From NCBI GenBank assembly GCA_019057795.1, contig JAHLWS010000031.1:1-64000 (forward strand): DNA of 64,000 nucleotides, written 5' to 3'. This stretch comes from Promethearchaeota archaeon. Lineage in GTDB: Archaea; Asgardarchaeota; Lokiarchaeia; Sigyniarchaeales; SOKP01. Below the pieces are notes generated by a model that worked only from the letters and a program-made list of their open reading frames with translations, was not told the origin of the DNA and searched no databases. The translations under genes and the position numbers were made by a program. Below are positions 1 through 64,000 of this stretch, one piece after another. Every line of letters starts with the position of its first letter. Position 1 is the first letter of the stretch.

Positions 1-106
1 AATTGAGACGTGTAATAAGAAACAAGCTACATCTTTTGGAGGAAATTTACTTGATAAGCTAAATAAGTTGAATAAAACACAAATTTTGTCGAATGAAAAC
101 ACTTAA
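1..106 (+). CDS. 3' end of a gene running in from the left edge (IETCNKKQATSFGG...ENT*), possibly a 4Fe-4S protein C-terminus
   Basis: Open frame from position 2 to TAA at 104-106; truncated by the window edge. Confidence 0.35.
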   Translation, partial: IETCNKKQATSFGGNLLDKLNKLNKTQILSNENT

Positions 107-235
107 ATGATTTATTAGCTATTCTTTAATAAACATACTCTATTTTTTTAAAAGAATTAGCAATTGATTTTTTAATTTTAAAATCTAATTTCTATAAATT
201 GATGTTGATTTTGTTCTTATGCTAATTATTTTGAC

Positions 236-928
236 TTAAAGACCGCTCGTACTTGTAAGAAGAACCATAATATAATCGGCAACTCCTTCAATAGAGTCGG
301 AAATAGCTTCTAAAATGTCGAATATGTTTCCTATAGTAAAAATTGTAAAGAAATTTACTTTGTAGTCTGTTTCTTGAAGGCTTTTTCTTAATTTAATATT
401 TAATAGGTCCACTTCGTGTTCATATTGATTTATTAACTTAGCGTACGCTCTCACATTTTTCCTTTCTTCCACTAAATCAATCACGAGCTTATCTAAATAT
501 TGAACTGCTTCTACGGTTGTTTCTATTATTTTCAAGATAATACTTACGGTCTCTTCGCTACTTTGTTCCCAAAAACTTATTGGTATCGTAACAATTCTTC
601 GAGCAACACCAGTACTACAATTTGCTACATCATCCAATCTTTTTACTAAATGTGATAAGTTTTGTCTTATGCTGGGGTTTAATTCTCCTTTAGAGACGTC
701 TTTTTGGATTCTCCTTCTTAATTTATCTGCATCGTCTTCTAGAAGATCAACTTTTAGAAAATTTTTATTAGCTTTTTCGAGATTTTTGTCTTTTAATAAT
801 AAATTTAACCCAACTTCTAATTCTTTCACGCATTCTTGAACGATTTGCGCGTGTTGGATCGTTTTTTCCAAGACATTTAAAGCTGTTTCTCTTTTTAAAA
901 ATTCTATTAATGAACCCATTTTTATCAC
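236..928 (-). CDS. DUF47/PhoU-like phosphate transport regulator
   Basis: Two helical repeats (LEDDADKLRRRI; YEHEVDLL...LEAISDSIEGVAD); adjacent to a Pit transporter; true start may be ATG at 919. Confidence 0.85.
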   Translation of the reverse strand: MIKMGSLIEFLKRETALNVLEKTIQHAQIVQECVKELEVGLNLLLKDKNLEKANKNFLKVDLLEDDADKLRRRIQKDVSKGELNPSIRQNLSHLVKRLDDVANCSTGVARRIVTIPISFWEQSSEETVSIILKIIETTVEAVQYLDKLVIDLVEERKNVRAYAKLINQYEHEVDLLNIKLRKSLQETDYKVNFFTIFTIGNIFDILEAISDSIEGVADYIMVLLTSTSGL

Positions 929-974
929 ATTTTTTTTTTAATGCTTTATATTACAATATATTATATATATTTTA

Positions 975-2006
975 TTAGGTTAATCCAAATAAATTAAATC
1001 CAAAATAAAGAAACCCAGCAAGCGCAGCTGCAATTGGAAAAGTTAGAACCCAATATACACCCATTTTCCCTAATTCTTTATATTTTATTTCTTTTTTTTG
1101 AGATAGACTCATTCCGATAATACAAAATACAATGACATGACTATGAGATATGGGTAAACTTAATAATGTAGCGAACATAAGAATTAAGGCAGAACTTAAT
1201 TGAATAATAAGACTTTCGCTAGGACGAGAATCAATCATCTGAGAGGCTAAGTTTCTAATAACATACCGTGCAGCAATATAAATTCCAAGACAAGCGAAAA
1301 TCCCGCAAAAAAATGCAAATAATAAATATTGCTCAATATTCAAAGACCCCTTATCAAGTAATCCATAAAGAATACCTAACGCTTCACCTGAATTTGCCCC
1401 CACCCATATCTCAGCAAAAACAACAGCCATTAACAATAACCATTTGAAATATTTCTCAGATTTCTCGATCTGATTTAAACCTTTTAGGCGTGAGAGATAA
1501 GTTTTAGAAATTATTTTAAAAAGTATAAAAGTAACAATTAAACCAAATAACGGAGATAAGAACCAACTAAGAATAACATTATTTAATTTCACCCAGTTAA
1601 ACGCTGTTTCAAGATTAACACCTCCTTGTGAAAAGGAATATACGATTACAACTCCAACTATGCTTCCTATTAGAGAGTGAGTGCTGCTTAAAGGAATTCC
1701 CGCGAAACTCCCAATTACTAACCAAACTATACTACTTATTAAAACTGTTAGCAACATGAAATCTGTATATGTTAAACCCTCTCCTAATAAATCAGCACCT
1801 ACAGTTTTTGCTACAAACGCAAAGCTAAAGGAGAACATCCCAGCACCAACAGCTACACCCCCAATTAATAATGCAACCTTAAACTTTATAACTCCTGCTC
1901 CTACTAACGAAGATAAAGTTTCGTCATTAGCGCCTATAGCGAATGCGAGGGAGATTGCCAAAATAATTAAAACGATAACTAAAATTGAAGTTAGGTCGCT
2001 CACCAT
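975..2006 (-). CDS. pit: Inorganic phosphate transporter, PiT/PHO4 family
   Basis: GAND signature, PLSSTHSLIGSIVG, second GANS and PISHSH repeat; many TM helices. Confidence 0.92.
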   Translation of the reverse strand: MVSDLTSILVIVLIILAISLAFAIGANDETLSSLVGAGVIKFKVALLIGGVAVGAGMFSFSFAFVAKTVGADLLGEGLTYTDFMLLTVLISSIVWLVIGSFAGIPLSSTHSLIGSIVGVVIVYSFSQGGVNLETAFNWVKLNNVILSWFLSPLFGLIVTFILFKIISKTYLSRLKGLNQIEKSEKYFKWLLLMAVVFAEIWVGANSGEALGILYGLLDKGSLNIEQYLLFAFFCGIFACLGIYIAARYVIRNLASQMIDSRPSESLIIQLSSALILMFATLLSLPISHSHVIVFCIIGMSLSQKKEIKYKELGKMGVYWVLTFPIAAALAGFLYFGFNLFGLT

Positions 2007-2027
2007 ATCAAATCGTATTTCTATATT

Positions 2028-2690
2028 TTAATCGAAAATTAAATATTTAGTCGCTAAAAATTGAATGTACTCTGAAAAACTCTTGATGTGGTCAGCCATC
2101 ATCATTACACCTTCTATTAATTCTTTCAAGTAAAGGAAGGTCCTTGATAAATAATCCATATCATAATTATACAGACGGTTAAGAAGTTGCCACTCTTCTA
2201 ATCTCATCTTACGCCTTTCGTCTTTGATATTTTCGCAGATATCGTGAGCTTTGGTTAAATCAGAACCAATAAATTTGACTGCGTCTGTTAATTGACTTGA
2301 AATCGATTTTAATGATTTAAGTACAATCAGTATATGGCGTTTAAACTCTTCATCAGGAAATACAACTCTATAAAGGAGCATTTTGTTAGCAGAAAATTCT
2401 CCAATATTTTTAATATCGTTAATTTTAGTAAATAATTTTAGTCTATCCGCCTTTGAAAACATTAACTTAGACTTAAATATCTTAGATTCAAATGCTTTTT
2501 TGATTCGAACTTCAGTATGGGTCTCAATAACATAATTTAGGTTTTGTATGAAATTGTCAAAATCTTCCTCGACAAGAAATTCAATGCCTTCAATTAATTT
2601 CAAATTTTGTTCGTTTATGTTATCAACAAATAAGTGCGTTAATCCATCAATACTTAATTTTTTTAACTCTTTCTCACTTATCCCCTTCAT
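2028..2690 (-). CDS. Divergent DUF47/PhoU-like protein
   Basis: All-helical, with FSKADRLKLF and YLKELIEGVMMMADHI resembling DUF47 repeats; first gene of the pit cluster. Confidence 0.6.
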   Translation of the reverse strand: MKGISEKELKKLSIDGLTHLFVDNINEQNLKLIEGIEFLVEEDFDNFIQNLNYVIETHTEVRIKKAFESKIFKSKLMFSKADRLKLFTKINDIKNIGEFSANKMLLYRVVFPDEEFKRHILIVLKSLKSISSQLTDAVKFIGSDLTKAHDICENIKDERRKMRLEEWQLLNRLYNYDMDYLSRTFLYLKELIEGVMMMADHIKSFSEYIQFLATKYLIFD

Positions 2691-2873
2691 ACTGAATATA
2701 ACCCTTGAGAATTCTTAAATTTTTGATATATATAATATATATAGAATTAATAATTTCTATTGGAAATTTAATTTTACCCTTTTTTTTATTAATATCAAAA
2801 TATACTACATTGTATGTTAGAAAACTCGTAGCCTTACTTGAAATTTATATTAATTTTTTATTATCACCTTAAG

Positions 2874-3119
2874 ATGCGCAACATTCAAAAGTTCTACTTT
2901 TTTCGGTGTTATCACTGTGGTGAATGGTTTTATAGCAATAAGATATTAAAATCAAAAAAATGTTGGAAATGTAATCGGTCGTTTCAGTTTAAAAATTCAG
3001 TTAAAATCTCCAAGATGGTAACGCTCCAAGAAGCCATTAAAACTATCAAGAACCTTAAGATGAGTGTAGAAAAAGAATCTCTTTTTTATTATCTTAACCC
3101 AAAAGATAATTTTAAATGA
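2874..3119 (+). CDS. Small zinc-ribbon protein (DUF1922-like)
   Basis: CYHC...CWKC pair; ATG at 2874 preferred over TTG at 2838. Confidence 0.6.
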   Translation: MRNIQKFYFFRCYHCGEWFYSNKILKSKKCWKCNRSFQFKNSVKISKMVTLQEAIKTIKNLKMSVEKESLFYYLNPKDNFK

Positions 3120-3222
3120 AAATTAGTTTAAAAAATAAAATTATTTAAACCTCTCTTCTTCAATCTTTTTAAGGTTCTAAATAATATTATTAAATTTTTT
3201 TTAATAATTCATATACAGTGAT

Positions 3223-4686
3223 TTGGTGAATACTATGGAAACTAAAGACGAATTAAAGCTATTTGATAAGGATTTTATTAATCACTTAACTCAAGAAGCG
3301 GGAAACCAGATCGATTATTGGGATATAAGAGCAACGATAAGCAATGGAACAACTATAGATTTTACGGATCAAAAAAGTACAGAAATTTCTTCATATGAAA
3401 TTACAAATTGTGGAATAAGAACTTTTGTGAATGGAGGTTGGGGATTTTATGTGTTGAAAGATCTTAATAAAGATTTAATTAGAACAAGCTTTTTAAAATC
3501 GATTAAGCTAGCGAAATTAACAGAGTCTTTATCAAAACACAAGTTCAAAATCAAAGAAGTTGACCCTATTAATAAAAGTTTCAAAATTAAGTGTAAGAGA
3601 AAGCTGGCAGATGTAGATATTGAAGAAAAGATTCTTCTCGTAAAACATCACGAAAAGCTTGCATCAAATTATTCTAAAAAAATAAAAAACACGCATACGA
3701 TTTACATGGATGGCGTTAAGAGCTATGTTTTTATAAACTCGTTTGGTAGTTGTATTTATCAGGATCTTTCATATTTACGCTTGTTGAATATAGTTTATTC
3801 CCAGAAAGGGGGTGTGATCCAAAGATCGATTAATTCTGTCGGAGGTTTAGGGGGGTTCGAAATATTATCTACAGAGAAAGCAGAAAATTTAAGCGTTAAA
3901 ACAGCAAAAGAATCGATTAAATTATTAGAAGCAAAATCTCCAATTGGTGGAAAATTTACGATTATAGCCGATCCTAAACTTGCTGGAACCTTAATTCACG
4001 AAGCACTTGGACACGCATGTGAAGCAGATTTAGTTTTGAGCAAGGAAAGCATATTGGAAGGGAAAATTGGTCAAGAAGTGGCTGTGGGCGACATGAATGT
4101 CGTGGATGATCCCTCAATGGGACAAAGTTCTAAATTTGGATTACCATTTAAATTATTTGGGAGTTATTTTGTAGACGATGAAGGGATTCCTTCCCAAAAA
4201 ACAGTACTAATTGAAAATGGCGTGTTTAAAAATTATCTACATAACTTAGAAACCTCTTCTAGAATGAATGTACCTCCAAATGGCCATGGAAGAGCTTCAT
4301 CTAGTTCTTCTAAGCCTCAAGTTCGAATGGGATTTACTTATATAGAACCAAAAGACTGGAATGTCGATGAGATGATTCAAGACACAAAAAACGGAATTCT
4401 TTGTGAAGATTTTTTGTACGGTTATACGAATCCGACCACAGGAAACTTTCAATTTAAATGTAAATTTTCCTATAAAATTAAAAATGGGGAAAAACAGGAA
4501 TTGATGAGAGATGTTGCGTTGTCAGGTATGATTTTAGAAGTTTTAAAAAAAATTTCCGCTATTGGTGATAAAAATACATTAGGTTTTTCATCTGGAATAT
4601 GTGGTAAGGGTGGCCAGAGCGTTCATGTAAGTGATGGAGGGCCGTACATTAGGATCGACAATATAACCGTAGGTGGATTGAATTAA
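3223..4686 (+). CDS. tldD: TldD metalloprotease
   Basis: HEALGH zinc motif, DDEG, NGHGR, CGKGGQ and DGGPYIR motifs. Confidence 0.93.
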   Translation: MVNTMETKDELKLFDKDFINHLTQEAGNQIDYWDIRATISNGTTIDFTDQKSTEISSYEITNCGIRTFVNGGWGFYVLKDLNKDLIRTSFLKSIKLAKLTESLSKHKFKIKEVDPINKSFKIKCKRKLADVDIEEKILLVKHHEKLASNYSKKIKNTHTIYMDGVKSYVFINSFGSCIYQDLSYLRLLNIVYSQKGGVIQRSINSVGGLGGFEILSTEKAENLSVKTAKESIKLLEAKSPIGGKFTIIADPKLAGTLIHEALGHACEADLVLSKESILEGKIGQEVAVGDMNVVDDPSMGQSSKFGLPFKLFGSYFVDDEGIPSQKTVLIENGVFKNYLHNLETSSRMNVPPNGHGRASSSSSKPQVRMGFTYIEPKDWNVDEMIQDTKNGILCEDFLYGYTNPTTGNFQFKCKFSYKIKNGEKQELMRDVALSGMILEVLKKISAIGDKNTLGFSSGICGKGGQSVHVSDGGPYIRIDNITVGGLN

Positions 4687-6063
4687 ATGGATGATACAAT
4701 TGATATTTTTGAGCTTGCCAATTATGGGATAAAAATCGCCGAAAAAAAGGCTCCTAATTTTAAATGTGCAGAAATTTTCGTTGGCAAGAACGAATATACC
4801 AACATCGAACTCGAAGAAAATTCAATTAAATACAGTGAAATTGGAAGTGACCATGGAGTTTCGATTAGAATTTTCAATAAAAGAGGGTCTTTAGGGTTTG
4901 CGTTCACAAATAAATTAAATAAAAGAATTATAGAAAAAATTATTAAAAATGCTATAAAGATGATGAATGCAGGTACTGCCGATCCTAACTTTCAAAATTT
5001 GCCGTTAAAATATAAAACTTATCCTAATGTTAAAAAATTATACGATATCAGTATAAAAACATTAACCATCGAAGACTCAATTGAATATGTCAAAGAATTG
5101 ATTAATGTATGTAAAGACGATGACTTAGCGATTTCTCAATCTGGCGATTTTACATATAGTTGTAATATCTCCTATGTATTCAATTCAAATGATATCGAAG
5201 TGTTTGAAAAAGAGACCGTATTTTCAATTTCATCCAACATTATTGTAAAAAATAAAAGTACTGGAGAGACTTCAAATGGGTACGAATCCCAAATAAAAAG
5301 AAAACTAAAGGATATTAGCGGAATAAATACCGCGCTTGAAGCTTTAAAAAATGCGAAAAGAAATCTTAATAGAATTAAAATTAAAACCAAAAAGATGCCT
5401 GTAATATTATCTCCTAAAGGGACTATTAATCTTATTTTAAACCCAATTGCTTCCGCCATAAACGCAGAACTATTTCAATATAAACGAAGTTTTCTGGTTG
5501 ATAAGAGAGAAAAAGTTATTGGTTCTGAATATTTAACTCTTGAAGATAACGCATTGATAGATGGTGCTGTAGGATCTAGTAATTTCGATGGAGAGGGCGT
5601 CCCTTGCAAGAATAAAAAAATTATTGACAAAGGAATTTTTTTGAAATCGGGCTTATTACACAACAGTTATACAGCAGGGAAGGAAGGCGTTGAAAGCACT
5701 GGAAACGCTTCTAGAAGGGGCTTTAGTTCTGTCCCTTCTATAGGTATATCAAACTTCGTTATGCAAACTGGAACTTCTTCTATAGAGGAAATGATACAAG
5801 ATGTTAAAGAGGGAATATTCTTAAATTCTACTGGAGATTCGGCAAATATATCAACAGGGGACTTTAGTGGATTAATTTCCCAAGGTAATATAATTAAAAA
5901 TGGAGAAATAAAGCAAGCATTAAACGAAACTATGTTTGGTATAAATCTTTTGGATTTGTTTAAAAATATTGATGCCGTGTCAAAAGATTATAGAATTTAT
6001 GGATCATTTAAAGCCCCATATGTGAGAGTTAAAGACGTACAAATTATAGGATCTAAAGATTAA
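4687..6063 (+). CDS. pmbA: PmbA/TldE partner subunit
   Basis: FDGEG, STGNASR, TGDFS motifs; no HExxH; abuts tldD. Confidence 0.92.
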   Translation: MDDTIDIFELANYGIKIAEKKAPNFKCAEIFVGKNEYTNIELEENSIKYSEIGSDHGVSIRIFNKRGSLGFAFTNKLNKRIIEKIIKNAIKMMNAGTADPNFQNLPLKYKTYPNVKKLYDISIKTLTIEDSIEYVKELINVCKDDDLAISQSGDFTYSCNISYVFNSNDIEVFEKETVFSISSNIIVKNKSTGETSNGYESQIKRKLKDISGINTALEALKNAKRNLNRIKIKTKKMPVILSPKGTINLILNPIASAINAELFQYKRSFLVDKREKVIGSEYLTLEDNALIDGAVGSSNFDGEGVPCKNKKIIDKGIFLKSGLLHNSYTAGKEGVESTGNASRRGFSSVPSIGISNFVMQTGTSSIEEMIQDVKEGIFLNSTGDSANISTGDFSGLISQGNIIKNGEIKQALNETMFGINLLDLFKNIDAVSKDYRIYGSFKAPYVRVKDVQIIGSKD

Positions 6064-6118
6064 ATTATTAAGATTCAATTTATTGCTATAATTAAGATTT
6101 ATTTCATTTTTACGGTTA

Positions 6119-6634
6119 TTAAGAAGTAATATTTAATCTTAAAAATACAACATCATAAAATCTTCTAATACCTACAGAGGGGATTTCCCATAATTCCGCA
6201 ATTATTATTTGATTCGTTCCGGCTTGTGAAAAAGAAACATTAAATGCATTTGAAATCCAAACCACTCTATGTTGTAAAGTAATTGTCGACGAATTTACAA
6301 ATGAGGTTGCGTTTAATGAGGGTGATGAGCCTAGTACAGTATCGTTATTTCCCTTCAAAATTTCTATATGGAATGAAAAATCCCGATTTAAATAATTTCC
6401 AACAGAAATATAAAAAGTAATATTTTCATCAACTACTGCATTTGTAGGGTAATTTTCTGCTTTTTTGTCAGAATTCAAAATACCAAGATACCAATAACCC
6501 GGTTCAGGAGTTAATACGGCATAAATTATAAAGCCAGACACAAAAATTATACCGATAATTAAGAGAATTTTGAGAATTTTGTTAAATTCTTCATAACTGT
6601 TAAGTACTTCTTTTTTTCCCTCTTTACTAGTCAT
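6119..6634 (-). CDS. DUF1616-like membrane-anchored protein
   Basis: N-terminal TM helix then LGILNSDKKAENYPTN; ATG at 6634 overlaps the upstream stop (ATGACTAG). Confidence 0.65.
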   Translation of the reverse strand: MTSKEGKKEVLNSYEEFNKILKILLIIGIIFVSGFIIYAVLTPEPGYWYLGILNSDKKAENYPTNAVVDENITFYISVGNYLNRDFSFHIEILKGNNDTVLGSSPSLNATSFVNSSTITLQHRVVWISNAFNVSFSQAGTNQIIIAELWEIPSVGIRRFYDVVFLRLNITS

Positions 6635-7728
6635 TTTGAACATTATCTTTAAACCAAGCTATTGTTTTCAATAACCCCTCTTTTAAAGGAGTTGTAGGTT
6701 GCCAATTTAAAATTCTTTTTGCTTTTCTTAAATCAGCAGATCTTCTAACCGGATCGTCAATAGGTAAAGACTTGAATATAAATTCTGAATTAGAATTAGT
6801 CAATTCTGTTATGATTTTAGCTAATTGTAAAATAGTGTACTCCTTATCGTTACCCAAATTAATAACTTCTCCAATTGCTTCGTCTTTATAAACTATCCTT
6901 AAAATTCCTTCAACCTCATCTACAACATAAATGAAAGAGCGAGTTTGAGAGCCATCGCCAAAAATTGTTATATCTTCGTCGCTTAACGCTTGACGAATAA
7001 AGTTTGGAACAACTCTTCCAAACTCCGGCCCATATTTGATTCTTGGTCCCGAAGTGTTAAAAATTCTTACTATCTTCGTTCTGATTCCGTGTTGTAACTC
7101 ATACGCCTTGACAAAAGCTTCTCCAGCCCTTTTAGACTCATCGTAACAACTTCTGGGACCTACGGGGTATGCGCTCTTATAGGAAATCCTAATTAAGATT
7201 TACGTGCCCAAAATAGGTCTCAGATGTCGGAATTGCTTCATCGGGAGGATTACCATACACTTCCGAAGTACTTGTATAGAAAAATAACGCATAATGGGCT
7301 TTCGCAATACCTAAAGCGTTCATCGTTCCAAGAGTATTACTTTTTAGTATTGGAATTGGAAATTTTTTGAATTCAAATGGAGACGCCCTGCTAGCCATAT
7401 GCATAACAATATCAATTCTCTTAATATCGCCCACGCAAGTCCCGCTTGGATGATGAGTCAATCCAAAATAAATAGGTTTAGAAATATCGTGATTAATAAA
7501 ACGGAAATTTTCTTTTTCCATCAAATGAGAGATGTTCTCGAACCTCCCTGAAGATAAATTATCTAAACATATGCAATATGCCCTTTGTTTTACTAGAACA
7601 TCGCACACCCAAGAACCTAGGAATCCTGCGCCTCCAGTTACTAAAATAGTTTTATCTTGAAATGAAATATTATCTTTTCTTAGACGATCAATTATTTCTG
7701 TAATATCATCTTCTATATTATAAGTCAT
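6627..7728 (-). CDS. UDP-glucuronate decarboxylase-like NAD-dependent epimerase/dehydratase in two exons (7728-7200 and 7168-6627), 356 aa after removal of a 31-nt insert
   Basis: TGGAGFLGS, ASRASP, TSTSEVYG in exon 1; PVGPRSCYDESKR (YxxxK), RIFNTSGPR, GRVVPNFIRQAL, FGDGSQTRSF, NLGN, DDPVRR in exon 2; I translated exon 2 by hand and it is open from 7166 to TAG at 6627. Confidence 0.9.
7169..7199 (-). other. Putative 31-nt bulge-helix-bulge/BHL-type mRNA intron
   Basis: AUCUUAAUUAGGAUUUCCUAUAAGAGCGCAU; internal hairpin; 3-nt bulges AAA and AUA; cutting after nucleotide 2 of each bulge restores ...CAC GUA AAC CCC GUA... Confidence 0.75.
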
Positions 7729-7922
7729 TTTTATACAACGCCTTTTTATCTTTATAAAATATTTAAAAAATTATTAAATTTATTAATTTCAAATTTTAAA
7801 TAATTAGCGTAATAAAAATCATCTATGTCATTCGGTCGACAAGAATTTTTTTAATCTTTCCTTTCTCATCTACCTCTACAAAAATCCTAATTAGTTCAAA
7901 AATACTTGTTAAAAAATTAAAA

Positions 7923-8513
7923 TTAGCGTGTTTTCTGACCACAATACTGGCAGTACTTAAGTTCCAATGGATAATATTTACTACAACTAGTACATTTTTT
8001 TAAAGAATTCTTGAGAATCTGTCGTCCAAGCATTTCGAAGACATTTTCTACATTTTCTCCCGTCTTTGAAGAAACTCCAATTATTTCTCTTTGAAATTTA
8101 TATTTATTAAATACTTCTTTAGCGTCTTCATGTTTGACTTCCCTTTGGTTTTCTAAATCAATCTTAGCTTCAATCATTAATTTTGTTTTTGGAGGATTTG
8201 GAACCGAAGTAATAACCTTAATCCAATCGTGAAGATCTTCTAAGGAATCTTTATTCGTAATGTCATAAAGAAAAAGAGCTCCAGAAGCGCCCGAGATGTA
8301 AGAGGGAAATAAAAGTCGAAACTTTTTTTCTCCTGCAAAATCCCAAATGTTGAGAAGAATCTCTGTATCGTCCACTACAACCTTTTTTGTTTCGAAATCA
8401 ACCCCTATTGTCGATAAAGTTGATTTATCAAACTTTCCAGTGGCGTAGCGCCTAATGAGAGATGTTTTTCCTACATTTTTAGCACCTGCTACTATTACTT
8501 TAAATTTGATAAT
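7923..8513 (-). CDS. Rab-like small GTPase with C-terminal zinc ribbon; start codon uncertain
   Basis: G1 GAKNVGKT and G2 STIGVDF lie upstream of the listed ORF start in the same open frame (open to TAA 8538-8540); WDFAGE, AKID, SSK; CTSC/CQYC tail. Confidence 0.85.
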   Translation of the reverse strand: MIKFKVIVAGAKNVGKTSLIRRYATGKFDKSTLSTIGVDFETKKVVVDDTEILLNIWDFAGEKKFRLLFPSYISGASGALFLYDITNKDSLEDLHDWIKVITSVPNPPKTKLMIEAKIDLENQREVKHEDAKEVFNKYKFQREIIGVSSKTGENVENVFEMLGRQILKNSLKKCTSCSKYYPLELKYCQYCGQKTR

Positions 8514-8827
8514 TGTTTTTCCACCAAGTTTTTTTGATTATAATCTTATTATTGTAAATATTAAAATAAAAGTATTAATCTTTAATCATAAAAATTTTAT
8601 TACTAATTTTAATTGTTTGTTTTTTCAATTTTTAAAAAATTTCTCATGCTACTATGAAATTTTATTACAACCTTTTTAGTATTATTTGCCATAAAAAGTA
8701 TCCTTTTATTTATAGAATTCAATTTTGAATAAAAAAATGCTAAGTTTACTTACACGCGTGTATTCTTTCGCTTTTACATTAAAAATTATAAGCAATATTT
8801 TAATAGAAAAAAAAATATTGTCAAATC

Positions 8828-10135
8828 ATGGAAAATCGTTCAAATAAAAAATATATTGGGACTTTATCACAGAAAGAGTTAATGAAATTATACGCAAAGC
8901 ATGTGAGCGCACCAAAAGTTCGTTTTTTTAAAAGATTTGGGTTAGGAATCGTACCGGGAGAGAGGAAAGGAGTCAAATTTAGGACACTTGCTGGACCAAG
9001 ACCCTCTGATCCACCAATGGAACTGTTTGATTGCCACACATGTGGAGGTGTTTATAATTTAGGTCATCTAAATCCAAGAATTATTCAAGTTCTTAAGGAT
9101 GCTTTAGATGGTGGGCTAGATATCGGTGATCATCTACAATTATCAGAATGGAGAGCTATTTTGGGGAAAAAATTAGCGGAATTAATGCCTCCAGGAATAA
9201 CAAAAACCACATTTGGAGTTAGCGGTGGTGAAGCAGTTGATACTGCCATTAAATTTTCAAGGGCATATACAAAAAGGAAAGGATGTATCTCCGCAATTGG
9301 AGGATTTCACGGACATACCGGATTTGCCTTGGCAACTGGAGACCCTGGCTTTAAAGAAAATTTTCTGTGGAATCTTCCTGGTTTTGAGCAAGTTCCTTTT
9401 GGCGATGGAGACGCCTTGAAAAAAACTATTTCGGATGATGTTGCGTGTGTTATTTTAGAAACTATTCCAGCAACAGGCGGAGTATTAATCGCTCCAGAAG
9501 GTTACTTTTCAGAGGTTCGGGAACTCTGCGACGAACATGGGGTTATGATGATCATTGACGAAGTCCAAACCGGACTTGGACGAACAAGTCATTTCTGGGC
9601 GATTTATGGTGGTTTATATGAGAATGAAAAAGTTATTCCTGATTTTATGGTTTTAGGGAAAGGTATGAGCTCGGGGATTTATCCAATTTCTACTTGTAGT
9701 TACAAACCATTTATAGAGAAGTTAGTTTTTAAGGACGATCCGTTTATTCATATTTCTACAACTGGTGGCTCAGATTTAGGTTGTGCGATTGCGTGCGAGA
9801 TGTTAGACATACAGTCTGATCCCGAATTTTTAAAACATGTAAAGGAAATAGGTAATTTATTTGGTAAAGGTTTAAAAGAAATAGCGGACGAATATTCTGA
9901 ATTAATAAAAGAAGTGAGGGGAAGAGGGCTTATATGGGGGATAGAGTTTAATAGCGAAACATTTGGGCAATTAGCTATGCTCTCCATAATAAAAGAAGGC
10001 GTTTTACAAAATTACTGTGGTAATAGAAAAGATACTCTTATTATGATGCCACCATTAATCGTGAAAGAAGAAGAAATTGAAGAGATTATAGAGAGAATAG
10101 GTAAAGGTGTCCATAATCTTAAAAAATTAAGTTAA
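8828..10135 (+). CDS. Class III PLP aminotransferase (putrescine/acetylornithine-like)
   Basis: SGGEAVDTAIK, FHGHT, DEVQTGLGRT, GKGMSSG, EVRGRGL. Confidence 0.92.
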   Translation: MENRSNKKYIGTLSQKELMKLYAKHVSAPKVRFFKRFGLGIVPGERKGVKFRTLAGPRPSDPPMELFDCHTCGGVYNLGHLNPRIIQVLKDALDGGLDIGDHLQLSEWRAILGKKLAELMPPGITKTTFGVSGGEAVDTAIKFSRAYTKRKGCISAIGGFHGHTGFALATGDPGFKENFLWNLPGFEQVPFGDGDALKKTISDDVACVILETIPATGGVLIAPEGYFSEVRELCDEHGVMMIIDEVQTGLGRTSHFWAIYGGLYENEKVIPDFMVLGKGMSSGIYPISTCSYKPFIEKLVFKDDPFIHISTTGGSDLGCAIACEMLDIQSDPEFLKHVKEIGNLFGKGLKEIADEYSELIKEVRGRGLIWGIEFNSETFGQLAMLSIIKEGVLQNYCGNRKDTLIMMPPLIVKEEEIEEIIERIGKGVHNLKKLS

Positions 10136-10154
10136 TAATATTTTTTTTCTCAAT

Positions 10155-12506
10155 TTAAGAGTTACTATGATATTTAAATCTACTTAATTTATAGATTTCT
10201 TGAGCGATTTTCTTTCCAATATTCTCAACTTTCAATAAGTCACCAATTTTCGCGTTGAAGATATCTTGGAGGGATTTCAATTCTCGAAGAAGGTTTCTTG
10301 CTCTAAGCGAATTTACGCCAGGAACGCCTGCAACAATGTATTCTAATAAACGAGAAATTTCGATGGGTTTCTTCTCAAACCTTAGTTTTAATTCACCTTT
10401 AGCACTAGATTGTTCTTTTTTCGCTAATTGAAAAAGGAAAGTAGCAGTTTCAATGGAATCTTTTGTTTTGTAGATAGTAATTCCTAAATTCAAAATAATG
10501 GAAGTTATTGCACCGTAGAGTGCGTTTTGATTAATATTTGAATTAATAAAAGGGTCTTCTTCTAAAATTAAGATGGGTCTAATAAAGTTATTTTTTAAAT
10601 CGTTCAATTCGTTAAATAATCTTCCATCTTTAATAGAATCATTAAAATCTTGGGCAGATTTTCGTTCAATCCCAACTCTTTCCGACACTATGTAATCAGC
10701 CACAGCTAATTGTTTTAATTTTAAATCAACTCCCATTAAAGATAGTGTTCTAACAACCGCAGAGGCGGTTTCTCTATTGTCACAAATAATTGTAAAATTT
10801 TCGGCACCATCAATTTTTTGGATCAACCGATTTTCATTTTGATTTTTTAAATTAGCCTTATCTCTACTTTCTTTTTCTTTTTTAACGAAATTTAAGAGAC
10901 TCGATTGCCCAACGACTTTAGAGTTGGAATCATTTTCTTTTATTTTTTTTAAACTTTGTTTCATATTACGCTCCTTAGCTCTTTCTGCCCAATAGTACCC
11001 TTCATCACGAGTACCCTCAGCCATTAAAATAATAACTTTTCCTTCTTTTTTTCTACCAGTCCTCCCGCGACGTTGAATTGAACGTACAGCACTCGGAACG
11101 ACATCGTAAAAAATAACTAAATCACATTCTGCTATATCTAATCCTTCTTCGCCAACACTCGTCGCTATTAATGTATTGTAAATTCCCTTTTTAAACTCGT
11201 CAAGAAGCCTGATTTGTTCCTTTTGAGTTAAACCTTTGTCAGATGTTTTAGTCTGTTGTCCAACGAATTTATGTGCCGTTATACTTGGATCTTTTTTAAG
11301 AAATTTAACTATATTGTTAACAGAATCCCGAAAATGACAAAATACCAAAACTCTTGAATCTTTATCTCCAATTATCTGGTTATGTAGAATTTCCGCTAAT
11401 TTTTCTAGTTTAGGATGTACAACTCCTTTTATTTTGTTAACTTCAATTAACTCAATCACGCGTTTAATGTCAGGATCTCTTAGGAGTTCTTTTAATGATT
11501 TATTTGCTGTATTTTGTTTTATCTTTTCTATGTTTTTTTTCATGTAATCATCTAATGCACTCAATCCCTGAGTTTCTATTAGTTCTTCCATATAAGAAAG
11601 CCTTATAGCATTTGCAGTATATTTTTTAGCCGTAAATAATTGGAACTTCTCGTCATCAGTTCTAGATGCTGAAATTCTCCCGTTAATTACTTTATCTAGG
11701 GATAGTAAATCTTTTCTTGTAACTTTAGAGATATCTGATGTATTCAATAATTCTTTTTGCTTTAACAATTTATAAATTGTTCTTAATTTTTCTGTAATAA
11801 CTTTTTTAATTTCTAAAAACTCGCTTGGAAGCTTAACCTTAATCCACTCGTTATCGACTTTGTAAATGTAAGGTTTAATGTCTGAATCTTGATCTGTTCT
11901 AATTTCAAGATGATCGATAAATAAATTTTCTTTTATTTCATTAATCTTCCCTTCCGTTGATCCTGGACTTGCCGTAAGCCCTAATATTTGAGCATTTTTC
12001 GAGGATTCCATGTACTTTTTAGCAATAAAACAATATGCGTAATCCCCAACAGCACGATGGCATTCATCAAAAATAATTAAACTTACACTATCTATTGAAT
12101 AAAGATTTGAAATTATATCATTTTGGAGCACTTGTGGCGTCATAAAAGCGACTTTTAAGCCATCCCATAATTCTTTCCTTTTTTCTGGTGAAGTTGTTCC
12201 TGTAATTGCTTTCAAGCTTTGAGAAGGAATAACAGTTAATCCTAAGAACGATTTATAATGTTGATTAACTAATGGTTTGGTTGGAGCTAAAAATAATACT
12301 TTTGAATTGGGTTTTTCTGTTAATCTCTGTACCGCTAACATTAAACCTATAATCGTTTTTCCTAGCCCCGTAGGAATAACCACTAAACAGTTGGTGTTTA
12401 GGCAATTAATAAATATACTTTCTTGATAAGCTCGCCTTAAGACTGAATTTTCTTTAATTAATGGGTGAGATATATACTGTTCTTTTTTCGATATAGAGAT
12501 CACCAA
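10155..12506 (-). CDS. hef: Hef/FANCM-like helicase with ERCC4 nuclease and HhH domains
   Basis: PTGLGKT, DECH, TASPG, EEGLDI, QRRGRTGR; C-terminal DNRE...ERKS..DF..SI.DGRL. Confidence 0.93.
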   Translation of the reverse strand: MVISISKKEQYISHPLIKENSVLRRAYQESIFINCLNTNCLVVIPTGLGKTIIGLMLAVQRLTEKPNSKVLFLAPTKPLVNQHYKSFLGLTVIPSQSLKAITGTTSPEKRKELWDGLKVAFMTPQVLQNDIISNLYSIDSVSLIIFDECHRAVGDYAYCFIAKKYMESSKNAQILGLTASPGSTEGKINEIKENLFIDHLEIRTDQDSDIKPYIYKVDNEWIKVKLPSEFLEIKKVITEKLRTIYKLLKQKELLNTSDISKVTRKDLLSLDKVINGRISASRTDDEKFQLFTAKKYTANAIRLSYMEELIETQGLSALDDYMKKNIEKIKQNTANKSLKELLRDPDIKRVIELIEVNKIKGVVHPKLEKLAEILHNQIIGDKDSRVLVFCHFRDSVNNIVKFLKKDPSITAHKFVGQQTKTSDKGLTQKEQIRLLDEFKKGIYNTLIATSVGEEGLDIAECDLVIFYDVVPSAVRSIQRRGRTGRKKEGKVIILMAEGTRDEGYYWAERAKERNMKQSLKKIKENDSNSKVVGQSSLLNFVKKEKESRDKANLKNQNENRLIQKIDGAENFTIICDNRETASAVVRTLSLMGVDLKLKQLAVADYIVSERVGIERKSAQDFNDSIKDGRLFNELNDLKNNFIRPILILEEDPFINSNINQNALYGAITSIILNLGITIYKTKDSIETATFLFQLAKKEQSSAKGELKLRFEKKPIEISRLLEYIVAGVPGVNSLRARNLLRELKSLQDIFNAKIGDLLKVENIGKKIAQEIYKLSRFKYHSNS

Positions 12507-12643
12507 AAAATATCGTTCTAAAAGGCTTTTTACAGTTATGTTTTTAGTATATGTTTTAAAGTTACAGAGTCTATAGAATCTCTTAAATTAAATTAATAAT
12601 TAGTTAATAGATATTTTTGAATGATTCTTAATAATTACAGATA

Positions 12644-13833
12644 TTAACGGAGAAAGTCCATTATTGATTCTTGTTTTTCTAATTTTTTTAAAAATGGATT
12701 ATATACATATTTTGGAATATTATTTATTTTGACTTCAGATTTTCTGATTATAGGATGAGAGTTAATTTGTTTAGTAATCTCTTCCTGAAAACTATTAATC
12801 GTATTTCTATGAAAACCGTTAACTGCTTTAATTCTAATCAAGACAACAATATTTTGATTAGATATATTATCCTTAAGATTATCTCTTCTTTTTTGAATAC
12901 GATATTCTTCTTTTGATTCATGGAAATTATTAGGAAAATGATCATGTTGTTTTCCATATATTCCACTGCAACTTTAAAAATTTTTCCCCCAATTTCTACA
13001 TTCTCATTGTAAGAATCATATTTTAACAATCCTCCATCTCTAATCTCCAACCCAAATGCTTTTTTCAAAGTTATTGGTCTGAAATCAACACCTAAAATTT
13101 TATTCATATACATTTGCATGATTTTTTGACAGAAATAATCATTGCATTCCGGACACCATCTACTTTGATTTATTAAATATCTCACCTTTACGGACCAATT
13201 ATGATGATTGTTTCTTGTTAGATGCCCAACTTTAATATATCTCTCTGAAGGTACTTCTTCCATCATTTTCCACTCCTCTCTTGTAGTTAATAAATACCCT
13301 TTTTGATCAATCATATATTTTTTTATTGTATCATAGTCATATTTATTCTTAAGAGCACAATTAGACCCCCATATCTTCTCATATATATGATTTGATTTTT
13401 TTTCTCCAAACCTGCTGTTAAGATATGACTTACACCATTTTATGATTGTTATTTTTGACGCACCAATTTCCTTCTGAATCGAATTTATTCCCATAATTTT
13501 TTCTGGATTTCCATAATAAATTTTTTCAAACTGATCTTCGATTAGGTTTAAGAATTTTGAGTATCTATCTTGGATCTTCTTTATATTTCTATTCCAAATA
13601 TCTGAATAGATTTTATAAGCGTTTTCATGACTCGTTTCTTTCTTTAAATTTATCAAAATATACTTTCTTATTGTATTTCTATTTAAATTATATTTTCTTG
13701 CTAAAGAGCCTAAGGAAGGAATCAGATTTAAGTTAGAAGGATAATGTTTGTTTATAAGACAAATCAAATTATTACACATATCTTCAACATTTTCTTGATA
13801 TTTATCCTTCTGTTTTACATCAGATTTATCCAT
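12644..13833 (-). pseudogene. HTH + WCPEC zinc motif + Vsr/PD-(D/E)XK-like endonuclease with a 1-nt frameshift near 12957
   Basis: AVEY in one frame continues as GKQHDHFPNNFHESKEEYRIQKRRDNLK...LIRIK in the frame of ORF 12644-12841. Confidence 0.7.
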
Positions 13834-13915
13834 ATGTAATGAATTATAATTTACTATTTAATCTCATAGTGTATTAATATTTATTAATTCGCTATTTAAA
13901 ATAAGATAAATTTAG

Positions 13916-14021
13916 TGTGCAAGGAGGGATTCGAACCCCCGACCGACGTGATCTACATAAAGAATTAATGTAGATTTACACGGTGTGAGCGTGTCATCAT
14001 ACCGAGCTAGACCACTTGCAC
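13916..14021 (-). tRNA. tRNA-Val(CAC) with a 32-nt intron at position 44/45 (13945-13976)
   Basis: Acceptor GTGCAAG/CTTGCAC + A, anticodon arm ACACG-CTCACAC-CGTGT, T arm GGGGG-TTCGAAT-CCCTC; removing the intron gives variable loop AGGTC and 74 nt; CCA not encoded. Confidence 0.95.
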
Positions 14022-14045
14022 TTAATATTTAATTCAATTCCTTAA

Positions 14046-14053
14046 ATTATAAA
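14046..14053 (-). promoter_or_regulatory. TATA box of tRNA-Val
   Basis: TTTATAAT about 25 nt upstream of the tRNA 5' end. Confidence 0.55.
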
Positions 14054-14174
14054 TATTTTATCACTAAAAGATCAAATTCAAGTTTTCTTACTAAGGTCTA
14101 TTGATAAATTAACCAAAAAAGTTTTATTTTATATTACATTTCAAAATTTAATTACTATTTCTTTGGTTTATGTT

Positions 14175-14477
14175 ATGTCTTCTTTTTTAGAGTCTCGTGA
14201 ATTAAGAAAGTTGTATAAAGAAGTTCGAAAAGATATTAAGGTCGGTTTTATTTTTCTTTCCAGATACGAAAAAGCGCGCATCACAGGTGCAAGAGCACTG
14301 CAAATTTCATACGGCGCTCCTATATTAATAAATAGGCCTAAGAATTTAATAGACCCAATTAAGATAGCCTTACTTGAATTAAAATCTAAAATTTTACCCT
14401 TAACAATTCGAAGGGAGTATCCGTCAGGAGAATATCAAGATATTCCTATTAATAAATTGATTCTTAAAAAAGATTAA
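14175..14477 (+). CDS. rpoK: RNA polymerase subunit K (Rpo6)
   Basis: LSRYEKARITGARALQISYGAP...DPIKIALLELKSKILPLTIRR. Confidence 0.95.
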   Translation: MSSFLESRELRKLYKEVRKDIKVGFIFLSRYEKARITGARALQISYGAPILINRPKNLIDPIKIALLELKSKILPLTIRREYPSGEYQDIPINKLILKKD

Positions 14478-14534
14478 TACATTTTAGATAGTCATATGTA
14501 AAAAATGTTTTATTCGCTCTAATATCCTTTAATT

Positions 14535-14996
14535 TTATTGAATTCGGTATTTCCCTCTTTCTGTAAGAATGTATACGGTCTTTCCTTCGACTTGCTCAGT
14601 TTCCAAATAATCCTTAGAAATTAAAACTTCTATAATTTTTTCTAAATCTGCTTTTTTAAATGGTTCAATACCCAACTGTACTCTACTTTGATTAACAACA
14701 ATCGCGATGCGTGTAAGAAACATTCTTTTACTCATAAACGATTCAAGAACTGTAAGCTCGTCGTTAGAAAGGCGTTCAAATTGATCGTGTTCTAAAATTT
14801 GGTCTTTAAGAGTTTTGGCAAGCTCTATTGTTTCTTGACTTACTTCTTGTTTCTTTACTTCGACGTGTTTTAATTGCACCAAATCTTTTGCAACTGGTGT
14901 TTTCTTATTTTGAGCCATTTGCTCTAAGTAATTGCGAATTTTTTCTTTATCCCCTACTTCTCTTTTCGAATTCTTATCTTCATTTTTATTCTCCAT
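14535..14996 (-). CDS. Hypothetical protein with C-terminal winged helix
   Basis: LEKIIEVLISKDYLE...VYILTERG wHTH tail. Confidence 0.65.
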   Translation of the reverse strand: MENKNEDKNSKREVGDKEKIRNYLEQMAQNKKTPVAKDLVQLKHVEVKKQEVSQETIELAKTLKDQILEHDQFERLSNDELTVLESFMSKRMFLTRIAIVVNQSRVQLGIEPFKKADLEKIIEVLISKDYLETEQVEGKTVYILTERGKYRIQ

Positions 14997-15041
14997 AATA
15001 ATACGATAAGGAATTTAATTATAAAAACTTATATTCAATTA

Positions 15042-15608
15042 ATGAAAAAAGTTTTAGAGTTAAAAAACGGAGAAACCATTATCATTAGACACGTTAAAGA
15101 ATCAGATATTGACGGAATTTGGATTAATTTCAACGAAGTTGTTGATGAAGGAACATATCTTCCAGTTTTATTCCCGGTAAGATCTGAATTCGAAAAACAA
15201 TCGTGGTATAATAATATTAAAAAAGAAAGAGAAATATGTATTGTAGCTATTCACCCAAAATTAAAAAATCCATACAATATCCTTGGTCAATGTGAAATCT
15301 CAAATCTAGAATGGGATGCTGCCACTCATGTAGGTAGATTAGGTGTAATTGTACAAACAAAATTTAGAGATTTAGGTATTGGTTTTAATTTAATTGACGA
15401 AGCGATTCGAGAATCTAAAATTCTAAATAATAAAGAAAAAATTATCTTAAGCTGTTTTTCTAATAACAAAAGAGCTCTATACCTTTATAAAAAAATGGGT
15501 TTTCAAGTATTAGGTATAAGTAAGAAACAATTTTATATGGATTCTAAATATTACGACGAAATCCTATTGGATTTGTGGATAGATGATTATTTAGCCAACA
15601 ACCCTTAA
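15042..15608 (+). CDS. GNAT family N-acetyltransferase
   Basis: VQTKFRDLGIG, NKRALYLYKKMGF. Confidence 0.9.
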   Translation: MKKVLELKNGETIIIRHVKESDIDGIWINFNEVVDEGTYLPVLFPVRSEFEKQSWYNNIKKEREICIVAIHPKLKNPYNILGQCEISNLEWDAATHVGRLGVIVQTKFRDLGIGFNLIDEAIRESKILNNKEKIILSCFSNNKRALYLYKKMGFQVLGISKKQFYMDSKYYDEILLDLWIDDYLANNP

Positions 15609-15635
15609 ATTTTATCGAATTTGAAAGGGGTTTCC

Positions 15636-17075
15636 TTACGGAAATCGAGTTCTCTTTTGATAGATTTCCCAACTTTCAGGAGTTAATGGATTTTGGTTTA
15701 AAAAAATAAAGTTCAAGTTTTTTAAATTATCAATATAATTCAGTTTAAAATCTTTAATATCGTTTTTTTCTAAAAAAAGAATAATTAAACGCTCTAAATT
15801 ATTTATTCCTTCCATCTGCTTGATATGATTTTTATCAATAAATAACTCTTGAAGATTTTTAAGATTTTCCAATCCATTAAATGTTTCAATTTTATTGTTA
15901 GAAATCTCTAATTTATTTAATTCTGTTAGATTATCTAAATTATCAATATTCTCAATAATATTGTTGGATAAACTTAAAACTTTTAAACTTACCAATCTCT
16001 TTAACCCACTTATGTGAGATATTCGATTATCATTTAAATGTAAAGAAATTAAGTTCTCAAGGTTTTCTAGGCCTGAGATTATTTCAATATGATTTAAAGA
16101 TAAATTCAATGTTTTCAATTTGCATAGATTTCCTAGATTTTTTAGTCTTGAAATAGTATTATTACTAAGATTTAATAGTTCTAAATCGCGCAAATTATCT
16201 AAATTTGTTATTCCTGTAATTAAGTTCCGATCCAACGATAATTTTTTTAAATTACCTAAATCCAGATTTTCAATCTTCTTTATTTTATTTGAAGATAAAG
16301 AGATTTCCTGTAGATTATTTAGGTCCTCTAAATTTTCAATCTTTTTAATTTGATTCTGCGATAAATTTAAAGTTTTTAATTGTGTTAAATGGTTAAGACC
16401 ACGAATATTTTGAATGTTATTTCTTTGGAGTTGTAAATGCTCTAATTTAACAAGCTTATTAAAAACAGGAATTTCAGAAATATCATCCAACTTACCTCCC
16501 TCACAATTTAACAAGATTATTAATCCTTCCCTTAATGTTACGTAATATCCACAAGAATTTACGTAATAGTCGTAAAGAATCAAATTAAAGCAAACTTCTA
16601 AGATTGAATGTGGAATGGGTGTATCGTAATTAGAATTAAATATTTCTTCGGGAAACTCATAAATTTTTTTCTTAAAACTTAATTTAATTGCTTTCTTCAA
16701 ATAATCTTTAATGATTTTACGAGCTTTTTTTGTGTCTATCAAGTTTAATGTTTCTACAGCAAAGAATTTTTGATCCATATTATTTACATCATTTAGCGTA
16801 AACTCTAGAAGAGATACGAACTTTTTATGATAAAAATAGTTGTCTCGTAAGATGTTCCCTGATAAAACTCTGATTTCAAAACCCTCATCTGAAAGAAATA
16901 ATTGTTCAAAAAATTTAAACTCCTTTCCCTCATCCATAGAAGAATAGAGTTCTAACGCGGTTTCCCTTAAACTGATATTGTCTGAATTTACAATCCACTC
17001 TTTTAATATTTCTCTTGCTGTTTTTTTACCAATTTGTTCCAAATTTTTTTTAATGTAATCAGGATTTAAATCCAT
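15636..17075 (-). CDS. Leucine-rich repeat protein (SDS22-like) with HEAT-like N-terminus
   Basis: About 11 repeats of LxxLxLxxNxIxxIxxL. Confidence 0.9.
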   Translation of the reverse strand: MDLNPDYIKKNLEQIGKKTAREILKEWIVNSDNISLRETALELYSSMDEGKEFKFFEQLFLSDEGFEIRVLSGNILRDNYFYHKKFVSLLEFTLNDVNNMDQKFFAVETLNLIDTKKARKIIKDYLKKAIKLSFKKKIYEFPEEIFNSNYDTPIPHSILEVCFNLILYDYYVNSCGYYVTLREGLIILLNCEGGKLDDISEIPVFNKLVKLEHLQLQRNNIQNIRGLNHLTQLKTLNLSQNQIKKIENLEDLNNLQEISLSSNKIKKIENLDLGNLKKLSLDRNLITGITNLDNLRDLELLNLSNNTISRLKNLGNLCKLKTLNLSLNHIEIISGLENLENLISLHLNDNRISHISGLKRLVSLKVLSLSNNIIENIDNLDNLTELNKLEISNNKIETFNGLENLKNLQELFIDKNHIKQMEGINNLERLIILFLEKNDIKDFKLNYIDNLKNLNFIFLNQNPLTPESWEIYQKRTRFP

Positions 17076-17522
17076 CTTTAAATGATTAAAATATACCTTT
17101 GAAATCTTCTATTAAAGAATCGTATTGCTTATTTAAAATATATTCTTCAATTTCAAATATATACAAATTTTTCTTTTTTAATTACTTAAGTCCATTTGTA
17201 TACACAAATAGATATTATTGGGATATCAAAAGTTGTGATTTGTTACACCAAATAAAAGAAGAAAAAATTAAATTAAAAAATTATTTTGTGATTTTTCTAT
17301 ATTAATAGGAATATAACCTTATTTTTTTTAAAGAAATACCCCCCAAATATCTCAATTTTTTTGTAATAAAAAATATTTATATACATATAATTTATTATTA
17401 TGATAATTTGAATTTGTTATAATTTGTCGATATTATTATACACTCTAAAAAATAATATTGATAATGTATAAAAAATTTTGAATAAAATTAACAAGTAAAT
17501 AAAAATTAAAAAGCTGAATATT

Positions 17523-18668
17523 ATGGCAGAAGAAGAAAGTTTTTTAAACGCGAAAGCCTTAGTTGTCGATAACGGTACAGGGATTTCAAAAAACGGTTTC
17601 GCTGGTGAAGACCAACCTCGTTCTGTATTTCCAACTCTTATTGGCTATCCTAAATATGAATCGATAATGACCGATGTCGAACATTACACTCGAGAATATT
17701 ACATTGGAGAGGAAGCTATGCAACTTAAAGGTGTTTTAAAGTTGATGTTTCCTGTAGAACACGGTATTATCGAAGATTGGACTGCTATGGAAAAGATTTG
17801 GCATTACACGTTTTACACCGACTTACGAATCGATCCTAGCGAACATCCAGTTCTTTTAACTGAAGCTCCATTAAACCCAAGACCAAACAGAGAAAAAATG
17901 GCTGAAATAATGTTTGAAACATTCAATGTTCCAGCCCTTTACGTTGCGATGCAAGCGGTCCTATCTCTTTACGCCTCTGGTCGTACTACGGGATGCGTAA
18001 TAGATATTGGAGATGGGGTCTCACACGTTGTACCTATTTTCGAAGGTTTCGCTTTAAGTCATGCTATCCAAAGAATCGATCTTGCTGGCCGTGATATCAC
18101 AACTTACCTACAAAGATTACTCCGACAAAAGGGATATTCATTTACAACTTCTGCAGAGAAAGAAATTGTTAGAGATATCAAGGAAAAACTCTGCTATGTA
18201 GCAATCGACCCAGAAAAAGAAATGATGCTTTCCAAGAAAGTTGCTGGAATGGAAAAGAGCTACATGCTACCTGACGGAGAAACAATTAATGTAGGTGTTG
18301 AAAGATTTTTGGCACCAGAATGCTTCTTCAATCCATCAGTAATCGGGAAAGAGTTAGAACCTCTCGATGATGTAATTGTTGGTGCTATTTCCGAATGTGA
18401 TGTCGACCTTCGTAGAGACCTTTATGGTAATATTGTGCTTTCTGGTGGCTCAACAATGTTCCCTGGAATTAAAGAACGTTTAACCAAAGAAATTAAGGAA
18501 CAGATTCCAGAGTCCGTTGATGTTAAAATCATTGCCCCTCCAGAGCGTATGTATTCCGTATGGATTGGCGGTTCAATCTTAAGCTCCTTGAAGACATTCC
18601 ACCGAATGTGGGTTACGCGTCGGGAGTATAAAGAGATGGGTCCCCAAGTGATTCACCGCTGCTTTTAA
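17523..18668 (+). CDS. Actin (lokiactin)
   Basis: [56 protein letters not shown]-terminal HRCF; strongly eukaryotic-actin-like. Confidence 0.97.
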
Positions 18669-18719
18669 GCCCATCTGGGCAAATTCCTAATTTTTTTGAA
18701 TTTTTTATTTTTCTTTTTT
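18669..18719 (+). terminator. Probable lokiactin terminator
   Basis: GCCC-ATCT-GGGC hairpin right after the stop, followed by several T tracts. Confidence 0.5.
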
Positions 18720-18990
18720 ATTATTTTTTCAATTCCTTAAATTAAATATTATCATACCAAAAATTTAGTGTTATATTTATAACTTCTTCTAAAGGTGTTT
18801 TTACTGAATAAAATCCGTATTTGTATCCCATAATTTTTAACTAAAATCTATTATTGAAATTTGGTAACTATTAATTTGATAATTTAGATTCAAAAAAATA
18901 TAAGTAGATAATAAATTTAATGTTGATTTAAATTAAAATGTATAAAGAAAAAAAAACGAAATCTAAAACCATTTTATTTGTAATATTATT

Positions 18991-19986
18991 GTGTATTGGA
19001 GCGTAAATTTCATGCCTGAAAGTAGCGTTATTTTAAACGATCTTAACAAGGTTTTTATACCTTGTCGAACGGTATTAGAGATGGAAGCGTTAACATCTTT
19101 GTTTTTAGAATATTATAACTACGATCTAATCAAAGAGGTTCCCAAAAGTCAACCATCAAGCCAAAAAATTGTAGAAGTTTTTCGAATTTTAGAATGCAAA
19201 CCTCTTGAGAGAATTATTGGATATTTTATTGATGTAGTTGTGCATAAACTCAAACCGGTTGTGATGTATGCAAGAGACCATCAAGATCGATTTAGAATGG
19301 GAAATGTAGTGGCTTACACTCAAACGCGCGTGTGCCTCTATCTAGCGCTGCATAGATTAAAGTTAAAGTTTTTGATCATAAATCATTTTATGAAGGAATT
19401 TAAAGAAAATAAATTTAAATTAAATTTACCGGATGAACAAGAGGGTTTAGGAGCTCACGCGTTTATGGCTTCTTTCTATAAGAACTACACTCATAAGAAT
19501 AAAATGAATCTGAGATTAATGCTTTCAACGAAAAGAGTTTCAGAGAGAGTTAGCAAATTAATTGATCTTAAGGACATTGTAACTAACGAGGATATTATTT
19601 ACGCAATAACTTTTAAAAAGTTTTTAGATGACAAGAATCGAATTAAATTTATTATGAGAGAAATAAAGGCTTCACTATTCGTATGCAAAGTCATGTTCGC
19701 ACAAATGGATGTTCTTAACCCTTTTTCCGTTGGAAAAGAAACTATGATCGATGCTGAAGAAATTATGTTAAGCCAAGATTTTATACCAGTACTAATACCC
19801 GCGATTTCAAATTGTTATTTAGGGAATAATCCAGCTCAACTTGAAGATTTATTTCGAGCTTATGAATTTATGATGAAAAGAGTATTGGAAGGACTTAATT
19901 ATGGAATAGGAATAGCTTCAGGAGGCCAAATAATTCTCGATTTAGATGATACAATATACAATTCAGGAAATATCTTCGATATTTAA
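18991..19986 (+). CDS. Hypothetical protein
   Basis: 331-aa ORF, no recognised motif; ATG at 19012 is an alternative start. Confidence 0.65.
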   Translation: MYWSVNFMPESSVILNDLNKVFIPCRTVLEMEALTSLFLEYYNYDLIKEVPKSQPSSQKIVEVFRILECKPLERIIGYFIDVVVHKLKPVVMYARDHQDRFRMGNVVAYTQTRVCLYLALHRLKLKFLIINHFMKEFKENKFKLNLPDEQEGLGAHAFMASFYKNYTHKNKMNLRLMLSTKRVSERVSKLIDLKDIVTNEDIIYAITFKKFLDDKNRIKFIMREIKASLFVCKVMFAQMDVLNPFSVGKETMIDAEEIMLSQDFIPVLIPAISNCYLGNNPAQLEDLFRAYEFMMKRVLEGLNYGIGIASGGQIILDLDDTIYNSGNIFDI

Positions 19987-20056
19987 GTAATATGCTGAAA
20001 CTTACTCGATAGAAGAAGATAATAAAAAGTAAAAAATTGAATTTAATTCATATAAA

Positions 20057-21169
20057 TTATTGTCGCTCTTTTAGAGCCTTTGCATATCTCTCGTATTTCC
20101 TTTTGCCAAAACCAATTACTTTAGCTAGCATCTCTGACTTTTTGACGGATGTGTTAAATTCGTTTGGCTCTTTAATATAACCTTCTTTTAAAGCATTGTT
20201 GTAAATTTCTTCGCCAATTTTAGTTCTTATCACCGTCGTAGTGAATCCATCTTGCGACCCTAAACCCCCAAATGAGATGTCTGCATAAACATTGGAAAAG
20301 TCTCGGCAAGCGTAGCAAGCTGCTCTAGTAATTCCTCCCAATTCATTAAAACCGATGTGGATAGATTTCTGATTTTGAAGCGTTAATATTAAGTCTTCTT
20401 TGATATTCATTTTTTCAACTTCGCTAAACGAGAAGTTAAATTTTTCTTCCAATTCTTTTCGACCTTCAATATTGAAAGAAAAATTTAAATTGCAAAATAG
20501 CCCTAAAGTATATTTTATTATGTGTGCTGGCAAAATACTCAATTCTTGCATTTTCCTAATAGACATAATTTGGCAAGGGGTACCAACGACTGCAATGCTC
20601 ATCATATCCGAGCTAACGACTTTTTTTAATTTAGCTATTGTAGGAATGAAAGTATTATAGTTTTCTAAACCAACAACGCCTTGAGATAAATCAAAATGAG
20701 ATCCTGCGGCTTCAATTAATTCTTCTTTAGTTGTCGCAAAGAAGGGTACTCGGTTAAACGGTCCTTCCTTTTTAGAAACTATTGCCCCATTTATTAAATT
20801 ACGATCTAATAAATAACTGAGAATGGCAGTGACCGCACCTCCATCAGTCGCGTTCTTTAAAATCTCTTCCGAATTAGCTTTATTCGAAGTAATTTTCAAC
20901 CAATTACCTATGGATACTTTATATTCGTATCTTTCATTTAACTCCTTATCTAACACATGAGTTTGGGGGCAAATTAAATAACAGATACCACATTTTAAAC
21001 AATTATCTTTATTATAATACCTTGGAGGACCAGATTCAGACATCTCGATTGCTTTTATATCGTGTGCTGAGCAAAAACTTACGCATCCTCCACATTCTCC
21101 ACAGATTCCAAGTTCGTGAACATCTTTTATTAAATCATCAAAAGATTTTGGTAAAACTTCGTCAACCAT
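20057..21169 (-). CDS. Coenzyme F420 hydrogenase/dehydrogenase beta subunit (FrhB/FdhB family) with N-terminal ferredoxin
   Basis: Two CxxCxxCxxxC clusters, DGGAVTA, VGTPCQ, GLFC, CYACRDF, ADISFGG. Confidence 0.9.
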   Translation of the reverse strand: MVDEVLPKSFDDLIKDVHELGICGECGGCVSFCSAHDIKAIEMSESGPPRYYNKDNCLKCGICYLICPQTHVLDKELNERYEYKVSIGNWLKITSNKANSEEILKNATDGGAVTAILSYLLDRNLINGAIVSKKEGPFNRVPFFATTKEELIEAAGSHFDLSQGVVGLENYNTFIPTIAKLKKVVSSDMMSIAVVGTPCQIMSIRKMQELSILPAHIIKYTLGLFCNLNFSFNIEGRKELEEKFNFSFSEVEKMNIKEDLILTLQNQKSIHIGFNELGGITRAACYACRDFSNVYADISFGGLGSQDGFTTTVIRTKIGEEIYNNALKEGYIKEPNEFNTSVKKSEMLAKVIGFGKRKYERYAKALKERQ

Positions 21170-21223
21170 TTTTTAACCTACCTTTTTTTTATTTTTCTTT
21201 TTATTTGAAATTTATTTAATTTT

Positions 21224-22069
21224 TTAATATTCGGTTGGCAATTTTTTAAGCTCTGCCAAAGAAAAAACGGGACCATCGATACAGACGTATTTATTACCAA
21301 TATTGCATCTCCCACATTTTCCAACTCCACATTTCATCCTCATTTCTAATGAATTTAGTATCTGTTCGTCATTAAATTTTAATTCTTCTAGAACGGCTAT
21401 CGTCGTCTTAATCATGATTGGGGGGCCACACACTACAGCTATAGCGTTATCCGAAGAAGGGGCTACTTCTTTTACAATAGCGGCTACGAAACCTACTTTT
21501 TCTTTCCATCCCTCCTCTTCGCGGTCAATCGTTAAAACCACTTCGATATCGTCGTGTTTTTTCCATTCTTCTAAAACATTGCGGTACAAAACTTCGCTGG
21601 AGTCGCGATTTCCATAAATCACTATGATCTTCTTGTAATCCTTTCTGTGCTTTTCGTTTAAAAAGTAAATTACGAGGGATCTTAAAGTTGAAAACGCGAA
21701 TCCCCCACCAATAACCACAATATCCTTACCCTTCATTTCTTCAATAGGCCATCCGTTTCCAAAAGGTCCTCTTACGCCTACAACATCTCCAATATTACAG
21801 TTGTGAAATTCCGATGTTACGGTTCCCATCTTTTTTATAGTAAATTTAATCGAGCCTTCTTCAGTAGGAGATGAAGCAATTCCTATAGGCGCTTCACCCT
21901 TTCCTATTAAACTTATTTCAGCGAATTGACCAGGAATATAATTGAAATTACTATAATCTTCTTCTTTCTTAAATTCTAATTCAAGAGTTTTTATGTCATT
22001 AACTTTGTTTTCAGAAACAATATTTTTTACAGTGGTTAACATTGGGATATAAAGATTAGGCACTTGCAT
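21224..22069 (-). CDS. flxA: FAD/NAD-binding 2Fe-2S oxidoreductase (FlxA/AsrB-like)
   Basis: PGQF, RGPFGNG, CGPPIM, MKCGVGKCGRC...C.DGPVF. Confidence 0.85.
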   Translation of the reverse strand: MQVPNLYIPMLTTVKNIVSENKVNDIKTLELEFKKEEDYSNFNYIPGQFAEISLIGKGEAPIGIASSPTEEGSIKFTIKKMGTVTSEFHNCNIGDVVGVRGPFGNGWPIEEMKGKDIVVIGGGFAFSTLRSLVIYFLNEKHRKDYKKIIVIYGNRDSSEVLYRNVLEEWKKHDDIEVVLTIDREEEGWKEKVGFVAAIVKEVAPSSDNAIAVVCGPPIMIKTTIAVLEELKFNDEQILNSLEMRMKCGVGKCGRCNIGNKYVCIDGPVFSLAELKKLPTEY

Positions 22070-23117
22070 TCTCCTCCTCTTTTATTTTTATATTATTTAT
22101 TTTATTAATTATTGTTCTGAGATCGTTATTAACTGGGCATACTTGGATACATCGGCCACACCCCACACATCCAATTATATCGTAATTCAAGGGGTAATAA
22201 CTAAATTTGTGTAATATACGATTTCGGCATCGCTCAATATTACTATTGCGGGGATTGTGACCGCTCGTATGAAGCGTATAAAGGCAGAATTGGCAAGTGT
22301 CCCAGATTCTTATTCGTCTGCCACGATTCTCGTATTGATCATTCTCATCGATAACATCAAAACAAGTGCATGTAGGGCATAAAAATGAACACGATCCACA
22401 CCCTAAACAATTTTCGCTAATCTCTTCCCAAATTTCGTTGCCAAAATTACTTTCTAAAATCTCACTCGTGTTAGTTAGATCTAGTTTGGTGGTTATTAAC
22501 TCTTCTGCGTTCTTTGCTAATTCTTGTGCTTTTTTTATATCTGCTTCAGAAGCTTTTGAAAGCCATGACAATTGTTGAATTAAGTTATTACCCTTATCAC
22601 TTATACCTTCTACTAAATATTTATCGCCTAAATCTACTAAAAAGATATCCATATCATCTTTTTGGAAGGGATGTCCTTCAATCGATGTACAAAAACATGT
22701 GCTTTTTGGAGAATTACAACCAATTCCTATTATTAAGCTATTTTCTCTTTTTTTTAAGAATATCTCATCTTGGAAATCCCCAAAAGCAAAGAATTTTTCT
22801 AACAGATCAAAACTATGAGCATCGCACGGTCTTATACCGAAAAGAATATTTTTTTCGTCTAAATCTTTTCTATCTTCAATTTCTGTAACATTTTTACCAT
22901 CAGTTTTAAATTCAAAAAGAACTTCCATCTGTGGAAATAAAATTTCTTTTGGCGGAATTTTAGAATTGAAATAATTTAATTCAATTTCTTCCGGGTTTGA
23001 AATTTTTCTATAAGCAATATAACCTTTTTCTTTGACGGGAGCAAAGAAATTATATTCTCCTGATAACTCATTATATAAATTTGCGACCTGCTCTTTCATT
23101 AAAATCATTAATTCCAT
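22056..23117 (-). CDS. flxB: 4Fe-4S dicluster protein (FlxB/AsrA-like)
   Basis: GIRPCD, TCFC, CLGCGSCSFLCPTCTCF, CVGCGRCIQVCP. Confidence 0.83.
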   Translation of the reverse strand: MELMILMKEQVANLYNELSGEYNFFAPVKEKGYIAYRKISNPEEIELNYFNSKIPPKEILFPQMEVLFEFKTDGKNVTEIEDRKDLDEKNILFGIRPCDAHSFDLLEKFFAFGDFQDEIFLKKRENSLIIGIGCNSPKSTCFCTSIEGHPFQKDDMDIFLVDLGDKYLVEGISDKGNNLIQQLSWLSKASEADIKKAQELAKNAEELITTKLDLTNTSEILESNFGNEIWEEISENCLGCGSCSFLCPTCTCFDVIDENDQYENRGRRIRIWDTCQFCLYTLHTSGHNPRNSNIERCRNRILHKFSYYPLNYDIIGCVGCGRCIQVCPVNNDLRTIINKINNIKIKEEENASA

Positions 23118-23133
23118 TTTCTCACCACCTATA

Positions 23134-24147
23134 TTAATCCTCTTCCATCATAAATTCTTCTTTATCATCCATACTAAACGACATCATTGGAGGTACCGTT
23201 TCTTTATCCATACCTGAAGTAAAGTTATATCTTTCTTTTACAATTTTCTCTAATTTTCTTGTTATTAAATTCAAATCTATACCCATGGGGCAAACGCTAC
23301 TACAAGCGCCACAAGCAACACATCTACCCGCTAAGTGCATAGCTCGATTAAAATGAAAAGCAAAAATATCTGTAAAATCAGTTGTTTTTCCAAACCAAAT
23401 GGGTTTATTTTGGTCCACGAAACACAGATTGCAATAACACATCGGACAAACTTCTCTACACGCATAACATCTCGTACAAGCGCTTAAAGTATCTTTAATA
23501 TATGCCCATTTTTCTTCAGAAGTTTTGGATTCAAAATCAGAAATATCGTTAAAATCATCTTCAACAACGGGATTTTCTAAGCATTCTCCTACACATGAAC
23601 CATCCACATTAGGAGGGGATTTAACTTTACAAACTTTACATAATTCATTCATATATTCGTCGAAAGGACATGTTTCTTCAAAATCTCTTCCCTTTACGAT
23701 AATATTATTACCCAAAATAGAGGTTTCTAATATTTCTCTTTCTCCTATTTCCTTCTCAATTCTTTTTCTATTTATTATTCCATTACAGGAAATTCCTATC
23801 ATTTTAATATTTTCAAAATTAATTTGATTCTCGACGGCTAAATGAATTAATGCTCTTCCAACGCAACCTTTTGCGACAATACCAACTTTCAATTTTTGAC
23901 CCTCTTCGTCGTACAGTGTAGGAATTCTAGGAGCTAAATAATTAGCTAAATTTACATAACATAAATTATTCCACACCAATTTATCCACATCTTCTTCATT
24001 CGTAATGAAAACTGGAGAAGAGCTTAAGGGGACCGTTCCCTTTGTATAACCGATAATAACATCAACTTCCTTTTCTCTAAGCAAATTCCTTGCTAATTCT
24101 TTAATCTTATTTTCGATGTCTTGGTTTTCTGATTCAATATCTCCCAT
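23134..24147 (-). CDS. flxC: 4Fe-4S dicluster protein (FlxC-like)
   Basis: CTRCYACREVCPMCYC, HLAGRCVACGACSSVCP. Confidence 0.8.
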   Translation of the reverse strand: MGDIESENQDIENKIKELARNLLREKEVDVIIGYTKGTVPLSSSPVFITNEEDVDKLVWNNLCYVNLANYLAPRIPTLYDEEGQKLKVGIVAKGCVGRALIHLAVENQINFENIKMIGISCNGIINRKRIEKEIGEREILETSILGNNIIVKGRDFEETCPFDEYMNELCKVCKVKSPPNVDGSCVGECLENPVVEDDFNDISDFESKTSEEKWAYIKDTLSACTRCYACREVCPMCYCNLCFVDQNKPIWFGKTTDFTDIFAFHFNRAMHLAGRCVACGACSSVCPMGIDLNLITRKLEKIVKERYNFTSGMDKETVPPMMSFSMDDKEEFMMEED

Positions 24148-24152
24148 TTTTA

Positions 24153-24614
24153 TCACCATTTTTTCTCAAATTTTTTATTTGGTCCCAGTTTTTTAACCAA
24201 CTTGGTGGTTTTTCTTATCAAAACAGCAAAACGTTCACCTTCAGCAGCAGAAGCCCACATAAAATTAACTCTATCTGGTTCAATTCCAAAGAATTCTAAT
24301 AGATCCTTTAAAATTCCAAACCTTCTTCTAGCTACTAAATTTCCTGTTAAATAATGACAATCTCCGGGATGGCATCCAGAAACCAGAACTCCATCCCATC
24401 CATCTAATAAAGCTTTTACTATAAAATAAGGATTTATTCTACCTGAACATGGAACTCTAACTACTCTAATATTTGGAGGGTATTGAATTCTACTCACTCC
24501 TGCTAGATCAGCTCCTGCATAGGAACACCAATTGCATAAAAATGCTAATATCTTAGGTTCCCAATCATCATTAATTTCTTTCACTTGTTCTGTTTCACTC
24601 GTAATTTCGTTCAT
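24153..24614 (-). CDS. mvhD: MvhD/FlxD 2Fe-2S subunit
   Basis: FLCNWCSYAGADLAG, VPCSGR, GCHPGDCHY. Confidence 0.93.
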   Translation of the reverse strand: MNEITSETEQVKEINDDWEPKILAFLCNWCSYAGADLAGVSRIQYPPNIRVVRVPCSGRINPYFIVKALLDGWDGVLVSGCHPGDCHYLTGNLVARRRFGILKDLLEFFGIEPDRVNFMWASAAEGERFAVLIRKTTKLVKKLGPNKKFEKKW

Positions 24615-24618
24615 TTTA

Positions 24619-27600
24619 TTAATTCCTCCCAGTTATCATTGCAAATATTTGTTCACCTGTAAAGCCGCGAATGTCAATGGCAGCACACCTGCAGTTACCT
24701 GCACATGCCCCACATCCTTTACAGAGTACTGAATTTATATATGCAACTCTACCGAATCGCCTATCATCGATTAATTCAATAGCGTTATAGGCGCAATTAT
24801 CAATACACATTCCACACCCAGTACAACGAGCCATGTCTATCTCTCCGATTTTACCTTCAACTTCGATCTCATCTTTAGAGAGAATTGTACAAGCCCTTGC
24901 AACGGCTGCGTTAGCTTGAGCAATAGAATCCTCAATTGTTTTTGGACAATGTGCTAATCCTGCCACAAATACGCCTTCTGTAGCGAAATCTACTGGACGT
25001 AGTTTAACATGGGCTTCTAAAAAGAAATTATCGTTGTTTAACGGAACTTTTAGCATCATTGCTAAACTCTCGTTATCCTCGCGTTTTGCTATAATACCCG
25101 CACTTAAAACTAAAAGATCGGATTCAATTGTAATTTCTCCCATCTTCTGAGTCTTTAATTTAACTTTTAATACTGAACCTTCTGAAATTATTTCTGGAGG
25201 TTCATTTTCTTCGTATTTAATGAATATTACTCCTTTTTCTCGCGCCTCTCGATAATACTTTTCTTTAAACCCATATGTTCTTATATCCCTAAATAAAACT
25301 ACAACTTCAACGTTTGGATTTTTCCGTTTTGCCAAAAGAGCGTTTTTTATCGCTTCAGCACAACACATTTTACTGCAATAGGGATGGTCGTCGTTTCTAG
25401 AACCAACACACTGGATCATAACTACTGATTTTTTATCGTTAATATCATTAGAAGTGTTTAATAATTTTTCAAATTCTGATTGTAGAATTACTTTGTTATT
25501 CTGACCGTATAAATACTCTGTAGGCAGATGTTCTTTAGCTCCCGTGGCTACAATCACCACTCCGTGCTCAAACTCTGCTTTCTCTTTCTTCGAGCCGTGG
25601 ATAACTGTAGTTTTAAAATTTCCAATATAACCATCAATAATTTCGATTTCTGCTTGAGTAAAAACACGGATTAATTTGTTTGAATTGATTTTTTCAATTA
25701 AATCTGATATAAATTCTTGAACATTGCCACCTTCAAGCGTGTTATATATATGTCGAGCAAATCCCCCTAATTCTTTTTGTTTTTCAACTAAAAACGTTTC
25801 ATATCCTTGCGTTGCAAAATTAAGTGCAGCAACCATTCCACTAATTCCCCCGCCAACAATTAGAGTCTTTTGAGTTACTGGTAATTTTATCCTTTCGATA
25901 GCCTCAATATTTCTTGCTTTATTTACAGCCATCCTCACAAGGTCCTTCGCCTTTTCGGTTGCTTTGTCCCACTCGTTCATGTGAACCCAAGAACATTGAT
26001 CTCTGATATTTGCCATTTGAAATAAATATCTGTTTAAACCTGCTTCTCTAATTGTTTCTTGAAACAACGGTTCGTGAGTTCTTGGCGTACAAGAAGCAAC
26101 AACAACGCGGTTAAGGTGATATTCCTTTATTATATCTTTTATTATTGTCTGAGTATCTGCGGAACATGTATATAAATTATTATCAGCTAAAACTACATTT
26201 GGAAGATTACTTGCATATTTGGTAACTTCCGGTACATCTAAAAAGCCCCCTATGTTGATTCCACAGTAACAGATAAACACACCAATTCTGGGTGGTTGAC
26301 CTCTTACAAATATCTCTGGAGGAAGCGTTTTTTCTGTTATTAATGTACCTTTCTTTTCGTATAAAAGTTGATTAACGCAACCAGCAGCAGCGCTAGCTTG
26401 CGTAACTGTATCTGGAATGTCTTTAGGTGAAGAAAAAGCTCCACAAGCAAATATTCCCGGTTTTGATGTTTGTACCGGGTTAAAAACATCTGTCATAGCA
26501 AAATCATATTCATTTAATTCTATGCCGAACTTCTCTGCAAGAAATTTAGCGTCGTTAGGAGGATTTAAACCAACAGCAAGGACTACCATGTGATAATCTT
26601 CTTCTACTATTGTACCATCTTCCGTTTCATATTTAATTCTTAAGTCTTTCGTTTCTTGTACTTCGGTTATTGAAGATACACGGCTTCTAATATAGCGAAC
26701 TCCATATTGTTCTTGTGCCCGAATAATGTATTTATCAAAATCTTTACCATATGCCCTTACATCCATGCTAAAAATCGTTGGTTTTATTTGATGCATGTGT
26801 TCATGGGCAATTACTGCTTCTTTCGCAGTATACATACAACATACTGACGAACAATAGGGCTTTCCTTTACCTGTATAATCACGAGAGCCTATACATTGAA
26901 GGAATGCTACTTTTTCTGGGACATCTCCGTCCGAGGGTCGTAATACTCTCCCCGCGTAAGGACCACTAGCACTTAAAATTCTTTCAAACTCTATGCTCGT
27001 AACTACATTCTTATACTTTCCATATCCATAAAGATTACCTTCTGATGGAACGTATTCGTCAAATCCCGGAGCCAATATTATTGCACCAACATTAATTTCG
27101 ATGTTCTCGTCTTTTCTATCGTATTCTATGGCTTTTGCTTTGCAGACTCCTTGACATATTCCACAACCAATACAATAATTTTTATCAATAGCAAATACGA
27201 GAGGTACCGCTTGAGGATATTTAACTGATGTTGCTGCGTATTTCGCTAAACCTTCGTTAAATACATCAATCGCTTCAACAGGACACTCGCGACCACACAC
27301 TCCACAGCCAGTGCATTTTTCAGGGTTTATATATAACGTTTTTTTTAGTACTTTAATTGTAAAATTTCCAGCTTCTCCTATAACCTCTTGAATTTCACAA
27401 TTAATACTTAAATCTATGTTCTGGTGTCGCCCGGTTTCAACTAACTTAGGACTTACAATACACATCGCACAATCGTTCGTAGGAAATGTTTTATCCAGCT
27501 GTGCCATTACACCACCAATGCTCGTCGTGGATTCAATCAAATAAACTTTATATCCCGAATCTGCTAAGTCTAATGCCGCTTGCGAACCTCCAATTCCAGC

Positions 27601-27633
27601 GCCCACAACCATTACTGCCCCAATCTTTTCCAT
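24619..27633 (-). CDS. hdrA: Large HdrA-like protein with two FAD modules
   Basis: GAGIGG, DKTFPTNDC, CIGSRD/CSSVCC, SCTPRTHE, second GGGISG, EAHVKLRP, C-terminal ferredoxin. Confidence 0.93.
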   Translation of the reverse strand: MEKIGAVMVVGAGIGGSQAALDLADSGYKVYLIESTTSIGGVMAQLDKTFPTNDCAMCIVSPKLVETGRHQNIDLSINCEIQEVIGEAGNFTIKVLKKTLYINPEKCTGCGVCGRECPVEAIDVFNEGLAKYAATSVKYPQAVPLVFAIDKNYCIGCGICQGVCKAKAIEYDRKDENIEINVGAIILAPGFDEYVPSEGNLYGYGKYKNVVTSIEFERILSASGPYAGRVLRPSDGDVPEKVAFLQCIGSRDYTGKGKPYCSSVCCMYTAKEAVIAHEHMHQIKPTIFSMDVRAYGKDFDKYIIRAQEQYGVRYIRSRVSSITEVQETKDLRIKYETEDGTIVEEDYHMVVLAVGLNPPNDAKFLAEKFGIELNEYDFAMTDVFNPVQTSKPGIFACGAFSSPKDIPDTVTQASAAAGCVNQLLYEKKGTLITEKTLPPEIFVRGQPPRIGVFICYCGINIGGFLDVPEVTKYASNLPNVVLADNNLYTCSADTQTIIKDIIKEYHLNRVVVASCTPRTHEPLFQETIREAGLNRYLFQMANIRDQCSWVHMNEWDKATEKAKDLVRMAVNKARNIEAIERIKLPVTQKTLIVGGGISGMVAALNFATQGYETFLVEKQKELGGFARHIYNTLEGGNVQEFISDLIEKINSNKLIRVFTQAEIEIIDGYIGNFKTTVIHGSKKEKAEFEHGVVIVATGAKEHLPTEYLYGQNNKVILQSEFEKLLNTSNDINDKKSVVMIQCVGSRNDDHPYCSKMCCAEAIKNALLAKRKNPNVEVVVLFRDIRTYGFKEKYYREAREKGVIFIKYEENEPPEIISEGSVLKVKLKTQKMGEITIESDLLVLSAGIIAKREDNESLAMMLKVPLNNDNFFLEAHVKLRPVDFATEGVFVAGLAHCPKTIEDSIAQANAAVARACTILSKDEIEVEGKIGEIDMARCTGCGMCIDNCAYNAIELIDDRRFGRVAYINSVLCKGCGACAGNCRCAAIDIRGFTGEQIFAMITGRN

Positions 27634-27637
27634 AATC

Positions 27638-28408
27638 TTATCTCACCCATAACCTCATAAATATTGGTGTATTTCCTTTAATCTCTTGAAAGTCAACTTG
27701 ACCGCGAGTTTTTAAAGTTAATACATGCTCTAAAACTATACTCGGATCAATTTCTAACTCGACCGCTAAATCTTTTACAGAATTCGAATCTTTTTCTAAA
27801 GCAAGTAAAACTCGGTGCCGCTCAAATTCATCTTGTATTGCTTTATCCATTAAAATGTTAAACCTCTGCTCAATGATTTGTTCCCCATAGACATTTTCAC
27901 TTTCAAGTAGTGTTTTCTCTCTTCCTACTAATGCTCGCATCCTATTACTACCCGCGGCCAATTTCATTGCTTTAAGCTTATCGCCTATATATTCGTCGGG
28001 TTTCCCTCCACTTAGGGGTGAGGGACCTAACTCTTTAATTTGATTAATGAATTCGGTTACAACCTCACCAAACCTAATACCTTCCGAAGCAGAAACCCAA
28101 TCTAATCTCACTCTTTTATCAAAGTTAATATATTTAAGAAATTTTTGGGTCATATCAAATTTAGTTATTGCTTCGTAATTTCCTTCAAGATAATGGCAAT
28201 CTCCGGGGTGACATCCCATTACAAATACTCCATCGATTCCTAATTCAAAAGCGTGAAAAATAAATTTAGGGTCAACTCGACCGCTACACATGACTCTAAT
28301 TACTCGCATATTCGTGGGGTATTGAATTCTGCTAACGCCTGCTAAATCGGCACCGGCATAGGAGCACCAATTACATAAAAAACCTAAAATTTTGGGTTCA
28401 AAACTCAT
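27638..28408 (-). CDS. mvhD: MvhD-like protein with C-terminal helical/winged-helix extension
   Basis: FLCNWCSYAGADLAG, GCHPGDCHY plus about 125 extra residues. Confidence 0.88.
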   Translation of the reverse strand: MSFEPKILGFLCNWCSYAGADLAGVSRIQYPTNMRVIRVMCSGRVDPKFIFHAFELGIDGVFVMGCHPGDCHYLEGNYEAITKFDMTQKFLKYINFDKRVRLDWVSASEGIRFGEVVTEFINQIKELGPSPLSGGKPDEYIGDKLKAMKLAAGSNRMRALVGREKTLLESENVYGEQIIEQRFNILMDKAIQDEFERHRVLLALEKDSNSVKDLAVELEIDPSIVLEHVLTLKTRGQVDFQEIKGNTPIFMRLWVR

Positions 28409-28410
28409 CT

Positions 28411-30102
28411 TTATTGCCCTCCAAAAGCTTCAATTTCAGAAAAAATTTGATCATCTGTAAAATGTTTTATCACAATTGCTTGATTCGTACAAGTTGCACC
28501 ACACACTCCGCATCCTTTACATAATGCTTCTATAATTTCAATCTCATCATTTTCATTTTTGATAATTGCATTAAAAGGACAAACTTTGATACATATTTCG
28601 CAACCACTACACAAACTTTTATTATATTCGGGTAAACTTGATGTTGCTCCTTCTACTTCGAGCGATTCATGAGACAAAACTCTGCTTGCCCTAGCCGCAG
28701 CAGCATATCCTTGAGTAATAGCTTCTGTTATATCTACAGGCCATTTAGCCGAACCACCAATATAGATCCCATCTGTGGCAAAATCGTTAGGACGTAGTTT
28801 TACATGTGCCTCCAAAAAGAATTTGTTAGCTTCTAAAGGGACCTTTAGCATTTGAGCAAGTTCTTTATTATCGTTATTCGCAACTAACGGTGTTGATAAC
28901 ACAAGTAAATCATATGGAAGGATCAATTCTTCCCCCATATATTCGTTAAATACTTTTACATGGTCTTCTTCTACAGTTGGTATTTTATCAAGATTGTATT
29001 TAATAAAGAGTACGCCTTGTTCCCTTGCGTCTCTATAATATTTCTCGTAATCTGTTCCAGGAGTATATAAATCTCTAAATAAGATCGTAATATTTGCTTC
29101 AGGATTTTTCTCTTTAATAATTAAAGCATTTTTTAAAGCCGTCATGCAACAAACGCTTGAACAGTATGGGCGTTCGTCAATTCGAGAACCTACGCACTGT
29201 ATCATTACAAAATTATTTGCTTTTACAACGTTATTTATAAATTTATTCTCTAATTCAAATTGCGTGATTCTTGTTTTACCGTCGTACCCATATAAATCGG
29301 TAGGCGTAAAAAGTGAAGAACCTACAGCAACTATTATAGCACCTACGGACAATTCAATCTTCTTTCCGTTTTGTTCTACTTCTACCTCGAAATTACCTAC
29401 AAATCCATCAATATTTTTAACTATGGTAGATGTTAAAATTTGCAAATTTTGAGCATTTTGAACATTATTTTTAATTTTACCTAAAAAATCTGAAGCGTCT
29501 AATTGATGAGGAAAGAGTTTATGTAACGAATTTAACCTTCCTCCTAATTTATCTTCTTTTTCAATTAAATAGGTTTGAAATCCTTGTCTGCTTAAATTAA
29601 GCGCCGCACTCATTCCAGCGACACCTCCGCCAATTACTAAAGCGGACGGATTAACGCTTACCATGACTATATCGAGTGCTTCAAGTTTTACGGCTTTAGC
29701 AGTTCCCATCCTAATTAAATCTTGAGCTTTTTTATAAGCTTCCTCGGGCTGCTTTTGATGTACCCAAGTACATTGATCACGAATATTAACAAAGTTAAAG
29801 AGATATTTGTTTAAGCCTGCTTCGGAAACACAATCTCGGAATAAGGGCTCGTGAGTTCTTGGCGTACAAGATGCTACAACAACGCGATTTAAATTATGTT
29901 CTTCGATTGCCGCCTTAATACTCGCTAAACCGTTTTCTGAACAAGTATATAGGTTATCCTCTGCATAGGTAACATTTGGAAGACTTTTTGCTTCTTCAGC
30001 TAAAGTCTTGCAGTCTATCAAACCACCTATATTAGAACCACAATGACATACAAATACTCCCACCCTTACGTCTTCAATATCTTTCTTTTCTTCTTCAGAC
30101 AT
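28411..30102 (-). CDS. hdrA: HdrA-like protein (corresponds to the C-terminal half of the 1004-aa HdrA)
   Basis: VGVFVCHCGSNI, SCTPRTHE, GGGVAG, CVGSR/CSSVCC, EAHVKLRP. Confidence 0.9.
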   Translation of the reverse strand: MSEEEKKDIEDVRVGVFVCHCGSNIGGLIDCKTLAEEAKSLPNVTYAEDNLYTCSENGLASIKAAIEEHNLNRVVVASCTPRTHEPLFRDCVSEAGLNKYLFNFVNIRDQCTWVHQKQPEEAYKKAQDLIRMGTAKAVKLEALDIVMVSVNPSALVIGGGVAGMSAALNLSRQGFQTYLIEKEDKLGGRLNSLHKLFPHQLDASDFLGKIKNNVQNAQNLQILTSTIVKNIDGFVGNFEVEVEQNGKKIELSVGAIIVAVGSSLFTPTDLYGYDGKTRITQFELENKFINNVVKANNFVMIQCVGSRIDERPYCSSVCCMTALKNALIIKEKNPEANITILFRDLYTPGTDYEKYYRDAREQGVLFIKYNLDKIPTVEEDHVKVFNEYMGEELILPYDLLVLSTPLVANNDNKELAQMLKVPLEANKFFLEAHVKLRPNDFATDGIYIGGSAKWPVDITEAITQGYAAAARASRVLSHESLEVEGATSSLPEYNKSLCSGCEICIKVCPFNAIIKNENDEIEIIEALCKGCGVCGATCTNQAIVIKHFTDDQIFSEIEAFGGQ

Positions 30103-30106
30103 TTTT

Positions 30107-31429
30107 TTATCCTCCTCTAATTACTTCTGCTGCCCTTGCTGCCGCACCGCTCGCCTCAGAAACCGAGCGTGGTATATCCATAGGCTCATGTACGCATCCA
30201 CATGTAAATATACCTCCCTTACTGGTTTCTGTTGAGTCAAAAGGAGGAGTTTTAACAAATCTATACTCGTTTAATTCAATACCTAAGACTTCTGACATTT
30301 TCTCAATTCCTTCTGGTGGGATAATACATGTGGCTAAAACTGCTAAGTCCACTTTTAATTCTATTATCTCTCCATTGTCTAAATCTTCATACGCTATAAT
30401 CGGATTTTCTTTCTTATCGATAGTAATTTGAGCAATTTTACTCTTAATATATTTTATATTATAATCGTTCTCGCCCCTATTAATAAAAGATTGAAAGCCT
30501 TTACCCCCTGCTCTCATATCTATATAAAAGACGTATGACTCCAATTCATTATTATGCTCGTAAGCTATCATAGCTTCTTTAGTTGTATACATACAACAAA
30601 TTGACGAGCAATACTTTCTACTTCTATCGTTTCGTGAACCGATACATTGCAAATAAGCTATTTTTTTTGGTTTTTCTCCGTCAGATAGTCTTTTTATGTG
30701 TCCCTCTTGAGGTCCAGAAGCGCTTAACAATCTTTCGAACTCTAAGGCGGTAACGACATTTCTGTACTTTTGATAACCGTAATTTCTTAAAACCTCATTA
30801 TCAATATCTTCGATCAAACTATACCCTGTAGCAACGATAATAGAACCAACATTATTCAATTTAATATGTTGATCTTGTTGCTCAAAATCAATTGCTTCCC
30901 TCTCACAAACTTTCTCGCAAATTCTACACGCGTTCTTTGTAAACCATAAGCAATTATCCTTATCAATCGTCATTATAGCAGGGACTCCTTGCAAGTAATA
31001 CATATAAATAGCTCTCCTTTTTCTTAGCTGACGATCGAATTCATCTATTACCCTCATTGGGCATTTTTCAGCACAAACACCGCAATTTATGCACTCATCT
31101 TCTTTAACGTAGCGTGCACGCTGTAAAATATCGACCGAAAAATTACCGCTCTCCCCCTCCACTTTCTGAACTTCTGAATACGAATAGAGAGTAATGTTTG
31201 GATGTCTATAACATTCTGATAATTTAGGGGCTAAAATGCAAATCGAACAATCGTTAGTAGGAAATGTTTTATCTAATTGGGCCATTCTGCCCCCAATATT
31301 TGGTTTCTTTTCTACCATATCTACATGTATTCCCATATCTGCTAAATCTAATGCTGCTTGAATTCCTGCGATCCCACCACCAATAACTAAGGCACTCTTT
31401 GAGTTTTTTTCCAAATTTCCTTCACTCAT
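30107..31429 (-). CDS. hdrA: HdrA-like protein (corresponds to the N-terminal half of the 1004-aa HdrA)
   Basis: GGGIAG, DKTFPTNDC, inserted ferredoxin, CIGSR/CSSICC, PMDIP. Confidence 0.9.
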   Translation of the reverse strand: MSEGNLEKNSKSALVIGGGIAGIQAALDLADMGIHVDMVEKKPNIGGRMAQLDKTFPTNDCSICILAPKLSECYRHPNITLYSYSEVQKVEGESGNFSVDILQRARYVKEDECINCGVCAEKCPMRVIDEFDRQLRKRRAIYMYYLQGVPAIMTIDKDNCLWFTKNACRICEKVCEREAIDFEQQDQHIKLNNVGSIIVATGYSLIEDIDNEVLRNYGYQKYRNVVTALEFERLLSASGPQEGHIKRLSDGEKPKKIAYLQCIGSRNDRSRKYCSSICCMYTTKEAMIAYEHNNELESYVFYIDMRAGGKGFQSFINRGENDYNIKYIKSKIAQITIDKKENPIIAYEDLDNGEIIELKVDLAVLATCIIPPEGIEKMSEVLGIELNEYRFVKTPPFDSTETSKGGIFTCGCVHEPMDIPRSVSEASGAAARAAEVIRGG

Positions 31430-31459
31430 TATTAATTTTAATTTTAATTTTAATAAAGT

Positions 31460-32335
31460 TTAAACATTGAACCCTATACTTTCGAACAATTCCTTTGGTT
31501 TAATTCGATGAAAGTTAAATCCTAATTCTTCTGGTTTAAACCCAAACGATAAAGCCATCAACTCAGACAAATAAAAAATAGGTATATTGTATTCAGAATT
31601 ATTTCTCTTGTTAAGTTCTCTCTGATTAAACTCAAATTGTTGATAGCAAGCAGGACATACTACAACAACGCAGTTAGCGCCAGATTCATAAATTGCTTTC
31701 AATTTGTTGTCTATCATTTGAAGAGATAAATCCCTATCCGACTTATCAAGTGGATTTCCACAACACTCCATTTTTAGCTCGTATTCTACGGATTCCGCTC
31801 CTAATGTCTTAACGATTTCATCTAAAGTTACAGGTTCAAATGGGTCGTCCCATTTAATAAACTCTGAAGGTCTTAAATAGTGACAACCGTAATGAATGGC
31901 GACCTTAAAACCTTCCAAAGGTTTTTCTATGTTTTCTTTAACTTTCTCTAGATTTTCATAAAGAACTTGAGCAAAATGTTTTACTTCTGTTTTGCCATCA
32001 TATGTCTTTCCAATCTTTTTTAAATATTTGTTAACTTTTTGCTTAGCGTCTACATCCTTATTTATGAAGTAATTTATGCCTTTTAATGTCTCAACGCATC
32101 CTGAGCAAAAAGATATGACTCCTCCATTTTTATTGCACAAACTTAAATTTCTTGCACCCAAAGCTAACCATGTTTCGTGGTCAATTAGCTCAATCCCAGT
32201 AGGATCAGGACAACAACTAAACCCGTCAACATCTTGTAACTCAATACCGAGTTTTTCAAAAACTTTTCTTGAAGATACCTCTAAATAAGGTAATCTTGCA
32301 GGAATAACGCACCCCAAAAATAAATCGTATGTCAT
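31460..32335 (-). CDS. hdrB: Heterodisulfide reductase subunit B
   Basis: FLGC, SCCP, HYGCH, CCG, CPAC (CCG domains). Confidence 0.93.
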   Translation of the reverse strand: MTYDLFLGCVIPARLPYLEVSSRKVFEKLGIELQDVDGFSCCPDPTGIELIDHETWLALGARNLSLCNKNGGVISFCSGCVETLKGINYFINKDVDAKQKVNKYLKKIGKTYDGKTEVKHFAQVLYENLEKVKENIEKPLEGFKVAIHYGCHYLRPSEFIKWDDPFEPVTLDEIVKTLGAESVEYELKMECCGNPLDKSDRDLSLQMIDNKLKAIYESGANCVVVVCPACYQQFEFNQRELNKRNNSEYNIPIFYLSELMALSFGFKPEELGFNFHRIKPKELFESIGFNV

Positions 32336-32336
32336 T

Positions 32337-32834
32337 TTATTCGCGCTCCCTCAAGATATTTTTTTCAAAATTAGTCTCTCTCATTAGAGTTTTAATCTCT
32401 TCCACTGAGGCGATTTTGATCTCTGGAAGACCTAATTTTTTACGCCTAGCAACGATCGAATTTGAATAAGGAATGGCAACTCCAGTATCAAAAACCGCTT
32501 TACCCTGGGAGTAAAACGCTTCGGGATATTTCTGCTCTTCAAAACACAAGTTTTTTATTAAAGTAAATATCTCCGTTAATTCTACCTTTTGAGGGCATAA
32601 CTCAACGCATTTTTGACAAGTTGAACACAACCAGGGGTTAGGATCTTGACTCTCAACTAATTTATCCTTTAACCCTAATATTGCCTCTTCAATTATTTTT
32701 CTAGGATTATACTTCCCATTTGTAAGTAAAGCTACAGGACACCCCCCAGAACACGTTGAACATTGATAACAATAACTCAACGACGCGTTGTGCTTGAGCA
32801 CTTCGTTTCTAAAATTATAATTTACGACACTCAT
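32337..32834 (-). CDS. hdrC: Heterodisulfide reductase subunit C
   Basis: CYQCSTCSGGCP, WLCSTCQKCVELCP. Confidence 0.93.
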   Translation of the reverse strand: MSVVNYNFRNEVLKHNASLSYCYQCSTCSGGCPVALLTNGKYNPRKIIEEAILGLKDKLVESQDPNPWLCSTCQKCVELCPQKVELTEIFTLIKNLCFEEQKYPEAFYSQGKAVFDTGVAIPYSNSIVARRKKLGLPEIKIASVEEIKTLMRETNFEKNILRERE

Positions 32835-33018
32835 GTCAAAACCTCTTTTTCTAACCTTTTGTGTTTTTTAATGGTTTAACTAATTTAAATTTTACAAAAA
32901 GGAAATATAAGTTCAATTAATTTATTACAATACAACACAATTAGATAAATTATAATGGAAAATTGACATTTCCATTCTAACTTGTTTAGATAATTCTTAA
33001 ATTGGATTTTATTTTTAA

Positions 33019-33297
33019 TTACTCGAGATGCTTTTGAAGATCTATGTAAATTGGTATCTCTTCGCCCTTCTTCTTAATTACAACTCTTAAAAGCCCATCC
33101 TCTATAGATGTTTCGATTGGTATTAACTCTTCTTTGGACGCTTTTGGAGCTGTATCCCCTTCAGGACGTTTCGTTTTAGTCTTTAAACATGTACGTTGCT
33201 CGTTATAGAGAAAACAATGGGAACAACAAAAGCCTTCCGGCATGTATCCCACTATTGAACACTTATCGTAATTGTCGCAATTACAATTGTTACACAT
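33019..33297 (-). CDS. Cys-rich small protein, copy 3
   Basis: MCNNCNCDNYDKCSIVGYMPEGFCCSHC; GAGGT SD-like site upstream. Confidence 0.85.
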   Translation of the reverse strand: MCNNCNCDNYDKCSIVGYMPEGFCCSHCFLYNEQRTCLKTKTKRPEGDTAPKASKEELIPIETSIEDGLLRVVIKKKGEEIPIYIDLQKHLE

Positions 33298-33309
33298 AAG
33301 CGTTTACCT

Positions 33310-33540
33310 CTATTTGCCTATGATAGGGGTTACCTTTTCCTTTCTTGCTTCTACTTGAGTTTCAACTCGAATATGTTGAGAACTTGAGTCAAAAACCTTT
33401 GCTTTCATTCTAATATAATTTTCGCACGAATGTCTATTTTCATATCCTACACAAATTTCGCAACAAAACCCAATAGGTTGGTACCCAACAATCGAACATC
33501 GATCGTAAGCATCTTGACTACAATTACAGCTATTACACAT
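33310..33540 (-). CDS. Cys-rich small protein, copy 2
   Basis: MCNSCNCSQDAYDRCSIVGYQPIGFCCEIC. Confidence 0.85.
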   Translation of the reverse strand: MCNSCNCSQDAYDRCSIVGYQPIGFCCEICVGYENRHSCENYIRMKAKVFDSSSQHIRVETQVEARKEKVTPIIGK

Positions 33541-33560
33541 TTTTAATTCCCTCTCGATTT

Positions 33561-33737
33561 TTAGTGAATAATTGTCTGTGTTGGCAGGTTGTTCCTGCTG
33601 AACTCAACTTCTCTTAGTGTTTTAAAGCATTTTTCCCGGTCTTCGTAAAGAACACACTTAGGACAACAAAAATCTAATGGAAAATATCCAACAATGGAAC
33701 ATTTCTCGTAGTTTTCGCAATCGCAGTTATTACACAT
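33561..33737 (-). CDS. Cys-rich small protein, copy 1 (58 aa, not in the ORF track)
   Basis: Hand translation MCNNCDCENYEKCSIVGYFPLDFCCPKCVLYEDREKCFKTLREVEFSRNNLPTQTIIH*. Confidence 0.85.
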   Translation of the reverse strand: MCNNCDCENYEKCSIVGYFPLDFCCPKCVLYEDREKCFKTLREVEFSRNNLPTQTIIH

Positions 33738-34300
33738 TTTTTATTCACTTTTATTTTTTTTTATTGTGAATTAATTCCCACAATTTTTTTTTACTATGAT
33801 CATAATTAGATAAATTAGTATTTAAGTATGATCATTCTTCATATTTTCGACTAAACCTTTTATCGATAATCTTGATTTTGTTAGTTTAGAGTAATGATTC
33901 TGATCAGAATTCATGCATTCGGTAACAAACTAAATTTGATTGATCCAAATCACTGATTAATATAGAATATTATTATTCAAAGTTTCAAAATGTAAAAAAA
34001 GTTCAAAAAAGGCCAAATATATGAAACTTTTCGAAAAATAATCGCTACAAAATGGTAAAAATCATGAATTCCCTTGGACACGAATGTAACCAATAAACCT
34101 ACTAATGTTGAATATAACGAGTAGAAGGCGTGAATTGATAGTTTTTAAAAATTATAATAATTTGAACCTAAAAAAATAACATGTTCGAGTTTCGGAAAAA
34201 TTTAAGTTTTTAAAAGAAAAATTAAAACTATTATAAAAAATTTATATATTTTATAAATATTTAAGAAAAAAACGAAACTATAACATGTAGGTAAATAGAA

Positions 34301-35107
34301 ATGGGTGTAGAAATTTACTATTTTTCAGGAACAGGAAATACTCTTCATGTAGCAAGAGAATTAAAGAGAAGAATTCCAGAAACTACCCTTATATCGATTA
34401 TTGGGGCATTAAAAAAAGAGAAAATAGAATCTGAAGCTGAAATTATAGGTGTGATTTTTCCAATTCATGCTCATACATTTCCTTTGGTAGTTAAGGAATT
34501 TCTTAAAAAAGTTGATCTGCAATCAGCTTCTTACATTTTTGCACTTTCAACCCGTCTTTGTGTAGATAAAGTATTTTCAGCTATTAATAAAATTTTGAAG
34601 AAAAAAGATAGAATAATAGACGCTTCTTTCGCTGTTAACACACCTGTTAATTATGTACCATTTTTTGCTATTCTTTCTGAAAAAGAAGTAATGAGATTAG
34701 AGGAAAAACTACAAACGAGATTGGATGAAATTCAAGCGATAATTTCTAACAAACAAACCAGTTATGAAAGGACAGGTTTACTAGGATTTTTATTGGCAAA
34801 TACTCTACTCCGGTTTAGTACTTTTATGTTTCAAAAAACAGGCTATTTTGGTTTGCAAAAGGCTTTTTATGCTGATGACAAATGCATTGGATGTGGTACC
34901 TGTGAGAAAATCTGTTTATCTAATAAAATAGAATTAGTAGACAACAAACCTATTTGGAAAGAGAATATTGATTGTACTTATTGTTTTGCTTGCATAAGTT
35001 ATTGTCCTTCAATAGCAATTCAAGTTAAAGGAAAAAGAACTACTAAAAAAGGAAGGTATCATCATCCCTTAATCAAAGCGGAAGATATTGCTGAACAAAA
35101 GTTATAA
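34301..35107 (+). CDS. EFR1-family flavodoxin/ferredoxin fusion
   Basis: YFSGTGNT, CIGCGTCEKIC, CTYCFACISYCP, RYHHP. Confidence 0.9.
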   Translation: MGVEIYYFSGTGNTLHVARELKRRIPETTLISIIGALKKEKIESEAEIIGVIFPIHAHTFPLVVKEFLKKVDLQSASYIFALSTRLCVDKVFSAINKILKKKDRIIDASFAVNTPVNYVPFFAILSEKEVMRLEEKLQTRLDEIQAIISNKQTSYERTGLLGFLLANTLLRFSTFMFQKTGYFGLQKAFYADDKCIGCGTCEKICLSNKIELVDNKPIWKENIDCTYCFACISYCPSIAIQVKGKRTTKKGRYHHPLIKAEDIAEQKL

Positions 35108-35525
35108 TTTTTCTGTTTTTTTTATTCAAACTAAAAAAAATAATGCTAACTTAAAAATCGCTTTTTCCTCGCCTTTCTGAGATGTAACTTCTACCCTTTT
35201 GAACTCGTTTATGCGCGTGATGTCTATTTTAGGTATAATAAGCGATCTATAAGAGATTGTTAGAACATTTATTTTTGATAATACAAATATATTTGAAAAA
35301 AAATCTACATGATTAATTATGATAGAATCAGAAATGAAAGATGGCGTACCTATGTGTACACTTGAAATGTATGAAAAAGATTTTGCAGATAGATACTTAG
35401 TACACGGAATTATTGAAAAATGGGCAAAGCAAGAAATAACCCAACATAACTTACTCGTAAGTTGGTAGGTGGCGTTACTCATTCCAATAAAAAATCCAAA
35501 AAAAATCTAAGTTAAACTTAGATAT

Positions 35526-36971
35526 TTATAGACCTAATTCTTTAGCGATTCTTTCGCCCCAGAATTTATCAGCTTTAGTAAAATGCCCGACCATGCGCTC
35601 TTGAATGTATTTAGGGACAGTTGTTAGACTATTTACAAGGTTTTGAATGAGTCGTTCCCTCTCATCATCTGGTAGTAATCTATAGAGATTACCTGGTTGA
35701 ATGAAATCTGCATCAACTCTAGGTTGATTATATCTATCGGCATCACCAGAAATTTTTAAAGGTGGTTCCTTAAAAGCAGGATTTTCTTTTGGACCACCAA
35801 AACTGTTTGGTTCATAAACCACAGCGTTTCCGGCATTTCCATCAAATCGCATAAAACCATCACGATGGTATGTGTTCACTTCTACCGCTTTTGGTCGATT
35901 AACGGGTAGCAATTGATAATTAACGCCAAGTCGATATCGATGAGCATCGGCATATGAAAAAAGCCTACCTTGGAGCATTTTATCAGGTGAAAAAGAAATT
36001 CCTGGTACTCTATTAGACGGATCAAAAGCAGCTTGTTCCACTTCTGCAAAATAATTAGAAGGATTCCGATTTAGCTCCATTATTCCCACTTTGATTAAGG
36101 GATAATCACCATGAGGCCATACTTTAGTTAAATCAAAGGGATTCCATTCAAAAGTTTCAGCTTCAATTTCTGGCATGATTTGTATGGATAATTCCCACTT
36201 TGGATAATCTCCCCTTTCAATTCTCTCAAAAAGATCACGAGTTCCCCAATCTGGATCAGTACCAGCAAGCTTATCTGCTTCTTCTTGTGTAAAGTTTTTA
36301 ATACCTTGCAGGGTTTTGAAGTGAAATTTGACCCAGAAACGTTCATCATTTGCGTTAATAAAACTATACGTGTGGCTCCCGTAACCATTCATGTGTGGAA
36401 AACCTCTGGGAATGCCGCGATCAGAGAAGAGTATAGTCACTTGGTGTAATGATTCAGGTACTAGGGACCAAAAATCCCACCACATTGTTTGAGACCGAAG
36501 GTTCGTTTGAGGCAGACGCTTTTGAGTGTGAATAAAATCGCTGAATTTCAGCGGGTCTCTTATAAAAAAGACGGGTGTATTATTACCGACTAAATCCCAA
36601 TTACCTTCTTCTGTATAAAACTTGATTGCAAAGCCTCTAACATCTCTCACCGTATCAGCTGAACCTCTTTCCCCTGCGACTGTTGAGAACCGAATAAAGA
36701 GCTCGGTCTTTTTTCCAACCTCAGAGAATATTTTTGCCTTCGTATATTTTGTAATATCATCTGTCACATTAAATGTACCGTATGCTCCAGCACCTTTAGC
36801 ATGTACAACTCGTTCAGGTATTCTTTCTCTTGCAAAAGTGGCTAATTTTTCGAGTAAGTGAACATCTTGCATTAGTACGGGACCTCTCTCTCCTGCAGTT
36901 ATTGAATTTTGATTGTCTACAACAGGCGCGCCCCCTGCCATGGTTAATGTTTTTTCCTTTTTATTTTTCAT
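35526..36971 (-). CDS. katA: Monofunctional small-subunit heme catalase
   Basis: [36 protein letters not shown]. Confidence 0.96.
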
Positions 36972-37320
36972 AATAATTCCTCATTTTATTTGTTTTCAAT
37001 TTTTTAAACAATGTTAGTAATTCTAATCAAAATATAAGAAAAATTCTTATATAATTTTTTACTTTTATGTCTTCTCTCATTCTTTCCTACTGTCCTATTT
37101 TGATATCTATTTCGATGTGATTTTGCCTTTTTTATAGAATAATTTAATGAAGTGATGATGAAGTAGGAACATTTAATTAACTTTTATGAGATATTGTTAG
37201 ATACGGTTTCAGAAAAAATTTCGAAAAACGATAAAAATTAATAACAATTTTTCCCAATTGATCATAAGAACATTATAATTTTGTAAAGATATTAATAATA
37301 ATACAAGTGAGTTAATTGAA

Positions 37321-37740
37321 ATGGATGTTATAGACATTAAGATTTTAGAAGAATTAAAAATGGATAGTAGAATGTCGTTTAATGAAATCAGTAAGCGCAT
37401 TATGAAAACAGAAGCAACAGTTAGAAGAAGAGTGAAAAAATTGAGAGAAGATGGAATTATCAAGCGGTTTACAATAGATTATGAGATTGACACAAAACCT
37501 AAAACTTCCGCAACCATAAAAGTAGAGCCTGATTTCAAAGATATTAAGCGAATTTTGAGCGAATTAAAGGAAATTGAAGAAATAACGGCTATTTGGAGGT
37601 TATCTGGAGATTGTGGGCTTCTTATGAAAGTAGATATCGCATCTATCGAGCAGTTTAATCCGCTTATAGAGGATAAAATCTCTCAGGTTTCAGGAATAAA
37701 AATAGTAGAAACTTGTTTTATAACTGATATTATCAAATAA
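37321..37740 (+). CDS. Lrp/AsnC transcriptional regulator
   Basis: MDVIDIKILEEL..DSRMSF...TVRRRVKKLREDGIIKRF. Confidence 0.9.
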   Translation: MDVIDIKILEELKMDSRMSFNEISKRIMKTEATVRRRVKKLREDGIIKRFTIDYEIDTKPKTSATIKVEPDFKDIKRILSELKEIEEITAIWRLSGDCGLLMKVDIASIEQFNPLIEDKISQVSGIKIVETCFITDIIK

Positions 37741-37958
37741 CAAAAAATTTTTTTTACTAATCTTTTTTTAATCTAAACGAAAAAATTAACTTAGTTTTTA
37801 CATGAAAAATGGGGAAAAAGGCATTAAAATTCTAAAACCTTAAGCCTAACAAATTAAAAATTTTCCACAGTCACGTTTTTTTAATTATTTTGGGACGATA
37901 TAACGGACATAAGGAAATAAAATTTTCATTTAAAAATAATTAAAAGGTGATAAATATA

Positions 37959-38132
37959 ATGACTAGCGAAGTAAATTTTAGCCCAGAAATTTGCATTTTA
38001 TCGTGCCCATTTTCACACGCGTGTAGCCTTCCCAAAGTTGAAAGTTTATGCAATTTTCCAGATTATAAACTTTGCCCTGATTACGATTCCAAACTAAAAA
38101 GATTAAAATCCTCAACCAAAATCTTGCACTAA
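37959..38132 (+). CDS. Small Cys-containing hypothetical protein
   Basis: GGTGA SD-like site then ATG; five Cys. Confidence 0.55.
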   Translation: MTSEVNFSPEICILSCPFSHACSLPKVESLCNFPDYKLCPDYDSKLKRLKSSTKILH

Positions 38133-38286
38133 TTAAAATCTAAACCCCTGAAACTGAGAATTTTATAATATTTTTTAAAAATCAGGTCAATTCAAGTCTT
38201 AGTTTAAGCATTCATAGTTTAGATTGGACTTTTGAAACTAACGAAATGCAAATACTAAGTAGCTAAAACCTAAGAAAAGAAAAAGA

Positions 38287-38577
38287 TTATACCTCTTTTT
38301 CCATCAATATCTCGTTTAAAACGATATCGAGCTCAATATCGGAGTCTCTTATCTTTTTAACGACTTTCCTTAAACCATAATCGTTTAACATTAGTTCAAT
38401 AATGTTTTTATATAACCCGACTATGTTTTCCTTGCCCGCTTCGTAATAAATTTGATCATCTTTATCAGCAAGGCCAATGTTTAGGATATCGTACAATCCC
38501 TTAATGGACTCCTTAATATCGTGGAAATTCTTCTCGGCTTTTTCTACACTACCATTCGTAAAATTTGTTTGAGGCAT
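38287..38577 (-). CDS. Hypothetical helical protein
   Basis: About 96-aa ORF, SD-like GTGA upstream of ATG. Confidence 0.6.
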   Translation of the reverse strand: MPQTNFTNGSVEKAEKNFHDIKESIKGLYDILNIGLADKDDQIYYEAGKENIVGLYKNIIELMLNDYGLRKVVKKIRDSDIELDIVLNEILMEKEV

Positions 38578-39071
38578 TTTTTTAATCACTATGTTTCAAT
38601 AATAATTCTGAATATATAAATGATTACTATTTTCGACTATTTCGTGTCAATTCACGATCAGCAAATGTAAACAAATCTAATGGTGTTGACGAATATCATA
38701 AGTGAAAATATTAAAATAATAAAAAGAAAAATATCGAGATTGGAAATAAAAAAAGCTTTAGGTATTATGATAATCAAAAATATATTAAGTCGATCGAGGA
38801 ATCTCGTCTTTTTTAACTCTTTTGATCAATAAAAAAAAGAAAAATGAAGAAAAAGTAAATTTTTAGAGCATCATTTTTTAAAAAACAATAAACTAAAAAA
38901 GCTAATACTTAACATAGTTCTCTTTTTTAGAACACAAAATATAAGAAAAAAAACTTTTCTGAGATTTTTCTTCCAATTTTATATTAGAAGTGATCCAAAG
39001 GCTGGTAACACAACCTGTTGTTTTTTTATCGAGTGATTTCAATAATTAATAAAAATGTTAAAAAAGAAAAC

Positions 39072-40259
39072 TTACACGTATTCGATTGTTGCCGGGGGTT
39101 TGGGAGTGATGTCAAAATAGATGTTTTTTGTATCGGGGATTTCAAGCAATTTGTATTTTATTTCTTCAATTAATTCGATTGGTAAATTTGTAACGCTTGC
39201 CGTCCTTGCGTCGATGCTATTGATAGATCGGATGATGACGTCGTAAATTCCTTCGTGGCTTTCATAAAGCTCGTAAAGTATCCTGGCATATCCTTTTATT
39301 TGGGAAGAAAAATGTACTAATTTTTTAAAATCCCATTCGCCTTTAATCGATAAAGGGACTTCGTAAGTTCTTTGGTCGTTAATAATTCCGGTTACTTTTC
39401 TTAATAGTACATCCGTGGTTGTCGCTGCAAACGCTTGAAATGGTTCTTGCTCTCCCTTATCGTTAATTATCATAGGTTTGCCAAATTTTTCAGTATAATA
39501 ATCGTCAACTGTTGATTCAACAATATCGTGGACTTTTTTTTCAAATTTCAAATTTACTGAAGTGACTGGACCAATAATACGAGCCGAGAGCGCTGGACCT
39601 GGAAAAGCTTTTCGATAAACTAATTCGTTAGGCATTTTAAAATACTCGAGAACTTTTCTTACTTCCGGTTTCGTAAGACTTGCTACAGGTTGTACAGTTG
39701 CCTCTACGTCGTATTCAATATCCAAATTGTGTTGACTTTTGACGAATCCTCGAATATTTTTGTTTTTTAAAGAAATTTCCTCCTTTAAAGACATGGTTTC
39801 TTTTAGATCTGAGATTTTAACGCCAAAGCTTTCTTCAATATCTGGTAAAATGGTACCATCAGATAGTAGGTCGCATTTTTCTTCTTTAATAACTTTGCTA
39901 ATTGTATCTGAGTAAGCGTCTTTGAATAATTTTCTTTTTGCTTCGGCATCCTCTTCTCCAAAAATTTTAGGAAGAAATTTCTCCCTGATATCTACCACCA
40001 TAACTTCTGGAAATAGCTTTTTAATATTTTCTCTTTCTTCGACCCCCCTAATTATTCGCATAAGGCCATGATCGATAAAAACCGGAATTGTATTGATGTT
40101 TGCTTCTTTAAGCAGAAGATAAGTCGCAGAACTGTCGATCCCTCCAGAAAGGGCGCAAAAAACTTTTTTATCCTTCGCGTGCTTCTGTAAAAATGTTATT
40201 GCAGCCTTAACAAACTTTTCGGGTTCGCGGGGTGGATTTATTAATCGATGATTTAGCAT
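39072..40259 (-). CDS. guaAB: GMP synthase ATPPase subunit B
   Basis: ALSGGIDS, DHGLMR, KSQHN, FPGPALSARI, DITPKPPATIEYV. Confidence 0.9.
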   Translation of the reverse strand: MLNHRLINPPREPEKFVKAAITFLQKHAKDKKVFCALSGGIDSSATYLLLKEANINTIPVFIDHGLMRIIRGVEERENIKKLFPEVMVVDIREKFLPKIFGEEDAEAKRKLFKDAYSDTISKVIKEEKCDLLSDGTILPDIEESFGVKISDLKETMSLKEEISLKNKNIRGFVKSQHNLDIEYDVEATVQPVASLTKPEVRKVLEYFKMPNELVYRKAFPGPALSARIIGPVTSVNLKFEKKVHDIVESTVDDYYTEKFGKPMIINDKGEQEPFQAFAATTTDVLLRKVTGIINDQRTYEVPLSIKGEWDFKKLVHFSSQIKGYARILYELYESHEGIYDVIIRSINSIDARTASVTNLPIELIEEIKYKLLEIPDTKNIYFDITPKPPATIEYV

Positions 40260-40397
40260 AAAATAAATAAAGTTAATTCATAAAAAAAGTGTATTTATTA
40301 ATTGGTTATGATTTGCCTAATTTTTTATAGAAGTTATTTGATGTAATATTTGATTCATTTACATTCAATTTCTAAAGAAAATTAAAGGTATAGCGAT

Positions 40398-40670
40398 ATG
40401 GCTGATACAATTTCCCCCGAATTAAGAGAAAAAATTGATTTAGTTGTCGAAAAAGCAATAGTAAGGCTAATCGAAAAAGCTTCAAAAGATCAATCGTTAG
40501 AGGAGTTAATAAAAACTCTAATAGTTGAAAAAGTAATGAGTAAACTTAAATCTTTAATGAATAGGTACATAGCGAAAAAAATAGCTAGAAAAGCAGTTGA
40601 AAGAATAGTCGATAGAATGTGGGATAGACACAGAGATAAATTAATGGCAAAGATTAGAGCGTTAAAATAA
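40398..40670 (+). CDS. Small helical hypothetical protein
   Basis: 90-aa ORF with amphipathic pattern. Confidence 0.65.
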   Translation: MADTISPELREKIDLVVEKAIVRLIEKASKDQSLEELIKTLIVEKVMSKLKSLMNRYIAKKIARKAVERIVDRMWDRHRDKLMAKIRALK

Positions 40671-40698
40671 TTTTCAATTAACTTCCTTTTTCAAAGAC

Positions 40699-41160
40699 CT
40701 AACGAGTTCTTTGATTTTTTTCAATATATCGCTGGTGATATTCTTCCGCTATAAAAAATTCTGAGACTGGTTTAATCTCCGTAACTATTGGTTTTTTATA
40801 TGTTCCAGCCTTTTTATGCCTAATTTTTGCCAGGAGGGCGTTTTTTTTCTGTTCTTCGTTATGATAAAATATGACAGATCTATATTGGGTGCCAATATCC
40901 CAACCTTGTCGATTAAGGCTCGTTGGATCGTGGATGTTCCAAAAAATGTTTAACAATTCTTCGTAAGACACAATAGAAGGATCGTAAACAATTTCAACTA
41001 CTTCGGCGTGCCCAGTTTCGCTCGAACACACGTCTTTATAGGTCGGATTTTTCAAAGTTCCGCCGCTGTAACCTACTCTTGTTGAGATAACGCCATTAGT
41101 TTTTCGAAATTTTTCTTCTATGCCCCAAAAACAGCCTGCTCCAAATGTTGCTTTCTCCAT
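40699..41160 (-). CDS. msrA: Peptide methionine sulfoxide reductase A
   Basis: GCFWG, GHAE, HDPT, GTQYRS, AEEYHQ; ATG at 41160. Confidence 0.95.
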   Translation of the reverse strand: MEKATFGAGCFWGIEEKFRKTNGVISTRVGYSGGTLKNPTYKDVCSSETGHAEVVEIVYDPSIVSYEELLNIFWNIHDPTSLNRQGWDIGTQYRSVIFYHNEEQKKNALLAKIRHKKAGTYKKPIVTEIKPVSEFFIAEEYHQRYIEKNQRTR

Positions 41161-41296
41161 AGTTATATTTAGGATTAAAAAGAGGTTATTAATAAACAAT
41201 TGGATAATTTCTTATAAACAAAAACGACTAAACGCAAATATTTTTAAAATAGATATAGATAAAAGAAAAAATTTTAAAGGAAAATTTATTTAAGAA

Positions 41297-42937
41297 TTAC
41301 TTTTTTTGAGATTCTAAATCTTTTAATTCGCGATGAAGTACTTTTCCCACTATTGTTTTTGGAATTTCATCAATAAATTGTACGAAACGCGGATATTTAT
41401 CGCCTGCCATATTTTCTTTTGCCCAATTAATGATGTCTTGTTCGCTGATTCCCTTGTCCTTATATTCTTCCTTCAATACGATATATGCTTTAATGTTTTC
41501 GTTTCCCTTGTCATCAATTATTCCAATAACTCCGCATTCTTGAATTGCTTCGTGATAATATAAGAGATCTTCTACTTCAGTGGGGTAAACTGAATGTCCT
41601 TTATATTTGATCAAGTTCTTTAACCTATCTTTTATGACAAAATATCCGTCTTCATCCATTAAACCTAAATCTCCCGTCCATAACCAACCGTCTTTAATCG
41701 TATTTTTAGTTTCCTCTTCATGTTTATAGTACCCCCTCATCATTTGCGGCCCTCTTACTACTATTTCCCCTACCTCTCCGATTCCTAGCGTGTTGCCTTC
41801 AGCGTCACATATTTTTACGTCAGTATTAGGAAATGGCATTCCGATTGTGCCCAGTTTCAATTTGCCTTCGAATGGGTTTGCGGTAACGGCTGGAGACATT
41901 TCTGTTAAGCCGTATGCTTCTCGAAGCTTTGATCCTGTTAGTTCTTCAAATATTTTTCTTACATCATCTGGAAGTGGCCCTGCTGAGCTCAAGCAATACT
42001 TAATGCTAGACAAGTCATGATTTTGAATTCCTTCATAAATATTTAAATTGTTATAAATAGCAGCGACTCCTGGAAAGACGGTAACTTTAGTTGCTTCGAT
42101 GACTTCGATAACTTCGTGAGCCTCTCTGGGGTTGAATACGCACGCTAATTTCCACCCGTTATGGATGCACATGTTCATCATAAATCCCATATAAATATGG
42201 TAAAAGGGTAAAGCTGCGAGTAAAACCTCTTTTCCTAATTCTTTTTCAACAAACCATGCTTCAGCTTGAAAAATGTTTGCAGCAATACTTCCGTGTGTCA
42301 GCATTGCTCCTTTGGGGAATCCCGTTGTCCCACCCGTATATTGTAGCTGAGCTAAATCGTCTCGAGTGATCTCGACTACAGGCGGGTTTGGTAGAGTTTC
42401 TCTTATTAAATCTTCAAAAGTGGTTTCTCCTTCCATTGAAAACTCAGGTGGAGCCATAGGATCTGGACTTAGATAAGGGCCTAAATTGCTATAAAACTTA
42501 TGTGTTACACCAGTATCTTTAATTATAGGATCTACTAATCCCATAAAGCCCTCCCAGCCAATATATACTTTTGCGTCGCTATCGATTAGCTGTCGTTTTA
42601 TCTCTAATTTCTTAAACAAAGGTGAGATTGGCGTAACTATGCCCCCTATTTTTAAAATACCATAATAGTAGGCTATGAATGCGGGGTTATTAGTAAATTG
42701 GATTGCAACGCAATCACCTTTCTTTATGCCAAGTTCGGTTAATTTAGTCGCAACTCGGTAAACAATGTCAAGCAACATAGTATATGTGAGTTCGAACCCC
42801 ATGAAATATGTTACAATGTTATCTGGGTAAGTTTTCACAGAATCTTCAAGAAAATCAATTAATGTTTTGTCTGGGATGTCAACTTCTTTTGGAACACCCT
42901 CTGGCCAATGTTTGTAATAAATTTTTTGATCTGACAT
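41297..42937 (-). CDS. Long-chain fatty acid--CoA ligase
   Basis: YTGGTTGFPKG, YGLTE, TGD, PKTIVGK. Confidence 0.93.
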   Translation of the reverse strand: MSDQKIYYKHWPEGVPKEVDIPDKTLIDFLEDSVKTYPDNIVTYFMGFELTYTMLLDIVYRVATKLTELGIKKGDCVAIQFTNNPAFIAYYYGILKIGGIVTPISPLFKKLEIKRQLIDSDAKVYIGWEGFMGLVDPIIKDTGVTHKFYSNLGPYLSPDPMAPPEFSMEGETTFEDLIRETLPNPPVVEITRDDLAQLQYTGGTTGFPKGAMLTHGSIAANIFQAEAWFVEKELGKEVLLAALPFYHIYMGFMMNMCIHNGWKLACVFNPREAHEVIEVIEATKVTVFPGVAAIYNNLNIYEGIQNHDLSSIKYCLSSAGPLPDDVRKIFEELTGSKLREAYGLTEMSPAVTANPFEGKLKLGTIGMPFPNTDVKICDAEGNTLGIGEVGEIVVRGPQMMRGYYKHEEETKNTIKDGWLWTGDLGLMDEDGYFVIKDRLKNLIKYKGHSVYPTEVEDLLYYHEAIQECGVIGIIDDKGNENIKAYIVLKEEYKDKGISEQDIINWAKENMAGDKYPRFVQFIDEIPKTIVGKVLHRELKDLESQKK

Positions 42938-43123
42938 AATTTTACTTTTATATAATATGTTATTTATTATTTTTGTTCTGAATATAAGTTAAAATTATGC
43001 TTAAGTACGGAAGAATTATTAACCTAGATATTAAGATATTCAGATAAAATTTTTAATGATTAATCTTTTAAAGGATTATTAATATAATTCGAAGAAAAAC
43101 AACGTTATATTATTGTTAATGAG

Positions 43124-43669
43124 GTGTTCAAAATCGACCGAGATGGTGCTTTTAAATTATGTATTTTTGGAGATGGTGGAGTTGGAAAGACTACTCTTAT
43201 TCAAAGATATCTTACCAAAGTATTCGATGAAGATTTAAAAATGACGATTGGTGCAGATTTCTCTATTAAAAAATTCGAAATTGAAGGGAAAAAAGTTGTC
43301 GTTCGAATATGGGATTTTGCTGGAGAGGAACGCTTCAGAGTTCTTTTACCTAGTTTTGCGAAAGGCGCTGATGGGGGGATCTTTATGTATGATATTTCAA
43401 GATATACAAGTATAAAGAACTTAAGAGATTGGCTCTCAATATTTGAAAGAAATGTGAGAGACAAACAAATAAAAATACCTATAATTATGGTTGGAGGTAA
43501 GTTGGATCTTGAGGATAAACGATCTGTTGAAACAGCTGAAGCTATTGAGTTGTCGAAAACCCACAATTTACAAGGTATTTATGAGTGTTCTTCTAAAACA
43601 GGAGTTAATGTGGAAGATATATTCGAACATATCACGCGTAAAATGATGGAAAAGGCTGGTATGCTTTAA
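43124..43669 (+). CDS. Rab-like small GTPase
   Basis: GDGGVGKT, TIGADF, WDFAGE, GKLD, CSSK. Confidence 0.93.
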   Translation: MFKIDRDGAFKLCIFGDGGVGKTTLIQRYLTKVFDEDLKMTIGADFSIKKFEIEGKKVVVRIWDFAGEERFRVLLPSFAKGADGGIFMYDISRYTSIKNLRDWLSIFERNVRDKQIKIPIIMVGGKLDLEDKRSVETAEAIELSKTHNLQGIYECSSKTGVNVEDIFEHITRKMMEKAGML

Positions 43670-43744
43670 TTTCTCTACTTTTTATAGGTAATAAATCCAA
43701 TCCTTTGGCTTTTAAACTAACTATATTAAAATGAATTTTTCGAG

Positions 43745-44557
43745 TTGAGTAGAAGCATAGAGTGGAAATCCGATTTTGTTACTAATAACGGAAATAAGAT
43801 TCATTATTATCGAACAGGAGGGGACAAACCTCCTGTATTACTTCTTCGTGGCATTATGGATAATGGATTGTGTTGGACACCTCTTGGTCGTGTTTTAGCT
43901 AGTGACTATGATGTGATTTTACCAGATGCTAGAGGTCATGGATTGACTCATATATCTGACGAAACATGGACTTACGAAGCAATGGCAGATGATGTTGTTC
44001 TACTAATTAAAGCCCTTAATGTAGATAAAATACAGTTAGTTGGTCACTCTATGGGGGCTGATACAGCTGCTTTAGTAGCAGCGAAATATCCCGATCTTAT
44101 TAAAAAGATTATTCTTGAAGATCCCGCCTTTAGTATAAGTGAAATATCATCGATTAAAAAATCTTCCTTTAAAATTGCGATGAAATTAATATTACCTCGA
44201 TTTTTAAATAATACATATGAAGAACTATTAAAGAAAGGGCATAAGCAAACCCCATTATGGTCTGACGAAGATTTAAAACCCTGGGCAGAGTCAAAAATTC
44301 AATTTAGGGAGAAAGATCCTAATTTAATATTTAAAATGTTTAAAAATGAATATAAATGGGAGGAAATAATTAAAAAAATCTCTTGTCCAATTCTACTCAT
44401 CACCGCGGATAAAGGATTAACCTCAGACAAGTTAGCATAGAAAGTAATGGATGTGAGTAAAGCCGGAAAATGGGTGAAAATCGAAGGCGCAGGCCATAGC
44501 ATTCGGAGAGAGCAATTTAAACAATATGTTCAAATTACTAAAGAATTTTTAGACTAA
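43745..44557 (+). pseudogene. Alpha/beta hydrolase with in-frame TAG at 44438-44440
   Basis: GHSMG nucleophile; frame continues past TAG to GAGHSIRRE (catalytic His) and TAA at 44555-44557. Confidence 0.75.
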
Positions 44558-45228
44558 CTTTTTTTCAATTAATTTTAAGTGAAAAAATTGTTTGTTCTTA
44601 ACATAAAAAGATCGAATTGTGTATTAACTACAAATCGATTTTATGAATTAATTCTGAAATACTCTTCTTTTATTCTCGATTGCTTGTGTTGGACAATGTA
44701 ATATTGGTAAAATTAGGTAACTATTGCATAAAACTCCTATCTTTACGTTTTAATTCAAAAAAATTCTTGTCTCTTCGAATGTCTTCGTTTATTTCTGCTA
44801 AATTCTCGTTTTGTAATAAATTCTCAAAAAAAGATAACATAGACTCATACGCTTCTTTGACATAAGTATTTGTTTGAGAGAATTCAAAAGAAATATCTTT
44901 TAGAAGATCAAAGTCTAATTTAATATCAACTTTCCTTGAGAGTTTCCTTCTTTTTTATTAACTTTTGTATTAATTTCATTTGATAATAGAGAATTAGACT
45001 AAATATTTATTTAATAGATTTAACTGAGAAATATCATGAAACTTGAATTATTTACTTGAAAAGATTTGTTGAGAGTGTAATATCAGGATCTAATTAAGAT
45101 ATATCCCTTCTACAAATCTCACACAGAGCTGCATATCGCCGGAGGGTGAAAAATATTTTATAAATTTAAGAAAACACTGAAATAATTTATCCTATAATTG
45201 AATTTAAATTATCTAATTAGAAATATTA

Positions 45229-45765
45229 TTATCCAGAAGATCTCTTGATAACTTTCACTAACCCTTTTTTCCGAAGCTTATCTAACATATTTTCGACCTT
45301 ATCAAGGGGTTTTTGCGAGATCTCAGCGCATTCTTGTACTGAATTCATTCCATCACACACTTTTAACAATTTGAACTCGTCTAATGATAACATTCCTAAT
45401 TGAACGCTCATTGGCGAAACTTCTTTAACTACAATCGGGATCCTTACTTCTCCACCTTCCTCGACGGTTCCAGCTCCAACTTCACTCATACTCGGAGAAT
45501 CCCCAAAAAACGATTTCACTCCCGTTATATCATAATTATCATTTATATAAAGATAAATCGTGTGTTCCTGACCTGAAAAATCATCTGTATCTTCTAGATC
45601 GGGGTAAGGATTTATGTGTTTATGTTCTTTAGTATATATACCCATTTTTAATCCGGATTTAATTTCGTCCTTATTTACCCTAATATTAACCATTTCGGAG
45701 CATATATCACACCAAGCCCAGGCTTCTATAAGGCTGAAGTATTTAATTACTTTATTCTCTGGCAT
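45229..45765 (-). CDS. Hypothetical protein with CxxC/His N-terminal domain and C-terminal winged helix
   Basis: WCDIC...H...H; CDGMNSVQECAEIS...LDKLRKKGLVKV. Confidence 0.7.
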   Translation of the reverse strand: MPENKVIKYFSLIEAWAWCDICSEMVNIRVNKDEIKSGLKMGIYTKEHKHINPYPDLEDTDDFSGQEHTIYLYINDNYDITGVKSFFGDSPSMSEVGAGTVEEGGEVRIPIVVKEVSPMSVQLGMLSLDEFKLLKVCDGMNSVQECAEISQKPLDKVENMLDKLRKKGLVKVIKRSSG

Positions 45766-45960
45766 CGCGTTTTTCCAAAAATGTAAATTTTGAATAAAAT
45801 AAACTTTATTATAATTATTATGTTGTGAATTAATATAAATATAGATTATGAATAATTCCGTAGAAATTTAGGTCTAAATTAGTTTTTAAAATCGAAAATA
45901 ATTAAAGTTAGAGGATATTTTACTATCCATTATAGTTAACCAAGACTAATAATAATAACG

Positions 45961-46137
45961 ATGTCAAGTTATAAAAAAAACATGTGTTTCTCTTGTGGAC
46001 GCCCTATAGCTCCTTTTGAAGGTGCAGTTCATTTTCCTTGTCCTCAATGTGGAGATGTTACTATTTGGAGATGCGAAAGATGTAGAGCTATGGGGAACCA
46101 ATATACTTGTTTAAAATGTTCTTTTCAGGGACCTTAG
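45961..46137 (+). CDS. Zinc finger microprotein, DUF1610/HVO_2753 family (58 aa, not in the ORF track)
   Basis: CFSC...FPCPQCG..IWRCERCR....YTCLKCSFQGP; usual position upstream of EF-1beta. Confidence 0.9.
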   Translation: MSSYKKNMCFSCGRPIAPFEGAVHFPCPQCGDVTIWRCERCRAMGNQYTCLKCSFQGP

Positions 46138-46163
46138 ATAAAAAAATAAAGAGATTGTTTAAA

Positions 46164-46430
46164 GTGGGAGAATTTGTAGCATTAATTGATGTTATTCCAG
46201 AAGACATAGATGTTGATTTTGAAGAACTCGTTTCAAAATTAAAAAGTGTACTTACCGATAACGCTGTTATCGAAAGTTATGATATAAAACCTGTCGCATT
46301 TGGGTTGAAGAAAGCAAGAGTCCGTGTTAGGTACCCTGAAGAATGGGGGGGCACAGATAAAGTCGAAGAATTATTTGGACAAGTTGTTGGGATACAGGGG
46401 ATTGAAGGGATCGCTTTTTCAAAAGCTTAG
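46164..46430 (+). CDS. ef1b: Translation elongation factor 1-beta
   Basis: PVAFGLK, GGTDKVEE; in-frame GTG at 46164. Confidence 0.9.
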   Translation: MGEFVALIDVIPEDIDVDFEELVSKLKSVLTDNAVIESYDIKPVAFGLKKARVRVRYPEEWGGTDKVEELFGQVVGIQGIEGIAFSKA

Positions 46431-46930
46431 TTTCCGCTGTCATTTTGTAGACTAATCTTAAATTTAATCCGTTCTTTTAAGTCTTTCTTTGTCAAGTTTT
46501 GAATAATCTGAATTGAATCTAAATTTAATTTATCCTTATAATGAATTTTAAAAGCTTCTAACACTTCGTGAGCTTGATTAAAATTTTCAGCTTTTATTAG
46601 AACATCATAAATCTTTTCTATTTTACTCGCTGCTTCGTTAATTTCTGAAACAAAAAAATCCTTTTGAACTTTTTCAGCTATAATTTTCATAAATTCTTCT
46701 TGTTTTTTAATATGATGTTCCATATCATTTTCTATTGCCAATCTAATAACTTGTTCTGAATAAATAATAGCATCATCGTAAACACCTTTCATTAAACTAC
46801 CCTCTGCTAAATCGCTTAATTCTACTATTTTTGAAAGCGTCTCTATTTGAGGATTCTTAATAGGAATATGACTATCTTCTTGCTCTAGTTTACCTTTTTT
46901 TACTTTCTGTTTTTTGTCCTTTTTTTTCAT
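46427..46930 (-). CDS. Hypothetical helical (TPR-like) protein
   Basis: 167-aa ORF, YDDAIIYSEQVIRLA. Confidence 0.6.
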   Translation of the reverse strand: MKKKDKKQKVKKGKLEQEDSHIPIKNPQIETLSKIVELSDLAEGSLMKGVYDDAIIYSEQVIRLAIENDMEHHIKKQEEFMKIIAEKVQKDFFVSEINEAASKIEKIYDVLIKAENFNQAHEVLEAFKIHYKDKLNLDSIQIIQNLTKKDLKERIKFKISLQNDSGN

Positions 46931-47034
46931 AAGAGATATATAGAATTTGTTTTGTTCTTCTTAATACTCTAATTGAAAACTTGCTATTTATATCTTAATT
47001 ATTTGAAGAATTGCATAATGAGTAAAAAAACCAT

Positions 47035-48879
47035 TTAAACTATTCTTTTAAAAAGTTTATCTAGTTCTTTGAATGAGATAAATTTCAACGTCGGTCTTCC
47101 ATGAGCGCAATGAAACGAGTCCTTACAATTTGCTAAATCTATAATTAACGATCTAACCTTTTTTAACGACAAGTCGTCACCCCCTCTAATGCTTTTGTGA
47201 CAAGCTAAATAATTAATAATTTCTTCTAATTTTTCTGAGAAGCTTTTATCTTTCCCTATTTCTGTTATATCACTTATTATTTCTTTAATAATCTGCATAC
47301 TCGGGTTTTTTCCTATTATTATTGGGATTGATCTTAAAATGAAAGTGTTACCTCCAAAATGTTCGAAATCAAATCCAAGTCGATTAATTTCCTTTAAATT
47401 GAGTTGTAAAAAGAATTTCTCGCTCGGACTTACCTCAATTTTAAGCGGCGAAATTAATTTTTGCTTACTTTTTACGGATTTTTTATAAAGATCGTAAAAA
47501 AATTCCTTATTTACGCGCTCCGATGCTGCGTGTTGATCCAAGATATATACACCGCCCTCGTCATTTTCATTAATTCCTTCTAAAACTATGTAAGTTTTAT
47601 TACTTAATTGGCCAGTGCGAGATATTAATCGAAGTTTAGGAAAATTTTTTGCTATGATATAATTTTCTCTCAAAAAAGTTTCTGCTGAAGGTGTTTCCCC
47701 CAATCCTTTATCAACATCGCGATCAGTTAAACTTAATTGAACAGATTTATCAATTTGGTATTTTGAACTTTTTTCAGACTCATCTACTGAAATTTCAGAC
47801 TTATCGTACGGTTCTTCTTTATTATCTTCAGCTTGAGGTGATGTAAATTTACTAATTTCTTGAAAATCGTAAGTAACTTCTTTTTCAATAAACTTTTCTT
47901 CAACAAATTTACGAACGATATTATAAACCTTATTATATATGTAATCTTCGTTTTCAAACCTTATATGTAACTTTTTAGGGTGTACGTTAAAATCAATTAC
48001 AGAGGGATCTATTTCTAAATGCAAAACGAAAAAGGGATATTTTCCTGTCATTAGAGTTCCTTTATACGCTTCTTGTATAGCTCTAAACAAAAGATCGCTT
48101 ATGACATACCGCTTATTTAAGATTATACTTGAATACATCCTATTATTTTTTGAAATCTCACTATGACCAAGTAACCCATGGAGTTTTAAATTTCCTTCCT
48201 TGAAATTGATAGGCTCCATAAATTTTGCCACATTTTTCCCATAAATATGAAAAACAGTCGTTTTCAAATCATTTAAAGCGGGACAATTAAGAATACTTAA
48301 ATCATTATGCATATAAATGAAATGAAGATGAGGATAAGCTAAAGAATACCGCTGTATGATATCAGTGATGTGGCCAAGTTCAGTAGGGTCTTTTTTTAGA
48401 AACTTTTGTCGCGCCGGAATATTGTAAAACAAATTTTTAACCTTGATATCTGTTCCAATAGGACAAAAAATTTCTTTTTTATCAATAATTCTTTTATCTT
48501 CTAATATTAATTTTACTCCTCGTTCTTTTTCCTTTATCCTTGAAGTTATTTCAACTTGACTAACTGCTGCAATACTAGCTAAAGCCTCCCCCCTAAAACC
48601 TAAAGTAGACAAAACCTCTAGATCTTCAATTTTGTTAATTTTACTACTTGTATGGCGCTCAAATGCTATTACAATCTCATCAGGAGGAATACCAATGCCA
48701 TCGTCTATAACATGGATTAAACTTTTTCCAGCTTTTTTAACGATAATTCGAATTTCTTTCGCTCCAGCATCTATACTATTTTCAATTAATTCCTTCACGA
48801 CATTCGCTGGTCTTTCTACTACCTCTCCGGCTGCGATCTTTTCGGCGTCATCTATTTTCTTTATTTTATTTCTTTTCAA
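47035..48879 (-). CDS. mutL: DNA mismatch repair endonuclease MutL
   Basis: IAAGEVVERP, GFRGEAL, DFNVHP, DQHAASE, ACH, CAHGRP. Confidence 0.96.
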   Translation of the reverse strand: MKRNKIKKIDDAEKIAAGEVVERPANVVKELIENSIDAGAKEIRIIVKKAGKSLIHVIDDGIGIPPDEIVIAFERHTSSKINKIEDLEVLSTLGFRGEALASIAAVSQVEITSRIKEKERGVKLILEDKRIIDKKEIFCPIGTDIKVKNLFYNIPARQKFLKKDPTELGHITDIIQRYSLAYPHLHFIYMHNDLSILNCPALNDLKTTVFHIYGKNVAKFMEPINFKEGNLKLHGLLGHSEISKNNRMYSSIILNKRYVISDLLFRAIQEAYKGTLMTGKYPFFVLHLEIDPSVIDFNVHPKKLHIRFENEDYIYNKVYNIVRKFVEEKFIEKEVTYDFQEISKFTSPQAEDNKEEPYDKSEISVDESEKSSKYQIDKSVQLSLTDRDVDKGLGETPSAETFLRENYIIAKNFPKLRLISRTGQLSNKTYIVLEGINENDEGGVYILDQHAASERVNKEFFYDLYKKSVKSKQKLISPLKIEVSPSEKFFLQLNLKEINRLGFDFEHFGGNTFILRSIPIIIGKNPSMQIIKEIISDITEIGKDKSFSEKLEEIINYLACHKSIRGGDDLSLKKVRSLIIDLANCKDSFHCAHGRPTLKFISFKELDKLFKRIV

Positions 48880-49088
48880 TTTTTTGAGAATTTCATTTCC
48901 ATTGATTTTTTGAAGTTAATATCTTTCACATTTTAATCAAATTTAAAATAATACTCTATTCAAGTTTAAATAAATTCGATTTTTTAATCGTTTCTAATAA
49001 AGTTCAAAATCTAAAGTAAATCTTTTAAATCGTTATAAATACTTTAGATTATTCATTTTAATAATGTTACCATTAATATTTTAATAAA

Positions 49089-50006
49089 ATGAGAATCGAG
49101 AGAGAATTCCCCTTTCATAAATATTTCATATGTTTTTTAGCCTTTATCACCGTTTTATTTATAGTTTTTAGGATCCTTATCAATGTATATGATTTTCCAC
49201 TATTAATAGAAATCTCTCGCGATGCTGACTTCAATATTTTATTAAGATGGTTCCAGAATGGTTTAAGAGATTTTTATAAAAATGTGGAAATGTCTTCTGG
49301 AATTCCTGATATGCCGACAAACTATCTATATTTTTGGTACTTCTTGTTTTTACCTATGCGGTTAATTCCTATTGAGGTTGGAGTTTATATATGGGATGCT
49401 TTAAGATTAATTTCTGTGAGTTATGTTATATTAAAAACTAATAAAATATTTGAAAATCGTAAGGATCTTTTTATTTTTTACGGGTTATTAACAATAGGTT
49501 ATATAATTGATGGATGGTTTAATAATGTCAATTTTGTAATACTATTCTTTCTGTATCTGTCTTATTCTTTTTTGAAGGATGATGAAAAATTGCTTTCTGG
49601 AATTTTTTTTACTCTTGCTACATTTAAGATCAATTCAATTTTGTTTCTTCCAGTAATTATAGCAGCAAGGAAAATTAAATATAGGGATTTAATATATTAT
49701 TTAGTTCCATTCTTTATTATCTGTCTACCTTACATTATATTTCCAGATTTTTTTTTACAGATGTTGAACAATATGCTGAGTAGTGATACAAATGTTCAAG
49801 GTCTAACTATATTAGACTCTCCTCTTTGGAAAGCTTTACAACCTTCTCATTTAATGTTTATTAGCTTTTTATATATCATTTTTCTCGAAAGCTTAACAGA
49901 AGGAAAAAGAAAAAAGCAGATTAGAATAATAATTATAATTCTCCTTAGCGCATATTACATATATCATTCGTTAGTTGTTTGGGTATTTCCTATATTTTTA
50001 CTTTAG
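49089..50006 (+). CDS. Polytopic membrane protein, GT87/GT-C-like glycosyltransferase
   Basis: DF...FY...YLYFWYFLFLP, NNVN, LATFK pattern; many TM helices. Confidence 0.65.
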   Translation: MRIEREFPFHKYFICFLAFITVLFIVFRILINVYDFPLLIEISRDADFNILLRWFQNGLRDFYKNVEMSSGIPDMPTNYLYFWYFLFLPMRLIPIEVGVYIWDALRLISVSYVILKTNKIFENRKDLFIFYGLLTIGYIIDGWFNNVNFVILFFLYLSYSFLKDDEKLLSGIFFTLATFKINSILFLPVIIAARKIKYRDLIYYLVPFFIICLPYIIFPDFFLQMLNNMLSSDTNVQGLTILDSPLWKALQPSHLMFISFLYIIFLESLTEGKRKKQIRIIIIILLSAYYIYHSLVVWVFPIFLL

Positions 50007-52909
50007 CTAATATTCCGAGTTTTCTCTTTAAGCTCGATTAACTTTTTCATAGCATCAATTGGAGTCATAGAGTTAATATCGATGTCCTCGATTTTTCTAA
50101 TTATCTCTTCAATATTTTCGTTAACCGCTCTTTCTTTCAATATAATTGGTCTAAAAAAAGTAGTCTGTACAGCTACTTTTTTCTTTCTAATTTCTGGCTT
50201 GTTAGTAATCTCTGACTGATTCTTAAGGTTTGTCAGCTGTTCTTTCTTTTTTTCAACTTCAATTTTTTTTTGTTCTAATTCCCTTTCTTTTTTAATTAGT
50301 TCGGATTCGCACTCGTCCATCTCTCGCTGTTTTACATCTAAGTCTAAATTCAAACTTTCAAGCGCTTTCTTTTTTTCTTGAATAAATTTGTCGTAATAAT
50401 TGTTAGTTAATCTTCCATTACCGTTTTCTTCTACTGTAGCTTTAAAGGGATCTTTTTCCTCGATTTGGTTTAAAATTTCAAACGCTCTTATGATAACGTC
50501 ATCTGGGATTCCTGCTAGTTTCGCAATGTGAATTCCATACGATTTATCAGTGCTTCCTGGTTGTAATTTTCGAATGAAATTAATGCTTCCATCGTCATTT
50601 TCGATAATGTCTAAATGATATTTTTTTATTCTTGGTAAATTAATCTCAGTTAATTGGTGATAATGAGTACTAAATAGCGTTTTTGCCTTCAATTCGTGTA
50701 ATTTTTCGAGAGTTGCTAAAGCGATACTTTGACCGTCACTAGTGCTCGTGCCTCTTCCAAGTTCGTCTATTATAACTAGGCTTTTCTTCGTCACAAAATT
50801 TAATATCTTAGCCGTTTCAGTCATTTCTATCATAAATGTGCTTAATTTCCTCGCTAAATCATCAGACGCGCCTATACGCGTGAAAATCTGATCAATAACA
50901 CCTATAGTAGCAGATTTAGCCGGTACAAAGCACCCCATTTGAGCAATAATACAAATTAGGGCAATTTGTCGAAGATATGTTGATTTCCCAGCCATATTCG
51001 GCCCAGTAATCATTAAAATTTGCTCATTTTCCGTATCTAAATAACAATCGTTAGGAATAAACTTTTCAGATAATCTTAATTGCTCAACAACGGGATGTCT
51101 TCCCCCCTTAATCACAATTTTACCTTCGTTATTGATTTTTGGGCGACAATAGTCGTATTTTTCTGCAACTTCAGCAAAACAAGCAAGAACATCAATATAT
51201 GCTATTTTTTTAGCAGTTTCTAAGATTTTTAATGTTTCTCTTACAATCTTTTCTCTAATTACACAAAATACTTCATATTCCAAATCGTTTATCTGTTCTT
51301 CCGCTTGAACAATCTTTTCTTCTAGCTCTTTTAGTTCTTTTGTGGTGTATCTTTTCGCATTTTTGAGAGTTTGGCGTTCAATGTATTCTTCTGGTATTTT
51401 TGTGATATATCTTAGCGTTTTCAAAGTGATTTGTATATAATATCCAAGAATGTTATTATGTCCCACTTTAAAACCTGAATTTACTTTCCATCTATCTCTC
51501 TGCTGTTTTTCGTAATCAAGAACGTAATTTTTACCATTCTGGAGGATATCTCTTAATTCATCAATTTTTTCGTTAAATCCTGCCTTTATCAAATGCCCCT
51601 CTTTGACTGTGGGTGGTGCGTCGTCTTTTATAGAGACTTCAATTACACTTCGAGCTTCTCTAAAATCATCAATTTTATCAATGAATTTTGAGATTTCTGG
51701 AATTTTAGATTTTTCTAATATCTTTTTAATTTTAGGTATTTTTTCCAAAGAATTCTTTATGTTAATTAAGTCGCGAGCGTTGGAATTTCGAGAATAATTA
51801 ATTCGGTTTACAAACCTTTCAAGATCACCAATAACTTTTAGCTCTTCCCTTAATTCAGACCTTAAGAAAACATCGTCCTTAAACTTTTGAACTATATTAA
51901 TTCTTTGATTTATCTCATTTATGTCTGTTAAAGGTTGAAGGATAATTTTTTTTAATAGACGAGCACCCATAGGTGTATGAGTCTGATTAAAAATTGAATA
52001 CAATGTTGTATCCTTCCCCTTTTCCCAAAGTGAGCTAACTAATTCTAAGTTTCTTTGAGTAATATAATCTAAGTGTAAAACTTTTTCTTCACGAATGAGA
52101 TTTATTTTAAAAAGATTAGGAATTACATCCCTTTGAGTTTCTTTTAAAAAGGCTAATAAACCCCCAGAAGCTTGAACCGCCATTTCACAATTTTCTAAAT
52201 CAAAGCTATTTAAATTGGAAATGTTAAAATGTCGTTTAATTAAATCTCGCGCTTCGTCATAATTAAACACATAATCTTCGTAAGATTTAATTAAAGCATC
52301 ATTTAAATCGGTTAATAATAGAAAGAAATGTTCGTCCTTCTTTAACTCCGTAGGCACTATAACTTCAACTGGGTTGTATTGAGAGAAGATGCTTAGAATT
52401 TTTTCTAGTGGATCTTGTTTACTCTTAAAAAATTCCGTTGTAACGAATTCGCCCGTTGAGAGATCGGCGAAAGCTATTCCGAATCCCTTTCTTTCTTTAA
52501 CAATAGAACAAATATAGTTGTTTTCGTTTGATTTAAGCATATCAGGCTCGATAATAGTGCCTGGGGATAATATTCTAACTACACCTCGTTTAACTATTCT
52601 CCCCTTTACTGTGGCGGGATCCTCTAATTGTTCAACAATTACTACTGTTTCTCCTAAGTTAATTAAATTATTTAAATAAGAGCCGGCGTGATGTGGTATC
52701 CCTGCTAAGGGATATGTGTCTGATCCAATTTTTCTTTTTGTCAAAGTTATTCCTAAAAGATTTGAAACTCGAGCGGCATCGTCGTAGAAAAACTCGTAAA
52801 AATCTCCCATACGATAAGCCAATATTGTATCCGGGTATTTCTTTTTAACGGAATACCAATGTTGCATCATTGGAGTGAGTTCTTTAAATTTAATATCTTC
52901 AAAAGGCAT
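50003..52909 (-). CDS. mutS: DNA mismatch repair protein MutS
   Basis: TPMMQ, GDFYEFF, GRHPVVE, GPNMAGKST, DELGRGTS, STHYH. Confidence 0.96.
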   Translation of the reverse strand: MPFEDIKFKELTPMMQHWYSVKKKYPDTILAYRMGDFYEFFYDDAARVSNLLGITLTKRKIGSDTYPLAGIPHHAGSYLNNLINLGETVVIVEQLEDPATVKGRIVKRGVVRILSPGTIIEPDMLKSNENNYICSIVKERKGFGIAFADLSTGEFVTTEFFKSKQDPLEKILSIFSQYNPVEVIVPTELKKDEHFFLLLTDLNDALIKSYEDYVFNYDEARDLIKRHFNISNLNSFDLENCEMAVQASGGLLAFLKETQRDVIPNLFKINLIREEKVLHLDYITQRNLELVSSLWEKGKDTTLYSIFNQTHTPMGARLLKKIILQPLTDINEINQRINIVQKFKDDVFLRSELREELKVIGDLERFVNRINYSRNSNARDLINIKNSLEKIPKIKKILEKSKIPEISKFIDKIDDFREARSVIEVSIKDDAPPTVKEGHLIKAGFNEKIDELRDILQNGKNYVLDYEKQQRDRWKVNSGFKVGHNNILGYYIQITLKTLRYITKIPEEYIERQTLKNAKRYTTKELKELEEKIVQAEEQINDLEYEVFCVIREKIVRETLKILETAKKIAYIDVLACFAEVAEKYDYCRPKINNEGKIVIKGGRHPVVEQLRLSEKFIPNDCYLDTENEQILMITGPNMAGKSTYLRQIALICIIAQMGCFVPAKSATIGVIDQIFTRIGASDDLARKLSTFMIEMTETAKILNFVTKKSLVIIDELGRGTSTSDGQSIALATLEKLHELKAKTLFSTHYHQLTEINLPRIKKYHLDIIENDDGSINFIRKLQPGSTDKSYGIHIAKLAGIPDDVIIRAFEILNQIEEKDPFKATVEENGNGRLTNNYYDKFIQEKKKALESLNLDLDVKQREMDECESELIKKERELEQKKIEVEKKKEQLTNLKNQSEITNKPEIRKKKVAVQTTFFRPIILKERAVNENIEEIIRKIEDIDINSMTPIDAMKKLIELKEKTRNIS

Positions 52910-53187
52910 TTTATAATGAATTACATTACTTTCCTATAACTAACAAATATCTTAATTTAAAATTATTAGTTTTTAATTGGAATAAATTCTAATTATTAGT
53001 TTTTTAATAAATAAAAAAAAAAGGAGATATTAGATTTTTAAGACTTTTTTCTCAAGCGTTAATTCGTAAGCTTCTTGCATAGCTCCTTAATAAATATCAA
53101 TTTAAAATTTGATATTGATTTACGCTGCGATTAATATTTCCTTTTCGTCTAAACTGAAGGCGCGCTTAAATTAATTTTTAAATCTGC

Positions 53188-53219
53188 TAAGAAAATTTAT
53201 ATTAAACATATCTTTTTTT
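53188..53219 (+). repeat. 32-nt promoter block duplicated at 54117-54148
   Basis: TAAGAAAATTTATATTAAACATATCTTTTTTT precedes both enoyl-CoA hydratase genes; BRE + TATA spacing fits leaderless transcripts. Confidence 0.8.
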
Positions 53220-53225
53220 CATAAT

Positions 53226-54017
53226 ATGGACAGTCAAGATGTAATTTTATACGAAGTAAAGGGTAGAGTTGCAACAATTACTTTAAATAGACCGAAAGCA
53301 GCCCATTCCTTTAATCTAGCCTTAATGAAAGGTTTATACGCGAATCTTGTAGAAGCTGATAACGACGAGAGAGTTAAGTGTATATTGTTAAAGAGCACAG
53401 GTAATAGGGTTTTTAGCGCAGGTATCGATATCAAATCCAAATCTTTCGACGAAAACAAAGAATATTTCGAGGAAGTGAAGGATTATGGAAGAAGAAACAC
53501 GCAAAAAATGCTTATAATGAAAAAACCTATCATTGTTCAAGTCCAAGGTACCGCAATTGGGTACGGTTTGGAGTTGATAATGGCGTGCGACTTAAGAATA
53601 TTTGCTGATAGACCTAAAGAAGAGATGTTCTTTAGAATGCCAGAAATTGCTATATCTATATACCCACAAACTGGAGCGACGATTTTACCTTTGTTAGCGT
53701 TTGGTTTAACCTTTGCTAAGAATATTTTGTTTACGGCTGACGAATTTGGTTTGGAAGATTTAAAAAGATTGAACTTTCCAGTTAGAGTCTTCCCTCTTGA
53801 GAAATTAGAGCTTGAAACTAAAAAATTTGTAAAAATTTTTAGTAAAAGGATGGATTCATTCATGTTTTTGATAAAATCAACGTTAGCGATAATGAATAAC
53901 AAATTTATTGAAAACTGGTTCGATTTAGAAGATGAGTGCGGAAATATAGCGTACGATAAGAAGACAATGAAAGAATTGGATGATTTTATAAAAACTTTAT
54001 ATAAAAAGTATCCATAA
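53226..54017 (+). CDS. Enoyl-CoA hydratase/isomerase family protein
   Basis: ATITLNRP, FSAGIDI, AIGYGLEL..ACDLR, MPE. Confidence 0.9.
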   Translation: MDSQDVILYEVKGRVATITLNRPKAAHSFNLALMKGLYANLVEADNDERVKCILLKSTGNRVFSAGIDIKSKSFDENKEYFEEVKDYGRRNTQKMLIMKKPIIVQVQGTAIGYGLELIMACDLRIFADRPKEEMFFRMPEIAISIYPQTGATILPLLAFGLTFAKNILFTADEFGLEDLKRLNFPVRVFPLEKLELETKKFVKIFSKRMDSFMFLIKSTLAIMNNKFIENWFDLEDECGNIAYDKKTMKELDDFIKTLYKKYP

Positions 54018-54154
54018 ATTAACACTCTATTAACTCTTCATAAATATCAATATGTTTGTGTTCATATTTCCTTTCCGTTTGAACTGAAAACACCTTTTCA
54101 TTAATTTTTAATAAGGTAAGAAAATTTATATTAAACATATCTTTTTTTTAAACC

Positions 54155-54943
54155 ATGGATAGTCAAAAAGATATAATTTTATACGAAGTAGAGGGACATA
54201 TTGCTACAATAACGATTAATCGTCCAGATAAAGCACACTCTTTCAATGTCGAAATGTTGCAACTAATGCATACGAACTTACTGCAAGCTGATAAGAATGA
54301 GAAAGTTAAATGCATTATTATAAAGAGCACGGGGGAGAGATTTTTTTCTGCGGGTTATGACCTTAAGGAGATTCAAGGCTCTCCCGAAAACATAGAAAAA
54401 ATAAAAACATGGGGCAGAAAGGTCAACTATACGATGCTTTTTATGAAAAAAACAATTATTACTCAAGTACAAGGAATTGCAATCGGTTTTGGTGTTTTAA
54501 TGATTCTCGCATCTGACCTTAGAATTTTTGCCGATAGACCAAAAGAAGAGCTGTATATAAGGCTTCCAGAACTAGCTATTTCCGCATTTCCTCAGACTGG
54601 AGCGACGCTCTTGCCTTTATTGGCCTTTGGATTAAGTTACGCTAAATATCTGCTTTATTCTGCTGATAAAGTCGGGATTGAAGAATTGAAAAACATCAAT
54701 TTTCCAACGCGAATATTTCCGCTTGAAACCTTGGAAGCTGAAACCCGTTCATTTGTAAATCAATTAACTAAATATCAAACAGAATTTTTACTCTTTCCAA
54801 AAATGATGCTAAACATCATGAATAAGGCATATATTAAATCGTGTTTCGATCTAGAAGATGAATGTGGAAAAATTACCGATGAAAAGAAGACAATGAAAGA
54901 ATTGGATGAAATTATAAAAGACTTGTACAAAAAATATCCATAA
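54155..54943 (+). CDS. Enoyl-CoA hydratase/isomerase family protein (tandem paralog)
   Basis: ATITINRP, FSAGYDL, ASDLR, LPE; same C-terminus LYKKYP. Confidence 0.9.
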   Translation: MDSQKDIILYEVEGHIATITINRPDKAHSFNVEMLQLMHTNLLQADKNEKVKCIIIKSTGERFFSAGYDLKEIQGSPENIEKIKTWGRKVNYTMLFMKKTIITQVQGIAIGFGVLMILASDLRIFADRPKEELYIRLPELAISAFPQTGATLLPLLAFGLSYAKYLLYSADKVGIEELKNINFPTRIFPLETLEAETRSFVNQLTKYQTEFLLFPKMMLNIMNKAYIKSCFDLEDECGKITDEKKTMKELDEIIKDLYKKYP

Positions 54944-54967
54944 CTCTATTTTTCTGTTATATTTTTG

Positions 54968-55822
54968 TTATTTTTTTTTTATGTGTTTTTCTAACCAAAT
55001 ATACATATCACGAAAAACTTGTGCTCTTCCTTTTTCATTCCAAAGTTCATGAAGAAACCCGTCGTATTCCCTATATGTCTTGTCTTTACTTTTTATTTTT
55101 TCAAAGAATTCTTTGGTCGTTCCTTTTTCTACCATTTTATCTTTTCCAGCTTGCATAATGAATGTTGGGCATAGTAATTTAGAAGCGTTCTCCATCGCCC
55201 ATTTCATAGCTCTTTCCATTTCGGCAGCAGATCTCAAGGATATTTTTTCCAATTTTTTATCATCTGAAATGTGCTTGCGTAAAATTTTGAGGTCACTAGT
55301 TAAAAAGTTTTGTTCAATCACCATATCTATAGTTTTAGTTGGAGAAATTTTAGAAATGGGTCCGGCGATTTTTTTACCCAATTTTTTACTAAACGACAAG
55401 TTTACAGCAAATTTTAATAAAGGGGATGACACTAATACACCAGGTAATGCTGGATGATTAGCCGCAAAGACTAAGGCAATTAATGCACCGAACGAATGCC
55501 CCATTAAAAAGATTTTTTTATCTCCAGAGGTTTTTTTTACTAAATCCATAAAAAGAACAATATCTTTTTGAACATGCTCCATGCTATCGATATGCCCGGG
55601 GTTATTGTCGGCATTTCTCCAATGTCCTCTAATATCAAACGCGTACATAGCGTATCCATTTTCCGTTAAAGCTTCTGCGGGTACCTCCATTCTATCTGAA
55701 TGAGTTCCCCAGCCATGTAGAGCTATTATATATGCTTTGATATTACTCGAATCTGGTAGCCAGTACTGATAAAATAATCTTTTAGTCTCTCTACCTTCAA
55801 AATAACCTTTTTTATTAATCAT
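54968..55822 (-). CDS. Lysophospholipase/monoacylglycerol lipase (alpha/beta hydrolase)
   Basis: HGWG, DIRGH, GHSFG, HELWNE. Confidence 0.88.
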   Translation of the reverse strand: MINKKGYFEGRETKRLFYQYWLPDSSNIKAYIIALHGWGTHSDRMEVPAEALTENGYAMYAFDIRGHWRNADNNPGHIDSMEHVQKDIVLFMDLVKKTSGDKKIFLMGHSFGALIALVFAANHPALPGVLVSSPLLKFAVNLSFSKKLGKKIAGPISKISPTKTIDMVIEQNFLTSDLKILRKHISDDKKLEKISLRSAAEMERAMKWAMENASKLLCPTFIMQAGKDKMVEKGTTKEFFEKIKSKDKTYREYDGFLHELWNEKGRAQVFRDMYIWLEKHIKKK

Positions 55823-56023
55823 AATTACTTGCTCGTTAAATAAATTTAAAATGAATACTCTTATTATGATTTATAATCTTTTAACTTTTTATCATATTTG
55901 AAGTCATTTAATAAGTCTGATAGCCTTAAAATTAAAATTGACAAAAGTTTTTAATTTTGATAAACTCTTTAAATAGTAAGATTAATTCATAATTATAATG
56001 TTTAACCATATTAGGCTTTTAAT

Positions 56024-56611
56024 ATGAGCGAATTGGAACTGATAAAAATTGTTTTACACGGTAGAGGGGGTATGGGTGCAGTTACTGCTTGTGAGATAAT
56101 AGCTGAGGCAGCATACTTAAGTGGTAATTTCATTGATGTCCAAGCATATCCTTCGTTCGGTGCTGAGAGAAGAGGTGCCCCTGTTCAAGCGTATGTAAAA
56201 TTATCACGAACAGAAAAAGTATACGATCGCGCTCAAATTGAAAACCCAAATATTTTAATCGTATTCGATGAGACTGTTTTAACTAAAGAAGTGGCATCGT
56301 CTTTGGAAAGTAGCGGAATTTTTATAATAAATTCCGATAAAAATCCAGGGTATTTTGTTAAAGAGTATCATCTTAGCAGCAACATAAAAGTGATTGTTGC
56401 GGATATTAATAATTTGGCACTTGAAAAAAATTTAACGATAGATGGAAACCCTGTAATAAATACTCCAATATTAGGTTTACTTTCAAAAGCACTCCCAGAT
56501 CTGCACTTAGAAAATCTAAAAGACGTAGTTTTGAAAAAATTGGGCGAAAAATTAGGAAACCTTAACTACGATTTAATTGAGCAAGGTTTTAACATGGCAA
56601 AAATATTATAG
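56024..56611 (+). CDS. porC: Pyruvate/2-oxoacid:ferredoxin oxidoreductase gamma subunit
   Basis: HGRGGMG, FGAERRGAPV, NTPILG. Confidence 0.92.
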   Translation: MSELELIKIVLHGRGGMGAVTACEIIAEAAYLSGNFIDVQAYPSFGAERRGAPVQAYVKLSRTEKVYDRAQIENPNILIVFDETVLTKEVASSLESSGIFIINSDKNPGYFVKEYHLSSNIKVIVADINNLALEKNLTIDGNPVINTPILGLLSKALPDLHLENLKDVVLKKLGEKLGNLNYDLIEQGFNMAKIL

Positions 56612-56634
56612 TTCCATTTTTCAAAATACAACTT

Positions 56635-59271
56635 TTAAGATATTGGTAGTTTTACGATAAATGTACTCCCCTTATTTCTTCCTTCTGATTCCGCTCGAAT
56701 TTCACCTTTGTGTAAACCTACTATCTCTTTTGAGATATATAAACCTAACCCCGTGCCTTGGATGTCGATATATTCAAAACCCTCGCCATACCGTTCTATT
56801 TTACCAAACCTAGTGAATATGAAATCCATTTCCTCTTGAGTAAGACCTATCCCTGTATCGTTAATAGAGATTTCAGCCCAATTTCCTTTTTTTTTTAAAA
56901 CTATCTTTATGTCCCCCTTTGGAGGTGTATTTTTTATAGCATTGGATAATAAATTCATGATTACTTGTTCAATCCTAATTTTATCAATTTTCAAAAAAAG
57001 GCTCTCAGGAAGCTTAAGGTTTAAATTAGTTTTTCTCTCTCTTAATAAAAACATTAATTCTTTTGAGATATCCCGAATAAGTTCGCTCAGATCGTTAGTT
57101 TCTTTTTGTAATTTGAATTTATTATATTCAATTCTAGAAATATCAATTAAATTATCGATTAAATATTTTAATCTTTTACCTCCCTTTTCAATAAGTTCTA
57201 TTAACTCTAATTCCTCATTACTTAATTTTCCACCATACTGGGTTAAAAGGAGTTCACACCCTCCACTAATTGAAACGAGTGGTGTTTTTAATTCGTGCGA
57301 AACTCTCGAAATTAAATTTTTTCTAAGCTGATCAAGTTCCTTCAATTTTTTTAATTCCTCATCAACAAGGAACTCAGCTTCTTTTTTTTTAGTGATATCT
57401 GTAAATAACGCTTGAACATATGTTTCATCCTTGATTTTCATCAGAGCTGCTTGAAGATTTGCCCAAAAAACAGTCCCATTCTTTCTTTGTATTTGAATAT
57501 CTATTCGATGCATTTTTTCTCCTTTTACAAACTTTTTAAACAGTGCGAAAATTGTTGATAAGTAATCTGGATGTACTATTGAAAGATCCATAAACCTTTT
57601 ACCAATTAGTTCGTCTACCTTATAACCAAACATTACTTCGGTTTTTGGATTACCCTCTACAACGATACCTTGTGAATTGATTAATACTACTGAAAAAGGA
57701 GTGTTCTCATAGATATTACGATATTTTCTCTCTGATTCTTTTAATTTTTGTTCGGTAATTTTTCGTTCCGTAATATTTACAACAGTAACTAAGTTCGCAT
57801 TTCGTCCTCTAAATAAAATTGTTTTAGAGAAATTATCTAACCAAATAATTTTTTTAGATTTATTTATTAGGCGATATTGATAATAATTTTTTACATCGTT
57901 TAAACCCAACTGTTTCTTTTTAGCTTGTTCTATTACCCAATCCCTATCATCTGGATGAATTACGTTTGCAAACCAGCCAGGTTCCCAATTCTTTACTTCT
58001 TCGATAGTATATCCTAATAGATCAGCAAATTGTTGATTAATATATTTAACCAAATCATCTTGTATTACACATATGCCCAATAACGATTGTTCGGCTATAG
58101 ATCTGAACTTTTCTTCAGATTCTCTTAAATCTTGCTCTAAATTGTATTTTTCTGTAATATCGATAAAAGTTCCTTCGATACCAAATGGATTTCCTTCTTT
58201 ATCAAGCATTAAATGAGAATTTAATTGGACAACAACTTTTTTACCTTCTTTAGTTAGGGATGGGCAAATGTAATTCTTAGCATAACCATCTTTTAACATC
58301 TGTTTTAAATAACCTTCTCGATCTTCAGGAAATTGCCAAAAATCTGTTACTTTTTTACCTATGTGGCTCTCTGTTTGATCATATTCTAAAATCTTGTTAT
58401 GGGCTGGATTATGGTTTATCATCGTTCCATCTAAAGTAACTTGATAAAAACCAACATCTAGATTATTAATCATATCGCGATATTTAAGTTCAGATTCCTT
58501 TAATTTCTCTTCTGCCTTTTTTCTTTCCGTTATATCTTCTGTGCGCACAATTATTAAATCAGGACCTACATAACCGTAATTTACTAGTAAATATTTCTCT
58601 TCCTTCGAGAAATTATATTTGTACTTCATTTCTCGCGTAATGTGAATTTTTTCGTTTATACAATGTTGTAAATCGTTTAAAATATCTGGACGATCTTTGT
58701 ACATCTCAGACGCGTTAGTTCCTAAAAAAGTTTCTACATGCCCTTGAGTTATTTTATCTGCGGCGTTATTAAAATCAATGAGAACAAAATCAACTCCTAT
58801 TTTTCTCCAAGTGTAAGTAGGGATTGGACCTTCCTTAAATAAAGCTTTGAACATTTCTGCTGATTCTTTTAATTTTTGTGCTGTTTTTTTCCGTTTGGTG
58901 ATGTTTTTGGCTATTCCTAATATTCCGTACAATTTACCATTTTTTTTTAAGGGAATGCTATATGTTTCGATAAATATATAATCGCCCGTTTTTGTTTTAA
59001 GCTTGTATTCCCTCTGGGCAGATTGTTTCCCCGTTTTTTTTACTTCCTTCAATGTGTTATATGCCTTAATCAAATTATCTCTGTCAAGTAAATCAGTAAA
59101 ACTCAAGTTAGGAATGTCCTTCCTCTCGTAACCGAGAGAAATTAAAGTTAATTCGTTTGCATCTAGAAAATTACCGTATAAATCATTTACATAAATTAAA
59201 TCCAAAGAGTGTTCAAATAAATCCTTGAATTTTTCTCGAACTTCTTCTTTATTATAATCTATATCCATCAC
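56635..59271 (-). CDS. Soluble multi-PAS sensor histidine kinase
   Basis: About five PAS repeats ending DITE(R)K; SHELKTPL; NLLSNAIK, DTGIG, GTGLGL. Confidence 0.93.
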   Translation of the reverse strand: MMDIDYNKEEVREKFKDLFEHSLDLIYVNDLYGNFLDANELTLISLGYERKDIPNLSFTDLLDRDNLIKAYNTLKEVKKTGKQSAQREYKLKTKTGDYIFIETYSIPLKKNGKLYGILGIAKNITKRKKTAQKLKESAEMFKALFKEGPIPTYTWRKIGVDFVLIDFNNAADKITQGHVETFLGTNASEMYKDRPDILNDLQHCINEKIHITREMKYKYNFSKEEKYLLVNYGYVGPDLIIVRTEDITERKKAEEKLKESELKYRDMINNLDVGFYQVTLDGTMINHNPAHNKILEYDQTESHIGKKVTDFWQFPEDREGYLKQMLKDGYAKNYICPSLTKEGKKVVVQLNSHLMLDKEGNPFGIEGTFIDITEKYNLEQDLRESEEKFRSIAEQSLLGICVIQDDLVKYINQQFADLLGYTIEEVKNWEPGWFANVIHPDDRDWVIEQAKKKQLGLNDVKNYYQYRLINKSKKIIWLDNFSKTILFRGRNANLVTVVNITERKITEQKLKESERKYRNIYENTPFSVVLINSQGIVVEGNPKTEVMFGYKVDELIGKRFMDLSIVHPDYLSTIFALFKKFVKGEKMHRIDIQIQRKNGTVFWANLQAALMKIKDETYVQALFTDITKKKEAEFLVDEELKKLKELDQLRKNLISRVSHELKTPLVSISGGCELLLTQYGGKLSNEELELIELIEKGGKRLKYLIDNLIDISRIEYNKFKLQKETNDLSELIRDISKELMFLLRERKTNLNLKLPESLFLKIDKIRIEQVIMNLLSNAIKNTPPKGDIKIVLKKKGNWAEISINDTGIGLTQEEMDFIFTRFGKIERYGEGFEYIDIQGTGLGLYISKEIVGLHKGEIRAESEGRNKGSTFIVKLPIS

Positions 59272-59526
59272 CTAAAAAACTGATATTTATTCATAGTTTA
59301 TGTTTTTTTCTAAAGAGATAATGAAAGTGCTGAATATAAATTTCTTTCTTTTTCGAAAGGCTAACATTTTTTTTTAATAATGTTATATAAGTAGATTAAT
59401 CGCCTTTTCTTAGATAATTTATTTGAGTTCTATTAAATAGCCCTATTTTAATTAATCGGAAGAGTTTTATTTTAATAAGTTATTAATTTTTATAGTGGCT
59501 TTTATTCATTAATTAGTGTGATATCT

Positions 59527-59826
59527 ATGGTTAATGCGAAAAAGGATTATCAAAAAATTTTAGGTTCCGTTCAAAAACCCGTAAAGGGAGAAGCTGGGAA
59601 AACTGGCACATGGAGCCCTAAAAAACCCGTAATTGATTTAGAAAAATGCATTCCGGTAAAATCGGGAAAACCTAGCTGTTTTAATTGTTGGCTATATTGC
59701 CCAGAAGCAGTAGTATCTAGGACTATTCCTCCTAAAATAGATTTAGAATATTGTAAAGGATGTGGGATTTGTATGGAAGAATGCCCTGTAAATGCAATTG
59801 AAATGGTAGAGGTGAAAATTGAATGA
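59527..59826 (+). CDS. porD: 2-oxoacid:ferredoxin oxidoreductase delta subunit
   Basis: KTGTW..KKP, CWLYCPE, YCKGCGICMEECP. Confidence 0.92.
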   Translation: MVNAKKDYQKILGSVQKPVKGEAGKTGTWSPKKPVIDLEKCIPVKSGKPSCFNCWLYCPEAVVSRTIPPKIDLEYCKGCGICMEECPVNAIEMVEVKIE

Positions 59827-61118
59827 CAATTACAGAAAAGAAATCTGATAAAATTAGTCACAAAATTAAAATTTTGACAGGAAACCATGCAGCAGCTCAA
59901 GCTCTCAGGCAAGCTAAAGTAGGCGTCATTGCGGCGTACCCAATAACCCCTCAAAGTCCGGTAGTCGAAAAAATAGCGGAATTTATTTCGAAAGGCAAAA
60001 TGAATACCCGTTTTGTTAAAGTAGAATCCGAGCATTCTGCATTAGCGGTATGTTGCGCGGCTTCGGCTACAGGATCAAGAGTGGGCACGGCAACATCATC
60101 TCACGGATTGATGTTGATGTATGAAATGCTACCGTGGGCTGCAGGCAACAGATTACCGATAATAATAAATTTGGCAACTAGAGCAACAGGAGCCCCTTGG
60201 TCGGTTTGGACGGATCACCAAGACTTTATTACTATGCGTGATGTTGGTTGGATTCAAATGTTTTGCCTGGATAATCAAGAAATTTACGATACAAATATCC
60301 AGGCTTTTAGAATTGCGGAAGATCCAAGAGTTTTTCTTCCAGCAGTGGTAGCTTATGATGGTTATATATTGTCCCATACTATGATGCCCGTAATTCTAGA
60401 AAAACAAGAAGATATTGATGTTTTTCTACCTCCTCTAAAACATCATATAAATTTATCAGATATGTCTCAAGTGAAGGGTATCGATCCTGTCACCACGCCT
60501 CATTTAATAGATCGGGGTGAAGAAGGAATCGCTCCCGGGTATTTTGAATATAGATATGCGATGCAAAAAGCTCTTGAAAATTCGATTGAAGTGATCAAAG
60601 AGGTTCATGACGAATTTGCCGACAAATTTGGGCGATCTTACGGAAATGGAATTTACAAGACACACTTAACTGAAGATGCGGATACTATTATTTTTGCAAT
60701 GGGTTCAGTAGCTTCTCAAGCTCGAAATGTGATTAAAAAACTTCGAAAAGACGGGTTAAAAGTTGGTTTAGTGAGCTTGAAGCTATTTAGACCGTTTCCC
60801 GTTTCGTATTTAAGAGAGTTTTTCAAAAATAAAAAGCAAGTTGTCGTTTTTGATAGGGATATTGGTTATGGATACGAAGGCGTGTTATCATACGAGTTGA
60901 AAGCTGCTTTATATGGTTTGAAAAATAGCCCCTTTATTAAAGGATTTATAGTAGGGTTAGGAGGTAGAGATATTACTGACCAACATATTATAAAGGGCGT
61001 GTATAAAGCAATTGAAGAATCCGAAATAGGGATAATATCACATAAAACAGATTTTATTGGTTTAAGATTGGAACAGTTAGGTGATTATGACGAATCAGAA
61101 TATTTCAAAGGAGGTTAA
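59823..61118 (+). CDS. porA: 2-oxoacid:ferredoxin oxidoreductase alpha subunit
   Basis: YPITPQ, ESEHSA, DGYILSH, GLGGRD. Confidence 0.94.
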   Translation: MTITEKKSDKISHKIKILTGNHAAAQALRQAKVGVIAAYPITPQSPVVEKIAEFISKGKMNTRFVKVESEHSALAVCCAASATGSRVGTATSSHGLMLMYEMLPWAAGNRLPIIINLATRATGAPWSVWTDHQDFITMRDVGWIQMFCLDNQEIYDTNIQAFRIAEDPRVFLPAVVAYDGYILSHTMMPVILEKQEDIDVFLPPLKHHINLSDMSQVKGIDPVTTPHLIDRGEEGIAPGYFEYRYAMQKALENSIEVIKEVHDEFADKFGRSYGNGIYKTHLTEDADTIIFAMGSVASQARNVIKKLRKDGLKVGLVSLKLFRPFPVSYLREFFKNKKQVVVFDRDIGYGYEGVLSYELKAALYGLKNSPFIKGFIVGLGGRDITDQHIIKGVYKAIEESEIGIISHKTDFIGLRLEQLGDYDESEYFKGG

Positions 61119-61124
61119 GATATA

Positions 61125-62024
61125 TTGGTTAAATTAATGGATATACCTGAAGAAGAATATATTTACCCCGGTACTAGAGCTTGCGCAGGATGTTCAATGG
61201 CGTTAATATATAGAATTGCTCTAAAAGCCCTTGGACCAAAAACAATTATTACTGTACCCGCTTCGTGCTTAACTGTTTTACACGGAATGCAAGGGTTTTG
61301 TACCACTAAAGTTTCTGTGCTTCATACTCCTTTTGCCACTACGGGCGCTTCTGCATCTGGAATTGTAGCTTCACTTGAAGATAAGGGATTAGCCGACGAT
61401 GTTAATGTCGTTGCGTTTGCGGGGGATGGAGGGACTGTAGATATTGGAATTCAGAGTTTGAGCGGAGCGGTTGAGAGAGGAACCAACTTTATTTTTGTAT
61501 GTTATGATAACGAGGCGTATATGAATACAGGAGTTCAAAGAAGTGGAAGTACACCACCTGGTGCTTTTAGCACAACAACTCCTAATGGTAAAGTGGGGTA
61601 TAAAAAAAACATGGCTAAAATTATGGAAGCACACGGTATCCCTTACGTTGCAACAGCTATTTCGTCGTATCCGCTTGATATATACGATAAATTTAAGAAC
61701 GCTCAAAATACTTACGGTCCAAAATATCTACACATTCTTGCTCCTTGCCCTCCGGGATGGGGATATAATCCAAAAGATTCAATTGAGATCGGGAGATTAG
61801 CTGTTCAAACGGGTTTCTGGCCATTATATGAAGTAATTAATGGTAAGTTTATTTTATCAAAAGATAGTAAAAGATTTTTAGACCCAACAAAACGCAAACC
61901 TATTGAGGAATATTTAAAAATCCAAAAAAGATTTAGAACCGTCTCTGATAGCCAAATTGAGAATTATAGACAATATATTAGTGATCAATGGGAATCAATT
62001 AAAGAAAGAATTGAAAAAAAATAA
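61125..62024 (+). CDS. porB: 2-oxoacid:ferredoxin oxidoreductase beta subunit
   Basis: ACAGC, GDGG..DIG, DNEAYMNTG, PCPPGW. Confidence 0.94.
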   Translation: MVKLMDIPEEEYIYPGTRACAGCSMALIYRIALKALGPKTIITVPASCLTVLHGMQGFCTTKVSVLHTPFATTGASASGIVASLEDKGLADDVNVVAFAGDGGTVDIGIQSLSGAVERGTNFIFVCYDNEAYMNTGVQRSGSTPPGAFSTTTPNGKVGYKKNMAKIMEAHGIPYVATAISSYPLDIYDKFKNAQNTYGPKYLHILAPCPPGWGYNPKDSIEIGRLAVQTGFWPLYEVINGKFILSKDSKRFLDPTKRKPIEEYLKIQKRFRTVSDSQIENYRQYISDQWESIKERIEKK

Positions 62025-62138
62025 CTTATTTTCAACAGATTTTTTTTAGTTATTTTAATTTTTTCTAATTTTATTATTTTAACAACATAGTATAGATATA
62101 GAAAAAAATATAAATTATTTAGAGTTAAAAATTATTGA

Positions 62139-62930
62139 TTGTCTATGCTGAAGACATACATTTTCAACGAACCTAATAAAAGCTGGGTCGAGGAAAACAC
62201 AAGCTTACTTTACCACGATTTATGCGCTATTTTGGATGAAGAGCGTAAAATTATCTATTTATGGAACGGACCAAAAAGCTCTAAAGAAAGGTTTAATAGA
62301 GGATATAAATTGTTAGAAAATTTAATGTCCAACTATCCTCACATACATTTCCAATTATCTATTTTAAAGAAAGATATTCCAGATTATGTTCAAAATAAAT
62401 TGGATTTAATGTTAAAAGAAATAAAACAAGAAGACGAAAGAGAGCACCAGAAGTTTACAAGATTTATTACATTAAGGTTATATTTTATTTTTCTAGTAGT
62501 GTCTTTGATTTTACCGATATTTTCTGCTTTAAATTTATGTTTTTCTTTGTCTTGGACGAATATTAGCAATAATTTTGAGGTTAGTGCGGATTTGTACCGT
62601 AATTGGCTCTATATTTCGTATATATTAATAATAATTTCGTTGATTTCTTTTGTTATTATTACTGCGATTGGTATATTTGAGATCGAACATCAAGCTATTG
62701 TTTTTTCCTTAATAGGCGTGATAATTTGCAGCGGAATAGCGTTTTATCTACAACAAGGAATTTTCTTGTTTTTATTCCAAGGAGGATCAACCGCTTCAAT
62801 TTATTATATCAAACAAAATGATATCTTTATATTTTTAATTGTAATTATTACAAGCATTATGATTTTTGAGCTTCCAAACGCTAAAAAACTAATCACATTC
62901 ATTAAAGCCTACAGAAAATATATTTTTTGA
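62139..62930 (+). CDS. Gelsolin-like N-terminal domain fused to about four TM helices
   Basis: DLCAILDEERKIIYLWNGPKSSKER resembles the gelsolin-repeat core; hydrophobic C-terminal half. Confidence 0.6.
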   Translation: MSMLKTYIFNEPNKSWVEENTSLLYHDLCAILDEERKIIYLWNGPKSSKERFNRGYKLLENLMSNYPHIHFQLSILKKDIPDYVQNKLDLMLKEIKQEDEREHQKFTRFITLRLYFIFLVVSLILPIFSALNLCFSLSWTNISNNFEVSADLYRNWLYISYILIIISLISFVIITAIGIFEIEHQAIVFSLIGVIICSGIAFYLQQGIFLFLFQGGSTASIYYIKQNDIFIFLIVIITSIMIFELPNAKKLITFIKAYRKYIF

Positions 62931-63027
62931 TTTGCTAAGTTTCAATTTTAAAGAAATGTTTTAAAATATTAATTAAATAATTTTTAGATAAGTGTCTTAA
63001 ACTAAAAAAAATATTAAGATAATCAAA

Positions 63028-63915
63028 ATGGCCGAAGCAGCAAAATTACTGGAGAAAAAAAAGCTGGATAAGGAAGATTTAAGAATTTTAATGGGAATTG
63101 AGATCGGAATGAAAAGATCTAAATATGTTACGGTAAATAACATAAAATTCTATTCTAGGAATCCAATAGAAGAAACCTTATTTCGTCTTAAAAAGGTACA
63201 TAAATTAGATTTAATAGTAAGAGATTCTTCTAAAAATGATATAGCATATACCCTTAATTCTATTGGTTACGACGTACTAGGTCTTCACACCTTGGTTGAG
63301 AGAGAGATAATTAGTAAGTTAGGACCTATAATAGGTAAAGGAAAAGAATCAGATGTCTATGGTTGTATGGACGATAACGAAAATATTTACGCTTTAAAAA
63401 TATATAGGATGGGAAGGACCAGTTTTAAAAACATTAAGATGTTAAGAAGCTTTCTTGGTAACCGAAAACATTTATCTTGGTTGTATGTTAACAGACTTGC
63501 TGCTAAAAAGGAATTTGACGCTTTAAGTAAAATCTACGAACTTAAATTAGATACCCCTAAACCAATAGGATTTAATCGACATATGATAGTAATGTCATAC
63601 TTAAGAGGAAAAGAATTAGCGTATTATCAAAATCTTAAAAATCCAAGTAAGATTTTTAACAAGATCATCAAACAAATTAAAATAATTTATCAAAAAGCAA
63701 ACATGATCCATGGAGATCTAGGAGAATTCAATATAGTAATAGATAATAAAGGAAATATATTAATAATCGATTGGCTACAATGGATTCCGTCAGATCACCC
63801 AAACGCAAGATCAATTTTAGAAAGAGATATTGGAAATCTGTGTAACTTCTTTCAAAAGAAATACCATATAGAAAGCAACCCTGTAGAGATTATTCAATCA
63901 TTTAAAAAAAGGTAA
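63028..63915 (+). CDS. rio2: RIO2 atypical protein kinase
   Basis: N-terminal wHTH, GKGKESDVY, GRTSF, IHGDLGEFNI, IIDW. Confidence 0.94.
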   Translation: MAEAAKLLEKKKLDKEDLRILMGIEIGMKRSKYVTVNNIKFYSRNPIEETLFRLKKVHKLDLIVRDSSKNDIAYTLNSIGYDVLGLHTLVEREIISKLGPIIGKGKESDVYGCMDDNENIYALKIYRMGRTSFKNIKMLRSFLGNRKHLSWLYVNRLAAKKEFDALSKIYELKLDTPKPIGFNRHMIVMSYLRGKELAYYQNLKNPSKIFNKIIKQIKIIYQKANMIHGDLGEFNIVIDNKGNILIIDWLQWIPSDHPNARSILERDIGNLCNFFQKKYHIESNPVEIIQSFKKR

Positions 63916-64000
63916 ATTTAGAATTAATGCTTATTAAGACTTCCATGAATAATCACATCTTCTATATTCTCTAAAAACTCAGTCTTAAGGTCTATTGTAT

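What the first reader, a model, noticed from the sequence alone, without database searches (positions are those of the whole stretch)
7160..7212. Candidate bulge-helix-bulge intron inside a protein-coding gene of an Asgard archaeon
Seen: the epimerase gene reads GGG CAC GUA A|AUCUUAAUUAGGAUUUCCUAUAAGAGCGCAU|AC CCC GUA GGU CCC AGA AGU UGU UAC. The 31-nt insert (7169-7199) has in-frame stops and shifts the frame. It folds as UCUUA/UAAGA plus UAGG/CCUA and has no target-site duplication. The junction forms a 5' bulge AAA, a central helix ACGU/GCGC (3 of 4 pairs), a 3' bulge AUA and an outer GGG/CCC helix beyond one C-C mismatch. Established: archaeal splicing endonuclease (EndA) cuts after the second nucleotide of each 3-nt bulge. 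Applying that rule blind (AA^A, AU^A) removes exactly 31 nt and gives HVNPVGPRSCYDESKR, the family motif leading into the catalytic YxxxK. Both exons are otherwise intact, and exon 2's stop overlaps the next gene's ATG, which argues against decay. Inference: this is a relaxed BHB/BHL mRNA intron spliced by EndA and RtcB. The precedent I know is the crenarchaeal cbf5 intron; I do not know of one in this gene family or in Asgard archaea. If real, other apparent pseudogenes in this genome may be spliced genes.
Basis: partly seen in the sequence, partly recalled or inferred. Interest (0 to 1): 0.95.

Follow-up and report, generated by a model that had tools for sequence, protein, structure and literature searches.

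The report
tRNA-type mini-intron in Asgard sugar-enzyme gene
A 31-base insert that breaks the gene for a sugar-nucleotide enzyme (UDP-glucuronate decarboxylase-like) in an Asgard archaeon has the conserved RNA shape cut by the tRNA-splicing enzyme, so the message is very probably spliced, which in print is confirmed in archaea only for the cbf5 coding sequence.

Summary
On the minus strand, a 31-nt insert (7169-7199) splits a UXS-like SDR gene. Removing it gives exactly the junction found in intron-less orthologs.

The insert is not an artefact. It sits at the identical site in 11 independent Asgard (Promethearchaeota) MAGs (10 distinct 91-nt sequences). About 100 orthologs lack it precisely.

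The gene is not a pseudogene. Carriers as far apart as dS ~2.5 keep both exons intact (dN/dS 0.04), and their introns differ at only 2 of 31 bases.

The RNA structure is conserved:
- 91% of pair cells form, against 30-53% in slid registers.
- Three pairs show compensatory changes.
- The central helix is 4/4 in three relatives and 3/4 here.
- Both bulges are essentially invariant.
- The exon-exon helix and the synonymous sites next to the junction are fixed only in carriers.

The genome encodes a crenarchaeal-like catalytic EndA, a His-less paralogue and RtcB. Single-copy rpl11 and hppA carry similar inserts whose homology-fixed junctions fit the bulge rule.

Splicing itself is not shown. The only RNA contigs I could lay came from a strain that is intron-less in its DNA.

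This scan has reported the same kind of intron in many other Asgard genomes; I did not check those notes. Verdict: a new member of the cbf5-type class, of high interest.

The parts
7200..7728 (-). Exon 1 of the UXS-like extended SDR gene. It runs from ATG 7728 and carries the GxxGxxG NAD-binding motif and the TSTSEVYG motif. It ends with GUA + A, the first base of the Asn codon.
   Evidence: PF01370 profile positions 1-130. dN/dS in carriers is 0.04-0.5.
7169..7199 (-). 31-nt intron. Its first base is the third base of the 5' bulge. Then come a 5-bp stem, a 2-nt bulge, a 4-bp stem, an AUUU loop, the 3' strand of the central helix and two bases of the 3' bulge.
   Evidence: The same unit is found in 11 MAGs. 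It differs at only 2 of 31 bases between carriers whose synonymous sites differ at 72%.
6627..7168 (-). Exon 2. It starts with AC, completing the Asn codon AAC, then PVGPRSCYDESKR with the catalytic YxxxK. The stop is TAG at 6629-6627.
   Evidence: PF01370 profile positions 135-240. The junction motif aligns to human UXS1.
7199..7201 (-). 5' bulge AA^A. The predicted cut lies between 7200 and 7199.
   Evidence: The bulge is invariant in 9 of 10 distinct carrier sequences and is AA^U in one.
7202..7205 (-). Central helix, 5' strand: ACGU, in the exon.
   Evidence: Invariant in all carriers. The His codon's third base is C in 10/10 carriers against 11/71 intron-less orthologs.
7171..7174 (-). 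Central helix, 3' strand: GCGC, in the intron. It makes 3 of 4 pairs here, with an A.C mismatch.
   Evidence: Relatives have GCGU or ACGU, which give 4 of 4 pairs. Variation occurs only at the two positions where either base still pairs or the mismatch lies.
7168..7170 (-). 3' bulge AU^A. The predicted cut lies between 7169 and 7168.
   Evidence: Invariant in all 10 distinct carriers.
7175..7198 (-). Intron hairpin (h'). UCUUA (7198-7194) pairs with UAAGA (7179-7175). UAGG (7191-7188) pairs with CCUA (7183-7180). The loop is 7187-7184.
   Evidence: There are compensatory changes A:U<->G:C at the fifth pair (4 against 6 sequences) and G:C->A:U in the apical stem.
7207..7209 (-). Proximal outer helix, 5' strand: GGG. 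It pairs with CCC at 7167-7165.
   Evidence: MFE register. Columns 21-23 and 63-65 are conserved in carriers.
7213..7219 (-). Distal exon-exon helix, 5' strand: GACCUAU. It pairs with GUAGGUC at 7163-7157.
   Evidence: It is fully paired in 8 of 10 carriers but in only 4 of 71 intron-less orthologs. One change is compensatory, A:U->G:C.
7157..7167 (-). 3' strands of the outer helices, in exon 2: CCC at 7167-7165 and GUAGGUC at 7163-7157.

Best explanation
The 31 nt at 7169-7199 (minus strand) are a bulge-helix-bulge (tRNA-type) intron in the pre-mRNA of a UDP-glucuronate-decarboxylase-like SDR gene.

Proposed mechanism:
1. In the transcript, the end of exon 1 pairs with the start of exon 2 (GACCUAU/GUAGGUC and GGG/CCC), and the intron folds into a 5+4-bp hairpin.
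2. Between these lies a 4-bp central helix made of exon ACGU and intron GCGC. It makes 3 of 4 pairs here and 4 of 4 in some relatives.
3. That helix presents two 3-nt bulges, AA^A and AU^A, on opposite strands.
4. The genome's two-subunit EndA (a catalytic paralogue plus a His-less paralogue) cuts after the second base of each bulge.
5. RtcB joins the exons, restoring the Asn codon AAC and the reading frame ...GHVNPVGPRSCYDESKR.
6. The intron is probably released as a small linear or circular RNA.
7. Unspliced message would give only a 179-residue fragment without the catalytic YxxxK.

Shown here: the structure and its conservation, selection on the split gene, precise presence or absence of the insert, and the presence of the enzymes.

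Inferred: the cleavage, the ligation and the fate of the intron.
For: 1. The predicted junction GGGCACGTAA|ACCCCGTAGG is exactly the sequence of the nearest intron-less ortholog. Intron-less orthologs have a 3-nt codon where carriers have 34 nt.
2. The insert is at the identical site in 11 MAGs from different studies and is always 31 nt.
3. G000 and G004 have dS ~2.5, dN 0.10 and dN/dS 0.04 in both exons. Carrier-to-carrier pairs have dN/dS of 0.18-0.29. No carrier has a stop or frameshift in either exon.
4. The intron differs at 2 of 31 bases between those two genomes, while 72% of synonymous sites differ.
5. 90.9% of pair cells form, against 30-53% in slid registers. Three pairs have changes on both sides. 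Variation in the central helix keeps or improves pairing.
6. The exon-exon helix is fully paired in 8/10 carriers against 4/71 non-carriers. Four synonymous sites beside the junction are fixed in carriers only.
7. The fold z-score is -4.4. The composite criterion is met by 0.5-1% of null inserts.
8. Two EndA paralogues are present. One is most like crenarchaeal catalytic subunits (E 4e-34) and keeps the His; the other lacks the His. One RtcB is present. According to PMC5829648 and PMC2738675, hetero-oligomeric EndA cuts relaxed motifs and the cbf5 pre-mRNA.
9. Single-copy rpl11 and hppA in this genome are split by 28-34-nt inserts. Their homology-fixed junctions coincide with a 3-4-bp central helix flanked by two 3-nt bulges. 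rpl11 has at least 4 such positions across the genus, with hairpin changes on both strands visible by eye.
Against: There is no RNA evidence for excision. The two metatranscriptome runs I could lay hold the joined form, but the large contig sets of the same study (contigs up to 90 kb, so DNA) hold it too. That strain is therefore intron-less in its DNA.

In this genome the motif is relaxed: an A.C mismatch in the central helix and one extra unpaired C opposite the 3' bulge. [quoted passage not shown]

One carrier (G004) has a mismatch inside the 5-bp intron stem.

The carriers are related, so the covariation counts are not independent events.

My blind genome-wide structural scans showed no enrichment over controls. 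The number of such introns in this genome is therefore not established.
Confidence: 0.84

Rival explanations
1. Translational recoding. The ribosome gets past the insert without splicing, in one of two ways. It could make a +1 frameshift at AAU_UAG, which would translate about 10 extra residues between GHV and PVGPR. Or it could hop from the GUA before the insert to the GUA after it, as in T4 gene 60 or the mitochondrial byp elements.
For: An in-frame UAG lies three codons into the insert. The exon-2 frame is open from 7199, so a single +1 shift in a 5-nt window would fuse the frames in all carriers. Matched GUA codons flank the insert. A hairpin follows the would-be take-off site.
Against: Both routes destroy the invariant NP of the HVNPxGPR motif, which all ~100 intron-less orthologs and human UXS1 keep.

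The insert evolves as a structure, not a peptide: paired positions change together, and the would-be peptide differs between carriers.

Exon-exon pairing that encloses the insert, fixed only in carriers, has no role in frameshifting or hopping. It is what a BHB needs.

The GUA..GUA pair is present in intron-less genes too, because it is just Val-Asn-Pro-Val.
Confidence: 0.05
2. Dead gene. The insert is a small insertion (mobile or replication-slippage product) that inactivated the gene, and the carriers hold pseudogenes.
For: The insert shifts the frame and brings a stop. Its patchy distribution on the gene tree could look like repeated insertion. dN/dS among close carriers (0.18-0.29) is somewhat higher than among close non-carriers (0.12-0.16).
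Against: Both exons stay open, with dN/dS 0.04 across a saturated synonymous distance, and about 0.2 among close carriers. That is far below 1.

The insert itself is far better conserved than synonymous sites.

There is no second copy of the insert in the genome and no target-site duplication.

The same kind of insert sits in single-copy rpl11, which cannot be dead.
Confidence: 0.03
3. It is excised from the RNA, but not by EndA. Some other nuclease or ligase, or a structure-specific RNase, removes the hairpin. Alternatively the element mainly serves regulation, with only a fraction of messages spliced.
For: Cleavage was not observed. The 3' site departs from a pure 3-nt bulge. The function of the conserved distal helix is inferred only.
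Against: The geometry matches what EndA measures: two 3-nt bulges, 4 bp apart, on opposite strands, with cuts after the second base giving the exact junction. The same rule fits three other homology-fixed inserts in this genome. No other archaeal machinery is known, from established knowledge, to excise such inserts precisely. Regulated or partial splicing is not excluded and is compatible with the main explanation.
Confidence: 0.06

Closest known systems
cbf5 pre-mRNA intron of Crenarchaeota (Desulfurococcales, Sulfolobales; Watanabe 2002 cited from memory; Yokobori et al. 2009, PMC2738675)
   Same: Both are short introns inside a protein-coding sequence.

Both have an unconventional or relaxed BHB at the exon-intron boundaries, with the cuts predicted between the second and third bulge residues.

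Both hosts have a hetero-oligomeric splicing endonuclease.

Both are present in some lineages and precisely absent in others, which reads as gain followed by repeated loss.
   Different: The gene is different (a UXS-like sugar-nucleotide enzyme, not a pseudouridine synthase), and so is the phylum (Asgard/Promethearchaeota).

This host genome carries further such inserts in other genes (rpl11, hppA), whereas PMC2738675 states that no gene other than cbf5 had confirmed pre-mRNA splicing.

Splicing of cbf5 was shown with cDNA. Here it is inferred.
Archaeal tRNA introns with hBHBh' / relaxed HBh' motifs, including the many non-canonical tRNA introns of Asgard archaea (preprint 10.64898/2026.10.13.758758)
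   Same: The structural grammar is the same: a 4-bp central helix, two 3-nt bulges, and exon and intron flanking helices.

The size range is the same (tens of nt).

The presumed enzymes are the same. The preprint reports two EndA paralogues in most Asgard genomes.
   Different: [quoted passage not shown] This visibly constrains synonymous sites and one amino-acid position in carriers. The product is an mRNA whose reading frame depends on the cut positions.
BHB element in the 5' UTR of a Haloferax volcanii mRNA (Schwarz et al. 2020, PMC7714728; title and abstract seen only, detail recalled)
   Same: An mRNA serves as a substrate of the archaeal splicing endonuclease.
   Different: That element lies in an untranslated region. 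Here the intron interrupts a codon inside a conserved catalytic-site motif.
Translational bypass elements (T4 gene 60; mitochondrial byps of Magnusiomyces) - from memory
   Same: Short (27-55 nt) hairpin-containing inserts with an early stop that interrupt otherwise intact coding sequences.
   Different: Those need matched take-off and landing codons and are skipped by the ribosome. Here that route would delete conserved residues, and the conserved exon-exon pairing points to an RNA-processing substrate instead.

Membership tests
Archaeal BHB (EndA-spliced) intron | [quoted passage not shown] | tested here: met
   The bulges are AA^A and AU^A. The central helix is ACGU/GCGC, 3 of 4 here (A.C mismatch), and 4 of 4 in WORC5, bin60 and 9R3_44. 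One extra unpaired C lies opposite the 3' bulge, so this is a relaxed form.
Archaeal BHB (EndA-spliced) intron | Cutting after the second bulge base at both sites yields the functional mature sequence | tested here: met
   The rule removes exactly 31 nt and gives the junction sequence of intron-less orthologs. It also gives the HVNPVGPR motif that aligns with human UXS1.
Archaeal BHB (EndA-spliced) intron | Flanking helices h (exon-exon) and h' (intron), supported by conservation or covariation | tested here: met
   91% of pair cells form, against 30-53% in slid registers. There are 3 compensatory pairs. The exon-exon helix is kept in carriers only.
Archaeal BHB (EndA-spliced) intron | The host encodes a splicing endonuclease able to cut relaxed motifs, and an RtcB ligase | tested here: met
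   There are two PF01974 paralogues. The C69 copy matches crenarchaeal catalytic chains and keeps the His. The C74 copy has Ser at that place. One RtcB is present. The substrate breadth of this enzyme is inferred from PMC5829648, not measured.
Archaeal BHB (EndA-spliced) intron | The intron is absent from mature RNA while present in the same organism's DNA | tested here: inconclusive
   RNA contigs of runs X15 and X17 lack the 31 nt, but so do the DNA-like contig sets X5 and X6 of the same study. That strain is intron-less in its DNA.
Archaeal BHB (EndA-spliced) intron | 2',3'-cyclic phosphate / 5'-OH ends and a ligated (often circular) intron | not testable with these tools
   This needs biochemistry or circRNA sequencing.
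UDP-glucuronate decarboxylase (UXS) branch of extended SDRs (host gene) | N-terminal GxxGxxG, a catalytic Ser/Thr and YxxxK, and full-length similarity to UXS | tested here: met
   TGGAGFLGS and TSTSE are in exon 1, and YDESK is in exon 2. The intact ortholog P0002 hits human UXS1 2b69 at E 5.6e-82 over residues 24-354. All NCBIfam dehydratase and epimerase equivalogs score below their cut-offs, so the exact substrate is not settled.
Programmed translational bypass / +1 frameshift site | The recoded product keeps the conserved protein sequence, and the element is constrained as a recoding signal | tested here: not met
   Either route loses the invariant Asn-Pro. The constraint pattern is exon-exon plus hairpin pairing.

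The most novel reading that the evidence does not exclude
This intron is one visible member of an old, lineage-wide population of EndA-spliced micro-introns (about 26-36 nt) in Asgard protein-coding genes, including essential ones such as rpl11.

These introns would persist for longer than synonymous sites take to saturate, constrain the coding sequence around them, and be lost again and again by precise deletion.

Routine mRNA splicing by the tRNA-splicing machinery would then be a normal part of gene expression in the closest archaeal relatives of eukaryotes. Many 'frameshifted pseudogenes' in their MAGs would be mis-annotated intact genes.
Probability: 0.7. Interest if true: 0.9.

Novelty: new member of a known kind. 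Interest (0 to 1): 0.78.

Why it matters
In the papers I could search, splicing of an archaeal coding sequence by the tRNA-splicing endonuclease is confirmed only for cbf5 in Crenarchaeota. PMC2738675 says so explicitly for 2009. My five searches found no report for Asgard mRNAs.

An intron of this type in a metabolic gene of an Asgard archaeon has four consequences:
- It extends mRNA splicing of this kind to the lineage nearest to eukaryotes.
- Similar inserts sit in rpl11 and hppA of the same genome, so it is not a one-gene curiosity.
- It gives a clean natural experiment in which carriers and non-carriers are interleaved on the tree. This shows how an intron constrains the exon sequence around it, and how introns are lost precisely.
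- It has a practical side: gene callers split or discard such genes, which affects metabolic reconstructions and completeness estimates for Asgard MAGs.

Tried and rejected
1. RNA evidence. I had one search and one laying. Metatranscriptome contigs of X15 and X17 skip exactly the 31 nt, but the large contig sets X5 and X6 of the same study do too. So this shows only an intron-less strain that is transcribed. It is not used as evidence either way.

2. Blind genome-wide search. I searched for BHB-shaped excisions that fuse two long open frames, with three controls: a mirror-repeat decoy, frame-offset controls and start-codon filters. Real and control counts were alike. Gene boundaries and chance open frames swamp the signal, so I give no genome-wide count.

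3. Pattern search for the intron in 42 genus genomes. The three 3-mismatch hits (G049, G052, G011) are in-frame coding sequence of an unrelated gene, so they are chance matches. The intron has no second copy in its own genome, so it is not a repeat family.

4. Indel census of window 1-20000 against five close relatives. The 31-nt insert is the only indel of 10 nt or more inside a coding region. The rest are intergenic. This method finds polymorphic introns only, and it found no others here.

5. Canonical outer-helix register (G7207-7209 with C7166-7164). Half of the carriers break its last pair. The register shifted by one fits the conservation better.

6. My first hand reading of rpl11 insert d gave a 26-nt excision that was out of frame. 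The automated check showed the right central helix to be GCAU/AUGC, giving 28 nt.

7. The composite shuffle criterion is passed by the UXS intron but not, as written, by the rpl11 and hppA inserts. Each of those has one mismatch in a flanking helix. I therefore report their features but no p-value.
Full report
**What is there**

The finding lies on the minus strand. An ORF from ATG 7728 reads a Rossmann-type N-terminus and ends ...TSETYFGHV-NLN-stop. From 7168 downward, another frame reads PVGPRSCYDESKR... to a TAG at 6629-6627.

Pfam PF01370 (NAD-dependent epimerase/dehydratase) matches profile positions 1-130 in the first piece and 135-240 in the second. The two pieces are therefore one gene, interrupted by 31 nt (7199..7169).

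Removing those 31 nt joins A (7200) to AC (7168-7167). This makes an Asn codon and the motif HVNPVGPRSCYDESKR.

An intact ortholog from a sister genome (P0002) is most similar to human UDP-glucuronate decarboxylase UXS1 (2b69, E 5.6e-82). There the same motif, HVNPIGPRACYDEGKR, aligns across the junction. NCBIfam equivalogs for dehydratases and epimerases all score below their cut-offs. I therefore call the gene UXS-like and leave the substrate open.

The 76-nt RNA around the insert folds at -26 kcal/mol (z = -4.4; 0 of 200 shuffles fold as well).

**Not an artefact, not a repeat**

The insert has no second copy in the window or the genome.

In 42 genomes of the same genus, 41 have one ortholog:
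- 5 carry a 31-nt insert at the identical site (G000, G020, G050, G051, G004).
- 35 have exactly a 3-nt Asn codon there.
- 1 has Ns.

A scan of one genome per species found 80 more orthologous loci. Their records are titled Promethearchaeota, Promethearchaeia or Loki, which supports the Asgard assignment. Nine of these loci carry the insert, six of them from genomes not seen before. The other 71 loci lack it.

That makes 11 MAGs from several studies and 10 distinct 91-nt sequences, always with 31 nt.

The nearest intron-less relative (G005) reads GGGCACGTAAACCCCGTAGG. This is the junction the bulge rule predicts.

**The split gene is alive**

I used Nei-Gojobori estimates on a codon alignment with the insert removed.
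- G000 against G004: dS ~2.5 (72% of synonymous sites differ), dN 0.10, dN/dS 0.04. The values are the same in each exon.
- Pairs of close carriers: dN/dS 0.18-0.29.
- Close non-carriers: dN/dS 0.12-0.16.
- No carrier has a stop or frameshift in either exon.

A gene that had been dead since the carriers diverged could not look like this. The insert must therefore be neutralised during expression.

**The insert is constrained as an RNA structure**

Between G000 and G004 the intron differs at 2 of 31 bases, while synonymous sites are saturated.

I aligned the 10 distinct carrier sequences (A1) and counted pairs for a BHB-type structure.
- 90.9% of cells pair, against 30-53% when the 3' partners are slid by 1-3 columns.
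- Three pairs change on both sides:
  - The fifth pair of the intron stem is A:U in 4 sequences and G:C in 6, with no intermediates.
  - An apical pair goes from G:C to A:U.
  - An exon-exon pair goes from A:U to G:C. Here a Thr-to-Ala codon change in exon 1 is matched by a synonymous Gly change in exon 2.
- The exon strand of the central helix (ACGU) is invariant.
- Its intron partner is GCGC here (3 of 4, with an A.C mismatch), but GCGU or ACGU (4 of 4) in three relatives. Variation occurs only where it keeps or improves pairing.
- The bulges are AA^A (once AA^U) and AU^A in all sequences.

The carriers are related, so these counts are not independent events. The slid-register control, which keeps relatedness, is the fairer comparison.

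**The intron constrains the exons**

This test does not depend on the intron sequence.
- The 7-bp exon-exon helix (7219-7213 with 7163-7157) is fully paired in 8 of 10 carriers, but in only 4 of 71 distinct intron-less orthologs.
- Synonymous sites next to the junction are fixed in carriers and free in the others:

| Codon | Carriers | Intron-less orthologs |
|---|---|---|
| His CAC | 10/10 | 11/71 |
| Val GTA (exon 1) | 10/10 | 31/71 |
| Asn AAC | 10/10 | 27/71 |
| Val GTA (exon 2) | 10/10 | 25/71 |

This is what is expected if half of the splicing motif is made of exon sequence.

It also corrects the outer helix. The conserved register is GGG(7209-7207):CCC(7167-7165), with C7206 unpaired. 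The 3' site is therefore a 1x3 internal loop, a relaxed form of the motif.

**Chance**

[quoted passage not shown] It defines that motif as 3 of 4 central pairs with no flanking helix.

I therefore asked for more: central >=3/4, an adjacent inner helix of >=4 bp and an outer helix of >=3 bp, at one of the four placements that give the right protein. Only 0.5% of shuffled inserts and 1% of random genomic inserts pass. The comparative evidence above is much stronger than this single-sequence test.

**The machinery**

The genome has two PF01974 genes.
- The C69 product (200 aa) is most similar to crenarchaeal catalytic chains (3p1z_B, E 4e-34). It keeps the His in the ...GPGLEHSAF... segment.
- The C74 product (201 aa) has Ser where M. 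jannaschii EndA has the His. That is what a structural subunit looks like.
- One RtcB is present.

According to PMC5829648, only the two-subunit and epsilon-type enzymes cut non-canonical introns. According to PMC2738675, the cbf5 pre-mRNA is cut by the hetero-oligomeric enzyme between the second and third bulge residues.

That this enzyme cuts this RNA is inference.

**Other split genes in the same genome**

I followed leads from first-stage notes of this scan and checked two genes myself.

*rpl11.* The only rpl11 (C73, minus strand) matches the L11 N-domain profile in two pieces. It is interrupted by a 30-nt and a 28-nt insert.

Across the genus, rpl11 has at least four insert positions. Each is present in some genomes and precisely absent in others. 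By eye, the hairpin arms change together: AAAGC/GCUUU becomes AAAAC/GUUUU, and GGAAAU/AUUUCC becomes GAAAAU/AUUUUC. I made no formal count.

*hppA.* Its invariant GDPFK-DTAGPS motif is split by a frameshifting 34-nt insert.

I fixed the junctions by protein homology and then asked which placement fits the bulge rule. In each case exactly one placement does:
- rpl11-b: central 3/4, with a 5-bp outer helix.
- rpl11-d: GCAU/AUGC, 4/4, with AA^A at both sites.
- hppA-2: CAUU/GAUG, 4/4, with 7 of 8 outer pairs.

An essential single-copy ribosomal protein gene cannot be a pseudogene. This organism must therefore remove such inserts.

**Evolution**

On a tree of 85 distinct orthologs, carriers sit at six or more separate places. 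Within the closest clade, carriers and non-carriers are interleaved; G020 with the intron is sister to G005 without it, at 100% support.

The introns are clearly homologous. The simplest reading is one old intron with many precise losses, as was proposed for cbf5 (PMC2738675). Lateral spread by recombination is not excluded. The conserved block around the intron in G004 is only about 10 nt on each side, so there is no long conversion tract.

**What is not shown**

Splicing itself is not shown. Two metatranscriptome runs hold contigs that skip exactly these 31 nt. However, the large contig sets of the same study (contigs up to 90 kb, so DNA) skip them too and share the same variant letters. That population is intron-less in its DNA, so the result says nothing about splicing.

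My blind structural scans of the genome showed no excess over controls. I therefore cannot say how many such introns the genome holds.

A 20-kb census against five close relatives found this insert as the only coding-region indel.

**Rivals**

- Recoding. A +1 frameshift at AAU_UAG, or hopping between the flanking GUA codons, is formally possible. Both would destroy the invariant Asn-Pro, and neither explains the exon-exon pairing that is fixed only in carriers.
- Dead gene. This is contradicted.
- Excision by other machinery, or partial or regulated splicing, cannot be excluded without experiments.

**Comparison with what is known, and novelty**

This works like the cbf5 pre-mRNA intron and meets every defining feature of a BHB intron that sequence can test. 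The one feature that needs RNA is open.

Five literature searches found no report of such introns in Asgard mRNAs. The library holds open-access papers only.

The scan itself has noted the same kind of intron in many other Asgard genomes, some with RNA-derived contigs. I did not check those notes, and they are not used as evidence here.

I class the finding as a new member of a known kind. Interest is high because of the lineage and because it is evidently not an isolated case.

Noticed in passing
own genome, contig C73:108,800-108,960 (minus), outside the window; loci L076-L096: Single-copy rpl11 is split by a 30-nt and a 28-nt insert around a 29-nt micro-exon. Across the genus there are at least four insert positions in the first ~45 codons. 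Each is present or absent in a patchwork, with hairpin arms that change together.
   Followed up: partly
own genome, contig C56:31,570-31,610 (minus) and about 100 nt upstream; locus L038: hppA (H+-pyrophosphatase) has a frameshifting 34-nt insert between GDPFK and DTAGPS, with a 4/4 central helix and 7 of 8 outer pairs. There is also a possible in-frame insert (DYSLFRAKSIS) before GAWDNAKK, which I did not analyse.
   Followed up: partly
window 7923-8375 (-): A 150-aa small-GTPase-like ORF (DxxGxxxF..., NKxD-like) ends in a CxxC...CxxC zinc-ribbon-like tail. Relative G051 has a 28-nt extra stretch right at its stop codon (window position 7920).
   Followed up: no
window 7730-7920: The intergenic region upstream of the UXS-like gene is highly indel-rich among close relatives, with blocks of 13-52 nt present or absent, whereas the flanking genes are 91-96% identical. 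One DNA contig of run X6 replaces 7853-7920 by 11 other letters.
   Followed up: no
L112 (DATKTW010000106.1): A contig titled 'Candidatus Nanopelagicaceae bacterium' (an actinobacterial label) encodes an ortholog 84% identical to this Asgard gene. This is probably a mis-binned or mislabelled MAG. Several near-identical relatives also carry differing Asgard class labels (Hermod-, Hod-, Odin-, Thorarchaeota).
   Followed up: no
window 37252-37329 (+): There is a weak (E 0.33) L11_N-profile hit with an internal TAA, reported by the family search. It is most likely noise.
   Followed up: no
G057:C1:34,776-35,980 (L073): The ortholog in G057 is interrupted by a run of N (a withheld or scaffold gap), so its intron state at other positions cannot be read. 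Its junction is intron-less.
   Followed up: no
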